The notes below the pieces were generated by a model that did no database searches, was not told the origin of the DNA, and saw nothing but the letters and a program-made list of their open reading frames with translations. The translations under genes were made by a program, and so were the position numbers. 64,000 nucleotides of DNA from an uncultured Pseudomonadales bacterium (GTDB taxonomy: Bacteria > Patescibacteriota > Microgenomatia > UBA1400 > PJMF01): assembly GCA_964455555.1 (NCBI GenBank), contig CAYVXV010000001.1:149096-213095 (forward strand), in the 5' to 3' direction. Below, one piece after another: positions 1 through 64,000 of this stretch; the first letter of the stretch is position 1, and each line of letters begins with the position of its first letter.

Positions 1-833
1 CTCCGGAAAACGGGAGGTGGATTCAAGAAACCGACACCTTTGATACTTGGTTTTCTTCTGCCCAATGGCCTGTTGTAGTATTAAAAACCGGCAAACCAGG
101 AGACTTCGAGCGATTCTATCCCACCACCGTTATGGAAACGGGTTATGACATCCTAATGTTCTGGGTAATGAGGATGATGCTTATGGGTGCGTACCTTACC
201 GGCAAAACCCCATTTAAACAAGTTTACCTTCACGGCCTTATCCGCGACAGCAAAGGCCAAAAAATGAGCAAAAGCAAAGGAAACACGATTAATCCTTTTG
301 AAGTGGTTGAGAAGTTTGGTGCAGACGCCCTCAGAATGGCCTTAATAATCCGTTCTACGCCTGGTCAGGACAAAAGCGTCAGCGATCAAGATTTTAAAGC
401 AATGCGCAATTTAACCAACAAAGTATGGAACGCCAGCCGCTATATTATCCTTAAAAATAAAGTTGCTAAAACCCGTCACACTTCTGATACTGTTGGATAT
501 GTTGATAGTAATTTTGATAAAAAATTTCATATGGAACTCGAGGAGAAAGCGGCGTTAATTACCCAAAGCCTGGTACGCCTGAAAATCGGTCTAGCAGCCG
601 AACAAACTTACAACGAATTTTGGCATTGGTATTGCGACGAATGCATTGAAAAAAATAAGGCCGGACAACTGTCCGACGAAGCTCTTCTTGAGGGGCTAAC
701 AGTTTTCCTAAAATTACTCCATCCGTTTATTCCGTTTGTAACAGAAAAGGTATGGCAGGAACTTTTCCACGCAGGAGCTGTGAGTGAAAATCTTTTAGCC
801 ACTGCACCCTGGCCCTCCCCAACCCGCGGTTGA
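1..833 (+). CDS. valS: valyl-tRNA synthetase, C-terminal part (5' end lies upstream of window; frame opens at nt 3)
   Basis: Open frame from window edge: PENGRWIQETDTFDTWFSS...FYPTTVMETGYDILMFWVMRMM, then the class-I KMSKS signature 'GQKMSKSKGNTINP' and the anticodon-binding region; stop TGA at 831-833. Confidence 0.9.
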   Translation, partial: PENGRWIQETDTFDTWFSSAQWPVVVLKTGKPGDFERFYPTTVMETGYDILMFWVMRMMLMGAYLTGKTPFKQVYLHGLIRDSKGQKMSKSKGNTINPFEVVEKFGADALRMALIIRSTPGQDKSVSDQDFKAMRNLTNKVWNASRYIILKNKVAKTRHTSDTVGYVDSNFDKKFHMELEEKAALITQSLVRLKIGLAAEQTYNEFWHWYCDECIEKNKAGQLSDEALLEGLTVFLKLLHPFIPFVTEKVWQELFHAGAVSENLLATAPWPSPTRG

Positions 834-1297
834 TTCAGCACATTCATACTATAATAATAGTATCTGTGAAAGAAAAACTCCGTTTTCGACTATTCCAGCT
901 AGAGCTGTTGCTAAACCTTCTCGGGCTGACCCTACTTAGAGCCCAGCATTCTTTTGATGCCCGCAAGTCTTTTCTGCCGACATGCTTGGTGTTTGCAGCA
1001 ACAGCCGGCATCTTTTTAAATCACCTTTACCCCCCTCAGTCCAATGTTATTCAAGAAATTATCGCTGCCCCTCCCCCACCCTACATAGATATGGTGGAAA
1101 AAGAAGTTGTTTCTGTTAGAGATGTTAAAGAACGCATTACCCGACTTGAGTCTGTGCTGCAAAAACAACCCACTCACTTCGACCTTCTTATCAATCTCTC
1201 ATTTCTTTACCAATCCATAAACGATGATGAAAAAGCTGCTGCTTACTGGCTAAGAGCAGAAGAACTCTACCCCAACCATCCTCTTTTTAAGGATTAG
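830..1297 (+). CDS. hypothetical small protein, C-terminus TPR-like (AAYWLRAEELYPNHPLF); start uncertain (internal Met at ~1093 possible)
   Basis: ORF only; weak TPR-like motif; no recognisable N-terminus; sits in a 650-bp gap between valS and rplY. Confidence 0.25.
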   Translation: MIQHIHTIIIVSVKEKLRFRLFQLELLLNLLGLTLLRAQHSFDARKSFLPTCLVFAATAGIFLNHLYPPQSNVIQEIIAAPPPPYIDMVEKEVVSVRDVKERITRLESVLQKQPTHFDLLINLSFLYQSINDDEKAAAYWLRAEELYPNHPLFKD

Positions 1298-1435
1298 CCG
1301 CCACACCAACCCCTGCTCCTTCCATGGTTAAACCAGTATTAAGTATGCACGCAGTCCATTTGAATTAAATAAAAACATTGCAAGAACTTGGATAAGTGAG
1401 TTGTGCTCTGCTTCTCTCAGATTAGTTTTAAACCA

Positions 1436-1470
1436 GCAAAAAAGCCCTCCGCTGAGCGGAGGGCTTTAAG
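1436..1470 (-). terminator. intrinsic terminator hairpin downstream of rplY
   Basis: gccctccgc-tgag-cggagggc stem-loop at 1444-1464; on the minus strand it is followed by TTTTTTG (plus-strand 'caaaaaa' at 1437-1443); it lies 20 nt after the rplY stop. Confidence 0.6.
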
Positions 1471-1487
1471 ATCAAACTATTTTTTAA

Positions 1488-2183
1488 TTATTCTTCCTGG
1501 GAAGCATTAGTATCCTCAGTAGAGGATGGTCCCTCATCCTTTTCTGCTTTTTCGGTGGTTACCTCAACATCATCAACTGAAACCTCTTCTTCCGGCTCTT
1601 CCTCTTCTTTGACTTCCTGAAGAATCACCAGCGGAGACTCAAGGTCTAATTCTCCCTCAAGAACAATTTCGATTTTTGATTTATCATAACTAAGGTCGCC
1701 AATAGTGATGGAATCACCAAATTCTTTAAGGCCACTGATATCAACCTCAAAGTTGTCCGGTAAATCAGCTGGAAGGGCACTGACCTCAAGAGCGTCCCTA
1801 ACCATAAGCACGGTGGCGTCAGGCACTTCGTTTTCACCTACCAACTCAACAGGAACTTCAGCTGTAATCTTCTCGAGCAGGTTGACGCGGCGGAAAACCA
1901 CATGAGTGGCTGCATTGGAAACCGGATGATAATCGACTTGATCAATAAGGACCGGGATTTCTTTTTTTGATCCCTCAACTACAAGATAAACTAAGCCTGT
2001 ATCACCTTCGGATTCATAGAGTTTGGTGAAGCCGGCATAATCCACTGCAACAGTTTCAGAATCCAAGCCGAGGCCGTAAATATTGGCCGGCAAGCTGCCT
2101 TCCTGGCGCAGTTGTCCTACTTTTTTGCCAACTAGGTCCCGATGCTTAACATGGAAGATGGTTTTCTCATTGCTGGTGGTCAT
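1488..2183 (-). CDS. rplY: 50S ribosomal protein L25 / general stress protein Ctc with acidic C-terminal tail
   Basis: N-terminal 'KTIFHVKHRDLVGKKVGQLRQEGSLPANIYG' and the two L25 beta-barrel domains; glutamate-rich tail. Confidence 0.9.
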   Translation of the reverse strand: MTTSNEKTIFHVKHRDLVGKKVGQLRQEGSLPANIYGLGLDSETVAVDYAGFTKLYESEGDTGLVYLVVEGSKKEIPVLIDQVDYHPVSNAATHVVFRRVNLLEKITAEVPVELVGENEVPDATVLMVRDALEVSALPADLPDNFEVDISGLKEFGDSITIGDLSYDKSKIEIVLEGELDLESPLVILQEVKEEEEPEEEVSVDDVEVTTEKAEKDEGPSSTEDTNASQEE

Positions 2184-2352
2184 AATATTTTTGCCTTATT
2201 TTGTATTTAGGATAACAACAGAGTAGTGATTATACCAGGTAATGAATAAATCTGCTAGCTGAGTGAAAAAGGGTTTTTCGAGGAGATTAGAGAAGGGGAC
2301 TTAACATTTTTTATGCGGGCGAGGGCGAGGATATGGCGTTTTTTCAAAAACC

Positions 2353-5300
2353 CTACTCAAACCTCACACCAACGAAGGAGTGTTTTTCATTTATTTTGTC
2401 AAATACAATAGTGTTGCCAACCACCTCCGCCTGAGGAGCAATTAAGACAGGGGAGTGTTTGCTATTATTGATAATAGTGATGGTTGAAGGCGTTTCATTG
2501 GTACCGGCCTGCTTCTGATTAAAGAAAGCGTACGAGAAAGTGCTGTCCGCTTCAAAGGGAGTAGTGTAGGACACCCTAACTTGCCTGGAGGTTTGAATCG
2601 GCACATCCACTAACACGCCGATGATCATTTTTTCATTCTCAACAGCCAGGGTTAACTGATCCTGGCCAACCACCTGATCATCAATTTTTATCTCAGAAAA
2701 CACTGAGTCTTGAGGTATGTAAAAGCGGATGTAAGTTTTATAGCTGCCCTTAGGCCAGGAGTTGGTTTGCGCGGTGTTTTCCAGCAAAACAGTCCGCTGG
2801 TGGTTGATACGGTCCGGGTTGATAGTGATCATTTGGTCAATAGAGCGCTTAATATAGTAATTGGCCTTATTTACGCCGACATTTGCCTCTACTTGGGCGG
2901 TGGAATCTACTACACAAGTACCATTGCTAAAAAGCGCCGGGCAGTTGGGTTTGATTAGTTCACCCGTCCATCCTAGTGAAGTTAAAGTGAGCTGAGGATC
3001 TGCATTGAATGCCGCAATTGCCATCTGCTGAGTAGAGATGCTTTTGGAAAATGCCCCAAGAAGAGAAGTTATTTTGTCCTCCTGAACGTTTTTTACTTTT
3101 TCGAAAATTTTAGATAAAACAACAGCAGAGTAGTCCTTCGATTCTGAGGTTTCCACCAAAACCACCTCTGAGTGAAATTCCATCCGCTCCTGCAGGTTTT
3201 TGTTCGTCAAAGTCTCGTTGTACTCTTCAAGGTCAACCGGTCCCAGCGCAGCAATAATTTCCTCTAGTGCATAAAGGTTTAAGCCAATTACACCATCAAG
3301 TTTAATGCCCAAGCTCTTATCCATAAACCAAGCCATCCGCTCTGCGGCAACAGGAAAGCTCGGGTCCCAATTGCTGTCGCGGAAATACCAATTTTGTTCT
3401 CCTAAAAACTGCCTGATTTCCTCCGGAGGACTAATTGCGCCGCCAAACCTGCGGTCAATTTCATAACTACTGTAAATCTGATGTGATGAGAGTGAGCCGT
3501 TTTCAAAGCTTAAAATTGCCACTGCTTGAATAAAACCGCCCGTTGGCCTCAACTCTTGATTGTTTTGAAGCACTAGGGCATAGGTGCGCCGGCCGCCTAT
3601 GCCCACAAGGTCATCAAGCACTGTTTCCAGTTGCTGCACTGATACTAGGCCGTCCCTGAGTTTTTTAATTTCCCCAGAATACTGATTAACCAAAGACTCT
3701 TCCTCGCCTAAATCCAAAACAGAATCAACCTGGTCTAAACCAGCCTGCAACAACGAAAGGTTTTCATAGGCTCTTTGGGCTTCAGTATTAAGATTTTGGG
3801 CTAGTACACTAACATCACCATCCTCTCTGCCCAACACTGCTAAAACCAGTTTTTCAGTGCTGCTGCGCGCCGCGTCAACAGAAACAACAGCCTCCCTCAT
3901 CTGCGAGCTAAGCTCCACCAGGAGTGAGGCTTGAGAAAACATTGCGCTGTCGATTAAGCTGGTGTAAGCATTAGTCTGAAACTCCAAGAAGCTATTTCTT
4001 TTCCTCAGGGTTTCCCAGTGCTGGTCGCCCTCAATCTCCGAAACAGACGTTGTTTGAGCATTGACGATGACTCCGACCAGGGCTTTTTTCACGCCATATT
4101 GAGACAAAACAAATACTCCGGCTAAAACCACTATAGAGGCGGCCGCAAAAATACTAACTAACCCCGCCCAGAACATGGTTGTTTTCCGTTTTGATTTCTT
4201 AAAAAACTTCTTTTCCGTTTTGACCAATTTTTTAATATGTTCAACTTTTTGTTCAGTCCTTGTAGCCGTGAAAATTTTTGACAATTCTTCATTTACATCC
4301 AGCGATTTACTGTGGTTTTTTACGGATGCTTCCTGAGTTTTTTTCGGTGGAAAATCGGGCTGCTTGGAGGAGAAGGCAGTGGTTTTTGAGGCCGGCGCTT
4401 CTTGAGTTTTTTGCGGTGTAGGAGAATTAGCAACACTGTTTTCAACCTGGTTGTCTGTGGTTTTTTCAGGCACAACACCACTGCCCACATCTGAAGAAAC
4501 CTTGGCGTCTGGCTCAATTGCTAGTAGTGGGGCTGCAGAAGATAAGGATTCTCGGGTGGGCAATTTCGCAGAAAAAATACTTTTCAACTGTTTTTTTTGA
4601 TTCCCTTGATTTTTATCCGGCTTCTCCAGTTCCTCCTCAAGAGGGGAGGATGCTGCAGAAAATTCGGACACCTTTGGTCGCGGCAGGTTTTGGGCTATAA
4701 CACTAAGTTTTTCCCAACTAATTCCGGTAGAAATTTTTTCAGATACCACAAACGGAACGGGAGGCGACTGCACCTGAGGATAGGGGGATATTTTTAAATT
4801 AAATTGATGATAATGGCCATACTTTTCTTTTATAAAATCTAAAACCCCCGTACTTGGTGATCCGTCAGCCCTGATAAGAACGCTGCCGGAAGATTGGGTT
4901 CTAATCAAATACTCCTTGGCTGCCTTTAGGGCAGAATTAGTATCCTGCAGATACCAGGTTGTCTTCGGATCAACCAAAATCCCTTGCTCAATTAATTTAG
5001 CCGCAAAAAACAGCGGCGAGCTTTCCGGAAGCGGGCTTTCTGTTAAATCGATCAGAAATACAAAGTTGCACCTTGGGAGATGATGACTGCTGTCTAAAAC
5101 GACCTCTTGTTCTATGCGTGCTCTTTTATACCATTGTTGAACTACTTCATGAGTGTTGGTTGAGGCTGAAATCGGGCTTATTAGAGGCATTACCAGAGTA
5201 ACTGGTATAGATACTGATTTTAAATAATTTTTAACTGCCTCATAACCTGTATTTCCAACTCTTCCCGACACCACCCAAATCATTTTATGGGCAGCGGCAG

Positions 5301-5469
5301 CCTGTTGAGGAATAAACCCTCCCAATATATCTTCCGGCTTAACCAACAGCACCCTCAAGCCGCCTGTTTCCAGCAAACCAACTACTTCATCTAGCAGGGG
5401 TGAGGAATCGCCAAGCACAGCAACCACGGGTTGCTCAGCCACAAATTCAGTAGTAAACCGCTGTGACAT
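2353..5469 (-). CDS. large membrane-anchored DUF4012-domain protein (N-terminal Rossmann-like region, P/S/T-rich linker, one TM helix, coiled-coil, C-terminal DUF4012)
   Basis: C-terminal 'LVLQNNQELRPTGGFIQAVAILSFENGSL...NWYFRDSNWDPSFPVAAERMAWFMD' matches the DUF4012 signature; TM helix 'FWAGLVSIFAAASIVVLAGVFVL'. Confidence 0.7.
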   Translation of the reverse strand: MSQRFTTEFVAEQPVVAVLGDSSPLLDEVVGLLETGGLRVLLVKPEDILGGFIPQQAAAAHKMIWVVSGRVGNTGYEAVKNYLKSVSIPVTLVMPLISPISASTNTHEVVQQWYKRARIEQEVVLDSSHHLPRCNFVFLIDLTESPLPESSPLFFAAKLIEQGILVDPKTTWYLQDTNSALKAAKEYLIRTQSSGSVLIRADGSPSTGVLDFIKEKYGHYHQFNLKISPYPQVQSPPVPFVVSEKISTGISWEKLSVIAQNLPRPKVSEFSAASSPLEEELEKPDKNQGNQKKQLKSIFSAKLPTRESLSSAAPLLAIEPDAKVSSDVGSGVVPEKTTDNQVENSVANSPTPQKTQEAPASKTTAFSSKQPDFPPKKTQEASVKNHSKSLDVNEELSKIFTATRTEQKVEHIKKLVKTEKKFFKKSKRKTTMFWAGLVSIFAAASIVVLAGVFVLSQYGVKKALVGVIVNAQTTSVSEIEGDQHWETLRKRNSFLEFQTNAYTSLIDSAMFSQASLLVELSSQMREAVVSVDAARSSTEKLVLAVLGREDGDVSVLAQNLNTEAQRAYENLSLLQAGLDQVDSVLDLGEEESLVNQYSGEIKKLRDGLVSVQQLETVLDDLVGIGGRRTYALVLQNNQELRPTGGFIQAVAILSFENGSLSSHQIYSSYEIDRRFGGAISPPEEIRQFLGEQNWYFRDSNWDPSFPVAAERMAWFMDKSLGIKLDGVIGLNLYALEEIIAALGPVDLEEYNETLTNKNLQERMEFHSEVVLVETSESKDYSAVVLSKIFEKVKNVQEDKITSLLGAFSKSISTQQMAIAAFNADPQLTLTSLGWTGELIKPNCPALFSNGTCVVDSTAQVEANVGVNKANYYIKRSIDQMITINPDRINHQRTVLLENTAQTNSWPKGSYKTYIRFYIPQDSVFSEIKIDDQVVGQDQLTLAVENEKMIIGVLVDVPIQTSRQVRVSYTTPFEADSTFSYAFFNQKQAGTNETPSTITIINNSKHSPVLIAPQAEVVGNTIVFDKINEKHSFVGVRFE

Positions 5470-5565
5470 AGGCAGGCAAAAAAGTGTACTAGTACTTAAG
5501 CCATTGTAGAAAAATTTGAAGGTCTGGGGAAGTGGGGGAACAAGCCTGTCTGATAAAAATAGTTA

Positions 5566-5988
5566 TTAAAGTTCGTAAGCGTCGATGGCTTGGTTAACCA
5601 AGGCGTCTGCCTCAGCATTGTCGCTCCGGCCAATATGGATAACCGTCACATTGGGGAAGGGGAGTACGGTCATTAAGCCCCATGCCTCTACGGCCAACTG
5701 CTTAAGCCTGGGTTCTTTAATTTTCCAGCGCTTATTAACCTGTTCAACCACAAGTTTTGAGTCAAGTTTGCAGGAAACGGAAAAGCCGCTATATTCCCTA
5801 CCATTTTCATTCAGCCATTTCAGGGCTGCAATAAAAGCTTTGTACTCTGCCTCGTTGTTGGTAGCAACTCCAATAAACTCCGAGTGCTCATAAATAACTT
5901 GACCGGCCTCATCATAAATAATCACCCCAATACCCGCGTTGCCAGGATTGCCCCGGGCTCCACCGTCTGTAAATACATTGAGCTGCAT
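5566..5988 (-). CDS. rnhA: ribonuclease HI
   Basis: 'VFTDGGARGNPGNAGIGVII...ATNNEAEYKAFIAALKW' matches the RNase H catalytic D/E motifs. Confidence 0.9.
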   Translation of the reverse strand: MQLNVFTDGGARGNPGNAGIGVIIYDEAGQVIYEHSEFIGVATNNEAEYKAFIAALKWLNENGREYSGFSVSCKLDSKLVVEQVNKRWKIKEPRLKQLAVEAWGLMTVLPFPNVTVIHIGRSDNAEADALVNQAIDAYEL

Positions 5989-5990
5989 AA

Positions 5991-6449
5991 TTAATCTTCT
6001 TTTTTGCGCTGAATTGTCAGTTTTCTATCTCTACCATCACCGTTTGAAACACTTTCAAGGTCTGGAAACTCATCAGAAACAGTGGTGTGGACTACAAACC
6101 GCTCGTGAGAGGGGATGTGATAGGTGAAAGTATAAGGAGAGTTAGTTTCCTGAACCCGTTTAGCGGCGTTACGAGCCATTTCTTTAACTTTTTCTTCTCT
6201 TTGCTGGCGGTATTCGTTAATATTTAGATTGATCCGTTTGTCTGTTTCTCGCTGAAATACAATTCTCAATATTCGTTGGATTGAATCCAGGGTTTCACCG
6301 TGATAACCAATGAACAAGCCTGAGTCGGCTTCAGGAAGATTCATTTGGACGTTTATCGCTTCATCATCTTCGTCGACGATGACTTCAACAGCTGAAGTGG
6401 CGATGCCGCAGTGTTCTGCAAGTTGGGTTAAAAAGGTATCGATAGTCAT
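5991..6449 (-). CDS. khpB: Jag/KhpB RNA-binding protein (Jag_N, KH and R3H domains)
   Basis: Domain pattern 'FLTQLAEHCGI...IGYHGETLDSIQRILRIVFQRE'; classic position immediately after yidC. Confidence 0.75.
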   Translation of the reverse strand: MTIDTFLTQLAEHCGIATSAVEVIVDEDDEAINVQMNLPEADSGLFIGYHGETLDSIQRILRIVFQRETDKRINLNINEYRQQREEKVKEMARNAAKRVQETNSPYTFTYHIPSHERFVVHTTVSDEFPDLESVSNGDGRDRKLTIQRKKED

Positions 6450-6465
6450 AAAAACCTTAAAAGTA

Positions 6466-7260
6466 TTATTTATTCGCTTGTAAAAATCCTAGGGCTCGCT
6501 GCAGGTAAATAGTCAGCCCGCCCCAGCCGGAAACAAAGTATTGTTGAACAACACTAAACACAGTAGTTACTATCCAGTAGAGTGCTAGCCCGGCAGGGAA
6601 GGTATAGGCGAAAAATCCAGTGAACACCGGCATGATATAAATCATTTGCTGCTGCATGGACTGAGCCATTTCAGCAAAGTTTTCTTCTTTCTTATTTGCT
6701 TCCTGAACCGCTTTTTTCTTTGATTTATTCGGTACGATGTCTGGAGTTTCTGCTCCAGGAGCAATCATGACTGAAAGAACCAGCTGCGACAAAGCAGCAA
6801 TAACTGGAAGAACTAGGGTAGATCTACTTTCAACAAGATTGATTCCTAAAAATCTGGTGGTTATCATCTCGCCATTAACCATGATTGTGTCCAAAATTTC
6901 GCCATTATTTCCAAGCTGAGGCTCAAGGAAGCCGATTAAAACCCTATAGAGCAGAATTAGGACAACCAACTGCACTATTTGTGGTAGGCAGCCTGCCAGA
7001 GGATTTACGTTGTATTTTTTATAAAGGTCCATCTGCGCAGCCTGCAAGCCTTTTTTGTCGTCTTTAAACTGCTTTTTAAGTTTATTTAACTCTGGTTGAA
7101 TGGCTTTCATCTGCTTAGCAGCCTTGAGGGAAGGGATAGTAATCGGTAGCAATATCGTCCTGGTAAGAATTGTAAAGGCAATAATAGCTAAACCCAGGTT
7201 TCCTGTTAGGCCATTAAGAAATACTAAAATTTGCAATAAAAATTCTGAAAAAATGCTCAT
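6466..7260 (-). CDS. yidC: membrane protein insertase YidC/Oxa1 (short form)
   Basis: 'MDLYKKYNVNPLAGCLPQIVQLVVLILLYRVL' plus multiple TM helices. Confidence 0.9.
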   Translation of the reverse strand: MSIFSEFLLQILVFLNGLTGNLGLAIIAFTILTRTILLPITIPSLKAAKQMKAIQPELNKLKKQFKDDKKGLQAAQMDLYKKYNVNPLAGCLPQIVQLVVLILLYRVLIGFLEPQLGNNGEILDTIMVNGEMITTRFLGINLVESRSTLVLPVIAALSQLVLSVMIAPGAETPDIVPNKSKKKAVQEANKKEENFAEMAQSMQQQMIYIMPVFTGFFAYTFPAGLALYWIVTTVFSVVQQYFVSGWGGLTIYLQRALGFLQANK

Positions 7261-7346
7261 AACTCCTTCTGTATTAATTCGGTCGGAACGACTAATTGTA
7301 CCATTTTTTATTATTATTAATTATCTGGTTTAATCCCTGTTGTTCA

Positions 7347-7553
7347 CTACCAGCAGGTTAATACTCGTATAATCCCCTTAATGCCGCCCACCAACAACCC
7401 TTCTTTCTCGATTTTTTTAAATGCATATGTACCGCATGTTGGATTGTGCTTGCAGTGACTTATATAACCGAAGGCGCTGTATAGAATCTGGTACCTAAAT
7501 GCCCTAAACACTTGATAAGACTTAAACAAAAATCTAAATATTAATTTATTCAT
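7347..7553 (-). CDS. yidD: membrane protein insertion efficiency factor YidD
   Basis: 68 aa with the conserved 'CKHNPTCGTYAFKKIEKEG' motif (CxxxPTCS-type); overlaps rnpA by 8 nt. Confidence 0.8.
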   Translation of the reverse strand: MNKLIFRFLFKSYQVFRAFRYQILYSAFGYISHCKHNPTCGTYAFKKIEKEGLLVGGIKGIIRVLTCW

Positions 7554-7899
7554 GAGCCTTCAACCGGCTACCAATTTTTAAAAAGGCTTTCTCCATGGCC
7601 TCTGAGATTTCTTGGTGAGAGGAGGAGGAAACCGGATGTTTTGCCACCACAACAATATCCGCAGGCACTCCAGCCACACTTTGAATACTATCAGAAATAG
7701 ACCTACTTATCAATCTTTTTATTCTTATTCTCTCGGCGGCTTTCGCGGCAATTTTCTTAGAAACAACAACTGAGAAGGCTGGGCTACCGTCATCTCTCTT
7801 TACAATGAATAAATTAAATAAGGGATACCTTAAGATCTCCGCCTGCTTAAAAAAATCAGGCTTACTCCTAAGCTGAAGTCTAAATTGTTTTGGCAACAT
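7546..7899 (-). CDS. rnpA: ribonuclease P protein component
   Basis: 'LPKQFRLQLRSKPDFFKQAEILRYPLFNLFIVK...FSVVVSKKIAAKAAERIRIKRLIS' matches the RnpA signature. Confidence 0.85.
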   Translation of the reverse strand: MLPKQFRLQLRSKPDFFKQAEILRYPLFNLFIVKRDDGSPAFSVVVSKKIAAKAAERIRIKRLISRSISDSIQSVAGVPADIVVVAKHPVSSSSHQEISEAMEKAFLKIGSRLKAHE

Positions 7900-7914
7900 T
7901 AAAATTAGCGTACC

Positions 7915-8056
7915 ACTATTTGGCGTTGTCAGTTAAGCGCTTACGCCCTTTTGCCCTGCGGGATTTTAAAACACCTAAATGCTTTTTGGCTCTGTGCAAA
8001 AAACCGTGCTTGCGGGCGCGCTTCTTTTGTTTGGGGTTCCAGGTTCTCTTGGTCAT
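7915..8056 (-). CDS. rpmH: 50S ribosomal protein L34 (46 aa; below the ORF-track length cut-off)
   Basis: Hand translation of the minus strand gives MTKRTWNPKQKKRARKHGFLHRAKKHLGVLKSRRAKGRKRLTDNAK*; canonical position upstream of rnpA. Confidence 0.85.
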
Positions 8057-8092
8057 AAGTTTGACATTATATCACAAGGCTAAAACAGGTAA

Positions 8093-9202
8093 TTATTGAT
8101 TAACTTTAAAAGGCATAATTATGTATTGGTAGGATTGCATCTCTTCTGTTTCAAACGTTGCCGGCTTCAAACTGTCAGACATGCTGAAAGAAATTGTCTG
8201 GCCGGTTGCAGCCTGCAGAAAATCAAGAAGATAGCGGGCATTAAATGCAATATTGCTTTCTTCACCCTCAACAGCAGCCTGCTGAAGATCTCCTGAGAAA
8301 GTTCCCAGGGAAGGGGATGAAGATTTTAATACTGCCTTGCCGCCTTCAAAATGAAATCTGACAATATTCGAGGCGTCCCGAGAAAATATAATCGCTCTTT
8401 TGATGTTGTTTGCCAATTCTTCAGTGTCAAAAGTCACTTTGGTAGTAAAACTGTTGGGTACGATTTTCTCATAAGGAGGATAACTACCTTCAATCAACCG
8501 CACAAAAACTTGGGCGTCGTTCACTGCAAAAAAGACTTGTTTAAGCTCCTCAGAGACCGTAAAACGGACTTGGCCAGTGTCGGATTGACTGAGTATCCGG
8601 AATACCTCGCTAAGAGCCCTTGCCGGCACTAACATTTCTTTTTCAACGGATGCAGGCTCTTCGCTCAGCTGCATTAGCGCCAATCTAAATCCATCTGTAC
8701 TCACAACCTTAAGGCCGCCTTCTGAGAAAGAGAAGAGAACTGATGTTAATACCGGCCTAGCCTGATCGGTTGAGGCTCCAAATACTATATAGCGCTCAAT
8801 TTTCTCCAGGTATTCTTTGGAAAGTTCATACTGTTCACCTTGAACCTCTGGAAAAGGAGGGTACTCATTACTATCTAGGCATTGAAGGGAAGCCTTAGAA
8901 TTTTTTGATTTAATGGTTAGAGTTCCATTTTTATAAACTAAGTCTAGTGCTCCGGGAGGAAGTGAAGCGATGATTTCTCTAAATTGCTTTCCTGGAATTA
9001 CAATTTCTCCTTCATCAATTATTTCAGCTTGAACACTTGATCTCACTCCAAAGTACAGGTCTGTGGCAGCTATAGTGCACTCATTGCCTTTGGCTGAGAG
9101 CAGTACTGAGGATAGGATTGGCAAGGTAGGTTTTGAAGGAATCGCTTTTTGGATGTAATTCAGTGACTGATGAAGGTTTTCTTGTAGGACTTTGAGTTTC
9201 AT
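8093..9202 (-). CDS. dnaN: DNA polymerase III beta sliding clamp
   Basis: 369 aa, 'MKLKVLQENLHQSLNYIQKAIPSKPTLPILSSVLL' N-terminus, three-domain clamp length, directly downstream of dnaA. Confidence 0.9.
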   Translation of the reverse strand: MKLKVLQENLHQSLNYIQKAIPSKPTLPILSSVLLSAKGNECTIAATDLYFGVRSSVQAEIIDEGEIVIPGKQFREIIASLPPGALDLVYKNGTLTIKSKNSKASLQCLDSNEYPPFPEVQGEQYELSKEYLEKIERYIVFGASTDQARPVLTSVLFSFSEGGLKVVSTDGFRLALMQLSEEPASVEKEMLVPARALSEVFRILSQSDTGQVRFTVSEELKQVFFAVNDAQVFVRLIEGSYPPYEKIVPNSFTTKVTFDTEELANNIKRAIIFSRDASNIVRFHFEGGKAVLKSSSPSLGTFSGDLQQAAVEGEESNIAFNARYLLDFLQAATGQTISFSMSDSLKPATFETEEMQSYQYIIMPFKVNQ

Positions 9203-9483
9203 AAACTGTTTCTATTATTAAGAAAAATAGTATTAATTAATAGTTGCATTAGTAGTAGAGCAAAAAATAATCGTGGATTTCCTTAGTATTTCCGCCTGGT
9301 GTTTTAGTGTGGATCGAATGTTGATATTCCCCGCTATCTTTTGTTAATAACATTTGGGGATTGGTGTGGGGCAGGTGTTTGCAACCTTTTTCGTTTCCCC
9401 ATCCGGCAAGAATATTCAACATCTATTAACACCACAATCCTCATTTTTTCAACAGCTTTATCCACAACTGTGGATAAAAACCA
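9203..9483. promoter_or_regulatory. candidate oriC / DnaA-box region in the dnaA-dnaN intergenic spacer
   Basis: Perfect TTATCCACA at 9458-9466 and its perfect inverse TGTGGATAA at 9469-9477; imperfect boxes TGTGGATCG at 9308-9316 and CGTGGATTT at ~9272; AT-rich stretch at 9205-9265. Confidence 0.6.
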
Positions 9484-11052
9484 CTAACTTCCTGCAGCCA
9501 GAGTCATCCTTAGCGCCGAAATATCCCGTTGAACCAATTCATTACTCTTAACCTCACCATTAATTTTATTCACTGCATGAAGTACTGTGGTGTGATCTCG
9601 GTTTGAGAACCACTTGCCAATTTCTGTAAGAGGTAAGTCGAGGTCGGTTTTTAATAAATACATGGCAATATGGCGGGCTTGAACCAGTGATTTAACCCTT
9701 CTTTTGCCCTTAATTGCTGTTTGTTTGAGCCGGTAATGATTGGCCACGGTCTTGATAACCTCGGCCGGAGCGGCTTTAATTTGAGGCCTCTTATCTTGAA
9801 TTTCAACTAAAAGAATGTCATCAATTAGTTCGTTATTAACTTCGCGGTGCTTTAATTCAACTTCTGAACGGATGCTGGTGATAATCCCCTCAATTTTTCT
9901 GGCGCTTTCTACCTGTGAAGCAATGGTTTTAGCCAACTCAATTGGAATATTTAAGTTGGCAGCTTTTGATTTAACCAGCAAAATTGCGGTTCGCAGTTCA
10001 AAAGATGGTTGTTGAATATCTATCATGAGTCCGGCTTCAAACCTCGAGCGCAGCCTGTCTTCCAGTAAGTTTATTTCGTGAGGGGGCCGGTCTGAAGTTA
10101 CGACTATTTGGCTTTGCTGCTTTGTTAAGGAATTGAAAGTGTGAAAAAATTCCTCTTGCACAGCATTTTTTCCAGCAATAAACTGAACATCGTCAATCAG
10201 GAGTACGTCGGCATTGCGGTATTTTGCCTTAAATTGGCTAGCTTTCTTAGTTTGAATGGCATGGACTATCTCATTGGTGAATTCTTCGCCAGTGCAGTAA
10301 ATAATTTTTGCATCAGGGTTGTTTCGTAGGATGTTGTTGCCGATAGCGTGCATAAGGTGGGTTTTGCCGACTCCAACTCCCCCATACAGGAAAAGCGGGT
10401 TGTAAGACTGTCCTGGCCGGTTGGAAACTGCGGTGGCAGCTGCGTGAGCCATTTCATTGGTTGTTGATACAGCAAAGGTTGTGAAGGTGTAGTCAGTGCG
10501 AAGACCCACTTTTCTAGCTATAGCCTCAACCCTATCAACAGCAGCAGACCGCATGTTGTTTTCTGAGAACAAATCTTCTACCCGGGGAGAAGCTGTACCG
10601 CCGTGCCCGGAGTAGGACTGCGGCTGAAGGGTTTGTTGGGGCGAAGACTGAGGCGTGGGTTGAGAAAGCTGTCCTTCATCACTCTTGTTTTGTTCGAAAT
10701 TTGGCGTAAAAGTCTGGCCTATGGTTTTAAAACCTTCGCTGCGCTGTTCTTGCCCGCTTTGAGCTAGGGGGTCACCGACTTTGTAAACAATCTCTACATC
10801 CCGCCCTGTCACCTTATCCACTGCTGACTTTATAAACATATGAAGGTTTTTTTTGAGGTTTGTTGAATGAAAGGCTGTAGGGCTGGTTATGGTTGCCGTG
10901 GCCTTGTCAGCATCCTCAAAAACCAACTCTGTAATTGGATTGGAAATAATCCAGGTGCTGTATACAGCGGGAGACAGCTGTAATTGGAGGTGAGAGCAGG
11001 CTTGCTGCCAGATTTTTTTAGTTTCGGCTGTCGGTAGTGCTGTGGTTTGCAT
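9484..11052 (-). CDS. dnaA: chromosomal replication initiator DnaA
   Basis: Walker A 'GGVGVGKTHLMHAIGN', 'LLIDDVQFIAGK', C-terminal DNA-binding 'HTTVLHAVNKI'. Confidence 0.95.
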   Translation of the reverse strand: MQTTALPTAETKKIWQQACSHLQLQLSPAVYSTWIISNPITELVFEDADKATATITSPTAFHSTNLKKNLHMFIKSAVDKVTGRDVEIVYKVGDPLAQSGQEQRSEGFKTIGQTFTPNFEQNKSDEGQLSQPTPQSSPQQTLQPQSYSGHGGTASPRVEDLFSENNMRSAAVDRVEAIARKVGLRTDYTFTTFAVSTTNEMAHAAATAVSNRPGQSYNPLFLYGGVGVGKTHLMHAIGNNILRNNPDAKIIYCTGEEFTNEIVHAIQTKKASQFKAKYRNADVLLIDDVQFIAGKNAVQEEFFHTFNSLTKQQSQIVVTSDRPPHEINLLEDRLRSRFEAGLMIDIQQPSFELRTAILLVKSKAANLNIPIELAKTIASQVESARKIEGIITSIRSEVELKHREVNNELIDDILLVEIQDKRPQIKAAPAEVIKTVANHYRLKQTAIKGKRRVKSLVQARHIAMYLLKTDLDLPLTEIGKWFSNRDHTTVLHAVNKINGEVKSNELVQRDISALRMTLAAGS

Positions 11053-11210
11053 ACTTAATTAATTGCCGAAAAGCAAATTACACTGATGTGTATGACTTTT
11101 CTGCAGTTTACTGGGGGCAGGTATAAATTACTTAATTGGCGTATTTGTTTATACACAAAGTTTTCCACATTTTACAAGTGGGAAAATATTCCTGTGTGCA
11201 GGGGCGTCCC
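11053..11210. promoter_or_regulatory. dnaA upstream region with near-consensus DnaA boxes (promoter / possible second origin module)
   Basis: TTATACACA at 11149-11157 and TTTTCCACA at 11161-11169 (one mismatch each to TTATCCACA); TGTGTATGA at 11088-11096; 12-nt palindrome cctgtgtgcagg. Confidence 0.45.
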
Positions 11211-13337
11211 TCAAGATTCAGGCGGTGTGTAATCCTGGATTGATTGTTGGCCGTGATATCTTACTCCCTCTCTTCCAAGCGGTTCTTGAGCCGCAGGCGC
11301 AGGGCTACCATTGGATTGGGGATTAGGATTTTCTGACTGGGCCGATGCTTGTTCAGGAGGGTTTTGCCCTGGTTCGCCGTCGCCTTCTGTCTGGTAGTAG
11401 GCTGGAGCCGGCCTGTTTTGTTCGGTCTCCAGTTTTTTTCTGGCTTCAATCTGCCGCCGCTTAAGTATTTCCTCTGGGTTGCTGGTGATAACCTGATGTT
11501 CTTCGTCGCTAGCCACCACTCTGAGGGCTACATGGTTTTGTCCGGCAAAGAAGATCCCTTCCCCAATATCGGAAGAAATTAGAAGTTGGCGCTCTCCCTG
11601 TGAGAGATAAAAGGTCTCTGACAAAACGGGGATTGAAGCGGTTGACTGCTTCATTAAAAATTGTATTGAAGCATTGGTGACAATAGCTTTGCCATAATCG
11701 TTGTGCAAAAAGTCCTCAACATCCTGAGTGATTGTGGTAATGCCTAAATAATATTTTCTTGAACGCTTAACCATTGAATGCAGGAACGAAGCTGAATCCT
11801 GATGCTTCATGAAATACCAGGCCTCATCAACCACGAGGATGCGTTTCTTGAGGTCTTTTTTAATTCTGGTCCAGATAAACTCTAGGATTATATACATAGC
11901 AATCGGTCGGAGTTCTTCCTCCATCTCCTTAACCGAAAAAACCGTAAGTTGGTTGCGGATATCCAGGTTGGAGGGTTGGTCAAAAATACCCCGGAATGAG
12001 CCGGTGATAAACTTCTCCAGCCTTGAAGCAATGTCGTCAGAGTCCTTGTTTTCCATGCCAATTAAAACCTTGTAAACATCTTCCATCAAGGGAGGTTCAT
12101 TGGTTTGGGTGGCTGGATCCGGAGTAATTCCCTTGGCTTTGTAGGCAGCTACCAAGGCGCGGTCAAGGATGGCGTCCTGCTGAGGCGTCATTTCCCCGAG
12201 CATAACTTTTAGCAAGCCATGAAGGGAAATGATTTTTTGGCCCAGCTCATTTTCACCTTCTTCATAGAGATTGGACAGGTCGAAAGGATTGATTTTGGTT
12301 TCGGAACCGAAAGTAAAGTTGATATATTCGCCTCCGGCCGCCTTGCAAAGCTCCTCATACTCTTGCTCTGGGTCAAGGACAATTACTTCTGTGTCAAACA
12401 TGAGCTGCCTGAGGATTTCCAGTTTTACAGTGTAGGATTTTCCTGCACCAGATTTGGCAAAGATAACCATATTGGCGTTTTCCATTTTGAAGCGGTCAAA
12501 AATAACCAGCGAGTCATTGTGTTCGTTGATGCCGTACACAATGCCGGTTTCCATGGTCAGCTCCGAAGAAGTAAAGGGAAAAGTTGTAGCCAGAGACGTG
12601 GTGTCCATGTTTCTGGTCACCATCAGTTTGTCGGTGCCCATAGGTAGGGTGGTTTTAAAACCTTCGTCCATCTGGAGGGTAGCTTTTTTGGAGACAATTA
12701 ATAGTGAACCCAAGGAAGACTGTATGGCCTTAGTCACCTTATCCAGCTGTTCCTTGCTGTCTGCTTGTATAGTTATATAAAGCCCGAATTGATAGAAGCG
12801 CTCTGATCCTTTAGCCAGTTCTTCCCGGATAAAGCGGGCGTCTTCAAGTTTAACTTCTGTATTGATGTTGCTAATCTTTCCCGACCTAAGGTCTGATTGG
12901 ATTTCCGCCTCCATCTCTGTGATTTTTCTTTTAAGATTGTCGAGAATTTCGGCTGAATCAACCGGAAAAATGTACATGGATACATTTATCTGATGGGGAA
13001 AGTTAATCAGCGGTGAAAGCCAGTTGGCCGGGACAGCCCTTGGGTATCCGGCCACAAAAAGCGTTCTTGTGTAGGTGGAATTGATTTTTTGAAAGGTGAA
13101 ATCAACCTCAATTGCTTCTGGGGCAATAATATCTTGAATAGTAACCAGGCCTCGGGAAAACGCTTTTAGCTTTTCTTGGTTGCGCTGATCTAAGTTCTGC
13201 TGAACATTATTTTCAGAAGAACCGCTTTCTTTTGGTTTATTGAGGAATGGTAGTCCTGCAAATAGATTGGGCATCTTGTTTTTTTTGACTAACCGCTGTC
13301 TGCCGCTATCATCATTACTCGGAACATTAACAATCAA
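11211..13337 (-). CDS. VirB4/TrbE/CagE-family type IV secretion ATPase (core; lacks the extreme N-terminal VirB4 motif)
   Basis: Walker A 'FAKSGAGKSYTVK'; VirB4 hallmark Walker B 'ILVVDEAWYFM'; N-terminal CagE_TrbE-like 'YTRTLFVAGYPRAVPANWLSPLI'; P/Q/N-rich C-terminal tail. Annotated start is TTG; an ATG (MPNLF) lies at 13274. Confidence 0.85.
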   Translation of the reverse strand: MIVNVPSNDDSGRQRLVKKNKMPNLFAGLPFLNKPKESGSSENNVQQNLDQRNQEKLKAFSRGLVTIQDIIAPEAIEVDFTFQKINSTYTRTLFVAGYPRAVPANWLSPLINFPHQINVSMYIFPVDSAEILDNLKRKITEMEAEIQSDLRSGKISNINTEVKLEDARFIREELAKGSERFYQFGLYITIQADSKEQLDKVTKAIQSSLGSLLIVSKKATLQMDEGFKTTLPMGTDKLMVTRNMDTTSLATTFPFTSSELTMETGIVYGINEHNDSLVIFDRFKMENANMVIFAKSGAGKSYTVKLEILRQLMFDTEVIVLDPEQEYEELCKAAGGEYINFTFGSETKINPFDLSNLYEEGENELGQKIISLHGLLKVMLGEMTPQQDAILDRALVAAYKAKGITPDPATQTNEPPLMEDVYKVLIGMENKDSDDIASRLEKFITGSFRGIFDQPSNLDIRNQLTVFSVKEMEEELRPIAMYIILEFIWTRIKKDLKKRILVVDEAWYFMKHQDSASFLHSMVKRSRKYYLGITTITQDVEDFLHNDYGKAIVTNASIQFLMKQSTASIPVLSETFYLSQGERQLLISSDIGEGIFFAGQNHVALRVVASDEEHQVITSNPEEILKRRQIEARKKLETEQNRPAPAYYQTEGDGEPGQNPPEQASAQSENPNPQSNGSPAPAAQEPLGREGVRYHGQQSIQDYTPPES

Positions 13338-13472
13338 GCGGCCAACGAGCCTAGCGTTGTCGTTGCAACCATTGTACTGAAAATACTCCGGTCATCAAAG
13401 ACCCAGCTATTCTAGCAGATGAGCACAGGTCTGCGATTTATTAGTTCTAGTTACAGGATTTAGCCGGTCCTC

Positions 13473-14966
13473 TTATTGTTTGTCTGGCTCGGTTGGAGCA
13501 GCGTTGGGCGAAACATTTTGGTCAGGCGTCGTAGATGTTGCGGCCGCAGGGTTAGAGCCAAGTTCTCCCAGTGTCTTATTAATCTCATCTTGAGCTGCTG
13601 TAAGTTCGTCGTCTGCAGGAGGTGGACTGCCGGTTCCTTCTCCGGCTGGTTCTGGGCTTGCGGACGGAGCAGGCGGCACTTCCTGTTTTTGAACCTGTTG
13701 TTCTTGATTTGGCGTCAAGTTAACCTCGTTCGGCGCACCGGTTTGTGCAGCGGGCTGCCCGGAAGTTGGTTCTGTGGTTGCCTCAACCATTGGTGTGGGA
13801 GGGGCAGTGGGCATTGGAAGAGGAGCTTCTTCAGGAGCTGTGTCTGAAGAAGTTTCTCCCTCTGGCTTTTGGATGGTTTGAGACTCTACCGGTACCGGAG
13901 GGACAGCATCACCCTCACTAGGCATAGCTGGAGTTGGGGGAGGTGTAATTGGGTTTGGAGTGGAATCGCCCTGACCCCCATTTTCAACAACAACTTGTTC
14001 GAGTGTCATTGGAGTTGGCGCAGCACTGGCCTGCGGCTCGGTTGGAGTAACCTGGGCACCAGTGTCAGGTGCGGTGGTGTCAGCAATGGGGTTGGGTAGT
14101 TCGGTCGGAGCAGCTTGTTGTTCAGCTGGAGCCGGCTGCTGTGCTTGAGCCGGAGCAGGTTCGACTTGTGGCTGAGTAGGCGGCTGTGTTGGTTGCTCGA
14201 CTGGAGCCAATTGTTCTTCGGTTCCGGGCTGAGTGGCCTGCGTCTCATCCGGGTTGTTGGGTGTATTTTGCGGCATGGCAAATCCTTCAAAACTCGCTTT
14301 TACTAGTGGTGTTGTATAGCTGTTGCTGTCTGCAATTCCTTGCCCTTCCGCAGCTTCGGGATTGTAGCTTAAATAGAATAATTGAATAATTTCTTGAGTA
14401 GTGAGTTGATTTGAATAGAGGCCTATTCTGGCAAATTGAGAAATAATGTGATCCCGTTTGGGTTCCAGAATATTTTGAGCTTTTTCCAGCAAAACGCTTC
14501 TTTCTATTTGTGTTACATCAAATGTTTGCTGTCCCGGAAGCACGCTTTGAGCGGTTAATAAGCCTAGTTCGAGAGGGCCGGCGGGGATAACAACATAAAA
14601 CTTTTTATCAAGCACGTTGCGCTCGTGAATTAAGTTGCTTACAAATTCGCGGTAGCGGCCAATCCGGTGGCGTTTTTCTTGAGTAGAGGCCTGAGCCTCC
14701 TGCTCCTGAAGCCTTCTTAGATAACTGGTTACATCTTTTGTTTGAGAGCGGACCAACACCTGAATTGGATAATTGAGGGAATTCAACAAGCCGGCATAGG
14801 CGTAGATAATGCTGTCCTGTTCTTCCTCGGCTAGAAGGCCGAAGTTCATCGCGTCGACGGTTAGGATGAGTGATGTAGTGCCATCCTTCATAATCACTAA
14901 ATCATTAGTGATATCGTGAATATCAAGGTATTGTTGAGTGGTGGAAGAAATTGTTTGTTCTGCCAT
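13473..14966 (-). CDS. VirB4 N-terminal-domain-like protein with ~270-aa P/T/Q/A-rich disordered tail (putative detached N-terminus of VirB4)
   Basis: 'DLVIMKDGTTSLILTVDAMNFGLLAEEEQDSIIYAYAGLLNSLNYPIQVLVRSQ' mirrors the extreme N-terminal motif of VirB4/TraC ATPases (compare A. tumefaciens VirB4 'IVLLEDGSIMSIARIDGVAFELEEIE...IYAHLVRH', recalled from memory); no ATPase motifs; lies directly upstream of the ATPase ORF. Confidence 0.5.
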   Translation of the reverse strand: MAEQTISSTTQQYLDIHDITNDLVIMKDGTTSLILTVDAMNFGLLAEEEQDSIIYAYAGLLNSLNYPIQVLVRSQTKDVTSYLRRLQEQEAQASTQEKRHRIGRYREFVSNLIHERNVLDKKFYVVIPAGPLELGLLTAQSVLPGQQTFDVTQIERSVLLEKAQNILEPKRDHIISQFARIGLYSNQLTTQEIIQLFYLSYNPEAAEGQGIADSNSYTTPLVKASFEGFAMPQNTPNNPDETQATQPGTEEQLAPVEQPTQPPTQPQVEPAPAQAQQPAPAEQQAAPTELPNPIADTTAPDTGAQVTPTEPQASAAPTPMTLEQVVVENGGQGDSTPNPITPPPTPAMPSEGDAVPPVPVESQTIQKPEGETSSDTAPEEAPLPMPTAPPTPMVEATTEPTSGQPAAQTGAPNEVNLTPNQEQQVQKQEVPPAPSASPEPAGEGTGSPPPADDELTAAQDEINKTLGELGSNPAAATSTTPDQNVSPNAAPTEPDKQ

Positions 14967-15028
14967 GCTGTAAAGAGTATTTTAATAGTAAAGCGTTTGG
15001 ACTACTGGTTCAAGTTCTAACCAGGGAT

Positions 15029-16240
15029 TTAGGCACTCCTTATTTCGAGTGGGGCAACAGGCTCTCCTTTCAAAACTATGGTTTGTGGAGTAAAGCTGAA
15101 ACCATCCTTTTCGACATTTACCAAATATTCACCATTTTTTAGAGGGGTGGTAATGAAAAATTGGCCTAATGCATTTGTTTTAACAGCTCGAACAATTTGG
15201 CCTCCGAGTTGTATTTCTACAATAGCGTTGGTAATTAATTCGTTGTTTTGGGTTAATACCATTCCGACGAGCTTGTTGGCTTCTTCCGGAGGATCCGGGA
15301 AGGGCAGGTCTAAATTAAACGCTGCCTCTGTTGCATTTTGAGTTTCCTGTACTGGGACTGATGTGCTAGTCTCAACATAGGTGTGGCCGGAAGCATTTGT
15401 TTGAGTTTGTTCTGATTCAGCTGCGGCTGATTCCTCTATTATATTTGCTACCTGCTCAACTTCGGGAGGAGTGTTTTCGGGCACATCGACTAAGGTGGCA
15501 GCCTCTTCTGCGGTAAGATCAGCAGTTTTCTTAACCTCAAACTCTTCTTGTTGATTTATCGAAGTAGCCAGGTTTGGAGTCGAAATTTTTTTAATTGGCG
15601 CGTCATCAGCGATGCTGGTGGGAGCGTAAATAGTTACTTCTTCTCTGGTTTTAATAACTGGAGAAGTTTGGCTCCGCATGCTTCTAACTCTGACCTGAAG
15701 ATTTGGTTTGGCAGCAACTTTTTTCTGCGCGGCTGTGGGTGTGATTGGCTCCGGAGCAGCATCAAAGAAAGAAGAGATTTGCTGTATCCTACTAGCTTCC
15801 CAGTCAGTCAGGTCGCTCTGATATTCGGAAGGTGTATTTACCGAAGTGATGTATTCTTTAATCCTAGCTTTTTTTACCGGACTTAAGTCTAGTTCCGGTT
15901 CATATTGTGTCTGGTTAGCTGTGGGTTCGTATAAGAAAGGTTCCGGAATATTGGATGTTCTTTTCCAAAAAAACTTAGTTGGTTTGTAGAGTGTTCTGAA
16001 AAAAGTGATAATCCAGTGATCAAGTGGCCTTTCCTCAATCGGCAAGAAAGCCGCTCCGGCTCCCAGGCCTACGGAGAGCAGTATGAACGCCCACTTAATT
16101 GGTGTAGGCAGGTTGGTGCTGTAAAAAGCGACACCAACAACCACGCCAATGAATATTTCAGCAAACTGCTTGAGGGTCATGCTGCCAATAATATGAAAAC
16201 GGTAGTTGGTGATGTCTTGTGGGATTGGGTGTTCTCGCAT
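15029..16240 (-). CDS. VirB3/PrgI-like two-TM membrane protein fused to a C-terminal CarboxypepD_reg-like beta-sandwich domain
   Basis: N-terminal 'RFHIIGSMTLKQFAEIFIGVVVGVAFY...WAFILLSVGLGAGAAFLPIE' (two TM helices, GxxTxxQ-like motif) in the position typical for VirB3 just before VirB4; C-terminal 'AIVEIQLGGQIVRAVKTNALGQFFITTPLKNGEYLVNVEKDGF' is prealbumin-like; SD 'aggaaag' upstream. Confidence 0.45.
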   Translation of the reverse strand: MREHPIPQDITNYRFHIIGSMTLKQFAEIFIGVVVGVAFYSTNLPTPIKWAFILLSVGLGAGAAFLPIEERPLDHWIITFFRTLYKPTKFFWKRTSNIPEPFLYEPTANQTQYEPELDLSPVKKARIKEYITSVNTPSEYQSDLTDWEASRIQQISSFFDAAPEPITPTAAQKKVAAKPNLQVRVRSMRSQTSPVIKTREEVTIYAPTSIADDAPIKKISTPNLATSINQQEEFEVKKTADLTAEEAATLVDVPENTPPEVEQVANIIEESAAAESEQTQTNASGHTYVETSTSVPVQETQNATEAAFNLDLPFPDPPEEANKLVGMVLTQNNELITNAIVEIQLGGQIVRAVKTNALGQFFITTPLKNGEYLVNVEKDGFSFTPQTIVLKGEPVAPLEIRSA

Positions 16241-16328
16241 AACAAGGCTTTCCTGCCGCTCATCTAATCATATCAGGTCGAGGTATAACCTGAGTAGGGC
16301 GAGTTGGTTCAGTTAAAAATAGGCTAAG

Positions 16329-17369
16329 TTAAAAGCCTGAAGTAGTTTCAATTGCCGGAGTAATGAATGTTAAGAAAACATTATCGAATTCTGAGCCGGC
16401 GCTTTCTCCTTCCGCCTCAATCCGGAAATATGGGTAGTAAGCCTGGGTTCTAGGAGAGTAGCGGTATTCAAGCTCTAGATTATTGACAGTGATGGTTTTA
16501 AGGGAGGTAATCTCAAAGTTGGCTGCAAGGTTTCCCGCTTCAATTATTTCAGCACTGCCGCCGGCGATTTTTTCTCTGATCTTTGACAGCGGCAGAATGT
16601 TTTTGTCTGCTATTTTTGTAGCCATGGGCGGCGGCGGGTAAAACTCTGCTTTTTTAATTTCGTAGTTAAAGCCAACCTGGATTGTTGCAAGTGATTTTCT
16701 GGCAGCTGAGTAGTAGGCGGGATAATTATCAATTAAAAAAGTAAACGGGATTACAATCGTTTCAGCAGTGCCGGCCGACGCAGTCCTGGATTCCTGAGCC
16801 AGGAAGGTGATCTCTCTTCTTAGAGGCGAGAGTTCGGGATAACCGGGAATTTGTTTAATGAAGGCGCTGGCGGCATTAATTGCAGGCTCAATTACAATTT
16901 CCTGATTATCATCTGATATTTCGGGTATCGAAACCACATACATTAGTTTGTTCTCGTGCTCAAGGAAGCTGAGTGAGCGCTTGGTCTCATAATCGGTCCA
17001 CGTACTCACCTGATATGGAGATGTGTCCTGAGGCAGGCTTAAGCTTTCTGCAACTTGTTGGGCAAAATTTCTAGTAGATGAGTAGGAAGGAGTGCCGGTG
17101 TAAACACCGAGGGTTTTGGGAAAGTCAACTTCGTCTTGAGAAATATTCATAACTACCCGTACGTTTTCGGGCGGCTTAGTAATGCCCGAGCTGATTCCTT
17201 CAATTGTCACAGGCGTGCTTTCAGGAGGTTCTGGTGTAAGGATAAGTAATAGGGCTGAACCCACCAGCACAAACCCAAGAAGGATAATGAAGTAGCGCAA
17301 TGGGTTGGCTTTTATCTTTTCCGGAATACTCCGGATTGTTTGCAGTATTTGTTCTTTATTAATTGTCAT
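16329..17369 (-). CDS. N-terminally membrane-anchored extracytoplasmic protein (possible VirB8/TcpC-like T4SS component)
   Basis: Single N-terminal TM 'YFIILLGFVLVGSALLLIL' and ~300-aa ectodomain; only positional and topological support. Confidence 0.3.
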   Translation of the reverse strand: MTINKEQILQTIRSIPEKIKANPLRYFIILLGFVLVGSALLLILTPEPPESTPVTIEGISSGITKPPENVRVVMNISQDEVDFPKTLGVYTGTPSYSSTRNFAQQVAESLSLPQDTSPYQVSTWTDYETKRSLSFLEHENKLMYVVSIPEISDDNQEIVIEPAINAASAFIKQIPGYPELSPLRREITFLAQESRTASAGTAETIVIPFTFLIDNYPAYYSAARKSLATIQVGFNYEIKKAEFYPPPPMATKIADKNILPLSKIREKIAGGSAEIIEAGNLAANFEITSLKTITVNNLELEYRYSPRTQAYYPYFRIEAEGESAGSEFDNVFLTFITPAIETTSGF

Positions 17370-17403
17370 GAGGCAATGTCTTTATCATACACGGTAGAAG
17401 TTT

Positions 17404-20400
17404 TTAATTGCTTGTACCAACTGTTTGAATGAATGCGTTTTTTAAACCTATGTTAACCGGCATGGGCCTGCCTCCGGGCATTGAGAGCGAGTTTGAACAG
17501 AAAGAAGCAGAGCCTCCGGAGTCAAGGAAAATAAATTGGTCGGCACCGCATTGCTGCATAATATCTGCCAAGTCAGAATAGTTGCCCGTTCTGATTGAGG
17601 CAAAAATAATTGCTTCTCCAGTGAAATCGGTGCACTCGCCATTTGCGTTGCCATAACCCAAGGCAACCCTGTTTCTCTCTCCACCTCCGTCCGGATGATC
17701 ACTGAGTACACCGGTAACAGCTTTTTGATAGCCTCCCACTACAAAAGGCATGTCGGTGCGGTTGTACCAGGCAGAAGGGACGGGGTCAATCCGGAAGTTT
17801 CCACTGTTGTCTACAGTGAACATTCTCATAGTTTGTTCCATGTAAGCAGGATCCCGACCGTTGGCATTGGCAAAATACACCGGGGGGTTGGCTCCGCCTA
17901 TACCAATCGGCTGAGTGGGGGTGTTGTAGTAATTGGCATTAATGGCAACATCTAGCTCTGGGTTGTTTCTAAACCAGTCGCAGGTGTATTTTGGAGAGCT
18001 GGCTTCAGCACTATTACTGACAACAAAGTTGTCAGCGGTTTTTGGCCCAATGGCTACATACCCGGATACGCCGGCATCATCGTCATCCTGAGCAGCCGCA
18101 CAATCACGCGAATTAACGCTCATGCCATAAATTGCGCTTTCATCTGCGCGGATGGCGCTTTTTTCAGCTGCCGTAAGCGGCAGGATGTCCAAGACATCTA
18201 TGCCGACTGTTTCAAAGTGAAGGTGGTTTCCAGAAGAGTTTCCTGTGCTGTCAACCCTGCCCAGAAGTTCTCCAGCTTGAACTTGAAGATCGCGGGTAAT
18301 ATTGGACATACTGATTCCTGGTGCAAAGTCGAGTAAGTGGGCAAAAATCATGATATAGCTGCCGGTATCAACAATGACGTGGGTGCCGTACTTATATTGG
18401 CCGTCACTGCTCCTCATTCCTGTGCCATCTGGATAGAACGAGGCAGTTCCGGCATATGGTGTAAATACTGGTGCATTGGCACCACCATCTGAAGCAGAGT
18501 TGTCCCAGGTAGTAATATCAATGGCAACACCGTCTCCAGGGTAAGAGCCATAGCCGCCCCGTATTACAGCATGAGGGCCACCGCAACCCGCGCAAAGCGT
18601 GGGGTCATAATTTTGGTAAGCCCTAATCACCCCAGTGGTTGGCCAGCAGCCTTCAAAATTTGAAAGTGTCCGGTCAAAAGTGCTGCTCTTATATGAAGCC
18701 GGCAGCGGGCCTAAGAAAGCAGCAAAAATAATAAGCAGGGTTATCAGCGAAATTAAAATTGAACCGGCTATGGTACCTGCAGCTGCTGCGGTACCAACAG
18801 GAAGTGTGGACAGATAACTGGCGGCTGTTCCCGCTACATTGTAACTGCCGCCTGCGGTTGCTGTGCCTGTGGCGCCGGTGGTAGCGCCGGCTGTTTGGGC
18901 GCTTGGCGGCAGGGAACTGGATCCTAAGGCAGGATATGAAGAAGTGCCGGTTGAGCCGCCAAATGACGGCAAGCTGAAGCCCCCGCCTCCTATTGCCGCA
19001 CCGGCGTTGGCGCCGACTGCGGCTCCAAGGCCAGCTCCGACAACTGCTCCTACAGGTCCTCCAATCAAGAAGCCAGCAATGCCACCGCCAATGCCTCCAA
19101 CCAGCCCGCCAATAAGGCCGCTTATTCCGGCTGTAAACATTTTTATCAGGCCTTGAACTACAAAAGCTCCGCCCACAGCCAAAGCTCCAAGAATCCACTT
19201 GCGCTTTTTCTTGTCTGCCAGAAGAGCTGCTGCTTTACCCCACGGGCCTGCCGCTGCCAGGGCTTTGGTTGCCAACTTATCACCGCCGGCTTTTTTCAGG
19301 GCACTTAGCGCTTTTCCTCTAGCATCAACCTTTTTGCTGAAGCGGTCAGTGAAGCGGCTTCTGGCCGAGGCGAATCTGCCTCTTATACCCCCCGGCGGCG
19401 GTCTTTGTGCGCCTGGAATGCCGGCTGGAACACCTGCCACATCATCGGCTGAATAAGTTCTATCACCACCCGCCCCGACGGGCGCACCTCCGTGGGATTC
19501 TGAAACAGCGGCCTCATTAGCTTGGATTAGCTCCATTAAGCTTGCTTGGTGGAGAGCCGCTAGGCTTTCATACTCCAATTGCTCGAGAATGCGCTCTCTT
19601 TCCTCTAAGGATGTTTGGGCAATAAATGACTCAACATAGAAGCGGCGCAGATTTTCTATATAGATTGCTTCTTGATGAGCTGTTTCCAGTTGAAAAAGCC
19701 TTTCCTGGTCGATTTCTGCCTGAAGCTGAATGGCTTCCTGTGCACGCATTTGCAGTTCTGCAAAATTGAGCAGATGGATGTTGGTCGGCACCATGTTGCG
19801 GTCGGTAATTTTATCCAAATCGTGGCCCAGGTATTCATAAATGAGTGTTTTTTCATCAGGTGAAAGGGCATTCCATGCAATCAAGTGGCGCTTATGCTGG
19901 TCTTTCACACTATTGGTGACTGCCCTTGCCACGCGTTCTGCACCATGCTCCTGAACAGATGAGCTGGCGCTGCTCAGTGAGGGGAGGAGCCGGCGTTCAA
20001 AAATTTGGTGATTGCCGGCTGCCAGCTCATCAGCTTCTTTGCCGCTCAGGGGCGCCAAACCTGCTGACAGGCTGGTTTTTTCCGCTTCTAAAGCCAGTTC
20101 AACAGCAAAAAGTTGAGCGTATTTAATGAGGAGTTTTCTCAAGCGCCTGATGGCATCTTCGGTTAAGCGGTATTCCTCCGGTATACCCAGCATTAAGAGC
20201 AGGTGCTCATCGCTCATGTGTTGTAGAAGCCAGGCTGCAGTGTGAGGGTGGGTGGCAAGGCTTTGAAGCGAAGCTTGGCTTGAAACATCAATGTTCACAA
20301 ACTCAAACTCAGCCCCTTGGTTAATTAATAGGGACTTTAGGGCAACCTGGATTCGGCCTTCTACTTGAGTGAATTCCCTGGTGCCCAGGCCGACAATGGT

Positions 20401-21540
20401 GGGGCTGTCAGATTTAAGGACATCTTTAAGCTCTTGGCGGAAATTGTAGCCGGTGGTAAAGCCTGAAAGTTCTTCAAGGGCAATGGTATGGTTTTTAAGC
20501 GAATCAACCAATTGAGTAGCGTGCTGAGCAAAAGCCTCGCGCTCTTCTTCTGGCAGACTGAGAGTGTAGTCTTTGTAAAAGTTCTCGAGCGCCGCCACAA
20601 ACTGGGGTGAGCGGGAAATTTTTAGGTAAAGCTCATCGAGGATTTCCAACCGGCGGCGTGGATTAGCAAAAAGCAGGCCAATTTCCGCCTTATCCTTGCT
20701 GAGCATGATTTCCATGACTTCATTGAGCAGCAGATTTTTAAGCTCGGGGTTTGCCTCCAGATAAGCATAACTAATGTCCTTGGAGACAAAAAGCTCGTGC
20801 AAAGCCCGGTTGTAAATCCATGTTGCTTCATACTGCATTTTTTCCAGATCATCTCTGGTGGCAGTAGGTTCGACCTCTTCTTCCTGAGGGGGTAGTTGGT
20901 CAGCCCCTCCGGTCTCCGGTTCCTCTGGAGTTGTTGGAGCGGCTGAAACACCAGTGGGCGCTGGTGGTTCGTTAATTTGTTCATCTAGCTCATCAACCTC
21001 ATCTTCGAGTAGGTCCTGATTGATTTCCTCGGCAGCCTCTGAAAACTCCACTATTGTTGCCCGGGCTACAGCTTGCAGTAGTTTAAGAATTTTATCTCTA
21101 TGGCTATGAGCAATAGTTTCTGATACTAATTTTTCATCATCCCGAGAACCCGCGATTTCTATCAGTAATCGCTTCTGCAGGTCGGAAGACCTGAGAAAAC
21201 TATAAGCATTCAGGCTGGCCTGAGTTTCAGCCGTACCCCTGTGTAACAAAATAGCGGCAGCATCAGAGAGCAGCAGAATAGCGTCGGTATAAAATAGGTA
21301 ATTTTTGCGGTCCTTAGGATCAATTAGGGCTTTATCAGCATCAAATAGTGAAGAGGTGTGAACCTTAAAACTGGGTAGTTGGACCGGTTGCTGATCGAGT
21401 AGTTCGCCGTTAGGTTTAAAGGCGCGGCTGAGGTCAATAACTAAATCACGGACCTTTTCAAGTTTTTCGCTTGGGTCAATAAACTTCACTTGCTGAAGCT
21501 CAGTCAAAGGGACTGATTGATTTTGCTCGTCAGGCGCCAT
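17404..21540 (-). CDS. giant membrane protein: cytoplasmic alpha-helical/coiled-coil N-terminal half, glycine-zipper membrane segment, extracellular M23 (LytM) peptidase domain plus phosphodiester-glycosidase (NAGPA/DUF2233)-like domain
   Basis: M23 signature 'GTHVIVDTGSY...GNSSGNHLHFETVGIDV' (HxxxD and HLHFE); C-terminal 'FIFLDSGGSASF' NAGPA-like motif; Gly-rich 'GGLVGGIGGGIAGFLIGGPVGAVVGAGLGAAVGANAG'. The ORF track starts at TTG 21618; ATG (MAPDEQ) at 21540 is preceded by a 'tataat'. Confidence 0.7.
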   Translation of the reverse strand: MAPDEQNQSVPLTELQQVKFIDPSEKLEKVRDLVIDLSRAFKPNGELLDQQPVQLPSFKVHTSSLFDADKALIDPKDRKNYLFYTDAILLLSDAAAILLHRGTAETQASLNAYSFLRSSDLQKRLLIEIAGSRDDEKLVSETIAHSHRDKILKLLQAVARATIVEFSEAAEEINQDLLEDEVDELDEQINEPPAPTGVSAAPTTPEEPETGGADQLPPQEEEVEPTATRDDLEKMQYEATWIYNRALHELFVSKDISYAYLEANPELKNLLLNEVMEIMLSKDKAEIGLLFANPRRRLEILDELYLKISRSPQFVAALENFYKDYTLSLPEEEREAFAQHATQLVDSLKNHTIALEELSGFTTGYNFRQELKDVLKSDSPTIVGLGTREFTQVEGRIQVALKSLLINQGAEFEFVNIDVSSQASLQSLATHPHTAAWLLQHMSDEHLLLMLGIPEEYRLTEDAIRRLRKLLIKYAQLFAVELALEAEKTSLSAGLAPLSGKEADELAAGNHQIFERRLLPSLSSASSSVQEHGAERVARAVTNSVKDQHKRHLIAWNALSPDEKTLIYEYLGHDLDKITDRNMVPTNIHLLNFAELQMRAQEAIQLQAEIDQERLFQLETAHQEAIYIENLRRFYVESFIAQTSLEERERILEQLEYESLAALHQASLMELIQANEAAVSESHGGAPVGAGGDRTYSADDVAGVPAGIPGAQRPPPGGIRGRFASARSRFTDRFSKKVDARGKALSALKKAGGDKLATKALAAAGPWGKAAALLADKKKRKWILGALAVGGAFVVQGLIKMFTAGISGLIGGLVGGIGGGIAGFLIGGPVGAVVGAGLGAAVGANAGAAIGGGGFSLPSFGGSTGTSSYPALGSSSLPPSAQTAGATTGATGTATAGGSYNVAGTAASYLSTLPVGTAAAAGTIAGSILISLITLLIIFAAFLGPLPASYKSSTFDRTLSNFEGCWPTTGVIRAYQNYDPTLCAGCGGPHAVIRGGYGSYPGDGVAIDITTWDNSASDGGANAPVFTPYAGTASFYPDGTGMRSSDGQYKYGTHVIVDTGSYIMIFAHLLDFAPGISMSNITRDLQVQAGELLGRVDSTGNSSGNHLHFETVGIDVLDILPLTAAEKSAIRADESAIYGMSVNSRDCAAAQDDDDAGVSGYVAIGPKTADNFVVSNSAEASSPKYTCDWFRNNPELDVAINANYYNTPTQPIGIGGANPPVYFANANGRDPAYMEQTMRMFTVDNSGNFRIDPVPSAWYNRTDMPFVVGGYQKAVTGVLSDHPDGGGERNRVALGYGNANGECTDFTGEAIIFASIRTGNYSDLADIMQQCGADQFIFLDSGGSASFCSNSLSMPGGRPMPVNIGLKNAFIQTVGTSN

Positions 21541-21719
21541 GCTTTGATTATAGCGCAGGGTGTGTAGAGAATGGGAGGGTGAAGCGGGTATGTAAACCGC
21601 TGCTTTTCCTTTTTTCAACGTGTATGAAATAATAGAGCTATATTTACCTGCGGAAGGTTTTAAGTGTTAGTAGTTGATGCCAGATGTAATCATCAGGCGT
21701 TTTTGATATAATTCAGACA

Positions 21720-24575
21720 ATGAGCGAAGGAACCCCCATTACCCCCAATCCTGAAAATCAAGAAGAGCGGCCAAATCAAGATGCTGAGAAAGATGCTAAT
21801 GGGTTGGAGGGTGAGACTGGTGGTGAAACTTGGGAAAGTTTTAATAAAGAAATTACAAACAACATAAAGACACTTCTTCTTAGAGTATCAAAATTGAACC
21901 AAAAGGGATCAATTGATCAAAAAGGGACTCAGCAGGCAATAAGAGATTTGCAAGAAGTTCAGGATCGATTAGAACTTGCGATAGTAGATGAGTATTTTGA
22001 TCACTACGATGAGCTCTTAAAAAAACACTCTCTTCTTCAGTTAAAAATAGACCAGCTGATCTCTAGAGTTCAAACTGCAGACACTCCATCACCACAACAA
22101 CAAGATGCAGACGAACAACCGCAGGCCAGGTTTGAAAAGCCTTCTAAAATTAACAACCTTGACTTGCTGTTGGCGGATATCCAACCAAGAATAACCGCTC
22201 TTAAAGGCAGGTTAAGCCGTGATTTTGATCTTGATAATCCCACTGATAAAACAGAACTGGATTCAATTGGCGCTGAGCTAAGCTTAGAACAGCCGAAAAT
22301 TTCTGAACTGAAGTCGGCATTGGCTTGGGCTGAAAGGCATTTGGCAGGTGTAGTCTCAAGAGATTTGCCTGGCATGACTGATGATGAAAAAACTGATTAT
22401 GAGGTTGAATTAACTACCCAAATCGAATTGGCGAGTCAGTTAGCCAAAACTTATCAAGAGCTAATTAATTTAAAGCTGCAGAAGGAGCTTCCAAAACCAG
22501 AACCAGCCCGAGCTTCTTATGACTCTGTCACAGTGGAAAGATGGAGAAAGTTTGATATATATGAACTTTTCCGCATGTGGTATACAGGCAGTATTGCAGC
22601 CGACAGCGAACCCAAGCAAGCTTATGATGTTGTTTTTGAGGAAAAACTTGATGAAATTAGGGCTGATTTCATAGCTAAGGCTTTGGAGGTAGATGCTGGC
22701 AGCGGAAAGACTGAGGAAACTATTCGAGCTGAGGCTGAAAAGAGATATCAAGACTTTAGGTCACTTTGTGAAATGATGAATGACCTGATTGATTTTGGGA
22801 TTATGTCAGCAGCGAGTTTAAACATGGGTCAGTTGACGGCTAAACACGAAACAATTTTAGCCAAAGCAGCGAGCGCTGATGCCATGAACCTAAATAGCAA
22901 ATTTAACACACATGCCTTGGTGCGTTCAGAGGGAGTTGATCAGAAAGAGCAGTACTCTGACGACATGGGTTTGGTTCAGAGGATGGTCTTTGCCATGCTG
23001 CAAGAATTAAAGAAAAAAGGGAATTATCCTAAAGATCCGGGGAATGGTCAGAGCACAGACAGCCGTTTCTCAAGAAACCAGGGATTTTCCGCCAATCTTT
23101 CTGGTGAACTATTAGATATGGTGTCAGGCTTGGATCGAATTAGGACTCACGAAGGTTATGGGGGAAATAGATTAGAAATTTTAAATATCGGGCAGGAACT
23201 TAGGTACTACCCTGAATTAGCGAAAAAACTTCTTAAGCACTTTGCTAAACAAAAAGCCACGCGCGACGACATAGGTTCTGAGGCAGGCATGTATCATCTG
23301 GGCAGAAACAAAGGTGCTTTTAAATTTGCTGATGGAGCTTCCGGAAGACCAGCGGGCTTGCTGCCAGCCATTCTTTATCAGGTTGGAAAAAATTCTGCCA
23401 GGGAGAGCCATGCCGCTATGTTGTGGTTTGTTAACCCAACTAAGGTTGATGCGCTAATGGCCTTCGGCAGACCTGGCCCCGGAGAAGATTTGGATGACCA
23501 TACAACTTGGAAAGATACAAAGATTGAACCAGGGGCTCCCCCAAGAGAAGTACCTGACCCAGAAGCAAGACAAAACAAGGAAGTTGTTAGAGTAAGAAAG
23601 TTGGTTGAAAAATATTTCTTATGGGCAAACCCACAATGGGCAGAGGCAAGAGGGTTTTTACCATACAAACCCACCGAGTGGTATGAAGACTTCCCAAACC
23701 TTTCAGAGTTCTTTAATCAGTCAGAGGCCACAGTACTTTCTCCGGATTATATTCAGTCAAGAGACGCAGTATTAAAAATTATTGAGATGGCAGCTCAGTC
23801 TCCTTTAACAAACCTAAGCACGATCACTACGCAGATGGAGGAGAAAATTCAGGTGCTTGTTAAAACCTTTAACTCTGAAATCGGCAAAGCGATGGCCTAC
23901 ATCGGACCCTATGCTTTAGATACTGAAGAAGAAGATGATACGAAGAAGAAATTTAAGAAAGTTTTGGAAGATATTCGGGAAGTTAAAAAAGAAATTGAGG
24001 ACTCTGGCAAGCCTGAAGATGATCCTGATAATCAGGCTAATAAAGAAAAGCTGAAAGAACTCCAAAAAGAAGAGAGGCGGTTGAGACCCAAATATAGGTT
24101 GCAGCAGAACCAGTATGTTCACGAACTCATCATCGCTTGCTATCAATTTTTCTTGGCAAATATCTTAATGAGTGTTCCCTCAGGTGACATACCGCTGATT
24201 AATCCGGGTGGTGTGCGCACTAGGGAATATGACACTCTCTATGTCAGAGCTGTAAAAACAATGAGAAATACTATTTCACAAAATACCACATTAACTAGAT
24301 ATTGGCCGATGATTATTGGAACAGCGGCGCCTGCAAACAGCAAGCATCCAGCCGTTGACTTCATCGGGCAACCGGAATTAAAGAGGCGGTGGAGAGAAGA
24401 CGCAAGACTTGCCAATGAGTATCTTAGGTGGGTGTTGGAAAATGAACCAGACAGAGCTGAGATGGGTGCATTTGAGCGCGCAAAATACATGAGAGAGGAG
24501 AGACCTCATTCTCCAATAAATGTCAAAGAAGGCTGGAAGTCTTCTTATCAGGATCCCACTGAGCAGAAAATGTAA
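21720..24575 (+). CDS. hypothetical 951-aa soluble protein, coiled-coil-rich N-terminus, no recognisable catalytic motif
   Basis: Long ORF with uniform coding character, divergent from the T4SS-like operon across a 100-bp spacer (21619-21719); no HUH/relaxase, ATPase or nuclease motif found. Confidence 0.5.
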   Translation: MSEGTPITPNPENQEERPNQDAEKDANGLEGETGGETWESFNKEITNNIKTLLLRVSKLNQKGSIDQKGTQQAIRDLQEVQDRLELAIVDEYFDHYDELLKKHSLLQLKIDQLISRVQTADTPSPQQQDADEQPQARFEKPSKINNLDLLLADIQPRITALKGRLSRDFDLDNPTDKTELDSIGAELSLEQPKISELKSALAWAERHLAGVVSRDLPGMTDDEKTDYEVELTTQIELASQLAKTYQELINLKLQKELPKPEPARASYDSVTVERWRKFDIYELFRMWYTGSIAADSEPKQAYDVVFEEKLDEIRADFIAKALEVDAGSGKTEETIRAEAEKRYQDFRSLCEMMNDLIDFGIMSAASLNMGQLTAKHETILAKAASADAMNLNSKFNTHALVRSEGVDQKEQYSDDMGLVQRMVFAMLQELKKKGNYPKDPGNGQSTDSRFSRNQGFSANLSGELLDMVSGLDRIRTHEGYGGNRLEILNIGQELRYYPELAKKLLKHFAKQKATRDDIGSEAGMYHLGRNKGAFKFADGASGRPAGLLPAILYQVGKNSARESHAAMLWFVNPTKVDALMAFGRPGPGEDLDDHTTWKDTKIEPGAPPREVPDPEARQNKEVVRVRKLVEKYFLWANPQWAEARGFLPYKPTEWYEDFPNLSEFFNQSEATVLSPDYIQSRDAVLKIIEMAAQSPLTNLSTITTQMEEKIQVLVKTFNSEIGKAMAYIGPYALDTEEEDDTKKKFKKVLEDIREVKKEIEDSGKPEDDPDNQANKEKLKELQKEERRLRPKYRLQQNQYVHELIIACYQFFLANILMSVPSGDIPLINPGGVRTREYDTLYVRAVKTMRNTISQNTTLTRYWPMIIGTAAPANSKHPAVDFIGQPELKRRWREDARLANEYLRWVLENEPDRAEMGAFERAKYMREERPHSPINVKEGWKSSYQDPTEQKM

Positions 24576-24644
24576 TGTTGCTTCAATAATTTCTGTATTT
24601 AAATTTAGCGTATTGATAAGAGGGGACAATAAAGCTTTCAAATT

Positions 24645-26405
24645 TTATTCCCGAGCTACTGGTGTTGTGAACTCACCTTTTCTTAAGCGCTCTTCTTCCC
24701 AATCAGCTTTTGCTGCCCTCTGTTCTGCTAATTGCCTCCGGGTTCTCCAATCTTCTGAGGATCGGCCTCTCTCACGCCCAAATAAGCCAGTTCGGTTTGC
24801 AATCCGCTGCAACCTAGCCTCATCTGTAAGTGCTGCTGTTCCACTATCGATTCCACTTTCTATATTTCTAAGCAATCCTGGGGAGGTGCCAATCATCGAC
24901 CCAACTCTCCCAAAAGTAGATGAACCTCTTGCAGTAGCATTTGCCATGTGTCTTCCCGTGCTATGACCGATGTTCATAAGCCTGCTTATATTCCAACGAT
25001 CACCCCTTGTCTCCACAACACCTCTTCCAAGTCCTTCGACCGCACCGGTTGCAGCACCCGCACCAGCACCCAATAATTTAGAGCTGACCGGCGCAGCTTG
25101 CCGCGCTGTCGTTGCTGCAGCCCCAGCCACCATCTCACCAAATCCTCCACTCGCCCCCAGCCTCTTCTTCACATCCTTAACAATTTCGGGCAAGGCCAGC
25201 AAAATAGCCAAGCCCATCAAGGAAGTTATCGCATCGGGCATGCCCCGGCCAACCAAGAAGGGTGGCATAAAGCCGCCATCACTGACGTTAACTTGCTGTG
25301 TAAACAGGTAGAACATTACAGCTACTACCAGAACAACAGGGAAAACTGCCAGGTTAGCAATCAGATTCCTAATCCAAGGACCGAAGGCATCTTTGCCTGG
25401 TATTGCACCGACCACCAACTGGATAGGAGCGGTCACCACCGAAATAACAATGGTGGCGTAAGATTTAAGCAGTTCAAAAAACAGCTTAAAGGCGCCGATT
25501 AGCACCGCTATGGCGATTACCAAACCTACAGTGATGCCGGCTGCCCAGCCAAAGGTGTCGCCGATAAGGCTGTTGTTAGTGCCTAGGATGGAGTTGATCA
25601 TTTTCTCAACAATATTACTGCCGGCCGAGAACCCCTCAACAGCCCCTGACTTCATAAAGACCCACGAAAGCTCAAAAATATTGTAATTGATGATGTCAGG
25701 ATTATCTCTGAAGACAACTCCAAACAAACCAATAATCAGGTACATTGATAAATACATTAGGTCGATCATGAAACCAGCTATAGCGTAGGAAAAAGTCACA
25801 AACAACAAGCTGACAATAATACTGGGAATTGCCTGCTGAGCAGTGATTGCCTGTTGATTGACCTTTTTTCTGAACATGATCAGGAAGCCGATGACAATAA
25901 AAATCACCACAAAGAACATGTAGGCAATATTCCTGAAAGTTTTCCAGAGTTCTAGAATGGGGTTAAGGGCTACAAAACCGAGGCCTTGGGCGTATGCCGG
26001 CTGGGCAATGCCAATCCCGGCAGAATTCAAAACATCTGCCACGTAAACATGAGTGTTGGCCGGAGGAGTAGCGTACATCTGGCCGATTAGGTAGGCTAAT
26101 CCCGGTACGATGCCCTGACGCTGGGCAACTGCGGGACTGCCATCTGGATTTTCATTAATCGTGCCGCCGGAAGACAAGCCATTAATCGGGACAATGTTTT
26201 GAGTTAGCTGAATAGCGGTGTAATTGAGTGTGTAATAAATTAAACACTCCAGGGAAGGATCTTCACAATTTTCGGTTGCCGAGAGGTATTCGTTGATTAA
26301 TTCTTGGTCTCTGGCTGCAGTGTTGTCTTGTGCCTGAGCAGTATTCGAAAGCACGCCAAATAGAATTACCACCACTGCTAATATACTCAGGGCACGTTTC
26401 GCCAT
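24645..26405 (-). CDS. VirB6/TrbL-like polytopic membrane protein with signal peptide and Gly/Ala/Arg-rich C-terminal cytoplasmic tail
   Basis: Signal peptide 'MAKRALSILAVVVILFGVLSNTAQA', at least 6 TM helices in the central 300 aa, hydrophilic tail; architecture typical of VirB6/TrbL. Confidence 0.6.
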   Translation of the reverse strand: MAKRALSILAVVVILFGVLSNTAQAQDNTAARDQELINEYLSATENCEDPSLECLIYYTLNYTAIQLTQNIVPINGLSSGGTINENPDGSPAVAQRQGIVPGLAYLIGQMYATPPANTHVYVADVLNSAGIGIAQPAYAQGLGFVALNPILELWKTFRNIAYMFFVVIFIVIGFLIMFRKKVNQQAITAQQAIPSIIVSLLFVTFSYAIAGFMIDLMYLSMYLIIGLFGVVFRDNPDIINYNIFELSWVFMKSGAVEGFSAGSNIVEKMINSILGTNNSLIGDTFGWAAGITVGLVIAIAVLIGAFKLFFELLKSYATIVISVVTAPIQLVVGAIPGKDAFGPWIRNLIANLAVFPVVLVVAVMFYLFTQQVNVSDGGFMPPFLVGRGMPDAITSLMGLAILLALPEIVKDVKKRLGASGGFGEMVAGAAATTARQAAPVSSKLLGAGAGAATGAVEGLGRGVVETRGDRWNISRLMNIGHSTGRHMANATARGSSTFGRVGSMIGTSPGLLRNIESGIDSGTAALTDEARLQRIANRTGLFGRERGRSSEDWRTRRQLAEQRAAKADWEEERLRKGEFTTPVARE

Positions 26406-26508
26406 GCGCTCATTATAACAAGAACTCCAAGTTGAGCATAGGGGTTAGGTTGTGTTTTCCGCCCGGCCAAAACTCCACATATCCGATATACTGTGATATA
26501 CTTTCATC

Positions 26509-27468
26509 ATGATAAATCAAGATATTGTCAGACAACTCCAATCTTTGCTCGAAAATGCCCGCACTATCTTTATTATGTATGGCAGCGACCCTAGCCTCGA
26601 CCAATTGGCGGTTGGCACAGCACTGCATCAGGCTATTTTGTCCTCCGGCAAAGATGCTCAGTTGTTTTCCCCTCAAAAACCAAGCGATGACTTTAGGCTT
26701 GCCGGAGCTGAGGCAACCAAAACCGAGGTCGGCAACCAAAATCTCACTGTCAGCTTTAATTATTCAGAGGAAGCCGTTGATAAAGTCAGCTACCACATTG
26801 GTGAAGAAACCAATAAATTCTATCTGACCATCAAACCCAAGAAGGGCTCTGAGCCGCTTAGTGCAGATGACGTCGAGTTCAGCTACACGGGAGCAGACAC
26901 TGACCTGATTTTTGTTATTGGAGTTGATCAGTTGGAAAACCTTGAGCAGCTTTATTTTGGCTACGAAAACTTATTTAGAGATGTTCCGGTTGTTAGCCTT
27001 AACACCTTTGCTACAGGTTTTGGTACGGTTAAAATTAACACCGGCAGTGCCGGCAGCATGAGTGAGATAGTTGCTAAGCTGCTTTTTGATCTTGGCTTCA
27101 CCCTGGATGACCGCAGCGCCACCAACTTGCTCATGGGCATCGATTGGGCAACTGATTCATTCCAATCTTTCACTTCAACCGCTGAAACCTTTGAGATGGT
27201 TGGAGCATTGATGCGCTCAGGTGCCAGAAGAATCAAACGCCGCGGCCAACTGGATCAAGCTTCAGTATTTCAAGACAGCTTGAGGCAACAATCTAAACCC
27301 CGGTTGGAACAGGCTCCAACCCAGCAGAAACCCAGGGAAATAACTGTTTCAGAAAGAAAACAAAGCCAGGACACCAAAGGAGACGGCCTTTCCAAAAGAA
27401 GGAAAGTTGATGCCACTAAACCAGGTGGTTTAAAACATCAGCCAGGCAAAGACGTTAGCTCAAAATAA
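26509..27468 (+). CDS. DHH/NrnA-fold-like protein with degenerate catalytic motifs and basic C-terminal tail
   Basis: Co-linear pattern match to NrnA ('TIFIMYGSDPSLDQLAVGTALHQAI', 'LIFVIGVDQLEN', 'SMSEIVAKLLFDLGF', 'ATNLLMGIDWATDS'), but DHH and GGGH motifs are absent. Confidence 0.4.
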   Translation: MINQDIVRQLQSLLENARTIFIMYGSDPSLDQLAVGTALHQAILSSGKDAQLFSPQKPSDDFRLAGAEATKTEVGNQNLTVSFNYSEEAVDKVSYHIGEETNKFYLTIKPKKGSEPLSADDVEFSYTGADTDLIFVIGVDQLENLEQLYFGYENLFRDVPVVSLNTFATGFGTVKINTGSAGSMSEIVAKLLFDLGFTLDDRSATNLLMGIDWATDSFQSFTSTAETFEMVGALMRSGARRIKRRGQLDQASVFQDSLRQQSKPRLEQAPTQQKPREITVSERKQSQDTKGDGLSKRRKVDATKPGGLKHQPGKDVSSK

Positions 27469-27525
27469 CTATTTCCTGTTTGTTTGGAAACTTATTCGAC
27501 GGTTTCAAAACTTAAGTCAAGTAGC

Positions 27526-30500
27526 CTAGGGCACCAGGCCGCAGTAAGAGGCTGCAGACCAGGCGTTCCAGTTGCCCCATCTCGTTCTGATTTCAATCAT
27601 TTTTTCAATATTCTTTAATGGGTCGAGCATGGCTGTTTCGCAGGAGTTGAGCAAAGCTTGGTCAGCAACTTGGCATGGTAGGTTCCAGGCGTTATAACCT
27701 GGTGTTCCGCTCACTCGGCCGCTGGCATCAGCAAGCGCCCCCGGACAATGTGCCATAAGGTTAATCTGGAAAAGGCCAATACTGTAGTCAACCGACTGGC
27801 TTGTTAGGCAGCGCTTGTTGACGGCGTCGCTGCCGCCACGGCTTTCTTTATTGCAGATGCGTGAGGCAATCTCAGCTTCTGCTTGAGGGTTGGAGAATCC
27901 AGCTTGCTCAAAGAAGGGAAGTAGTGTTTCAACACTGCAGGGCCCGGTCGGAATAATGTTGCAGCTGCCGTCTCCTGCGCCGGCACCGCTGCCACTGATT
28001 GAGCCAACTACTTCATTAGTGATTCCGCCGGCACATTTTCCAAGCAGGAACTCCTCAGTAGTCGAGCAGGAACTTAGATAGGCATGAGCTTGGCCGTAAT
28101 ATGTGTTGAGGCCCCGCTGCACGTTCCTGAGCCAATATCCCAGGCTTGCGCCCAGAAAACTGATCCCGCCTCTGCCTTCTTCTGTTGTGCCAATCCTGAA
28201 GTTTTTGGAGCAGTCATATTCCACCACCTCAATGGGCGGGTCGAGCGGAACCGGCTCGCCGCCGATAATTTCATAGTATTTTAGGTATCGGTTTTCTTCG
28301 CAGTTACCGCTAGTCGGGTCTTCCTGATAAGTATGGCTGGCACTGCCGCCGCCAAAATTTGCCTGGAAACCACTGCCGTCAAAGCGGTTTTTAGTGTCTC
28401 TCTCTTCTAGCTTGGCAACCTGCTGTTGGTTGAAGAAGGTGTGTTTCATCACTTCAGTCACTGATTCAAGTTCATAGCCAACCGGGTACACCAGGAAAAA
28501 GTCTACTTTAGCGGTTTGGCCGGCCGCGTTGCTCCATTTGCCCCTGACGACATCAAAGATAGTCTTAAGAGGGTTGTTTACAGTAGTTGCTCTTTGCGGG
28601 TTTTGGTTTCCTAAGAAAATATAATTAAAAACATCGGTACCAAAACCGTATCCCTCCCTATACACCCTTGATGAATCATCTGTGCTTGGGGGAATTATGT
28701 TGGCTGCTTCAAATATTTCCCTAACCGGTTCGCTTCCAAGGTTGTCACAACTGGGGGTGTTGCCATTTATCAAGTCTACAACTGACTTGCCCAGGACATC
28801 CTTGCAGGCTGCAGCACCATTCAAGCCGGCTAATTCTGCCGGGGTATTGCCGTCGCCTGCTAGACAATAAATTGTGCTCCCTGATCCTTGGGTTGAAGCT
28901 CCGGTGGCCTGTTGGCCGATAATAGTCCTCCTGTCCCTGGACTGCTTGTCAAAACCCGGGTTTTCCTCGTCTTCAGAAAGCTTGAATTTTTGCGGAACCA
29001 GAATATTTCTGGTCTGGCTGACTGCGTCAGTGAAGAAAAAATGGCCACTTTCTTCTCCGCCGCCTTTGTTCGTCAGTATATCAGGGATTTTAAAGGCAAC
29101 AATCAAAACTTCATGCTTTGGTTGGGCAGACTGGGAAAAAGAGAAGAAGCTAAAAGCATCGGCAACTGATCTTTGTTCGATTGAGGCAACCATAAAAGCC
29201 AGCCGATAGGAGCGGTTGATGTAGAGAGGAGTGTTTAAAATGCCTTTTTTCAGCTTGTCGTATTGAGGGGACGTATTGCCAAAAAGCCGCTGGCAGCCGG
29301 CCGTTTCTCCGCCGCTGTAGTAATCCGGCATGAAGTCGCTGATGTCATCAAGCAAAGTGTCAACAATATAGTCCGTATTGGGGATTGCCTCAGCTCTGGG
29401 AGCGCATCTGTCCCACGCTCCAAGCCGCTCACACATTTTTTGGGTGTTGGTTAGGATGCGAACAGACTGGATGCAGCGTTGTTCTGCTGCCATGAGCGAA
29501 TTAATTGGCGCAGTATTTACTTCCTGCTCAGGATAGCTTGAGGCATAGTAGTCCTCGAAGCCAAAATACTCTTCAAGGGATGAGGTCAGAAACCTTCTGC
29601 CCTCTGTATCCCGGAAGATAGGCACCCTGCCGCTTGAGGAATCAATGGTGTAATTTGATTCTGTTTCCAGCCGGATTCCCTCATAAAGCTCTAAAAAGCG
29701 GTTTATCAGGCCTTCTGTTTCAATATTAAGTTTGATGTTGGTGGGCTCGGCAGCGCAGTGGGCTTCATATCCTTGAGCTGCTAAATCCCCCCTGGTGGTG
29801 CTTACGCTTTGCTGGTCCGGCCGGCTTAGCGGATGAATGCCCCTGATGGGGTGGAGCAGATAGTATGCCGGGTCCACTAAATATTCAGGATACTTGCTCA
29901 GGTCATAGCCGAACACTCCTGATCCGCCGGCTGATAGGGCGCTGCCTCCTGGGGGCGCCTCGCCGATATAGAAAGGTTTGCCCAACTCCTGACTTTGAGA
30001 TAATGCCAGCATGGCGCTTTGTTTTTCTGATTCAGTGTAATAGTGAGCAGAGGTTACTGTAATAGCACCGATGCTGTTTGTATTTTTAAAATCTCCGGGC
30101 CCAGTGCTGTCGCAGCGGGTGGTGTCTTGACTAGCCATCTGGCCATAGCCGACATTTGAAGTTACGCCCCTTAGTTGGCTGCCGATCACTTGCCCCCAGG
30201 TTTTGTAGGCCGGCATAGCTGCAGCATTGCCTCCGCAGTGCGGTTCATTGGCCAGCTCGTAGCCCCAAAGAGCCGGATGAGACCCCAGCGCCCTGACCTG
30301 GCTGACTAAAGCTTGGTACTCTCCCTGATAACCGCTTTCATACCATTCTATTCCTGCTCCCTGAGGTATACCGCCGCCGCCATTGCTGTAATCACCGATG
30401 GCGATGATCATTTTTACACCAGCTTGCTGGGCTGCATTGAGAGCATTTTGAACACCGGCCGCTCCCTCAATCTTGGCAAAAGCTCGGACAACAGAGACAC

Positions 30501-30879
30501 CGCAGGTGTTTTTTAGCCAGGAAAGATGTTCTGCAGCTGTGCCGTCAGCGAACTCAGCGGCTCCAATATTATTAATGTTGACACCCACAAACCTGTCGGG
30601 ATATTGCTCGGCTTTTTCTCTGAGAGCTAAACAAATATCAATATTTGTATCTCTGTACCAGGAGAACTGATCTACCGCGATCTGACGGCCGTTTTGGTCA
30701 CCGCCATATTGCCAAACAAGGTATCCAGATGCTCCGGCTTGAAAAAAATCTTCAATTTCTTGGGAAAGGATGGCGGCATTGCTTTCTTGAGCGTTGGCTT
30801 TGGAAAGGTTTGCTGTTATCCCTGCCAGAAGAAAAATTGTTGCCGCTAGTGCCAGTAGTTTAAACGGGAGTATGCGCAC
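27526..30879 (-). CDS. giant secreted protein: N-terminal GH5-like (cellulase/mannanase superfamily) domain and C-terminal lytic transglycosylase (SLT, VirB1-like) domain
   Basis: Signal peptide 'MRILPFKLLALAATIFLLAGITANLSKANA'; GH5 catalytic-acid motif 'WGYELANEPH'; C-terminal SLT pattern 'CNKESRGGSDAVN...SIGLFQINLMAH...Y'. Confidence 0.7.
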   Translation of the reverse strand: MRILPFKLLALAATIFLLAGITANLSKANAQESNAAILSQEIEDFFQAGASGYLVWQYGGDQNGRQIAVDQFSWYRDTNIDICLALREKAEQYPDRFVGVNINNIGAAEFADGTAAEHLSWLKNTCGVSVVRAFAKIEGAAGVQNALNAAQQAGVKMIIAIGDYSNGGGGIPQGAGIEWYESGYQGEYQALVSQVRALGSHPALWGYELANEPHCGGNAAAMPAYKTWGQVIGSQLRGVTSNVGYGQMASQDTTRCDSTGPGDFKNTNSIGAITVTSAHYYTESEKQSAMLALSQSQELGKPFYIGEAPPGGSALSAGGSGVFGYDLSKYPEYLVDPAYYLLHPIRGIHPLSRPDQQSVSTTRGDLAAQGYEAHCAAEPTNIKLNIETEGLINRFLELYEGIRLETESNYTIDSSSGRVPIFRDTEGRRFLTSSLEEYFGFEDYYASSYPEQEVNTAPINSLMAAEQRCIQSVRILTNTQKMCERLGAWDRCAPRAEAIPNTDYIVDTLLDDISDFMPDYYSGGETAGCQRLFGNTSPQYDKLKKGILNTPLYINRSYRLAFMVASIEQRSVADAFSFFSFSQSAQPKHEVLIVAFKIPDILTNKGGGEESGHFFFTDAVSQTRNILVPQKFKLSEDEENPGFDKQSRDRRTIIGQQATGASTQGSGSTIYCLAGDGNTPAELAGLNGAAACKDVLGKSVVDLINGNTPSCDNLGSEPVREIFEAANIIPPSTDDSSRVYREGYGFGTDVFNYIFLGNQNPQRATTVNNPLKTIFDVVRGKWSNAAGQTAKVDFFLVYPVGYELESVTEVMKHTFFNQQQVAKLEERDTKNRFDGSGFQANFGGGSASHTYQEDPTSGNCEENRYLKYYEIIGGEPVPLDPPIEVVEYDCSKNFRIGTTEEGRGGISFLGASLGYWLRNVQRGLNTYYGQAHAYLSSCSTTEEFLLGKCAGGITNEVVGSISGSGAGAGDGSCNIIPTGPCSVETLLPFFEQAGFSNPQAEAEIASRICNKESRGGSDAVNKRCLTSQSVDYSIGLFQINLMAHCPGALADASGRVSGTPGYNAWNLPCQVADQALLNSCETAMLDPLKNIEKMIEIRTRWGNWNAWSAASYCGLVP

Positions 30880-30931
30880 GGGTTCATTATATCAGCAGAA
30901 CGAGCGCCAGGGACTTTTCCTTAATTAGTTC

Positions 30932-31363
30932 CTAATATTGAAAATCAGAAGTGGGAATGCCGAATTGGGTAATAATGCTGACGCCGGTAAACTGAGAAAT
31001 TAGATTTAGGATAATAAAGGCGCTTAGAGATACAACCAAACCGATTACCGCATAGGTCATCATGCCTTTGGCACTTTGCACTTGTTGGGTGCTGCCACCT
31101 CCGGAAAGCATGTAGCGGAAGGCTCCGACAATAAACATCACAAAGCCCGCCAGCCCGATAACGGTAATGATTACCGTGAACACATTGGCAATCAGGCACT
31201 CCAATCCTTGGAGGGTGGCTACATCGCCACTGCCGTATTCTGTATCAGCTACGCAGACACCAGACCAAGATGAAGTTTGGGCAGAAACAGGTGCTGCGCC
31301 GGCGAAGGCCCCAACCAGAACAATTAAAAATAAGATTGCAGAGTGTTTAAGGCTTTTTAGCAT
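30932..31363 (-). CDS. T4SS pilin-like (VirB2/TrbC-type) paralogue P1
   Basis: Signal peptide (MLKSLKHSAILFLIVLVGAFAGAAPVSAQ), then C-terminal two-helix module 'VIGLAGFVMFIVGAFRYMLSGGGSTQQVQSAKGMMTYAVIGLVVSLSAFIIL'. Start trimmed from 31447 to the internal ATG to remove overlap with P2. Confidence 0.6.
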   Translation of the reverse strand: MLKSLKHSAILFLIVLVGAFAGAAPVSAQTSSWSGVCVADTEYGSGDVATLQGLECLIANVFTVIITVIGLAGFVMFIVGAFRYMLSGGGSTQQVQSAKGMMTYAVIGLVVSLSAFIILNLISQFTGVSIITQFGIPTSDFQY

Positions 31364-31391
31364 TAATTTAGTATAACAATTTGCGGCAGGA

Positions 31392-31967
31392 TTAGCGATT
31401 ATTAATGTTGGAGCTATTGATAAGCTCTTCCAACGAAGAATAGCCAAGGAAGTTGAGGATGATAATTAGAATAGCATAGCTGGCTGCCAAGATGATTATT
31501 CCCACAACGGCAGCTACGATGGTGCTTTGAGCAGCCTGAGTTTTGCCTTTGTCACCTCCTGAAGTTATCCATCTGAAGGCACCCAAGATTAAGTAGAAAA
31601 AGACGAGTAGGGCGGCAATTACAAAAACGAATTGCAGCAGGCTGTTAAAGAGTTCACTAAAGCTGCGGAAAAAACCTTCCGGCAGGTTGATGTCTACCCG
31701 CTGAGGTGAAACAGGAGCCTCTTCCTCTACAACAATTACTCTGTCGCCCGAATCCGTGACTACCCGAGTGCCGTCCTCCAGAATAATTACTTCTGAATCA
31801 GTCAGTGTAGCTTCATCAATTTCGGTGCTCAAATATAAAACACCGTCTTGGCCGCGGACCAAACGAACTTCGCCATCAGTGGAATCGGCGGATACAGCCT
31901 GGGAAAAGTTGAACGCCATGAAGGAAAATACAATTATTATTAGGATGCGGGATAATAGTTTAATCAT
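31392..31967 (-). CDS. T4SS pilin-like paralogue P2
   Basis: Signal peptide 'MIKLLSRILIIIVFSFMAFNFSQAVSA'; module 'FVFVIAALLVFFYLILGAFRWITSGGDKGKTQAAQSTIVAAVVGIIILAASYAIL...NFLGY'. Confidence 0.65.
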   Translation of the reverse strand: MIKLLSRILIIIVFSFMAFNFSQAVSADSTDGEVRLVRGQDGVLYLSTEIDEATLTDSEVIILEDGTRVVTDSGDRVIVVEEEAPVSPQRVDINLPEGFFRSFSELFNSLLQFVFVIAALLVFFYLILGAFRWITSGGDKGKTQAAQSTIVAAVVGIIILAASYAILIIILNFLGYSSLEELINSSNINNR

Positions 31968-32007
31968 CTATAACAACTATTATAGCGCAAAATCAGGCAA
32001 AAGTCAC

Positions 32008-32040
32008 TAAAAAAGCCCTCGATAAGAGGGCTTTTTTATT
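32008..32040. terminator. bidirectional intrinsic terminator inside the pilin array (between P2 and P3)
   Basis: aaaaaa-gccctc-gataa-gagggc-tttttt at 32009-32037; A-run and T-run on either side. Confidence 0.6.
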
Positions 32041-32059
32041 ATTCAAATGATTTCCCGGT

Positions 32060-32452
32060 TTAAACGCTTTGCAGTAAGCCTTCGAGGCCCTGTTCATAGC
32101 CGAGGAAGTTAAGGACGATCTGTAGAATAGCCCAAGCTGCTGCTAGGACGATGATGCCGACTACAGCGTTGGTGATCATGTTTCTGGCGTTTTCTGTTTT
32201 GCCTTTGTCACCTCCTGAGGTAATCCAAGTGATGGCACCTAGGATCAAGTAGAAGAAGACGAGTAGGGCTGCGATTACAAAAACAAAATTTAGGATGCCA
32301 TTGATTAGGTCACCGATGTTGCCGAAGAAACCGGTTGGAACATCAATGTCGATGTCTCCCTGGGACTGGGCAAATGCGGGTGTAATTGTTGCAACCATTG
32401 CCGAAGCGGTCACGGAAGCGTAGGCGGCATATTGTTTGAGGGATTTTATCAT
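32060..32452 (-). CDS. T4SS pilin-like paralogue P3
   Basis: Signal peptide ending 'TPAFAQS'; module 'FVFVIAALLVFFYLILGAITWITSGGDKGKTENARNMITNAVVGIIVLAAAWAIL...NFLGY', about 85% nt identity to P2 over the module. Confidence 0.65.
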   Translation of the reverse strand: MIKSLKQYAAYASVTASAMVATITPAFAQSQGDIDIDVPTGFFGNIGDLINGILNFVFVIAALLVFFYLILGAITWITSGGDKGKTENARNMITNAVVGIIVLAAAWAILQIVLNFLGYEQGLEGLLQSV

Positions 32453-32608
32453 ATACTCCTTTTCCTAAATTTTTAGATACACATAGCTAAAAAATTATAC
32501 TCATACTTCGAGTGTTGCGTCAAGTTTCGAAAATATCTTATAGTTAACATTATAACTTGGTCAAAATAGGCCGTCAAGTTGCTTGGCCTGGATGTTCTAA
32601 ATTACCAG

Positions 32609-33082
32609 TTAATCAGAGATGGTAATTCCCTCAAGGTTGAGGAAGTTAAAGAGAAGCTGCAGTATGGCGAGGACTGCTGCCAGGACAATAATGCCAATAA
32701 CAGCATTGAGCATTCTGGTACGAGCTTTTTCGAGCTTGCCACTGTCGCCTCCGGCAGTTATCCAGCCAAGTGCTCCCAAAACCAAGTTTAGAAGTACCAG
32801 AAAGGCTGCGATGGCCAGGATAATTTGCAGAATTCTGCTGATGAGCGATCCGAATTCACTACCGGGGTCGTCTTCATCTACACTGACTATTTGAGGCAGT
32901 TCGCTGGCGCCTTCATTGAGAATATCTAATCGAGGTGCGTTTTGAGTGCTACTTCCTCCGCCGCCTCCACCGCCGCCAGCGCCGGCGTCATCGGCTGCCA
33001 TGATGCTTGGGGGTGAAATAAGTAGTAGTCCGGCCAAAAGAAAGGGCAGTGATTTTTTGAGAAGGTTTTTTAATGATGGCAT
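32609..33082 (-). CDS. T4SS pilin-like paralogue P4 (Gly-rich ectodomain)
   Basis: Signal 'MPSLKNLLKKSLPFLLAGLLLISPPSIMAADD', 'GAGGGGGGGGSS' linker, module 'ILAIAAFLVLLNLVLGALGWITAGGDSGKLEKARTRMLNAVIGIIVLAAVLAIL'. Start trimmed from 33187 to the internal ATG. Confidence 0.6.
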   Translation of the reverse strand: MPSLKNLLKKSLPFLLAGLLLISPPSIMAADDAGAGGGGGGGGSSTQNAPRLDILNEGASELPQIVSVDEDDPGSEFGSLISRILQIILAIAAFLVLLNLVLGALGWITAGGDSGKLEKARTRMLNAVIGIIVLAAVLAILQLLFNFLNLEGITISD

Positions 33083-33086
33083 TAGC

Positions 33087-33515
33087 CTAATCTCCTGTAT
33101 TTGCAAATGGCAGTATTGGTGAAAGGATGCTGAATTCATCTCCGAAGAACAACCGGCTGATAAAGGCAATAATGGTAAATGAAGCAACTAGGATAATGAT
33201 GCCTATAATTGCATTAGTGAGGCGGCGCTGGGCTGCCTGCACTTTGCTGGCGTCATCTCCAGAGGTAATCCACTGCACGGCTCCCATGATAAACATCACT
33301 ATTACTACAATGGCACCGATCGTAATAGCGGCATTCCAGACAAGAACGAAGTATGAAACAAATAGCTCGCCAGAACGGGCTTCTTCCAGGCTTTCCTTGC
33401 TGCCAAGTTTTCCGGTCACAGGGTTTTCAATTTGAGCAAAGGCTGTAGATGCCTGAAAAAGTAAGGCAGAAATTGCTGTTAAAATTGAAGAAACTGCCGG
33501 CTTTAGTTTGTTCAT
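33087..33515 (-). CDS. T4SS pilin-like paralogue P5
   Basis: Signal peptide '...QASTAFAQ'; module 'ITIGAIVVIVMFIMGAVQWITSGDDASKVQAAQRRLTNAIIGIIILVASFTII'. Confidence 0.6.
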   Translation of the reverse strand: MNKLKPAVSSILTAISALLFQASTAFAQIENPVTGKLGSKESLEEARSGELFVSYFVLVWNAAITIGAIVVIVMFIMGAVQWITSGDDASKVQAAQRRLTNAIIGIIILVASFTIIAFISRLFFGDEFSILSPILPFANTGD

Positions 33516-33520
33516 GGGCT

Positions 33521-33898
33521 TTACTGTGCTCCCGGAATAATTTGTAAGAGCATCCTGCCTGGTTCGAGTAGGTTCAGGCCGACAATGCTGCCAATTAGGC
33601 CGATGATGGCATAGGCGGCAACCAAGATAATCAGGCCGATAACTGCATGAAGAATTTTTTGCTGGGCACTGGCAACTTTACTGGCGTCCCCGCCGGCGCC
33701 GATAATTTGGAAAACGGCTGTCAAGAAGTAAAAGATAAAAAATAGGCTGGCCAGGATTGTCAAGAAACCAATGACATTTGAGATAATCAACTCTAGATTA
33801 GAGAGCGCTCCTTCCTGGGTAGCGGAATCTTCACTAAAAGCAGGGCTGACAGGCTGAAATTCGCCAAGAGATTTGGCAATCATAACGGGTAGTGACAT
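33521..33898 (-). CDS. T4SS pilin-like paralogue P6
   Basis: Module 'LTILASLFFIFYFLTAVFQIIGAGGDASKVASAQQKILHAVIGLIILVAAYAII'. Confidence 0.55.
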   Translation of the reverse strand: MSLPVMIAKSLGEFQPVSPAFSEDSATQEGALSNLELIISNVIGFLTILASLFFIFYFLTAVFQIIGAGGDASKVASAQQKILHAVIGLIILVAAYAIIGLIGSIVGLNLLEPGRMLLQIIPGAQ

Positions 33899-33968
33899 AG
33901 CCTAAGTATTTTAACCTTTTTTTAATTACTACTCTAGTAGTGTGTCATTTATACCGGGCAAACTCCGT

Positions 33969-34502
33969 TTATTGCTCTAATGCCCCTTTTATTGTTGGCT
34001 CAAGTATAAAAGTTGCATCTCCAAAAAAGATTAAACCAACAATAGCGGCTATTGTATATGCAGAAACAATAACGAGCAGGCCGATTACACTAAAAGTAAG
34101 TTTTTCGCGGACTTGGGTGTTGGCTTGAGTATTTCCCATGCTGGTAATGTAGATGAAGCCGGCAGCCACGAAGTTGAGCATGGCTAGAATACCGCCAACA
34201 ATGGCAACAAGCCTAATAATGATGCTCAGGAAAGCGATAATACCGACACCATCACCAAACCTGGTTCTGATGGCAGCAGGAGGAACGACCGCCCCCACAA
34301 CTTTTGAACCAACGTTGGAGCCACAGGGCATACCTGAATCAGCCACAATCACGTTGCAGCTCGCATCAAGACACCTACAGGTTGAGCCGTTGTCGCACTG
34401 GCCCTCATACTCGCAGACAGCATTGGCCTTTTCCGGAGCAACCGCCATGGATGCTCCAACCAAGAAAACTAAGACAATGAGTGCTGCGGCTATTTTTTTC
34501 AT
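33969..34502 (-). CDS. T4SS pilin-like paralogue P7 (Cys-rich ectodomain)
   Basis: Signal 'MKKIAAALIVLVFLVGASMAVA'; eight Cys in ectodomain; module 'IVGGILAMLNFVAAGFIYITSMGNTQANTQVREKLTFSVIGLLVIVSAYTI...FFGD'. Confidence 0.6.
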   Translation of the reverse strand: MKKIAAALIVLVFLVGASMAVAPEKANAVCEYEGQCDNGSTCRCLDASCNVIVADSGMPCGSNVGSKVVGAVVPPAAIRTRFGDGVGIIAFLSIIIRLVAIVGGILAMLNFVAAGFIYITSMGNTQANTQVREKLTFSVIGLLVIVSAYTIAAIVGLIFFGDATFILEPTIKGALEQ

Positions 34503-34516
34503 GTTTTTGTTTCTTT

Positions 34517-35023
34517 TTATATGGTCGGGTTTAAGATGTAGCTGGCATCACCAAAGAAAACTAGGCCGATGATTCCTCCTAATGTGTAGAACGAAACAAT
34601 TAAAATTAGGCCAACCAAGCTTGATGTCAGCAGATTTCTAACCTTGGTATGGGTGCCGGGATCTCCTGAGCCAGTAATGTAGAAGAAGGCGGCCAATAGT
34701 ACATTAATCACAACCCAAATACCCCCGATTACGGTGGCAATCCCAATCAGCCTTGAGATAAAGAAAATTATTGCTGTTTCGCCTTCTGAGACTCCGGCAG
34801 CTTGGTTATAAACATCTGTGCCCGGAGGAGATTCTATTTGCCCGATACCAAATTCACAGCCCGCATCATTTCGGTCGCAGACATCAGATTGTTCCGGAAT
34901 AACTGTTGGTGCCGGCGATTGAGCAGCGGCCAGGGCAGCCATGTTCAGAAATATGGCAAATACCAGGGTGTAAAATACTATTTTTGTCAGAATCAGGCGG
35001 TTGTTCTTTATAAAAGTCAGCAT
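34517..35023 (-). CDS. T4SS pilin-like paralogue P8
   Basis: Module 'TVIGGIWVVINVLLAAFFYITGSGDPGTHTKVRNLLTSSLVGLILIVSFYTL...FFGD'. Confidence 0.6.
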   Translation of the reverse strand: MLTFIKNNRLILTKIVFYTLVFAIFLNMAALAAAQSPAPTVIPEQSDVCDRNDAGCEFGIGQIESPPGTDVYNQAAGVSEGETAIIFFISRLIGIATVIGGIWVVINVLLAAFFYITGSGDPGTHTKVRNLLTSSLVGLILIVSFYTLGGIIGLVFFGDASYILNPTI

Positions 35024-35025
35024 TT

Positions 35026-35397
35026 TTAGATTGGAATATTTACTCCGGTAATCATTTTTACAATCTGAACAACCCAGTAGGCAGTGAACATAATGATAAA
35101 ACCGATAACCGCTGTGGTAATAATGCTTTTAGCATCTTCCGCACCTTTTTTTCCTCCTGAAATGAATTTAAAACCGGCAAATACGATTAAAAAAAACAGG
35201 ATAATGCCTGCAAGTACAAAAAGGTTGCGGACAATTAGGTTTACAAGAAAAGCTGGATCGGAATAAAGTTGGCTGATTGGGGTATCGTCGTTGAGTCGCA
35301 GGCAGTCTCCTAGAGAAATTCCTGCACCATCAACTCCTCCGCTGCCGGGATCACAGTCAGTCTGAGCGTACGCAGTAGGCACAAGCTTGCTTAGCAT
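35026..35397 (-). CDS. T4SS pilin-like paralogue P9 (first gene of the tandem array)
   Basis: Module 'FVLAGIILFFLIVFAGFKFISGGKKGAEDAKSIITTAVIGFIIMFTAYWVVQIV'. Confidence 0.6.
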   Translation of the reverse strand: MLSKLVPTAYAQTDCDPGSGGVDGAGISLGDCLRLNDDTPISQLYSDPAFLVNLIVRNLFVLAGIILFFLIVFAGFKFISGGKKGAEDAKSIITTAVIGFIIMFTAYWVVQIVKMITGVNIPI

Positions 35398-35469
35398 CTC
35401 AAGTAATATCTTACAGCAACCCGGTGAAAAATGCCAACAATGGGCTTGTTAAGGTATACTATCACTGTT

Positions 35470-36012
35470 ATGAAAAAGCAGACCTCGGATGAAGCCTTAT
35501 TGGAGCAGCTCAGAAAAGGTGAGCCTAGGGCAGTAAATGAGTGGTTCAACCTGTATCATGACCGCCTGCTTGCCTCGGTTATCTTAAGAGTAACCAGTAT
35601 TAAAGATGCTGAAGAAATTGTTCAAGAAACTTTTTTAAACTGTTTAAAGCATTTGCCGCTCTTCCGCGGTGACGCCAGTATATGGACCTGGATGAATACA
35701 ATTGCCAGGCATGAAATAGCTGATTATTTCCGGAAAAAATATGCCCGCAAGGCCATCCAAACCCTTCCATTGCACGAGTGGCTGCTGGCTAAAAATGTCC
35801 ATGATTCTCATGAGGTTGCCGAGCAGGTTTACTTTATTTTAGACAAAATGCGCAAGTCATACCGAGACCTATTGCTGCTTAAGTATGTCGAAGGCAAAAA
35901 AGTGTCGGCAATAGCAGAGGAGCTAGACCGGAGCATTAAATCTATAGAATCTGATTTGTTTAGGGCCAGGGAGGAATTCCGGGTGCTCTGGGCGGCAGAG
36001 TATGGCGTATAA
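35470..36012 (+). CDS. ECF-type RNA polymerase sigma-70 factor
   Basis: Region 2 'EEIVQETFLNCLKHLPLFRGDASIWTWMNTIARHEIADYFRKK' and region 4 'YRDLLLLKYVEGKKVSAIAEELDRSIKSIESDLFRAREEFR'; divergent from pilin P9. Start moved to the ATG at 35470. Confidence 0.8.
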   Translation: MKKQTSDEALLEQLRKGEPRAVNEWFNLYHDRLLASVILRVTSIKDAEEIVQETFLNCLKHLPLFRGDASIWTWMNTIARHEIADYFRKKYARKAIQTLPLHEWLLAKNVHDSHEVAEQVYFILDKMRKSYRDLLLLKYVEGKKVSAIAEELDRSIKSIESDLFRAREEFRVLWAAEYGV

Positions 36013-36049
36013 TTTGCCAGATAGTTTGCCGGCCGGCTATGGCTAACTT

Positions 36050-36244
36050 ATGAGCAACAGCGAACAAACCCAACAATTTTTAGAGCGGCTTCAAAAGGAA
36101 GCTGCTTTGCAATCTAGGCTTCACAGAGAGAGGTTGTTGCCGCAGCGATTGGACAGCCTAACTTCTCTGGTGGGCAATTACCCCTGGCAAGTGATTTTAT
36201 TATTGTCCGGCGTATCAGCATTTCTTCTGGAGATGATGAGATAA
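36050..36244 (+). CDS. small protein with C-terminal TM helix (candidate anti-sigma factor)
   Basis: 64 aa, immediately downstream of the ECF sigma; TM helix 'PWQVILLLSGVSAFLL'. Positional inference only. Confidence 0.3.
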   Translation: MSNSEQTQQFLERLQKEAALQSRLHRERLLPQRLDSLTSLVGNYPWQVILLLSGVSAFLLEMMR

Positions 36245-36246
36245 CA

Positions 36247-36591
36247 ATGCACATTGGTCAACTAATTATTTCAGCTGTTTACTCGCTCTCGCAAATAACC
36301 GGGGGTTTGTTGCTGCATCCTTACCAAACTATGCAGTCTCTAGTTAGGGACAAGGTCTTTGTTTGGATGACCTTGCTGCCAACAGGGGTTCTGGCACTTT
36401 TGACTTTGGCGTGGAAGTTGGCGGTGGTGCCGCTGGTCAGCCTTTTTTTTTCCTGCAACACAACCGGATTTATCGGCTGCCAGTGGCTAACCTTTATTTC
36501 CAACTGGATTACTTTCTTTTGCATTTATTGGCAGGTCCTGTTGTTTTATTTATTAATCCGCTTCTCCAAAATTTATTCATTTAACAATTAG
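36247..36591 (+). CDS. hypothetical polytopic membrane protein
   Basis: Three or four hydrophobic helices; 2-nt spacing to the upstream ORF. Confidence 0.3.
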   Translation: MHIGQLIISAVYSLSQITGGLLLHPYQTMQSLVRDKVFVWMTLLPTGVLALLTLAWKLAVVPLVSLFFSCNTTGFIGCQWLTFISNWITFFCIYWQVLLFYLLIRFSKIYSFNN

Positions 36592-36605
36592 TTCAGGATG
36601 TTTAT

Positions 36606-37238
36606 ATGGTTTCTGATGAAGTTGTTTTGGTAAGAAGTTCCGATGAGGTGCAGGGTGTTATGGATAAGCATCAAGCACATCGCCACCCAGCCCAGCTGCA
36701 CCGGGCCTCATCCGTGTGGTTGATTAATGATGCAGGTGAAATATTGCTTCAAAAACGTTCGGATAAAAAAATAGTCGGTGCTGGCTGGTGGGCCAACACT
36801 GTTTGCGGCAATCTAGTTGATGGAGAAAGCTATGAGCAGGGAGCTTTAAGGCGCTTGAAAGAAGAGCTTGGAATCGAAAATGTTCAACTGGAAGAATTGT
36901 ACAAGTTTTCCTATCGCGCATACTGCAATGGCGAATATGGTGAGCACGAGATTGACACTGTTTTTCTAGCCAGAGGCACTGCGGATTTTTATAAAAATGA
37001 AATAAAGCCAAATGCTGACGAGGTAGCTGAGATTGCCTGGGTGCAGGCCGAGGATTTAGCCCGCCAGCTAAAAGATGTGCCTTATGTTTTGCCGGCAGCA
37101 ACTCTAGAATTGAGTCTGGTTCAGTTGGCGGAACAAACTCCACCTATGAATGTTAAAATTGGCGGCAGGGCAGTTGGCCTGGCCCCATGGACGGTGATGA
37201 TGCTTCAAGATTCTCGGCTGCTTAATTCTTTATCTTAG
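36606..37238 (+). CDS. idi: isopentenyl-diphosphate delta-isomerase, type 1 (Nudix)
   Basis: 'SVWLINDAGEILLQKRSDKKIVGAGWWANTVCGNLVDGESYEQGALRRLKEELGI' contains the Nudix box and IDI-1 Cys/Glu. Confidence 0.85.
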   Translation: MVSDEVVLVRSSDEVQGVMDKHQAHRHPAQLHRASSVWLINDAGEILLQKRSDKKIVGAGWWANTVCGNLVDGESYEQGALRRLKEELGIENVQLEELYKFSYRAYCNGEYGEHEIDTVFLARGTADFYKNEIKPNADEVAEIAWVQAEDLARQLKDVPYVLPAATLELSLVQLAEQTPPMNVKIGGRAVGLAPWTVMMLQDSRLLNSLS

Positions 37239-37307
37239 AAAATAGTTAGTTTGCATGATTTTAGCCGTTTTTGCGACTAATATACTGCTTTAGTATCGGA
37301 CAAACCT

Positions 37308-38336
37308 ATGAAACACAACACCGTAACAGCTTCTGCACCCGGCAAACTGATGCTTGCTGGAAGCTATGCAGTGGTTCACGGCTATCCCGCAGTTGTAACT
37401 GCTGTTGATCAGCGTTTGTATGTAACCGTGACCAAAAATGGAGAGGATGTGTTCCAGCTTTCTGCTCCTGATTTGGGTTTGCATGCTTATTCAAAGACAA
37501 TTGATGATTTAGCCAGAAAAGAACTGCCCAAGGGAGTGCGGTTTATCGAGCACCTTTATAAGCGTTTTTTAGAGTTATACCCCCAGGATCATGGTATTGT
37601 AGTCACTTCCCGCAGTGATTTTTCTTCGTCTTTCGGATTTGGTTCCAGCAGTGCTGTGACGGTTGCCTTTGCTAAAGCTCTAATGACGCTTTATGAAATT
37701 GAAATGACCCCCAAAGAGCTTTTTGATTTTTGTTATCAGGTGATTTTGGATGTTCAGGGAGTGGGCTCAGGGTTTGACCTGGCTGCTGCAATTTGGGGCG
37801 GGACAATTTTTTATCAAAAGCCGGCCGCGGTTGTGGAACAAGTCCCTCTTGATTATGTAGAGATTGTAGTTGGCTACACTGGTATTAAGGCTGATACACC
37901 CACACTTATTCACATGGTTAATTCTAAGCTTAAAGAAAATCCGGAAAAAATTAAGCGCATTTTTAAACAAATCGGTTCTGTTTCCTCAACTTTAAGAGAG
38001 CATTTGATTCAAGGAAACCTTCAAAAGGCCGGCCAATGTTTAACTGAACACCAAAAGCATGTTGAACAGTTGGGGGTCAGTACCGCGATGCTAAACCTAA
38101 TGACCCGTCGTGCAGTTGAGGCTGGTGCCAACGGTGCCACCCTGTCAGGAGCAGGCGGCGGCGATTGCATGGTGGCCTTTGTTGAACCGCATACCAAGGC
38201 AGCAGTTCAAAACGCCATTGCCGCGGTTGGAGGCGAAGTAATTCCGATTTCCTGCGACCAGGAGGGTGTCAGGCTCGAAGCAACAAAGACTAGAATCAGC
38301 AAGCATGAAGAAATGTACATTTCAAGCTTCCAGTGA
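37308..38336 (+). CDS. GHMP-family kinase of the mevalonate pathway (mevalonate kinase or phosphomevalonate kinase)
   Basis: 'SAPGKLMLAGSYAVVHG' N-terminal motif and GHMP ATP-binding loop 'SSSFGFGSSSAVTVAFAKAL'; adjacent to mvaD. Confidence 0.8.
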   Translation: MKHNTVTASAPGKLMLAGSYAVVHGYPAVVTAVDQRLYVTVTKNGEDVFQLSAPDLGLHAYSKTIDDLARKELPKGVRFIEHLYKRFLELYPQDHGIVVTSRSDFSSSFGFGSSSAVTVAFAKALMTLYEIEMTPKELFDFCYQVILDVQGVGSGFDLAAAIWGGTIFYQKPAAVVEQVPLDYVEIVVGYTGIKADTPTLIHMVNSKLKENPEKIKRIFKQIGSVSSTLREHLIQGNLQKAGQCLTEHQKHVEQLGVSTAMLNLMTRRAVEAGANGATLSGAGGGDCMVAFVEPHTKAAVQNAIAAVGGEVIPISCDQEGVRLEATKTRISKHEEMYISSFQ

Positions 38337-39294
38337 TATAGCCCTAATTAAATATTGGGGAAAAAAAGATGCTCAAAACCGGCTGCCGGCCAACGGCAGT
38401 ATTTCTATGGTTCTTGAGGGATTGGATACTGTTACAACTGTTGAGTTCTCTCCATCCCTGGCTCAGGATATAGTTTTTCTAGATGGGGTTGAAGTAGTTG
38501 TCGGGAGCAGGGAGGCTGCCAGGGTGTCAAAACACTTGGATAGGATTCGTTCCCTGGAAAACACTGATTTAAAAGCCAAAGTTTACTCAAAAAATAATTT
38601 TCCTAAAAAAACTGGCCTGTCCAGCTCCAGCTCAGGTTTTGCGGCATTGACCCATGCTGCCTTGGGAGCTTTGGAAATAGAACTTTCAGAGAAGGAAATC
38701 AGTATTTTAGCCAGACAGGCTTCGGGCTCCGCTTGCAGAACGGTTTGCGGCGGTTTTGTTGAATGGTTTGCGGGCGACTCGCCGGAAACTTCATATTCAG
38801 AAACAATTGCTGAGCAAGGTCATTGGGATCTGCGGGACATTATTGCTGTTGTCGGCAGCGAGGAGAAAAGGGTTTCTTCAACCGGCGGACATGAATTGGC
38901 TCAAACCAGCAAATTTTTCTCAGTCAGGCAGCAGCATATTCAAGAAAAACTGGAGAAATGCAGGCAGTTTATCAGCGAGAGGTCTTTTAGCGAATTGGGG
39001 CAGTTGGCAGAAGCTGAGGCGCTTGAATTTCACAGCATAATTTTTACCAGCTCACCACCGCTGCTGTTTTGGCAGCCGGGTACAGTTGCGGTCATGAAAG
39101 AAGTGGAACAGTTGCGCTCTGAGGGCATTGAGTGCTACTTTACGCTCAATACAGGCTTCAATATTCATGTTATTGCCCTTCCGGAAAATGAAAAAATTGT
39201 CGCTGAAAGGATTCAGGCTTTGCCATTGGTTGAAGAAATACTGACTGCAAAAGTAGGCAGCAAGCCGAAAGAGCTGCCGGAACACTTATTTTAA
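38305..39294 (+). CDS. mvaD: diphosphomevalonate decarboxylase
   Basis: 'SSDIALIKYWGKKDAQNRLPANGSISMVLEGL' and GHMP loop 'TGLSSSSSGFAALTHAALGA'; start placed at second Met. Confidence 0.85.
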   Translation: MKKCTFQASSDIALIKYWGKKDAQNRLPANGSISMVLEGLDTVTTVEFSPSLAQDIVFLDGVEVVVGSREAARVSKHLDRIRSLENTDLKAKVYSKNNFPKKTGLSSSSSGFAALTHAALGALEIELSEKEISILARQASGSACRTVCGGFVEWFAGDSPETSYSETIAEQGHWDLRDIIAVVGSEEKRVSSTGGHELAQTSKFFSVRQQHIQEKLEKCRQFISERSFSELGQLAEAEALEFHSIIFTSSPPLLFWQPGTVAVMKEVEQLRSEGIECYFTLNTGFNIHVIALPENEKIVAERIQALPLVEEILTAKVGSKPKELPEHLF

Positions 39295-39301
39295 GGAAAT
39301 T

Positions 39302-40012
39302 ATGATTAAAGACACGACTCCACAGCACGTAGCAATCATTTGTGATGGCAACCGCCGCTGGGCAAGAGGCAAAGGCTTGCCGGTTTTTAAAGGCCATGAA
39401 TTTGCGGTCAAGAATACGATGGAGGAGTTAATTGATGCGGCTTCAGAAATTGGTATAGATTATCTGACCTTTTGGATCTTTAGTACGGAAAACTGGAATA
39501 GGGATAAGAAGGAAGTAGAAGGCTTAATGAATTTATTCCGCTACATGTTTGATAAGCAGTTGGAGCGGCTGCACAAGAAGAATTATAAAGTCAAGCTTAT
39601 CGGCAACCGAGCCGGTTTGGCAGATGACATTCAATCAAGAATTGAAAAAGGTGAGGAACTGACAAAAAATAACACCGGAATGACGGTGATTTTTGCCATG
39701 AACTACGGCGGCCATGATGAATTGGTTCGAGCCGTTAAGAAAATTACAGAAAAAGTCCAATCGGGAAAGCTAACTACTGATCAAATCACCGAGCAGTTGG
39801 TGGAAGCTCATCTCGACACTAATGGAACCCCAAGCCCTGATATGATCATCAGGCCCGGCGGCGAACAGCGGATGTCAGGTTTTATGTCCTGGCAAAATGC
39901 CTATTCAGAATATTTTTTCACAACTTTTGCTTTTCCGGAATTTACCAGGGATAAGCTTGTTGGTTTAGTGGATGAATTTAAACAGAGAAACAGGCGTTTT
40001 GGCGGGAATTGA
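39302..40012 (+). CDS. uppS: isoprenyl transferase / undecaprenyl-diphosphate synthase
   Basis: 'HVAIICDGNRRWARGKGLP...YLTFWIFSTENWNRDKKEV...RPGGEQRMSGFMSWQNAYSEYFF'. Confidence 0.9.
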   Translation: MIKDTTPQHVAIICDGNRRWARGKGLPVFKGHEFAVKNTMEELIDAASEIGIDYLTFWIFSTENWNRDKKEVEGLMNLFRYMFDKQLERLHKKNYKVKLIGNRAGLADDIQSRIEKGEELTKNNTGMTVIFAMNYGGHDELVRAVKKITEKVQSGKLTTDQITEQLVEAHLDTNGTPSPDMIIRPGGEQRMSGFMSWQNAYSEYFFTTFAFPEFTRDKLVGLVDEFKQRNRRFGGN

Positions 40013-40055
40013 GCTGAAATCAATCGGCGCGAAATCAGAGCGCCAGCGAATAAAG

Positions 40056-40589
40056 TTATAAAATCGCAACGCCAAAGATAGTTTCCAGAATCTGGAATAG
40101 CCAATAGGCAACAAATAAGAGAATGAACCCAACCACAGCTGCGCCGATGCGCTGTTTGCCGGCATCGACTGTTTTCTTGGTAGCAGAACCGGCTAAAACC
40201 TCAAACCCCCCCCAAATCAGCATGACAAATAGGACCAAGCCTGCCATTGGCAGCAAGAATGCCAGCAGCCTGGTAACAATGGCTCCCGGAGTAACCAGGT
40301 TCTCGCTTAAGCCGGATTCACCATAGCGTTTGAGCGGATTGAGTTCGTCAAAAGTTTCGTTGGACGGTCCTGCAACAACGTCAAAGCTGTCGTCAGTAGT
40401 GCCTGTCTGAGCTGTAGTTGGGCAACAGACATAGCCGCTGACGCATTGGTCGCTTCTGACTTTTCTATAATCAGCACCGCAGTTTAAGTTTTCTGGGGCA
40501 CAAATTCCTCCGGCACACATTTGTGCTGAAGCTTCCTTTGGCAGCATGACGAGGAGTGCAAATGATAAAAGTAGTACGATTTTTTTCAT
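40056..40589 (-). CDS. T4SS pilin-like paralogue P10 (Cys-rich ectodomain), unlinked from the main array
   Basis: Signal 'MKKIVLLLSFALLVMLPKEASAQ'; module 'LLPMAGLVLFVMLIWGGFEVLAGSATKKTVDAGKQRIGAAVVGFILLFVAYWLF'. Confidence 0.6.
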   Translation of the reverse strand: MKKIVLLLSFALLVMLPKEASAQMCAGGICAPENLNCGADYRKVRSDQCVSGYVCCPTTAQTGTTDDSFDVVAGPSNETFDELNPLKRYGESGLSENLVTPGAIVTRLLAFLLPMAGLVLFVMLIWGGFEVLAGSATKKTVDAGKQRIGAAVVGFILLFVAYWLFQILETIFGVAIL

Positions 40590-40591
40590 TC

Positions 40592-41914
40592 TTAGCCTCC
40601 AAATCCTGGTATTTGCAAGACTGAGTAACCGATAAATTGCAGAATGGCTACAGAGAAGATTATAAAGATAAGCCCGGTAACTGCTGCTACCAGCATTTCT
40701 TTGGCTTCACCAGTGCGTTTGGGATCGCCTGCTGAGACACTGATGATAAACCCGGAGCCAAGGATCATGAGTAGAGAAATGCCTCCGCCCATGGTAAGTC
40801 CAAGTCTGATGAATGTGCCGATAATGTCTTTGGGCGAGCGGTTTATGCAGCCGACTGCTGTCCAAACACCAGCCCGGCCTTCTTCACCTTCATCGCCGCC
40901 TTCGCCTCCGCTTGCACATTTCAAGCAATTGTCTTTGGCCTGAGAACCTTCCGGTAATTGATCACAAAGATAATAAGGCGTGCTCCCGCCGTCCTCAGTC
41001 GAGGTAGTAATCGAGGTAGATGAGGTGTTGCATTGGTCAGCACTGCAGCCGTCTTTTGTAGAAACACCTTTTAACTCGCAGCCGGCAAAGTCTGTTGTCC
41101 GCGGTAATGATTGCGAATTATAAGCCATCATTTTGAAATCATATTTAGCATCCCGGGCCGCACTATTTAAAGTGATGGTTGTATTTACTACACCATTAAC
41201 TGAGTCAGCATGAACGTTGGCCTCACCTCCTAGCCCCGCTTGCTTTATGTCGATTTCTACCCGGCCGTTATAGGGGTTGCCTGCATGCTTCAGACCGCTA
41301 ACTGATAAAGTAATGGGATTGCTACTTCCATGTGCCAGACAGGAATTTCCGGTGTAGTAGCAGGTATTGCCGCTGTTTTGTTGTGAGATTGTCCAGTTGC
41401 ATGGTCCTGAATATTGATCGCTTGAAGTGTTGTATGTGCCGAGTTCACACTCATTTGCAAATGAGCCCAACAGTGCTTTTCGTACTAAGACTACATAATT
41501 TTTATTGTCACCGCTGGTTGGAACAAGCGCACCCATGTCTTTGATGGTGAAGGTGGCTACATAGTTTGTTACCTTAACACAAGCTGAGTTGTTGGGTTGG
41601 CACAACTCGCTAACATTGCCGCCGGCGTCGAGCCTAAAACTGGGGCTTTTGACTAAGCTAGTGGAATATGCATCTAGAACTTTGGCAGCAAAGACCTCAA
41701 GGTGGTAGTCTCGGCTGGTGTCGAATCCTTGGCTCATGTTTATAGTAACCACATGATTGGCACCGGCCGTATAGGCTGGCAAGGTTATTCCTGTTCCGGT
41801 TACATTTGAATATGCCGGACAAGCGCTGGCTGCAAAGACAGGTGTGGGGGAAAGCACTAAACCACTAATAGCAACAAAGGTGACTACCAGCAGAATCAAG
41901 AGCGCTTTTTTCAT
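40592..41914 (-). CDS. large pilin-like protein P11: ~330-aa Cys-rich secreted ectodomain fused to the C-terminal VirB2-like two-helix module
   Basis: Signal 'MKKALLILLVVTFVAISGLVLSPTPVFAAS'; C-terminus 'GGGISLLMILGSGFIISVSAGDPKRTGEAKEMLVAAVTGLIFIIFSVAILQFIGY'; ~20 Cys in ectodomain; Gly/Glu-rich linker. Confidence 0.55.
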   Translation of the reverse strand: MKKALLILLVVTFVAISGLVLSPTPVFAASACPAYSNVTGTGITLPAYTAGANHVVTINMSQGFDTSRDYHLEVFAAKVLDAYSTSLVKSPSFRLDAGGNVSELCQPNNSACVKVTNYVATFTIKDMGALVPTSGDNKNYVVLVRKALLGSFANECELGTYNTSSDQYSGPCNWTISQQNSGNTCYYTGNSCLAHGSSNPITLSVSGLKHAGNPYNGRVEIDIKQAGLGGEANVHADSVNGVVNTTITLNSAARDAKYDFKMMAYNSQSLPRTTDFAGCELKGVSTKDGCSADQCNTSSTSITTSTEDGGSTPYYLCDQLPEGSQAKDNCLKCASGGEGGDEGEEGRAGVWTAVGCINRSPKDIIGTFIRLGLTMGGGISLLMILGSGFIISVSAGDPKRTGEAKEMLVAAVTGLIFIIFSVAILQFIGYSVLQIPGFGG

Positions 41915-42058
41915 GAATTAATTTTCTTATCAATAGTAACCGGACAGTATCGATATTGTAACCTACGCGTAATTTTAATGCTACAATCGTCTGGAGGAAC
42001 GGGTACAATGTGAGGTGGTATAGTACAGTGGCCTTTACTTAGCCACCAGCCAAGAATT

Positions 42059-43798
42059 ATGTTCTGCCCAGATAAAATTTTTACCATTTTTTCAAGCAAA
42101 ATATTATATTTGCTGGGTTTGCTGTTAGTTGTCTTTGTTGTGGGGGCGCTCAGCCCCGGCAAATATATTCTGGCGGACGAAGTAAAAGAACTGCAAAAAC
42201 AAATTGACGACCTGGAACACCTAAAAAAACTTTCAGAAGATGCCACCACTCCACTTGAGGCAGAGGTGGCCAGCCTTGACCAAAAAATCCAAAATGCCAG
42301 AGCTGGCATTGTTAGGGCCAGGCAGCAGAGCGCTGAGCTGGCCATAGAGATTGAAAAACGCGAAGCGGAAATGTCCTACCAGTACACCATTCTTTCTAAG
42401 CGGATTGCCGAGCAGTATAAAAAAGCCCGGACTTTTTCTCCGCTTTTAATGCTGCTTTCCAGCAATGATGCCAAAGAGCTTACAAAAGATTTGGCCTATC
42501 GAAGCTCAGTCAAGGCTCAAGACAACAGGATGATTCATGCACTTAGTGAAGACATAGCCAACTTGGAGAGAGATAAAAGGACGCTTGAAGAAAATCAAGT
42601 TACGCTAGCCAGATTGGAAAGACAACTCGATGAGCAGGCAGCGTTCTTTAAGGGGGAAATTGCTAAGGCTAGGGATTATCAAAAGGATTTGACAGGAAAA
42701 ATTGCCGAGCTGTCCGCCCGCCAGCAGGAAATTATTAATGCCAGGAGCGGCGGCTTTACCGTGAGCGGAGACAGTGAGTTGGCAGATGATCGCCTGGCTT
42801 CTATTGTGGGTTTTCGCGAGTCTGCTCCAGGCGGTTATTTTGCTGTATTTTCTTTTGGAGCATATACACACCGCAATGGCATGAGCCAATATGGGGCCTT
42901 AGGCAGAGCTAAGAGCGGCCAAAATTATGAGCAGATACTTAAGGCTTATTATCCCAATACTTCTATCAAAAAAGATTACAGCGCAATGAGTCAAATCAGT
43001 GTGGATGGCCATGGATCCGGTTCGTTTGAGGATTGGTACCTGATGAGAATCTACGAAGTTCCTGCCAGCTGGCCAGCCGACGTGCTCAGGGCACAGGCAA
43101 TCGCAGCCAGGACATATGCTATCCGCTACACCAACAATGGCCAGAAATCGATTTGCGCTACTGAGAAGTGCCAAGTTTTCAAAGACTCACCAAAAGGAGG
43201 GGCTTGGGAGCAAGCCGTTAAGGATACCAAAGGAATGGTATTGGTTGATGGGGGCGGAAGCCCTGTGTCCACTCAGTATGCTTCGACTCACGGAGGCTTT
43301 ACCAATACATCCGGTTGGGATACCACCGATGGTTCCGGCGGCTCGAATTTTATGGATAAAGCCTATGACAAAATTGGCGGCTCTCCTTGGCTATACAAAG
43401 CTTGGTGGAGAGAGGGTTACAGTAGCGGCGGCAATACCTGCGGCCGATCCAACCCATGGTTAAGCCCGGAAGAAATGGCGGATATAGTCAATGCCCACTT
43501 GGTTTTGTCCAAGGGTTCGTCCAGTGAGGCAGAGCGGATTAGCCCAGTGACGACTTCATGCTGGGGAGGTAATCCTTACAGCCATGGGGAGTTAAGAGAC
43601 GTAGCTCAAAAATACGGGGGAATTTCTTCCGCCAATAGTGTTTCGGTCACCCAGGGAAATGGCACAACTTCCAAGGTGACTATCAACGGCGTTAGTATGA
43701 GCGGCAGTGAGTTTAAAAAAGCCTACAACCTAAGGGCGCCGGGAAATCTCCGTATTCCTCAGAGCAGTTTTGCCTTCTTCAACGTTGAGCGGAAGTAG
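42059..43798 (+). CDS. SpoIID/LytB-domain protein with N-terminal TM and ~200-aa coiled-coil region (EnvC-like coiled coil)
   Basis: 'VLRAQAIAARTYAIRYTNNGQKSICATEKCQVFKD...KGMVLVDGGGSPVSTQYASTHGGFT' matches SpoIID/LytB conserved blocks. Confidence 0.8.
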   Translation: MFCPDKIFTIFSSKILYLLGLLLVVFVVGALSPGKYILADEVKELQKQIDDLEHLKKLSEDATTPLEAEVASLDQKIQNARAGIVRARQQSAELAIEIEKREAEMSYQYTILSKRIAEQYKKARTFSPLLMLLSSNDAKELTKDLAYRSSVKAQDNRMIHALSEDIANLERDKRTLEENQVTLARLERQLDEQAAFFKGEIAKARDYQKDLTGKIAELSARQQEIINARSGGFTVSGDSELADDRLASIVGFRESAPGGYFAVFSFGAYTHRNGMSQYGALGRAKSGQNYEQILKAYYPNTSIKKDYSAMSQISVDGHGSGSFEDWYLMRIYEVPASWPADVLRAQAIAARTYAIRYTNNGQKSICATEKCQVFKDSPKGGAWEQAVKDTKGMVLVDGGGSPVSTQYASTHGGFTNTSGWDTTDGSGGSNFMDKAYDKIGGSPWLYKAWWREGYSSGGNTCGRSNPWLSPEEMADIVNAHLVLSKGSSSEAERISPVTTSCWGGNPYSHGELRDVAQKYGGISSANSVSVTQGNGTTSKVTINGVSMSGSEFKKAYNLRAPGNLRIPQSSFAFFNVERK

Positions 43799-43828
43799 TT
43801 TGCCGGGTGAAAGAAAGTTTCCGGCAAA

Positions 43829-44491
43829 TCAAGCTAATAAGCCCAACAGATAGGCTTCAAAAAGGTGTTGAACCAAGGTGTCTTTCTTTTCAACCGGCAG
43901 CATGCCAGGAATTTCAAAAACATAACCGCGTTGGATTAAGCCATTGTCCAGGGCATAATCAGTAAACATGCCGCTATTAGGGCTAACTTTTACCTCAGCG
44001 CTATAGTAACCATCAACAATCTTGTTTCCCAAGACGGGGTCGCTCGGGTCATCAATTCCGTTGTAGAGCTCGACCCCTGCAGCCTCAACCATTTGCTGCA
44101 GAACCAGCCGATTGGGCTTTTTCATTTCGTGGCTGTCATAAAAATAAAACTCGGTGCGTTCATAGTCCTCATGAAAATTCAGGCAGAGATCAAAATTGTG
44201 GTTCGCTAAAATTTGCCGGTTGGCAATGATTTCCGGTTCATTGCTTTGGCTGGTAAACAGCCGGTTAAGATCCTGACCAGCCTGATTGTGGCGCGTCTTT
44301 TGCGCCACTGCTGACGGACTGATCTCAGGTATAAAAAGATAACTACCTAAGTCTTGATTGTAGCGCTCAATATTTTTGTAAATACTGCCGATAACCTCAT
44401 GCTCATCCCCGTGAGTGCCCGAGATTATTAGCAGTTTTGGAGATTCCCCTTGCTGGATATAAGGCACGCTGCCTATTTGACCGGAAAACAT
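43829..44491 (-). CDS. M14/AstE-AspA-family zinc carboxypeptidase-like protein (possible murein peptide carboxypeptidase)
   Basis: 'KLLIISGTHGDEHEVIGSIY' zinc-binding HxxE motif and short length. Confidence 0.5.
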   Translation of the reverse strand: MFSGQIGSVPYIQQGESPKLLIISGTHGDEHEVIGSIYKNIERYNQDLGSYLFIPEISPSAVAQKTRHNQAGQDLNRLFTSQSNEPEIIANRQILANHNFDLCLNFHEDYERTEFYFYDSHEMKKPNRLVLQQMVEAAGVELYNGIDDPSDPVLGNKIVDGYYSAEVKVSPNSGMFTDYALDNGLIQRGYVFEIPGMLPVEKKDTLVQHLFEAYLLGLLA

Positions 44492-44575
44492 TTACGGCAT
44501 TATGCACTATGGCCATAAAAAAATGCAACAGTTTGATTTGGTGTTTCCCTCGGGCTGTCATACAATACCACCAGA

Positions 44576-45676
44576 ATGAAAATTAGCGGTTTAGCTCTGC
44601 AAAATGTTAGAGGGCACAGCTCTCTAGTTCTTAAGTTTCCGGAAATGGCTACGGTAATTGTCGGCCCAAATGCCAGTGGTAAGACAACAATCATCGAAGC
44701 ACTTTCTCTTTTGGCAACCGGAGAGAGTTTCAGGGCTGGAAAAATTGAAGAAATGATCAATTTTGATGCTGAGCTGGGCAGGATAAAAGCTGTGGTTGCT
44801 GACTTGAGGGACAGTGAGTCCGGCAAAGATGAAATTGAGGCTGTTTTAACCAATGGAGAAGTGCAAGGCAAAAGAACAGCCAAGCGGCTGTTCTCAGTTA
44901 ATGGAATCAGGCGCCGTAAAAAAGACGCCATCGGGAAGTTTTACGCCGTGGTTTTCCGTCCGGAGGATATGCGTTTGATTGAAGGTTCTCCGGGGAGGCG
45001 GCGCAACTTTTTAGACGCGCCGCTGCTGGCGCTTCATCATGAGTATGCCCGCTCAGCCAAGGAGTATGATCAAGTGCTGCGCCGCCGCAATAAACTTCTG
45101 CTGCAGGTTCGGGAAGGCGAGCAGCCCAGGACTTCGCTGCAATATTGGAACTTGTCGTTGGTTAAACATGGCGAAATTGTTCAACGTTACCGGCGCCAGT
45201 TTTTGCAAACTTTCCGCGAAGTCAGTTTCCCTTTGGATTTTTTGATTGAGTACAAACCTTCAGTGATTTCGGAAAGCAGGATTGGCCAGTATTTAGACCG
45301 GGAAATTGCTGTTGGTCACACTCTGGTAGGCCCGCACAAAGATGATTTCGTGGTCACGCTGCCCATAAATTCGGATTTCCGTGACATTGCCGTTTATGGT
45401 TCGCGCGGCCAGCAGCGGCTGGCTGTTTTATGGCTTAAGTTTTGTGAAATTGAGTATGCGTCGGCTCAGTTAAACGAAAAACCCCTGCTGCTTTTGGACG
45501 ATATTCTGTCTGAATTAGACAACGACAGCCGTAAATTAGCGTTGGCGGTAGTACCTGAGTATCAGACAATAATAACCACCACCCAACGCCAGGTCGTTAA
45601 AAATATTGCCAAGAAAATTTCTCCAGCTCAGCTGCTGGAGTTTCAAGATGGCAAACTCACCGGCTTTAAAGGATAA
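44576..45676 (+). CDS. recF: DNA replication and repair protein RecF
   Basis: 'MKISGLALQNVRGHSSLVLKFPEMATVIVGPNASGKTTIIEAL' Walker A; 'YGSRGQQRLAVLWLKF' signature; 'LLLDDILSELD' Walker B. Confidence 0.9.
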   Translation: MKISGLALQNVRGHSSLVLKFPEMATVIVGPNASGKTTIIEALSLLATGESFRAGKIEEMINFDAELGRIKAVVADLRDSESGKDEIEAVLTNGEVQGKRTAKRLFSVNGIRRRKKDAIGKFYAVVFRPEDMRLIEGSPGRRRNFLDAPLLALHHEYARSAKEYDQVLRRRNKLLLQVREGEQPRTSLQYWNLSLVKHGEIVQRYRRQFLQTFREVSFPLDFLIEYKPSVISESRIGQYLDREIAVGHTLVGPHKDDFVVTLPINSDFRDIAVYGSRGQQRLAVLWLKFCEIEYASAQLNEKPLLLLDDILSELDNDSRKLALAVVPEYQTIITTTQRQVVKNIAKKISPAQLLEFQDGKLTGFKG

Positions 45677-45689
45677 TCGGAGTGCCAAA

Positions 45690-46550
45690 ATGGAAAAGAC
45701 TGTCAAACCCTATTTTAAGCAATTGATTTTACCCAAGGCCTCATCCCACAAAGGCCAGAATGGCAAGCTGCTCATCATCGGCGGCTCAGAACTGTTTCAC
45801 GCAGCCAGTAAATGGAGCCTGGATATTGCTTCAAAATTTGTTGATATGGTTTTTTATTCTTCAGTGCCAGGCAATAACAAACTGGTGCAAGAGGCAAAAA
45901 AGGAATTTTGGAACGGCATAGTCATTCCGAGGGAAGATTTAGAAAATTATATTGATGAGGCTGACTGCATTTTAATCGGGCCCGGAATGACCCGCGCACT
46001 TGCTTCTGCAGATGGAGAGCCCTCAGCTCTTACTCAAACAAAGTGGGACACTGACACAAAAAAAATAACCGATTATTTGCTAAAAAAATACCCTGACAAA
46101 AAATGGGTGATTGATGCCGGTGCGCTCCAGATGGCAGACCCCAACATCTTAAACAATAACTGCATAATTACACCGCATACCAAAGAACTATCTCAGCTTG
46201 AAAAGAGCATATCAAGGAAAAAACTATTGGATAAAGGCCTGACGATTGTCCTGAAAAGTGAGGTTGATTTGATTATGCAGGGCAAAAAAACTGTAGAGAT
46301 AACGGGAGGAAATCCCGGTATGACCAAAGGCGGCACGGGGGATGTTTTAGCAGGCTTGATAGCTGCTTTGTATTGCACTCACGATATGTTTGCAGCATCA
46401 GTGATGGGAAGTTATGCCAATAAAGCTGCTGGGGACTCTTTGTTTAAAAAAGTTGGGCCTTATTATAATGCCACTGACCTGGTTGAAAAATTGCCGGAAG
46501 TATTTTGGAAATTGGCTCGGGAAGCTGGAGCTACCCCTCAGCATGGCTAG
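45690..46550 (+). CDS. nnrD: ADP-dependent NAD(P)H-hydrate dehydratase (YjeF C-terminal family)
   Basis: 'GQNGKLLIIGGSELFHAASKWS', 'GGTGDVLAGLIAALY'; start placed at the Met after the recF stop. Confidence 0.8.
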   Translation: MEKTVKPYFKQLILPKASSHKGQNGKLLIIGGSELFHAASKWSLDIASKFVDMVFYSSVPGNNKLVQEAKKEFWNGIVIPREDLENYIDEADCILIGPGMTRALASADGEPSALTQTKWDTDTKKITDYLLKKYPDKKWVIDAGALQMADPNILNNNCIITPHTKELSQLEKSISRKKLLDKGLTIVLKSEVDLIMQGKKTVEITGGNPGMTKGGTGDVLAGLIAALYCTHDMFAASVMGSYANKAAGDSLFKKVGPYYNATDLVEKLPEVFWKLAREAGATPQHG

Positions 46551-46551
46551 C

Positions 46552-46935
46552 CTATTTCTTTTTATGTCTTTTTGTTAGCGGGGTAACTGTGCCTTCATGG
46601 TCAATCTCAACGTAATCGCCTTTGTGATTCTTCATGACCCGTACGCTGATTTTCTCCAGTCGCCGCTGCATAGTAGCCAGCTGCATGGTGACCAATACAG
46701 CCAGGGCGGTCATCAGTAAAGCATAAATAAACAGGGAAATCATGGTGCCGTCTTTGCCGAGATAGGGGTCAACATAACCGGCCACAAAGCCCTTAATCAG
46801 TTCGTTCCAGGCCAAAGCTACTACGACACCAAAACCGCTTGTAGCCAGCGTAACCATGTTTTTTACCATTGCTAAGGGCAGCTCTTCAAATTTTTCCGGT
46901 GTTTCAATTTTTGCCATGCCGATATTGTAAGTCAA
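46552..46935 (-). CDS. hypothetical small membrane protein
   Basis: Two hydrophobic helices; no recognisable motif. Confidence 0.35.
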   Translation of the reverse strand: MTYNIGMAKIETPEKFEELPLAMVKNMVTLATSGFGVVVALAWNELIKGFVAGYVDPYLGKDGTMISLFIYALLMTALAVLVTMQLATMQRRLEKISVRVMKNHKGDYVEIDHEGTVTPLTKRHKKK

Positions 46936-47046
46936 ATCCTGGCAAAAGTTAAGTTTAGCTAGTTATTGTTGTTTATTGGCTGATTTTCTTTGCAGTTTAT
47001 GCAAAAATTACTGATATAATAAGAGACATAAAGCACAAGGACGTAT

Positions 47047-48135
47047 ATGTATAAAGCCAATTTCACCATCACCAACAACCTTCTCACTTACATAGCAAAA
47101 ATTGAGTCTGCCAAGGCTTTAATCGAGAATGCTCCGTTGGTTCCAGCATGGGAAGCTAAGTTCCGTGATGAGGCTATGACCAGGACTGTTCACTATGGCA
47201 CAAAAATTGAAGGCAATGACCTGACTGAAGAGCAGGCTCAGCAAGTAGTCCGCCTCAATGATGTGGTTGATACACACGAGATGATTAAGCGGACAGGAAT
47301 CATGGCCCGCGAACGGGATATTCAGGAAGTAATCAATTACAGAAATGTTTTGGCTTGGATTGACCGCCAGCAAAACCCTCAGTTTACCAAGGTTTTTAAC
47401 GAGGATACCCTTAAAACAGTTCATAAACTCACAGTCAACCGTTTAGTTGAGGATGAATACCAAGGAGAGTTTAGGGACAAGCAAGTAATCCTGAGGAGCC
47501 CTGTGGGAGACGTGGTCTTCCGGCCGCCGGTTTCAGTTGAAATTCCATATTTAGTCAGCGATTTTTTTGAGTGGTCGCAGACGGATGAGGCCAAGCGGCT
47601 GCATCCGGTTATCCGGGCGGCAATTACCCACTATCAGTTGGTTTATATTCATCCGTTTATTGAAGGCAACGGCAGGACAGCTAGAGCTATGGCCATGCTG
47701 CTGCTTTATGCCTCTGGTTATGATTTTAAGCGCTTTTTCTCGATTGAACAGTATTTTGACAGCGATGTCCAAGCTTACTATCAAGCCCTGCTTTCCGTAC
47801 AGCACACTCCGAGTAGTGACCTAACTTACTGGCTGGAATATTTTTGCTATGGATTAGCTATTGAAATTGATAAAGTTAAACAGCAGGTGCTTAAGCTTTC
47901 CCGCGACCTCAAACTTAAAAAAGAACTTGGCAAGCAAGTGGCACTCTCAGAGCGTCAAATCATCTTGTTGGAGCTGTTCCAGCAAAAAGAAGAGGTGACA
48001 TCCGACGAGATGCAGAAAGTTCTGCCCAATGTTTCCGTTGACACCATTTTGCGCGATGTCAAAGATTTGATTCAAAAAAATGTAATCGAAAAGCGGGGCG
48101 TAACTAAAGGAGTGACGTACCAGCTTGCAGATTAA
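47047..48135 (+). CDS. fic: Fic-family protein (AMPylase-type) with C-terminal winged-helix domain
   Basis: Canonical Fic motif 'HPFIEGNGRTARAMAMLLL'; N-terminal 'TKIEGN' resembles the inhibitory-helix motif. Confidence 0.85.
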   Translation: MYKANFTITNNLLTYIAKIESAKALIENAPLVPAWEAKFRDEAMTRTVHYGTKIEGNDLTEEQAQQVVRLNDVVDTHEMIKRTGIMARERDIQEVINYRNVLAWIDRQQNPQFTKVFNEDTLKTVHKLTVNRLVEDEYQGEFRDKQVILRSPVGDVVFRPPVSVEIPYLVSDFFEWSQTDEAKRLHPVIRAAITHYQLVYIHPFIEGNGRTARAMAMLLLYASGYDFKRFFSIEQYFDSDVQAYYQALLSVQHTPSSDLTYWLEYFCYGLAIEIDKVKQQVLKLSRDLKLKKELGKQVALSERQIILLELFQQKEEVTSDEMQKVLPNVSVDTILRDVKDLIQKNVIEKRGVTKGVTYQLAD

Positions 48136-48153
48136 TTTGTTAGACTATAGATC

Positions 48154-49956
48154 ATGACCTTCTCTCAATTTTCAGAATACCTGCAAACGATGGAGCAGTT
48201 GTCTTCCCGCCTGGAGATGACCGATGTTTTGGCAGCACTTTTCAAAGAGCTTGGCACTGATGAAATCAAGCCGGCCACATATCTGATGCAGGGCAGCCTG
48301 GTTCCTCCCTATCAATCGATGGAATTTCAGCTCTCCAGCAAAATGGTAATCCGGGCATTGGCTAAGCTGCCAAAAGAGGAAGAAAAATCTCACGAAACCA
48401 TCAATCTTTTTGGTGAAACCGACAGCAGCGGTGATGAGCAAGCAGTAAATAAAAAATTTAAGCAACTTGGTGATCTGGGTTTGGTGGCCCAGGAACTAAC
48501 TGCCGCTGCCGGCCGGAACGAAGACCGCCTTAGGCTGCTGGAAGTTTATGAAAAATTGGTAGAAATCGCCTGCTTTTCCGGCAGCGGCTCGCAGTCGCAA
48601 AAGGTTGAGGGTTTAGCCGCTTTACTGAAGCAGCTCAGTCCTTTGGGAGCTAAGTTTGTGACCAGAATAGTTATTGGCAAGCTCCGGCTGGGCTTTTCTA
48701 CCATGACTATCCTGGATGCGCTTTCCTGGGCTGCTACCGGGGGAAAAAGTCACCGGGATCTTTTGGAGCTGGCTTACCAAAAGCGGGCAGATGCCGGCGA
48801 GTTGGCTCAGTTTTATCTTTCCAACCGCAGTAATCTTCAAAACGGCAGCAGTGCTGAAAAATTGCTGGCAGAGTACACGGTAGAAGTTGGAATTCCCGTA
48901 GTTCCGGCTTTGTGCCAACGCTTGAACACCGCCGGTGAAATTATCGAAAAAATGGGCTGTGTTATTGCCGAGCCCAAATATGACGGCCTTAGAATTCAAA
49001 TCCACTTTCTCCGTCATCCGGCTGAAAACCAGCAAGCCATCACTGCTTATACCCGCAATTTGGAAGACATCTCGCACATGTTTCCGGAGCTGCAGGAAAT
49101 AGGAGAAAGCCTGAATTGTGACAGCTGTATTCTTGATGCTGAGGTAATCGGCTTTAATCCTGAGACAGGCAAGCTCTTGCCGTTTCAGCAGACAATCACC
49201 AGAAAACGCAAGCATGGCATTAGCGAAGCAGTTACTAAGGTCCCGGTCCGGTTCTATATTTTTGACGTTATTAAGGTTGATCATCGGCCTCTGATTGCTG
49301 AGCCGCTGCGTTCCAGGAAAACTACCTTGAGGGAAGTGCTTCATCACAGTGAAATATTTGTTTATACGCCAACTTTGGAAACCTGCGATCCGGTAGAACT
49401 TCATAATTTCCACGAAGAACTGCTTAAAGATGGTTTAGAAGGCGCAGTTATCAAGAAGGTTGACGGCGATTACCAAGGCGGCCGCAAAGGCTGGAAGTGG
49501 GTAAAAATTAAGGAAACAGAAGGGGCCTCGGGAAAACTTTCTGACACTCTTGACCTGATTGTTCTAGGTTACTATTCAGGCAGGGGAAAGCGGGTGGCTT
49601 TGGGCATCGGCGCTTTCTTAGTCGGCACTTTGGTTAAAGAAGGGAATGATGTTGAGATTAAAACAGTCGCCAAAATTGGCACAGGCTTGACGGATGATCA
49701 ATTCAGGGAGATGAAGCTGCGGATAGATAATCTGGCAGCAGAGAAAAAACCCAAGCAATATGATGTCCCCAAAGGCTTGATTCCTGATGTCTGGGCTGAA
49801 CCGGAGCTGGTTGTAGAAATTGCTGCGGATGAAGTGACACAGTCGCCGCTGCATACAGCTAAAGTAGCCTTGCGGTTCCCCCGGTTGGTTAAATTCAGGG
49901 AAGATAAAACTTGGGATCAGGCTACTACGGTCGAGGAAATAAAGTCTTTAAAATAA
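48154..49956 (+). CDS. lig: ATP-dependent DNA ligase
   Basis: Motif I 'EPKYDGLRIQIH' (KxDG), 'EGAVIKK', OB-fold C-terminal region. Confidence 0.85.
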   Translation: MTFSQFSEYLQTMEQLSSRLEMTDVLAALFKELGTDEIKPATYLMQGSLVPPYQSMEFQLSSKMVIRALAKLPKEEEKSHETINLFGETDSSGDEQAVNKKFKQLGDLGLVAQELTAAAGRNEDRLRLLEVYEKLVEIACFSGSGSQSQKVEGLAALLKQLSPLGAKFVTRIVIGKLRLGFSTMTILDALSWAATGGKSHRDLLELAYQKRADAGELAQFYLSNRSNLQNGSSAEKLLAEYTVEVGIPVVPALCQRLNTAGEIIEKMGCVIAEPKYDGLRIQIHFLRHPAENQQAITAYTRNLEDISHMFPELQEIGESLNCDSCILDAEVIGFNPETGKLLPFQQTITRKRKHGISEAVTKVPVRFYIFDVIKVDHRPLIAEPLRSRKTTLREVLHHSEIFVYTPTLETCDPVELHNFHEELLKDGLEGAVIKKVDGDYQGGRKGWKWVKIKETEGASGKLSDTLDLIVLGYYSGRGKRVALGIGAFLVGTLVKEGNDVEIKTVAKIGTGLTDDQFREMKLRIDNLAAEKKPKQYDVPKGLIPDVWAEPELVVEIAADEVTQSPLHTAKVALRFPRLVKFREDKTWDQATTVEEIKSLK

Positions 49957-49971
49957 AACTGCCACAAGGTT

Positions 49972-50703
49972 TTAACGGTAACGGTCATCCATAGGGTAAA
50001 GCTTATTTTGTTTTTCGCTGGAAAGCCTCACCCCGAGCAAATGGGCTAAGCCTACTTGAGCCTGATCAACAACACTTTTCAGTGAGCCGCGCTTTTCAAT
50101 CCTTCTCATGTGCATCGTAAAAAACAGCTTGTCAAAAACCCGGAATTTGTATCCTTGGGCTACGCCCCTTTCCATAAATTCACTGCCTTCATTAACTCTT
50201 AGGCTCGTGTCAAAACCTCCAAGCAGATTGAATTTCTCCCGGTTGCAGCCAAACAACCCCTCTGTCACGAAAGGCTTAGCGGTATGTTCCATTATTTTGC
50301 TGTACCAAAACACCGCCACCAGCATCAGAGTATAAATTATTTTTGGAGGGTAAGGTTTATCGTTTGTGCTGAAGAAATCTGCCTTGGAGCGGCTGATCTC
50401 TGCTGAAAGTTTTTCCAGAAAATCTTTTTCAAGTCTAATGTCAGCATCCATGAAGAGCAGCCATGGGTTTTTGGCCTGGCCAGCCCCGACATTGCGCTGA
50501 AAGCTGGGGCTGCGCACATCTACGGTCAAGGTTCTCAGGTTAAGCTGTTTCTTGAAGCTCGAGGCAATCTCAACGGTTTTATCCGCAGAGTTGGCATCAA
50601 TATGAATCACCTCAAACTCCCGGTAGGTCTGCTCAGCCAGGTTATTCAGCAGTTTAGGGAGGTATTTCTCCTCATTTAGTGTTGGTATGATGATTGAAAA
50701 CAT
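49972..50703 (-). CDS. family 2 glycosyltransferase
   Basis: 'FSIIIPTLNEEKYLPKLLNNLAEQTY...EVIHIDANSADKT'. Confidence 0.8.
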   Translation of the reverse strand: MFSIIIPTLNEEKYLPKLLNNLAEQTYREFEVIHIDANSADKTVEIASSFKKQLNLRTLTVDVRSPSFQRNVGAGQAKNPWLLFMDADIRLEKDFLEKLSAEISRSKADFFSTNDKPYPPKIIYTLMLVAVFWYSKIMEHTAKPFVTEGLFGCNREKFNLLGGFDTSLRVNEGSEFMERGVAQGYKFRVFDKLFFTMHMRRIEKRGSLKSVVDQAQVGLAHLLGVRLSSEKQNKLYPMDDRYR

Positions 50704-50775
50704 ATTTGCTCTATAATTCTAGCAATGATTCGCTCAATCACAACAACAGACCAGTAGAGGATAGTTTATGCGGTT

Positions 50776-51561
50776 TTGCCTGCCTTTATTGAAAAAAAAG
50801 TAAGAAAGAAAAACGAAACAGTAGTTTTGCTTCATGGCCTTGGTGGTGACCTGAGTGTTTGGCAGCCTCTGGTGAAAATTTTAAATCAGTTGGGTTATTC
50901 ATGTATAAGTTTAGATTTAAGAGGCCACGGCAAATCTTCCCGTCCCGGCAAGCTTATTGACTATGATTTTGACCGCCTGGGCCAGGACGTTATAGAGGTG
51001 ATGGAAGCAGAAGGAAGCACTTCTGTCATTTTAGTAGGCCACTGTTTGGGGGCAATTGTGGCACAACACGCGGCAATTGCCCGCCCGGAAAAAATCAGCA
51101 AACTAATCCTACTGGCACCCACCTATAAAACTTATGCCTGGGCCAAGCTGATCAACAGTAAAAATCTGCTGATTCGGATTGGCGGCCGGATAGCTGAATT
51201 ATTACCAAGCAGCCATTATCAGCGCCGGTTCGATTCGCATCAATTTTGGAGGGGAACCACAGATTTTTCCGGCCGCCGCCTTGCAGGAGATTTGGCCAGA
51301 ACTTCGCTGAGGAGCTACAGTTTCCTGACGCTGAATGTGCTGAAATTGGATATAGCAGACCGCTTGGTTAGTGCTGCCGGGGTTAAATCACTGATCATTA
51401 TGGGCAAAAAAGATCACGTTATTCCTCCTTCAATCGCAGAAGAGTACCGGCTTTACTGGCCGCAAACTGAAATTCATTATTTAGAAAAAACCAATCACCA
51501 ATTGCTGTTCAACAACTTTAATTTAGTGGCAAAAAAACTGGCCGTTTGGATAGAAAAATAA
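50776..51561 (+). CDS. alpha/beta-fold hydrolase with Cys in the nucleophile elbow
   Basis: 'VVLLHGLGGDLSVW', nucleophile elbow 'VGHCLGAIVA' (G-H-C-L-G instead of GxSxG). Confidence 0.75.
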   Translation: MPAFIEKKVRKKNETVVLLHGLGGDLSVWQPLVKILNQLGYSCISLDLRGHGKSSRPGKLIDYDFDRLGQDVIEVMEAEGSTSVILVGHCLGAIVAQHAAIARPEKISKLILLAPTYKTYAWAKLINSKNLLIRIGGRIAELLPSSHYQRRFDSHQFWRGTTDFSGRRLAGDLARTSLRSYSFLTLNVLKLDIADRLVSAAGVKSLIIMGKKDHVIPPSIAEEYRLYWPQTEIHYLEKTNHQLLFNNFNLVAKKLAVWIEK

Positions 51562-51562
51562 A

Positions 51563-52456
51563 CTAATTGATTTCCAACTCTTTGAGTGAATTAAAAACCT
51601 TGCGGGCATGTTGAAGCTGCTTGGATGACGCGCTTCGGATATAGCGGTTGAGCTGGGTTAATATGGAAACTGCATCATCATCGTAGTAGCCGCCGCCTTT
51701 CATCACATACCCGAAATCATCAGTGCTAAAATCAGCTCCCTGAATATATTTAAGCAAGAGTGTGCCGGTTGACCGAGCCATTTTTAAGGTGCCTTCTTTC
51801 TTCATTCTTCTGAGTGAATAATAGTATCTTGGCTCGCGGAAAACAAAGTAAGTGAAGCCGGAATCAACGGCTTGATGTAAAAATCTTGCGTCTTCATATA
51901 CCTTTTGTGACTCGTCAAATTTAATGGTATTGAATACTTTTTTTTGTGCTCCGATCATTGCCCCGAAGGCAGCCTCCTGGCCTATGCTCTTAAATAGTTC
52001 AAAGCTGAAGTTAATTGACTTTTCTATTGCTTGATCCAGCCTCGCCCCATTGTCATTTATTTTGACCCAGGTAGTGAACACATCAGTTTCGGGATGTTTG
52101 GCAAGTTGGTACTTAATGCCGTCTAAAAAGTAAGCTGGCAGGCGGTTGTCCGCATCCATAAAAATTACCCATTGGGCTGCAGCTTTGGTTACACCGTGAT
52201 TGCGCTGATAACTAACATTCTGCACCTCGGTGGAGAGGATTTTCATGGGCATAATTGAAGAAAATTCTTTGGCTTTGGCAAGGGTGCTGTCAGTTGAGCT
52301 GCCATCGACAACTATTACTTCGAAAGCCTGATTGGTTTGGTTGGCAAGGTCTGAGAGCAGCCTCGGCAGCCTTTTTTCTTCATTCAGCGTGGGAATAATA
52401 ATTGAAAAATAAGGCTGGTTTTGTAATTCCTTTGACTTAGTCATTGCAGCAGCCAT
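51563..52456 (-). CDS. family 2 glycosyltransferase
   Basis: 'FSIIIPTLNEEKRLPRLLSDLANQT...EVIVVDGSSTDST'; start trimmed to an internal Met to avoid antisense overlap with pth. Confidence 0.8.
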   Translation of the reverse strand: MAAAMTKSKELQNQPYFSIIIPTLNEEKRLPRLLSDLANQTNQAFEVIVVDGSSTDSTLAKAKEFSSIMPMKILSTEVQNVSYQRNHGVTKAAAQWVIFMDADNRLPAYFLDGIKYQLAKHPETDVFTTWVKINDNGARLDQAIEKSINFSFELFKSIGQEAAFGAMIGAQKKVFNTIKFDESQKVYEDARFLHQAVDSGFTYFVFREPRYYYSLRRMKKEGTLKMARSTGTLLLKYIQGADFSTDDFGYVMKGGGYYDDDAVSILTQLNRYIRSASSKQLQHARKVFNSLKELEIN

Positions 52457-52483
52457 TATACCGCAGATGGTACAATCTAAACT

Positions 52484-53035
52484 ATGAAAGTAGCAATTGG
52501 CCTTGGAAACCCTGAGCCAACCTATCGGAATACCCGACATAACGCCGGAAAGATGTTTGTGGACCGTTTGGCCAGAGAGTTTCTTTGCAGCCAATTTGAA
52601 ACCAATACCAGGATCGAGGCCTCTGTTTGTAAGGCAGGCAATTATGTTTTTGCTAAGCCGCTAACATATATGAACGAGTCCGGCCGGCCGGCCAGGGCGC
52701 TGATAGATTTTTATAAGATAGAAACCAGTCAGGTGTATGCCATTCATGATGATTTAGACCTGGAACTGGGTCAGTATAAAATCCAGTTTGGCAAAGGACC
52801 GGAAGGCCACAATGGCCTGCTTTCCTTCTACCAGCATTTAGGTACTAAAAACATCTGGCACGTTCGGATTGGGGTTGATGGCCGGGAAGGCGACCGGTCC
52901 ATGAGCCCCAGCGGGTATGTTTTGCAGCAGTTTACTCCGGCTGAGTTGAATATATTTGATTCGATGAGCAATGAACTGGTCAAAGAACTCTCCTCACATC
53001 TCAAAATGAACCACTCCAGCCAGCCGCTTTCTTAA
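52484..53035 (+). CDS. pth: peptidyl-tRNA hydrolase
   Basis: 'KVAIGLGNPEPTYRNTRHNAGKMFVDRLA'. Confidence 0.9.
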   Translation: MKVAIGLGNPEPTYRNTRHNAGKMFVDRLAREFLCSQFETNTRIEASVCKAGNYVFAKPLTYMNESGRPARALIDFYKIETSQVYAIHDDLDLELGQYKIQFGKGPEGHNGLLSFYQHLGTKNIWHVRIGVDGREGDRSMSPSGYVLQQFTPAELNIFDSMSNELVKELSSHLKMNHSSQPLS

Positions 53036-53088
53036 CCCTAGCCAATCATTTCCCCGACTAGCTCTTCATTGGTAAGTTTAATTAGGGT

Positions 53089-54330
53089 ATGCTAGATTTC
53101 ATGCCCCGTTATAGAGAGCATCATTTATCTTTGCCTTTTTTTAATGTAGATCGCAGCCGGAACATGAGGTTGCTGCATTTGCTGCGAGTTACCCGTGATT
53201 TAACCAACAAATTTGCCCTATTTTTCCTGCCAATTTATCTTTTTCAGCTTGGCATGGAGACTAGCCTGCTGCAATTTTTGCCGGTCAGCCCTCTTCAACG
53301 CGGCTTGTTGACGATTGCGTTTTACTATATTTCCACCGGCATAGTCGGTATTGCGCTCAGCATTCCTTTTGGCAGGCTGGTTTCAAAGATAGGTTATCAG
53401 CGGGCCCTGGTGCTTTCTGATGCCATGAGGCTTGTTCAATTTTTAGGTTTGTTTTACCTGCACTCAAATCCATTTTTTATGCTTTTTGTGGCTGTAGCCT
53501 TAATAGATGGCGCCAACTCACTGTTTTTTTGGAGCAGTTACTGGACTATCCTGAGCAAACAGGCTAGGAGAAACCGCATGGGTGGAGACTTGGGGCTGCT
53601 GCAGCTGCTGCTGCAGATTGTAGCGGTAGTCACGCCTGCACTCAGCGGTATTTTAGCTTTGCTTCTCGGTTTAGAAATGCTTTTCTTGGCTGGAGTGGCC
53701 TTTGCTTTAATTTCAATGATTATTGTGCTGTTTATGGACACCGAAGAGGTTAAATATACGGTTAGCTGGAAGGAATTCAGGCGTTGGCTGCACGAGCGCC
53801 GGTATGAGCGTTTGGCTCTATCTATGGCTGGCAAATATATCAATGACGCAACTGTATTTATCTGGCCTCTTTATGTTTTTCTGCTGCTTGGTTCTGTGGA
53901 CAAGGTGGGCTACCTTTATACGATTTCACTGTTTTTGGCTATGATAGTAGTCTTCTTTACCGGAACATATCTAGATAAATCAAAGAATAAAAAACCGTTT
54001 TTCTTGTCCGGGGGTCTACTGGCGGCGGTTTGGCTGGCCAAAACCCAAGTGGTTACTGTCTGGGGTATAGCTATATCGGATGCAGTTGAGCGGCTGTCTT
54101 CAAACGTTCATGGGCTTTACTTTGATGTAGCCGTTCTAAAGCGGGGCAAAGGCTCCAAGGCAATCTGTTATTTTATTTACCGTGAGCTGCTAATAAGTGG
54201 AGTCAAAGTAGTTTTTTGGTCTCTTTTTGCTATCTTTTTCCTCTTATTTGGAGAATGGAAGGCGCTTTTTGTTTTTGCCAGCCTTGGTGTTATGTTGAGC
54301 TTGCTGATTAAAGAATCTAAATTAGATTAA
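53089..54330 (+). CDS. MFS-type polytopic membrane transporter (putative)
   Basis: About 12 predicted TM helices; 'GRLVSKIGYQRALV' loop resembles the MFS loop 2-3 motif. Confidence 0.5.
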   Translation: MLDFMPRYREHHLSLPFFNVDRSRNMRLLHLLRVTRDLTNKFALFFLPIYLFQLGMETSLLQFLPVSPLQRGLLTIAFYYISTGIVGIALSIPFGRLVSKIGYQRALVLSDAMRLVQFLGLFYLHSNPFFMLFVAVALIDGANSLFFWSSYWTILSKQARRNRMGGDLGLLQLLLQIVAVVTPALSGILALLLGLEMLFLAGVAFALISMIIVLFMDTEEVKYTVSWKEFRRWLHERRYERLALSMAGKYINDATVFIWPLYVFLLLGSVDKVGYLYTISLFLAMIVVFFTGTYLDKSKNKKPFFLSGGLLAAVWLAKTQVVTVWGIAISDAVERLSSNVHGLYFDVAVLKRGKGSKAICYFIYRELLISGVKVVFWSLFAIFFLLFGEWKALFVFASLGVMLSLLIKESKLD

Positions 54331-54358
54331 ATACAGCTTGCTATAATAGAACAACTCC

Positions 54359-54724
54359 ATGTCCGCACAGGATAAAACACCATCAGCTAAAAAGCGGGGC
54401 GCTGAAGAAGCAGCTTCCCTGGAACAAATCTTTTCCGGTTATCAAATTAAGGAAGACAAAGGGTATATTACCCAGGAATTCCAAGACTTTGGTTACCGCT
54501 TAGCTTTAGAATTGAACGACCTCAAGCACAAAAGTTTATATATAAAGATGGCTAAGGATGAAGACAGGGGCATTCTTGAGAGAGCGCTTTCGTTTGTAAG
54601 CGATGCCAATAATGCGAAAAGCAAGGCTCGGCTTTTTATGTGGAAAGTCAAGGAGCTCAAAAAGGAAAAAGCCAGCCGTATTAAGGAACAAACTCCGGAA
54701 GAGGAACAACCGCCGCTTTTCTAG
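54359..54724 (+). CDS. hypothetical charged protein
   Basis: ORF only. Confidence 0.3.
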   Translation: MSAQDKTPSAKKRGAEEAASLEQIFSGYQIKEDKGYITQEFQDFGYRLALELNDLKHKSLYIKMAKDEDRGILERALSFVSDANNAKSKARLFMWKVKELKKEKASRIKEQTPEEEQPPLF

Positions 54725-54736
54725 TACAATACACCC

Positions 54737-56002
54737 ATGGCTAATAACCGCGGAACAAACATTTTTATTGCCGCTCTGTTTCTTTTAACATTGTTAATGG
54801 GCTACAACTATTTTGCCCGGCCGTTTGGCAGCCCGGCTGATACCGTTGGTAGCCAAGAGGATTTAGAACCGTCTGCCCAAGAGGTTCAGGAAACCAACCC
54901 CCAAAGCATCTTTGCTTTATTGTCTCCCCACCAAAAAGTAGTGCAGATGATTGCGGCACCCGCCACCGTGGCAAATACATCCGGCACCAGCGCCGCAGCA
55001 GCCGCAACACCCAGCGCCGCCACTGAAACGGCAACTTCGCGCCAGACAAACCCAACTGCCTCAGGATCAGCTGAGGCTTGGATAGAGAAGAACAACCCAG
55101 GATTCATCACTCTTTTTGGCGATAATATTGATAGGCAGGCAGCTGAGGATGCAATTGGCAGGTATAAGTCGCTGGCCAGGCTTTGGCAGCAGCCTTTGGT
55201 TAGCGCAGTTGCCGTAGATCACGAAGGCGGCAATGTTCAACGCTTAAGCGGGACTGGATTTACCAAATTGCCAAGCTGGCAGGCTTTTTGCCGTTTGGAT
55301 GTGGTAGAGCGCGATGGGCTGCTGCAGCTTTCAAGCCAGGAACTAAACTTAGTGAAGGTTGACTTAGTTTTTGCCCCAATGCTGGATGTGGCAGCCAATA
55401 ACCCAGCCCTAGGATCAAGAGCCTGCAGTGGAGAGTATGAAACTGTGTTGGAGCATGCTACTGAGTTTACAGCTGCATTTAATGGCCGTGGCATTACCAC
55501 TGTTTTTAAGCATTTTCCGGGCATAGGGGCAACAACCCGGGATTTGCATTTCAGCTTTGACCGCATAGAGGTTAAGCAGCAGGACAGCCAACTTTACCGC
55601 GTACTCTTGGACACGTTTCAAGACTCTGCTGTGATGGTAAGCCATGCAGGTGTAATTAATCAGTTTCCGAATGTGCCTTGCTCCCTAAGCAAGCAGTGCG
55701 TCGGTGAATTGTATGCGGTATTTCCAGAAGTGATAACCTTTACAGATGCTCTGAACATGCGTTCGGCTGCTTATTCCTCAACCGGGCCAGAAAAAGAACT
55801 GCTGCAAGTAGCAGAGGAGGCAGTGCTGGCGGGCAACTCAGTCCTGGTTTTTGAAAAAGGCATGACAGAAGCCAGCTTGGAAGAACTCACTGAAGCTTTG
55901 ACTCAGAGATATCTGGACAGCCCTGAGTTTAGGCAGGCAGTTGATAAGAGTGTGATGAAAATAATCGAGTATAAGTTTTCCCGCAATCTTACGATACAAT
56001 AG
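54737..56002 (+). CDS. membrane-anchored glycoside hydrolase family 3 (NagZ-like beta-N-acetylhexosaminidase)
   Basis: 'FAPMLDVAANNPALGSRACSGEYE...ITTVFKHFPGIGATTRDLHFSFDRI' GH3 catalytic region; N-terminal TM helix. Confidence 0.8.
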   Translation: MANNRGTNIFIAALFLLTLLMGYNYFARPFGSPADTVGSQEDLEPSAQEVQETNPQSIFALLSPHQKVVQMIAAPATVANTSGTSAAAAATPSAATETATSRQTNPTASGSAEAWIEKNNPGFITLFGDNIDRQAAEDAIGRYKSLARLWQQPLVSAVAVDHEGGNVQRLSGTGFTKLPSWQAFCRLDVVERDGLLQLSSQELNLVKVDLVFAPMLDVAANNPALGSRACSGEYETVLEHATEFTAAFNGRGITTVFKHFPGIGATTRDLHFSFDRIEVKQQDSQLYRVLLDTFQDSAVMVSHAGVINQFPNVPCSLSKQCVGELYAVFPEVITFTDALNMRSAAYSSTGPEKELLQVAEEAVLAGNSVLVFEKGMTEASLEELTEALTQRYLDSPEFRQAVDKSVMKIIEYKFSRNLTIQ

Positions 56003-56028
56003 AGGCAGCAGAATCGGATTATAGCTTT

Positions 56029-56559
56029 ATGAAACGCATTAACCGGATCTTTTTAACACAGCTTATTTTTCCCTTAATTTATGGGTTGGTTTTTTATTTC
56101 TTTTCTGCAATAGAAGAACCCAATCCGGTGCTTTCCCTATTTTTATTTACTGCTGGCCTATACATTGGACAAGCAATTTTATGGCTGGATGCCAAATGGT
56201 TTTACCAGTATTACAATCCTCCCAGTGATGTTGAGCCCTTAACTGCTGAAACAGAAGAACTGCCGCCCACTTCGGATATACCGGAGCTGATAACCCGCTC
56301 ACTGCTATTTATGCTGTCACTTATTCCTTTGAGTATCTACATTCTGACCTCGACCGGCAGTACTCTGGGTGTAGGTGTATTGCTGGGTATTTTAGTGGGT
56401 TTGTCTATTGAAATAATTGTCCTGAAAAACGACCTACTGTTATTTCAACAGCACTTTTTCTTCCAGCTTAGGCGGGTGGCTTCAGAAAAAGAAACTGACC
56501 GCTTCATTTATGGCTTTGTCATATTTACTGCTTTGGTGAGTGCTGTGGTATTACTCTAG
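56029..56559 (+). CDS. hypothetical membrane protein
   Basis: Four hydrophobic helices. Confidence 0.35.
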   Translation: MKRINRIFLTQLIFPLIYGLVFYFFSAIEEPNPVLSLFLFTAGLYIGQAILWLDAKWFYQYYNPPSDVEPLTAETEELPPTSDIPELITRSLLFMLSLIPLSIYILTSTGSTLGVGVLLGILVGLSIEIIVLKNDLLLFQQHFFFQLRRVASEKETDRFIYGFVIFTALVSAVVLL

Positions 56560-56565
56560 GTTCTT

Positions 56566-57846
56566 ATGGAAATTGCCATTTTCGGTATTACTTTTCACCT
56601 TTATGGCTTAATTATTGGTGTGGCGGCGGTTGTTGCCTTATTGTTGATTGAGTACCGCGCTAAGCTGCATGGCATTTCAGCGAGGTGTGTTTGGACCGCC
56701 GCCGCCGCTGTTGTTGGCGGTGGGGTAATAGCTGCCAGGCTTTGGCACATTGCTACAGACTTTCAGCTTTATGGCAAGATTAGCCCGAACATGCTTTTTA
56801 CTTGGCAGGGAGGGCTGAGCATTATCGGTGGAGTAGTTGGGGGAATATTAGTTTTGGCATTTGGACTGAAGTATTTATCTGCCTGCAAAGGCGTCTCACG
56901 CTTAGTGTTGGCAGATTTGGCAATTTTTGGTTTGCCGGTGGCTCAAGCCATTGGTCGGCTTGGCAATTTTGCCAATCAGGAGCTTTATGGTTTGCCAACT
57001 GCATTGCCTTGGAAACTTTACATTTCTCCCGAGAGGCGCCCGCCTGGTTTTGAGAACTCGGAATATTTTCACCCCCTATTTGCTTATGAGATGGCCTTTA
57101 CCGGTTTATTTGCTCTTGGCGTATGGTGGTATGACCGTAAATATTTGTCCGCATCAGAGCGGAAGCAAAGAATTGGGAAGGGAACTTATTTCTTGGTATA
57201 TCTGGCTTATTACAGTGCAGTTAGATTTGGCTTAGACTTTTTTAGAATCGATAAAACAATCGCAGCCGGCACCGGGCTGGGTATTAATCAACTTGCACTG
57301 GTTCTGGGCCTAGCTGTTATTGCCTTTGCTGCCTACCGGTTAAAACTATTAAAAAGAACTCAGACCACAGCAGCTGCAGCCTTAATTATTATCGGTTTAG
57401 TCATTTATTCTGTTGTATTTATCAGGCTAAATAATCTCAGCAGCACCCCAAATGTGGAACAGGCAGTAGTGCAGGAAAATCTTAGAGAAATAGTTGTTGG
57501 TTCTAATACTTTAACAGTAGAGTTGGTAGATTCACCAGAAACACTTAGCCGGGGATTGGGGTACAGGGATGAAATTGGCAGTGACGGCATGCTTTTCTTG
57601 CTTCCCGAACGAAAAACACCGGTATTTTGGATGAAGGGAATGAGGTTTGCCATCGATATTGTTTGGATTGATGCTGGTGCGGTAGTTGAAATCACCCGCA
57701 ATATTCCCAACCCTCCATCTGACAAGTTGCCGGATAAAAATTTGCCCCGTTATTCTCCTAGCACACTGGTTATGATGGTGCTCGAATTGCCTGCCGGTGA
57801 GGCGGAGAGGCTGGGTATAAAAATCGGAGACCAAGTCTCTTGGTGA
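56566..57846 (+). CDS. lgt: prolipoprotein diacylglyceryl transferase fused to a C-terminal DUF192 (COG1430) domain
   Basis: Lgt signature 'AQAIGRLGNFANQELYG'; C-terminal 'RGLGYRDEIGSDGMLFLLPERKTPVFWMKGMRFAIDIVWIDAGAVV...LELPAGEAERLGIKIGDQV' matches DUF192. Confidence 0.85.
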   Translation: MEIAIFGITFHLYGLIIGVAAVVALLLIEYRAKLHGISARCVWTAAAAVVGGGVIAARLWHIATDFQLYGKISPNMLFTWQGGLSIIGGVVGGILVLAFGLKYLSACKGVSRLVLADLAIFGLPVAQAIGRLGNFANQELYGLPTALPWKLYISPERRPPGFENSEYFHPLFAYEMAFTGLFALGVWWYDRKYLSASERKQRIGKGTYFLVYLAYYSAVRFGLDFFRIDKTIAAGTGLGINQLALVLGLAVIAFAAYRLKLLKRTQTTAAAALIIIGLVIYSVVFIRLNNLSSTPNVEQAVVQENLREIVVGSNTLTVELVDSPETLSRGLGYRDEIGSDGMLFLLPERKTPVFWMKGMRFAIDIVWIDAGAVVEITRNIPNPPSDKLPDKNLPRYSPSTLVMMVLELPAGEAERLGIKIGDQVSW

Positions 57847-57880
57847 ACCCTTCCAGAGATGGTATCATAAGGGATAGTTC

Positions 57881-58594
57881 ATGAACGACACTGCCCAAAC
57901 CTCTTCCAGCATGATGGACAGGCTGAAAAGTTCCTTTTCTCCTGGACAACCGTCAGCAAGCGACCATCAAACCAATAATGGAGGGGCTAGCACGCAACCT
58001 TTTCCACCAACTGCAACCGAGACCTTAGACAAGCAAACACCACCTTCTAGTCTTTCCGACAATGATAAGCTAGACATTTTCAATGAGGTATTAGATCAAG
58101 TTGAAAGCCAATCGGCGGGCGATTCTCTTCACGCTGATTCCGGCCAAGATCCTTCAATGCTCCGCCAAGCGTTGCCCCAAGCTGTGGATTATGCAACTGA
58201 TACTCTAAACCCTGCCTACACCTCAAGATCTGGAGCCAAAGAAGCAATAGATGGCGGTTCATCCATAGATCAGGGAATTGCCGAAACTCCAGGATTGCAA
58301 TATGTGGAGACAGAGAAAAATCCTGAAATTCCGGTAGAAGTGGAAGGTTTTATCAAAAGAGTAGAAAGCCAGTCACAAGACAATCCTCCGGAGATTATAA
58401 TTGCCGATGGCAGCGGTGAATCAGATGCGGTTGATTATCCCAGCCGGCCGGTTATTGTTTTGCCGATTACTGAAGAAATTGAAGATCAAGGCCTAAAAAA
58501 GGGCCCGGCTTATAGTGTCCGTTGGCTGGTTGAGTGGAGTCATAAAATTATTAAGATGTTTGCAGGCAAAGTTGTTTACAAAACAGATAGCTAG
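57881..58594 (+). CDS. hypothetical acidic, S/T/Q-rich protein immediately upstream of the coupling ATPase
   Basis: ORF only. Confidence 0.35.
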   Translation: MNDTAQTSSSMMDRLKSSFSPGQPSASDHQTNNGGASTQPFPPTATETLDKQTPPSSLSDNDKLDIFNEVLDQVESQSAGDSLHADSGQDPSMLRQALPQAVDYATDTLNPAYTSRSGAKEAIDGGSSIDQGIAETPGLQYVETEKNPEIPVEVEGFIKRVESQSQDNPPEIIIADGSGESDAVDYPSRPVIVLPITEEIEDQGLKKGPAYSVRWLVEWSHKIIKMFAGKVVYKTDS

Positions 58595-58629
58595 CCGATA
58601 TATACTAGTATCATGCCTGCGCAATTATT

Positions 58630-60969
58630 ATGAGAAATCTTGCAGAAATAAATCTAGCCAGCACCGGCCTTCAGCTGATAACCAGCCTGGTTATGCTGTT
58701 ATTGGTGATAGCGGTCTTGGCTGTTTTTGGCTACATGCTGTTTCAATGGTGGAAACACCGCAATCGAGAAAAATATGCCCTGAACTTTGTTACTTTGTTG
58801 GTCCGGTTGCCTAGGGATAGTGAAATTAAAATTGATGCTGCCGAACAGTTGTTTGCCGGCCTTCACTCCCTCAAGAAAAGCGGCTTTTTTGCTTGGGCTA
58901 AACCGGAAGATGTCTTTGCCTTTGAAATTGTTGCCTTGAAGGAAGAGTTGTCATTTTATGTAAGTTGTTCGCGCAAAATAAGGGATTTAGTAGAAAAGCA
59001 GGTTCACGGCGCCTATCCTAATGCTGATATCAAAGAGGTAGACGAAGTCAATATTTTCAATGAAAAAGGCCGGGTAGAATTTTCTTCGCTTAAATTGGAC
59101 AAGGCCAACTATTTCCCGATTAAGACATATAAAGACTTACCGACTGACGGTTTATCTCTGATTACTTCAGCATTATCCAAAATGAATACCGGAGAAGGCG
59201 CCATCCTGCAGATTTTGCTGCACCCGGAGGGCAGCAAATGGAAAAAACAAGGCAGAAAATATGTTTCCGGGGAAAAGAAGCGCGAATCCGATCCGGAAAA
59301 GGCTACTTATGCCCATGACCCCAAAGAAATGGAGAATGTTGGTAACAAGGTTGAAAAACCCGGTTTCAGAATTTCCCTGAGAATTGTTGTTTCTGCTCCG
59401 GAGCAATATCAAGCAGAGGCGCACTTGAACAATATTAAAGGTGCTTTTGCTCAATTTACTTCTGCCTACAATTCTTTCAAAAGGGGAAGAATTTTCTTTA
59501 AACATCTGTTCATGATTGATTTTATTTACCGGTACATGCCGCTGTTAAACCGAAATACCTTTATTTTAAATACTGAAGAATTGGCCACGGTTTTCCATTT
59601 TCCCAATAAAACAGTGGAGACTCATCATATCCGCTGGCTCAATGCTAAAAACGCACCTGCACCGCAAGAAATTCCTACAGAAGGCCTGTATTTGGGGACT
59701 TCAAATTATCGTGGGGAAAAGAGGAAAATATTTATCTCCGATGATGACCGTCGCCGGCACATGTACATTGTTGGAAAGACCGGTACAGGAAAATCAGAGT
59801 TCCTCAAGGAAATGATTCTTCAGGATATAGAGGCAGGCAAAGGTGTTTGTGCCATTGACCCCCATGGAGAATTTGTTGAGGATATTTTGCAACTGATGCC
59901 GCCAGAGCGGGCTGATGATGTGATTTACTTTAACCCCTCAGATTTAGTGCGGCCGATGGGGCTGAATATGATGGAGGCTGAGACCGAGGAACAACGCCAT
60001 TTTGTGGTCAGTTCAGTTATTGGCCTTATGTATAAGTTGTATGACCCGCACCGGACAGGTATTATCGGACCTCGGTTTGAACACGCAATCCGCAACGCCA
60101 TGTTAACGATAATGTATGTAAAAGGCACTACTTTTGTGGAATTGGTGCGGATTTTGACTGACTCCAAATATGTTGAAGAACTGCTGCCATATGTCAAAGA
60201 TCCGGTGGTCAGGCGATACTGGACTGATCAAATTGCCCAGACATCCGATTTCCATAAATCAGAGGTTTTGGACTATATTGTCTCAAAATTTGGAAGGTTT
60301 GTGACCAATAAGACCATGCGCAACATCATTGGCCAGCCTCAAAGCGCCTTCAGTTTCCGCCAAGCTATGGATGAGCAGAAGATTGTTTTATGCAACCTCT
60401 CTAAAGGAATTTTGGGCGAAGAGGATGCAAAATTCCTAGGTTTGATTTTGGTCCCCAAGGTGCTCACCGCTGCCATGAGCCGTCAGGATATGGCTATGTC
60501 AGAGCGCAAGGATTTTTATCTTTACGTAGACGAGTTTCAAAACTATGCCACTGAAGATTTTGCCGTGATTTTGTCGGAGGCAAGGAAGTACCGCCTTAAC
60601 CTAATTGTGGCCAATCAGTTTGTTTCCCAAATTGATGAAGAAGTGAAAAACGCAGTTTTTGGCAATGTCGGCACTATGGTATCTTTCCGGGTTGGTGTGC
60701 CCGATGCCAACTTCCTTCAGCATGAATATGCCCCGACCTTCAATGAAACTGACCTGACCAATATTGAAAAATACCATGTTTACATCAACACCATCGTAAA
60801 TAATGAGCCAGTGCCGCCCTTCAGCATGTCGCTTTATAAAGACATGGACAAGGTTAAAGCCAGGATGAACCCAAGGCAAGCGGAGATGATTAAACAGCTT
60901 TCACGCTTGAAGTACGGTAAAGACCGGGACATGATTGAGGCGGAAATTAAGAGCCGCTCAAACCTATAA
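58630..60969 (+). CDS. type IV coupling protein-like ATPase (VirD4/TraG/TraD family; FtsK/HerA-like alternative not excluded)
   Basis: N-terminal membrane helix 'LQLITSLVMLLLVIAVLAVFGYMLFQWW'; Walker A 'HMYIVGKTGTGKSE'; Walker B 'FYLYVDEFQNYA'. Confidence 0.75.
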   Translation: MRNLAEINLASTGLQLITSLVMLLLVIAVLAVFGYMLFQWWKHRNREKYALNFVTLLVRLPRDSEIKIDAAEQLFAGLHSLKKSGFFAWAKPEDVFAFEIVALKEELSFYVSCSRKIRDLVEKQVHGAYPNADIKEVDEVNIFNEKGRVEFSSLKLDKANYFPIKTYKDLPTDGLSLITSALSKMNTGEGAILQILLHPEGSKWKKQGRKYVSGEKKRESDPEKATYAHDPKEMENVGNKVEKPGFRISLRIVVSAPEQYQAEAHLNNIKGAFAQFTSAYNSFKRGRIFFKHLFMIDFIYRYMPLLNRNTFILNTEELATVFHFPNKTVETHHIRWLNAKNAPAPQEIPTEGLYLGTSNYRGEKRKIFISDDDRRRHMYIVGKTGTGKSEFLKEMILQDIEAGKGVCAIDPHGEFVEDILQLMPPERADDVIYFNPSDLVRPMGLNMMEAETEEQRHFVVSSVIGLMYKLYDPHRTGIIGPRFEHAIRNAMLTIMYVKGTTFVELVRILTDSKYVEELLPYVKDPVVRRYWTDQIAQTSDFHKSEVLDYIVSKFGRFVTNKTMRNIIGQPQSAFSFRQAMDEQKIVLCNLSKGILGEEDAKFLGLILVPKVLTAAMSRQDMAMSERKDFYLYVDEFQNYATEDFAVILSEARKYRLNLIVANQFVSQIDEEVKNAVFGNVGTMVSFRVGVPDANFLQHEYAPTFNETDLTNIEKYHVYINTIVNNEPVPPFSMSLYKDMDKVKARMNPRQAEMIKQLSRLKYGKDRDMIEAEIKSRSNL

Positions 60970-60987
60970 ATTGGTTTGCTGAATTTT

Positions 60988-61341
60988 CTAATTTGCTTCT
61001 CTAGATTCGTAATCTTCAACTACTTGTTGGCAGTAGATGTAGCGGCCATAGTCTATGGCTCTTTCATGGATTGGCTGCTTCTCTTCATTAACCTCTATAG
61101 TAGACCCCAAAACGTTTTGGGCATGCTCGCCAACCTCTTTGCTCCGCTCAGAGATAATTTTCAGTTCCTCGGAAGCGGTGCTGGTAAATTTTTCCAGTTC
61201 TGCCTGGTCCAGCTGAAAAACAGTTTCTGAAAAGGGCAGCTGGGTTAACATTTCTGGGTTAACTTTAAGCAGGTAATATCCTGCTGCAATGATTAGAAAA
61301 ATCACTAGGAGGAGGATTTTAACAACCTTCATTATTTTCAT
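60988..61341 (-). CDS. hypothetical N-terminally anchored small protein
   Basis: 'VVKILLLVIFLIIAAGYYLL' TM helix; ORF only. Confidence 0.3.
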   Translation of the reverse strand: MKIMKVVKILLLVIFLIIAAGYYLLKVNPEMLTQLPFSETVFQLDQAELEKFTSTASEELKIISERSKEVGEHAQNVLGSTIEVNEEKQPIHERAIDYGRYIYCQQVVEDYESREAN

Positions 61342-61370
61342 AAGTAAACTTAGTATAGCCTATGGTGAAA

Positions 61371-62585
61371 TTATTCGTAACGGAGGGCTTCGATCGGGGA
61401 AAGCTTGGCAGCTTTGTTGGCCGGTGCCGCTCCGAATATCAGCCCGACAATAGTTGAGACGCTAAAAGCTAAAATTACCGCCTGGGTGGTAACAGTTGCC
61501 GGGAAGTAAGCCTTCAATACTTGCACTCCTCCAAAAGCAATCAGCAAACCAATTAAACCTCCGATCACTGATAGCAGGGCAGCCTCAATCAAAAATTGAA
61601 GCAGGATCATCCTGGGAGTTGCTCCCAAGGCTTTTCTAAGGCCGATTTCCCGTGTTCTTTCAGTAACAGAGACCAGCATTATGTTCATAATGCCTATGCC
61701 TCCTACAACTAGGGAGATGGCTGCAATGCCACCTAATCCGGTAGTTAGTGCTCCGAGAATTTGATTGATGGTATCAAGAAGTTGAGTTTGGTCAAAAACG
61801 GAAAAGTCATTTTCATTTATGTCCTGAATTAAAATATTCTCAATTGCAGCTTTGGCCGCTACCAAGTCTTCCTGAGAATTGACTTCAAAGATAAATGAAT
61901 CAATAAAATTAGCGTCAAAATGTCTGAAAGCTGTTTCCAGAGGCACATAAATATAATTGTCAAAACTCGGGCCGCCAAAGCCGCCCCCCTTTGGTTCCAG
62001 CACTCCAAGTACGGTGTAGTTTTGCCCATTTAGTTTCATTTGTTTATTTACGGGGTCAACTCTGCCAAAAAGCTCCTCTGCTATTTCCGGTCCAAGCAGA
62101 ACAACCCGTTCGCCGCTCAATTCCTCGCTGCGCGTAAACCATCTGCCGGCTTCTGCCTTGGTATTCTGCACATTTTCGTAAGCCGGCATGACACCGTATA
62201 GGGTCACTTTTTTGGTATTTTCTCCAAACTTAGCCTCTGCTATAGCAACTGTAGTGGCAGTTCCGCTTGAAAGGAGGTCGCGGTGGTTGCGCATAATGCG
62301 GTCAAATTGCTGCCTTTTTAAGGTTGGCCGGGTTGATTCAATAAAAGCCTGTTCTTGATTGCCAAAGCCGCCTTCTTCGCCAAAGGGGTTGCCAGGAACC
62401 ACATAAAGTGTATTGGTGCCGAGGTTGGCAAACTGTTCAGAGACATATGCTTGCAGTCCCGTGCCGATGCCCGTAAGCATAACCACTGAGGCAACGCCTA
62501 TGATTACACCAAGCATAGTCAAAAATGACCTCACTTTGTTGAGCATAATCGATTTGATGGCTAGTGAAAAAATTGCACTGGTCAT
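61371..62585 (-). CDS. ABC transporter permease, FtsX/MacB family
   Basis: N-terminal TM, large periplasmic domain, C-terminal FtsX-like 3-TM bundle 'REIGLRKALGATPRMILLQFLIEAALL'. Confidence 0.85.
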   Translation of the reverse strand: MTSAIFSLAIKSIMLNKVRSFLTMLGVIIGVASVVMLTGIGTGLQAYVSEQFANLGTNTLYVVPGNPFGEEGGFGNQEQAFIESTRPTLKRQQFDRIMRNHRDLLSSGTATTVAIAEAKFGENTKKVTLYGVMPAYENVQNTKAEAGRWFTRSEELSGERVVLLGPEIAEELFGRVDPVNKQMKLNGQNYTVLGVLEPKGGGFGGPSFDNYIYVPLETAFRHFDANFIDSFIFEVNSQEDLVAAKAAIENILIQDINENDFSVFDQTQLLDTINQILGALTTGLGGIAAISLVVGGIGIMNIMLVSVTERTREIGLRKALGATPRMILLQFLIEAALLSVIGGLIGLLIAFGGVQVLKAYFPATVTTQAVILAFSVSTIVGLIFGAAPANKAAKLSPIEALRYE

Positions 62586-63280
62586 TTTACTTTGCGCCTT
62601 TTCTTTTTTCTGGTGTCGCTGACAATTTTGCCGTCTTTAAAGACTATCTTTCTATTTGCTATAGCAGCGACATAGTCTTCATGAGTTACCATAATTATTG
62701 TTTTGCCTTCATTGTGAAGATTAATTAAAAGCTTTTGAATTTCTTTGCCGCTTTTAGAATCAAGGTTGCCGGTTGGTTCATCTGCAAAAATAATAGAAGG
62801 GTTATTAACCAGGGCCCTGGCTATTGCTACGCGCTGTTGTTGACCCCCTGAAAGTTGGGCTGGAGCATTATTAAGCCGATCTCCTAATCCGACTTTATCA
62901 AGCATTTCTTTAGCCAGTTTCTGCTGCACAGAATGGCTTTTTCTGGCATAAATTAGGGGAAGGGCAACATTGTCGAGTGCAGAGGTCCTGGGAAGCAAAT
63001 TAAACTGCTGAAAAACGAAACCTATTTCCTGATTTCGTAGCCTTGCCCGCTCAACTTCATCATAATTAGTTACATTTTTTCCCTTGAGGAATATTTGACC
63101 TTTGGTTGGTTCAGCTAAGATACTGGCAACTTGCAAAAAAGTTGATTTGCCGGAGCCTGACGGGCCCATTACCGACAAAAACTCACCTTCTTCAACTTCA
63201 AGTGAAATATGATCAAGTGCTTTGATGGTAGAGCCTCCAAGCGCATAGTGTTTGGAAACATCCTTGAGTTTTAAAAGCAT
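62582..63280 (-). CDS. ABC transporter ATP-binding protein (MacB/LolD-like)
   Basis: Walker A 'GPSGSGKST', signature 'LSGGQQQRVAIARAL', Walker B 'IIFADEPTGNLD'. Confidence 0.9.
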   Translation of the reverse strand: MLLKLKDVSKHYALGGSTIKALDHISLEVEEGEFLSVMGPSGSGKSTFLQVASILAEPTKGQIFLKGKNVTNYDEVERARLRNQEIGFVFQQFNLLPRTSALDNVALPLIYARKSHSVQQKLAKEMLDKVGLGDRLNNAPAQLSGGQQQRVAIARALVNNPSIIFADEPTGNLDSKSGKEIQKLLINLHNEGKTIIMVTHEDYVAAIANRKIVFKDGKIVSDTRKKKRRKVK

Positions 63281-63288
63281 TTAGAACC

Positions 63289-64000
63289 TTAATCCGGAAT
63301 CAACACCCAGTCTTCCTCTGAAAGCCCGCTGACAACCTCCACCAATTCATCGGTTTGCAAGCCCAAAACTATTTCGCGTTCCTCGAGTTGATTGTCTCCT
63401 GTTTTCACATCTACGTAAACCTTGCTGCCTCGTTCCCGGGTGGCAATAAGGGGGATTGTCAGGGCATCATCTTTGCTGTCCAGCTCAATTCTGACATCTC
63501 CGTTCATGCCAATCCTAAAGGTGTTGATATCGGGGTTTAAGATAGGTAGTTCAACCAGGAAAACAGTGCCTGTGGCTGTGCTGCTGCTGGTAAAGGAAAC
63601 ATAACTTACCTCTGAGTTAAATTCAGTGCCGCGGTACGCATCCAGCTCAATCGTTGCCCTTTGCCCAGTCAGTACTTCTGCAATATCTGTCTCATCAACG
63701 GCCGCTCTAAAAACCAAGGTATTGGGATTAACAATTTCAAAATAATCAGTTGGTGCAAGCTGAACTCCTGCGACCGAAGCTGGGGCAGCAGTCAACACTC
63801 CGGCAAATGGGGCATAAACCACTGTGTCACTGATAGAAATTTGCTGAATTTCCACGTCCAAAACAGAATTATTAAGCCTGAACTGCTCTTGTTCGACTGC
63901 CCGTCGTTCATTGTCATCAAGGCTTTCGCCCTCAATGTTGTCCTGGGTTGTTTCCCAATTCCAGCGTTCAATTAAGTAGTTGTTGAGGGTTTTTTCCTGT
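63289..64000 (-). CDS. HlyD/MacA-family periplasmic adaptor (membrane fusion protein), C-terminal part; gene continues beyond window end
   Basis: Frame stays open to nt 64000; beta-barrel/MP-domain pattern 'VEIVNPNTLVFRAAVDETDIAEV...RATIELDAYRG'; forms an operon with the ABC ATPase and permease. Confidence 0.7.
   Translation of the reverse strand, partial: QEKTLNNYLIERWNWETTQDNIEGESLDDNERRAVEQEQFRLNNSVLDVEIQQISISDTVVYAPFAGVLTAAPASVAGVQLAPTDYFEIVNPNTLVFRAAVDETDIAEVLTGQRATIELDAYRGTEFNSEVSYVSFTSSSTATGTVFLVELPILNPDINTFRIGMNGDVRIELDSKDDALTIPLIATRERGSKVYVDVKTGDNQLEEREIVLGLQTDELVEVVSGLSEEDWVLIPD

Follow-up and report, generated by a model that had tools for sequence, protein, structure and literature searches.

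A VirB2-like pilin hairpin joined to a variable Ig-like ectodomain, a plausible candidate for host attachment in Patescibacteria

The stretch of DNA analyzed here (the window, 64,000 nucleotides) contains a large pilin gene, designated BIG (positions 40592 to 41914, minus strand), whose 440-aa product comprises a signal peptide, two Ig-like domains, a Cys-rich stem, and a VirB2-like hairpin. BIG was called as a single uninterrupted ORF with an ATG start, and an independent Logan assembly contig encodes the protein at 100% identity. A total of 125 homologs were found, the full-length ones at 30 to 50% identity, and 28 full-length homologs could be aligned end to end with BIG (29-sequence alignment). 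The initial annotation had read the gene as a pilin fused to a long secreted domain and had named an artifact, namely a frameshift that had run one gene into a pilin gene downstream of it, as one finding that would overturn that reading. The intact ORF, the independent contig, the full-length homologs, the conserved loci, and the 83 BIG-lineage ORFs in which stem and hairpin follow an N-terminal ectodomain refute an annotation or assembly artifact, whose probability is negligible. Thus, the fusion of pilin and ectodomain is supported as both genuine and ancient.

All parts of the protein are encoded on the minus strand. Residues 1 to 28 (41831 to 41914) form a Sec-type signal peptide, with an initial MKK, a hydrophobic core, and a junction between VFA and AS; it was recognized from hydropathy, an A28 that is invariant in the 29-sequence alignment, and a model helix at residues 2 to 21. 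According to the AXA rule, cleavage would occur after VFA28. The mature protein would be about 412 aa long, with about 330 aa preceding the hairpin, which makes it longer than a hairpin-only pilin and agrees with the signal-peptide-bearing ectodomain described initially. Ectodomain D1 (residues 29 to 166; 41417 to 41830) is a beta-sandwich with strands between residues 36 and 163 at pLDDT 85 to 97, in which C32 and C156 are invariant and C105/C112 form a variable pair. D2 (residues 167 to 292; 41039 to 41416) is a second beta-sandwich, with model strands between residues 172 and 287 and conserved C172, C185, C192, C279, and C290. The Cys-rich stem (residues 293 to 358; 40841 to 41038) is supported by alignment, identity, and HMM, and consists of (F/Y)xLCxQ(I/L), a CxxC, a variable Gly/Glu linker, and a G(V/I)WTA(V/I)GCI beta-hairpin. 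Seven of its residues, C317, C330, C333, C356, W351, T352, and A353, are invariant among the 29 sequences, and this ORF is the sole match to the stem HMM in the window. The Gly/Glu linker noted earlier is present as SGGEGGDEGEEGRAG at residues 335 to 349.

The VirB2-like (T4SS_pilin) helical hairpin occupies residues 359 to 440 (40595 to 40840), with the loop SAGDPKRTGEAKE and a conserved C-terminal IPGFGG, as determined by homology searches and the AF2 model. Each of these parts, from the signal-peptide helix through both beta-sandwiches and the small Cys-rich stem to the helical hairpin, appears in the model (pLDDT 82), which places helices at residues 2 to 21, 361 to 393, and 398 to 432; hydropathy gave hydrophobic segments at residues 1 to 29, 367 to 397, and 404 to 436. 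Two figures in the initial annotation need adjustment. BIG has 14 cysteines instead of about 20, and 12 of the 14 are kept in at least 26 of the 29 aligned sequences. In addition, the paralogs are 123 to 192 aa long and BIG exceeds them 2.3- to 3.6-fold in size, so that "more than three times" applies to some of them and not to others.

The assignment of the hairpin to the pilins was examined in both directions. The module GSGFIISVSAGDPKRTGEAKEMLVAAVTGLIFIIFSVAIL, by which the gene had originally been linked to the pilin array, is present in BIG. An HMM built from the nine array paralogs only scored BIG at 29 bits and P10, the partner pilin described below, at 54 bits, while the next-best window ORF reached 3.4 bits. 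This control covered the 119 ORFs in the window that are 80 aa or longer, several polytopic membrane proteins among them, and rules out a chance resemblance between hydrophobic helices. In the reverse search, an HMM of the BIG-family hairpin scored all ten other pilins at 17 to 30 bits, whereas the best of the remaining ORFs reached 8.5 bits. Against Pfam PF18895 (T4SS_pilin), BIG itself scored 17.9 bits (E value of 3e-3), which is below the gathering score of 26.6; many of its orthologs lie above this cut-off, e.g., P0069 (33.7 bits), P0101 (31.1 bits), and P0047 (28.4 bits). BIG has the T4SS_pilin layout of an N-terminal signal peptide (predicted to be cleavable), two hydrophobic helices, and a short polar loop. 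No relatives with solved structures were found for BIG by sequence. "Pilin" is used here in the sense of the conjugative VirB2 type. BIG is unlike the type IV pilins of T4P and T2SS, having an ordinary Sec signal and C-terminal hydrophobic helices and lacking a prepilin-peptidase motif.

The window also contains a T4SS-like cluster that adjoins dnaA, identified with Pfam and NCBIfam (11211 to 30879, minus strand). Its minus-strand members are VirB4 (11211 to 13337), a TrsD-like protein (13473 to 14966), a PrgI/VirB3-like protein (15029 to 16240), an M23 peptidase of 1404 aa (17404 to 21618), a VirB6-like polytopic protein (24645 to 26405), and an SLT_3 lysozyme-like protein of 1117 aa (27526 to 30879); a 951-aa ORF without a family match lies on the plus strand (21720 to 24575). 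The array of nine VirB2-like pilin paralogs follows (30932 to 35397, minus strand; 123 to 192 aa), and all nine match PF18895. The T4SS genes and the array are on the same strand as BIG, 5 to 30 kb away, and the distant genome L002 is arranged alike. The distance of about 5 kb given earlier for the BIG/P10 pair was measured as 4.66 kb, from the array end at 35397 to position 40056, with housekeeping genes between.

P10 (40056 to 40589, minus strand; 177 aa) has a signal peptide, a small knob with six cysteines, a GPSNETFDxLNPL motif, and a hairpin, as identified by Pfam and HMM. It begins 2 nucleotides past the BIG stop codon, with the Shine-Dalgarno sequence GGAGG within the last codons of BIG. 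In 81 of 83 loci, a P10-type pilin gene lies directly 3' of the BIG ortholog and is oriented alike, and the close spacing or overlap suggests coupled translation. A promoter and terminator scan around BIG/P10 gave results no better than shuffled sequence. Upstream of BIG, and divergent from it, lies a gene for a 579-aa protein with a SpoIID domain detected by Pfam (42059 to 43798, plus strand), the N-terminal part of which appears by eye to contain a TM segment and a coiled coil. SpoIID is upstream of BIG in 81 of the 83 loci, and the gene order at the kept loci is SpoIID, large pilin, and P10-type pilin. The pair sits among housekeeping genes (SpoIID, UppS, and the mevalonate pathway) and not in the T4SS cluster.

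This location counts against a role for BIG in a T4SS fiber. BIG could be a membrane-anchored surface protein outside any fiber, in which the hairpin is re-used as a two-helix anchor and the ectodomain works at the cell surface, whether for adhesion, as a receptor, or as a scaffold of the envelope, perhaps in concert with P10 and the adjacent SpoIID-type cell wall enzyme. The position of the pair outside the T4SS cluster and its divergent arrangement with SpoIID within a syntenic housekeeping block in 81 of 83 loci would suit such a protein, as would an ectodomain that is large for a helical pilus lattice and a Gly/Glu linker and stem fit for a stalk standing on the membrane. However, RecF-like and UppS genes are likewise syntenic at BIG loci, so that the SpoIID adjacency may reflect conserved gene order only. 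Moreover, the hairpin retains the features of the array-pilin family, including the polar loop, and is equally conserved, which a mere anchor would not need. We regard this explanation as possible but doubtful.

Conservation of the hairpin was compared with that of array paralogs having orthologs in L002. The identity between orthologs was 59% for the BIG hairpin and 44 to 76% for the array pilins. The BIG hairpin is therefore not more conserved than ordinary array pilins, and unusual conservation was ruled out as the mark of a nucleator.

Confirmed relatives of BIG occur in 184 GTDB species representatives, and the record titles of the homologs point to Patescibacteria (Pace- and Woesebacteria and Microgenomates). 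For the comparison of loci, 80 were kept, each from a different record and nearly all of them from Patescibacteria as judged by record title. The closest homolog of BIG is only 50% identical in protein, a distance at which synonymous sites would be saturated, and ectodomain variability was measured by region-wise identity and by the presence or absence of modules. Mean identity within the family was 24% for D1, 26% for D2, 39% for the stem, and 62% for the hairpin. Among the 83 BIG-lineage ORFs, 37 have the order D1-D2-stem-hairpin, 21 have D2-stem-hairpin, and 24 have stem-hairpin; D1 is missing or substituted in 46. D1 is also borne by four proteins of the P10 lineage. The ectodomain is partly or wholly exchanged in many relatives irrespective of phylogenetic distance, and the length of its alignable part is unrelated to the divergence of the neighboring SpoIID gene. 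At locus L067, for example, SpoIID is 69% identical, yet BIG aligns at residues 311 to 440 only. Divergence and swapping are thus much faster in the ectodomain than in the hairpin and the adjacent housekeeping genes, as expected of a part that recognizes a variable partner. A search of 1.84 billion proteins with the ectodomain only returned just 24 cluster representatives, all of 297 to 447 aa, which is the size of family members. By sequence, the ectodomain is confined to this family.

The initial annotation had suggested comparing the predicted ectodomain structure with adhesin and lectin folds. Fold searches with BIG returned beta-sandwich proteins only, all of them generic sandwiches of the Ig, FN3, and MG kinds at low TM-scores, and no specific adhesin or lectin fold was found among them. 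At the D2 position, the homologs P0063 and P0069 match Big_1, MG4, and Invasin_D3. A Pfam scan of BIG gave no PrgB-type or other adhesin family. Bacterial surface adhesins are built most often from Ig-like beta-sandwiches. Given generic matches with low TM-scores, the term "adhesin" is based here on domain type and evolutionary pattern.

The setting in which BIG might act is partly known. In Patescibacteria, VirB2-like pilins of the "T4SS_pilin" family are believed to form a pilus on a chromosomal, origin-proximal, monoderm-type T4SS. Their arrays, described by Quinonero-Coronel et al. (2025, PMC12102498), lie near virB4 and dnaA and comprise 2 to 11 genes. Southlakia epibionticum, the one genetically tractable species, requires both the T4SS and its pilin array in order to grow on its host (Wang et al. 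2023, PMC10633639). A T4SS pilus has yet to be shown in Patescibacteria, which are credited with the "potential to elaborate conjugative pili" (PMC12857230). VirB2 and VirB5 are reported to be otherwise absent from Gram-positive (monoderm) T4SSs; Patescibacteria are the stated exception, with only VirB2-like pilins described (PMC12857230). A survey of Patescibacteria T4SSs reported that "No adhesins ... were detected," and no PrgB (PMC12102498). Together, the survey and the review leave the attachment role unfilled (PMC12102498, PMC12857230), and BIG is a plausible candidate for this missing part.

BIG shares with the Patescibacteria VirB2-like pilins (PF18895) the hairpin module, the phylum, and a genome with a nine-gene array and a VirB4/VirB3/VirB6-type cluster by dnaA. 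It differs in the folded Cys-rich ectodomain of about 330 aa before the hairpin, compared with 30 to 100 aa in the array pilins, in its own stem (CxxC and GxWTAxGCI) and IPGFGG end, and in its place outside the array, where it forms a pair with P10, itself of a second lineage that bears an ectodomain. None of the papers found mentions such an ectodomain-pilin fusion. The Mbov_0395 family of Mycoplasma ICEs (NCBIfam NF045849) likewise consists of pilin-like two-helix proteins from a monoderm conjugation system. The array member at 32060 to 32452 matches it at 31.2 bits (E value of 1.3e-7), below the cut-off of 40, and the neighboring polytopic protein has weak NCBIfam matches to Mbov_0396 and pLS20_p028. 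The NF045849 model covers only 80 positions, a hairpin-sized stretch, and BIG and P10 matched no NCBIfam entry. We know of no ectodomain-bearing member of the Mbov_0395 family. In the Bartonella Trw T4SS, with its variable VirB2/VirB5 copies, there are also several pilin paralogs, whose variation has been proposed to adapt binding to different host surfaces (PMC12102498, PMC12857230). In contrast, the paralogs compared here are old orthologous lineages kept between distant genomes, and it is mainly the ectodomains appended to two of them that vary.

Two kinds of attachment protein invite comparison. PrgB-type adhesins of Gram-positive conjugative T4SSs also place Ig-like domains on a monoderm surface to aid an MPF_FATA-like T4SS, whereas BIG would be anchored by its pilin hairpin and not to the wall; on reading the sequence, no LPXTG was found, and the protein ends in LQIPGFGG after two TM helices. 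With the VirB5/TrwJ-type minor pilin and tip adhesin of Gram-negative T4SSs, BIG shares the proposed role of a minor exposed pilus part contacting the target. VirB5, a helical protein, is soluble and has no pilin hairpin. BIG shows no sequence or fold likeness to VirB5, and in BIG the pilin and the putative binding part make up one polypeptide; neither Pfam nor NCBIfam gave a VirB5/TraC match, and the fold searches gave no helical bundle.

A role in assembly is also conceivable. BIG and P10 could form a first layer on the VirB6 platform, start polymerization of the array pilins, and end at the tip as a VirB5-like nucleator or cap, with assembly as their main role and binding secondary. These systems are without a known VirB5 homolog (PMC12857230), and the R388 model, as that review relays it, places a VirB5 pentamer on VirB6 before VirB2 is added (PMC12857230, citing Mace et al. 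2022). The origin of the 80 kept loci from 80 different genome records is consistent with one pair per genome, and the tight spacing or overlap of the two genes, which suggests their coupled translation, would also suit a nucleator. Set against this are the lack of likeness to VirB5 and the ordinary conservation of the hairpin, and we consider a nucleator unlikely.

Taken together, the most probable reading, to which we assign a probability of about 0.5, is that BIG is a variable, surface-displayed binding module carried on a pilin hairpin, probably as a minor component that is produced with P10 and joins the T4SS pilus. We infer its export, topology, incorporation and position in the fiber, and binding function along the following lines. 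The precursor would be exported via Sec, and the signal peptide would be cut after VFA28. The N-terminal part of about 330 aa would then fold outside the membrane as two Ig-like sandwiches on a disulfide-stabilized stem. VirB2 and TraA pilins form a membrane hairpin with both ends outside and the loop inside; the C-terminal hairpin of BIG would insert in the same way, with its basic loop (DPKRTGEAKE) inside. Together with the co-translated P10, BIG would be drawn from the membrane pool as a minor pilus subunit. In known VirB2-type pili, the pilin N-terminus is on the outer surface, and the ectodomain of BIG would thus project outward, where it could act as an exchangeable binder of the host or partner cell surface.

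If every subunit bore a domain of about 35 kDa, packing would be difficult on a T4SS fiber 74 to 87 Å wide (PMC9905601). This difficulty favors a minor role, but it equally allows no fiber role. In another reading, BIG would be the principal structural pilin of a fiber of its own, decorated with the ectodomain on every subunit. Decoration by outer domains is known on other helical filaments, for example those of flagellins. However, nine small pilins are available for the shaft, and an ectodomain that is often swapped for unrelated sequence is hard to fit into a packed lattice, which makes a decorated fiber very improbable.

More tentatively, BIG and P10 might be the first natural VirB2-type conjugative pilins that take folded domains into a T4SS pilus. 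They would form a host-recognition end replacing VirB5/PrgB, and exchange of modules (D1, D2, and Cys-rich repeats) between and within both lineages would set the hosts to which each Microgenomatia species can attach. This extended proposal is, in our estimate, rather unlikely to hold.

The ultra-small Patescibacteria account for much of bacterial diversity and apparently live attached to other microbes. The conserved two-gene cassette, with relatives in the 184 species representatives, combines constant membrane or pilus parts with hypervariable, modular exposed parts. The cassette supplies concrete, expressible candidates for host-binding assays, along with a sequence marker whose variation could be set beside host range in metagenomes. 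If the proposed role is true, a VirB2-type pilin tolerates a large N-terminal fusion.

The large pilin BIG is encoded at 40592-41914 on the minus strand as a 440-aa protein with an ATG start. An AlphaFold2 model built from a 29-sequence alignment (mean pLDDT of 82, confident) divided the protein into an N-terminal signal helix, two beta-sandwich domains, D1 (strands 36-163) and D2 (strands 172-287), a small Cys-rich stem of short helices and a beta-hairpin (about residues 293-358), and a C-terminal helical hairpin (361-393 and 398-432). The beta-hairpin of the stem corresponds to the invariant motif G(V/I)WTA(V/I)GCI of the alignment. Hydropathy and the model both placed a typical Sec-type signal (MKK, a hydrophobic core, and VFA/AS) at the N-terminus, as expected for the signal-bearing ectodomain claimed in the initial annotation, and two long hydrophobic helices at the C-terminus. 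The Gly/Glu linker claimed there was also present (SGGEGGDEGEEGRAG, residues 335-349), and the cysteines numbered 14 rather than about 20. Twelve of the 14 were kept in at least 26 of the 29 aligned sequences, with C105 and C112 as the variable pair, and this conservation fits six or seven extracellular disulfides.

The C-terminal hairpin had also been claimed as a pilin module. In Pfam, PF18895 (T4SS_pilin) was matched by all nine small ORFs of the pilin array (30932-35397) and weakly by BIG (17.9 bits; cut-off, 26.6). Since composition alone can produce matches between hydrophobic helices, an HMM trained solely on the nine array members was searched without filters against every window ORF of 80 aa or more (119 in total). 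It recovered its nine members, then the partner pilin P10 (54 bits) and BIG (29 bits), while the background did not exceed 3.4 bits across the remaining ORFs, several of which encode membrane proteins such as YidC and a polytopic VirB6-like protein. In the reverse test, an HMM of the BIG-family hairpin matched all ten other pilins (17-30 bits), and the next best match scored 8.5 bits. The polar loop of BIG reads GDPKRTGEAKE, versus the consensus GGDKGK..A(K/R). Specific in both directions, these matches bear out the claim and indicate that the module is homologous to the array pilins, polar loop included.

A search of 5.8 billion clusters returned 125 homologues of BIG, most of 370-460 aa. Many had 30-50% identity and a query coverage of 100%, 28 aligned with BIG end to end, and the named sources were Pace-/Woesebacteria and Microgenomates. 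When every GTDB species was scanned through a single genome, 184 stretches were confirmed to encode a relative, and 80 of these were kept, each from a different record. The labels of these 80 loci were almost all Patescibacteria, Pace-/Woesebacteria, or Microgenomates, bar obviously mislabelled MAGs. Many MAG records with the Patescibacteria-specific BIG/P10 cassette are titled "uncultured Pseudomonadales bacterium" (L006-L083), and others Limisphaerales, Methylococcaceae, or TM6 (CP011212); such titles seem to reflect wrong taxonomic labelling of the records at their source. A frameshift that joined an upstream gene to a pilin, the artefact against which the initial annotation had warned, was excluded by the identical protein with the same neighbour genes on an independent Logan assembly contig, the widespread full-length homologues, and the conserved synteny. 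Judging from its distribution, the pilin-ectodomain fusion is old and widespread.

P10 (40056-40589, minus strand) begins 2 nt past the BIG stop codon, and a P10-type pilin lies directly downstream of BIG in 81 of 83 loci. The last codons of BIG, GGA TTT GGA GGC TAA, hold a GGAGG seven bases ahead of the P10 ATG (40590-40606, minus strand); GGA TTT GGA GGC encodes the conserved C-terminal ...PGFGG of BIG and so forms the Shine-Dalgarno sequence for P10. In other genomes, such as L011 and L021, there is a 4-nt overlap between the BIG and P10 ORFs. This arrangement suggests translational coupling, and because of the 2-nt spacing and the GGAGG inside the last codons of BIG, the pair look like one transcription and translation unit. 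A promoter and terminator scan around the pair performed no better than on shuffled sequence. P10 orthologues keep a GPSNETFDxLNPL motif and the hairpin, and their N-terminal parts are very variable. Lengths of 336-543 aa occur in several genomes, where the orthologues contain Cys-rich repeats (CGxW..C....CC); large orthologues lie at L011 5236-6591, L021 4927-6447, L027 5286-6623, L059 4756-6387, L070 1867-3366, L017 5269-6279, and L019 4802-5836. In the minimal P10 of the window, a disordered linker joins a 6-Cys knob to the hairpin (model pLDDT of 76). In four genomes, P10 orthologues carry a D1-type (Ig-like) domain detected by the BIG D1 HMM (E values of 5e-4 to 1e-9). At the sequence level, P10 is not an ordinary paralogue; BIG and P10 appear to be two conserved, co-translated pilin lineages, both carriers of variable ectodomains, and modules seem to move between them, since the D1-type domain occurs on orthologues of both.

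Within the BIG family, mean pairwise identity was 24% for D1, 26% for D2, 39% for the stem, and 62% for the hairpin. Many homologues matched BIG in the last ~130 residues only, with unrelated N-terminal parts of similar size. Domain HMMs assigned the BIG-lineage ORFs of the fetched loci to D1-D2-stem-hairpin (37 ORFs), D2-stem-hairpin (21), stem-hairpin only (24), and D1-stem-hairpin (1). With the identity of the adjacent SpoIID protein as a proxy, the alignable extent of the ectodomain was independent of phylogenetic distance: mean SpoIID identity was 58% for full-ectodomain loci, 56% for D2 and stem, and 54% for stem and hairpin only, and the close relatives L067 and L030 (SpoIID identity of 69% and 63%) had only stem and hairpin in common with BIG. 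The ectodomain alone (residues 30-299) matched 24 proteins among 1.84 billion cluster representatives, all of 297-447 aa and therefore of BIG-family size. The pattern points to a constant anchor bearing a fast-diverging, exchangeable exposed module.

The idea that the BIG hairpin is more conserved than the array pilins, a possible sign of a nucleator role, was ruled out by comparison with the distant genome L002 (SpoIID identity of 46%), in which hairpin identity to the window was 59% for BIG, 63% for P10, and 44-76% for the best-matching array-pilin pairs. All six array pilins of L002 (15375-17759) had a clear best counterpart in the window array. Because of these counterparts at such identities, the compared array paralogues look like old, distinct orthologous lineages rather than recently diversified copies, and such a history fits poorly with a simple "antigenic variation" explanation.

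The window comes from a Patescibacteria (CPR) genome, and its gene order matches the arrangement of Quinonero-Coronel et al. 2025, who described an MPF_FATA-like T4SS near dnaA in Patescibacteria, usually without a relaxase, and VirB2-like arrays of 2-11 genes, especially common in Microgenomatia (PMC12102498). Within 8093-30879, the T4SS-like cluster directly abuts dnaN and dnaA (8093-11052). After VirB4 (11211-13337, minus strand), the minus strand encodes TrsD-like, PrgI/VirB3-like, M23 peptidase, VirB6-like polytopic, and SLT_3 lysozyme-like proteins. The M23 (1404 aa) and SLT_3 (1117 aa) proteins are two very large proteins of wall-hydrolase type. Local G+C rises to 0.526 at 18001-20000 (elsewhere ~0.45), inside the M23 protein gene, and residues ~700-960 of this protein, which map to roughly 18.7-19.5 kb, form a long hydrophobic stretch rich in Gly and Ala. 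The VirB6-like protein and one array pilin gave weak matches to Mycoplasma ICE families (Mbov_0396 and Mbov_0395) and pLS20_p028. The nine-pilin array follows the SLT_3 gene, and at its head lies a divergent ECF-type sigma-70 factor (35431-36012, plus strand), possibly a dedicated regulator of the array; a divergent sigma factor is found there also in L002 and L003. In L002, array and sigma factor are again ~4 kb from the BIG/P10 pair.

Between array and pair, the window holds mevalonate-pathway genes (36606-40012), named from the Pfam families of syntenic L002/L003 genes rather than from a window scan: a GHMP-type kinase (37308-38336), a diphosphomevalonate-decarboxylase-like ORF (38266-39294), and an UppS-like ORF (39302-40012). 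The decarboxylase-like ORF overlaps the kinase by 71 nt as listed, so its true start is probably later. A 210-aa ORF (36606-37238) occupies the position of the NUDIX gene in L003. Immediately upstream of BIG, a 144-aa ORF (41911-42345, minus strand) overlaps SpoIID, which is encoded on the other strand; low-complexity, rich in Ser/Ala/Cys, and without a gene call on the identical Logan contig, it is probably spurious.

The SpoIID-domain protein (42059-43798, plus strand; 579 aa) has what looks by eye like an N-terminal TM segment and coiled coil, and its divergent gene lies upstream of BIG in 81 of 83 loci. The main rival to a pilus subunit, in which the hairpin is a membrane anchor only and BIG works at the cell surface, is compatible with the position of BIG outside the T4SS cluster and beside SpoIID. 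RecF-like and UppS genes are also syntenic, flanking the pair in about half of the loci, so conservation of gene order, and not a link in function, may explain the SpoIID neighbourhood.

F, pED208, and T-pilus structures show VirB2/TraA pilins with their termini on the outside of the pilus and the loop toward the lumen. By analogy, BIG would be exported by Sec, its signal would be cleaved, and its hairpin would insert so that the basic loop lies inside and both ends remain outside. After extraction into the growing pilus, the termini would lie on its outer surface and the loop would face the lumen, and because pilin termini face outward in such pili, the N-terminal 35-kDa domain would project from the pilus. 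Pilus outer diameters are 74-87 Å (PMC9905601), and it seems unlikely that a lattice of this kind could carry a 35-kDa domain on all of its subunits; BIG is therefore read as a minor subunit. The analysis establishes the architecture and homology of BIG, its pairing with P10, its pattern of conservation, and its T4SS context. Beyond these, we favour a minor subunit made with P10 that would bind the host surface as an exchangeable module. It is possibly the first pilus layer, and hence the tip.

Epibiotic growth of a Saccharibacterium has been shown to require the T4SS and its pilins (Wang et al. 2023, PMC10633639). A 2025 review emphasises that other monoderm T4SSs lack VirB2 and VirB5 and that a pilus is so far no more than a possibility (PMC12857230). 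The survey by Quinonero-Coronel et al. 2025 detected no adhesin in Patescibacteria, PrgB included (PMC12102498). In the papers containing the relevant terms, a set that does not span the whole literature, VirB2-like pilins with an ectodomain were not mentioned. BIG belongs to the Patescibacteria VirB2-like family by its hairpin and departs from it in size and in its dedicated stem and ectodomain. Compared as an attachment factor, it lacks similarity to VirB5 in Pfam and fold searches. Next to the minor-subunit and membrane-anchor readings, the third reading is a VirB5-like role in assembly. Unlike PrgB, it has no LPXTG motif on reading, and Pfam gave no adhesin family, PrgB-type or otherwise. 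As a candidate, BIG may work like a VirB5- or PrgB-type attachment factor yet is a member of neither family. BIG is a real feature and a specific candidate for the host-contacting part of the CPR T4SS.
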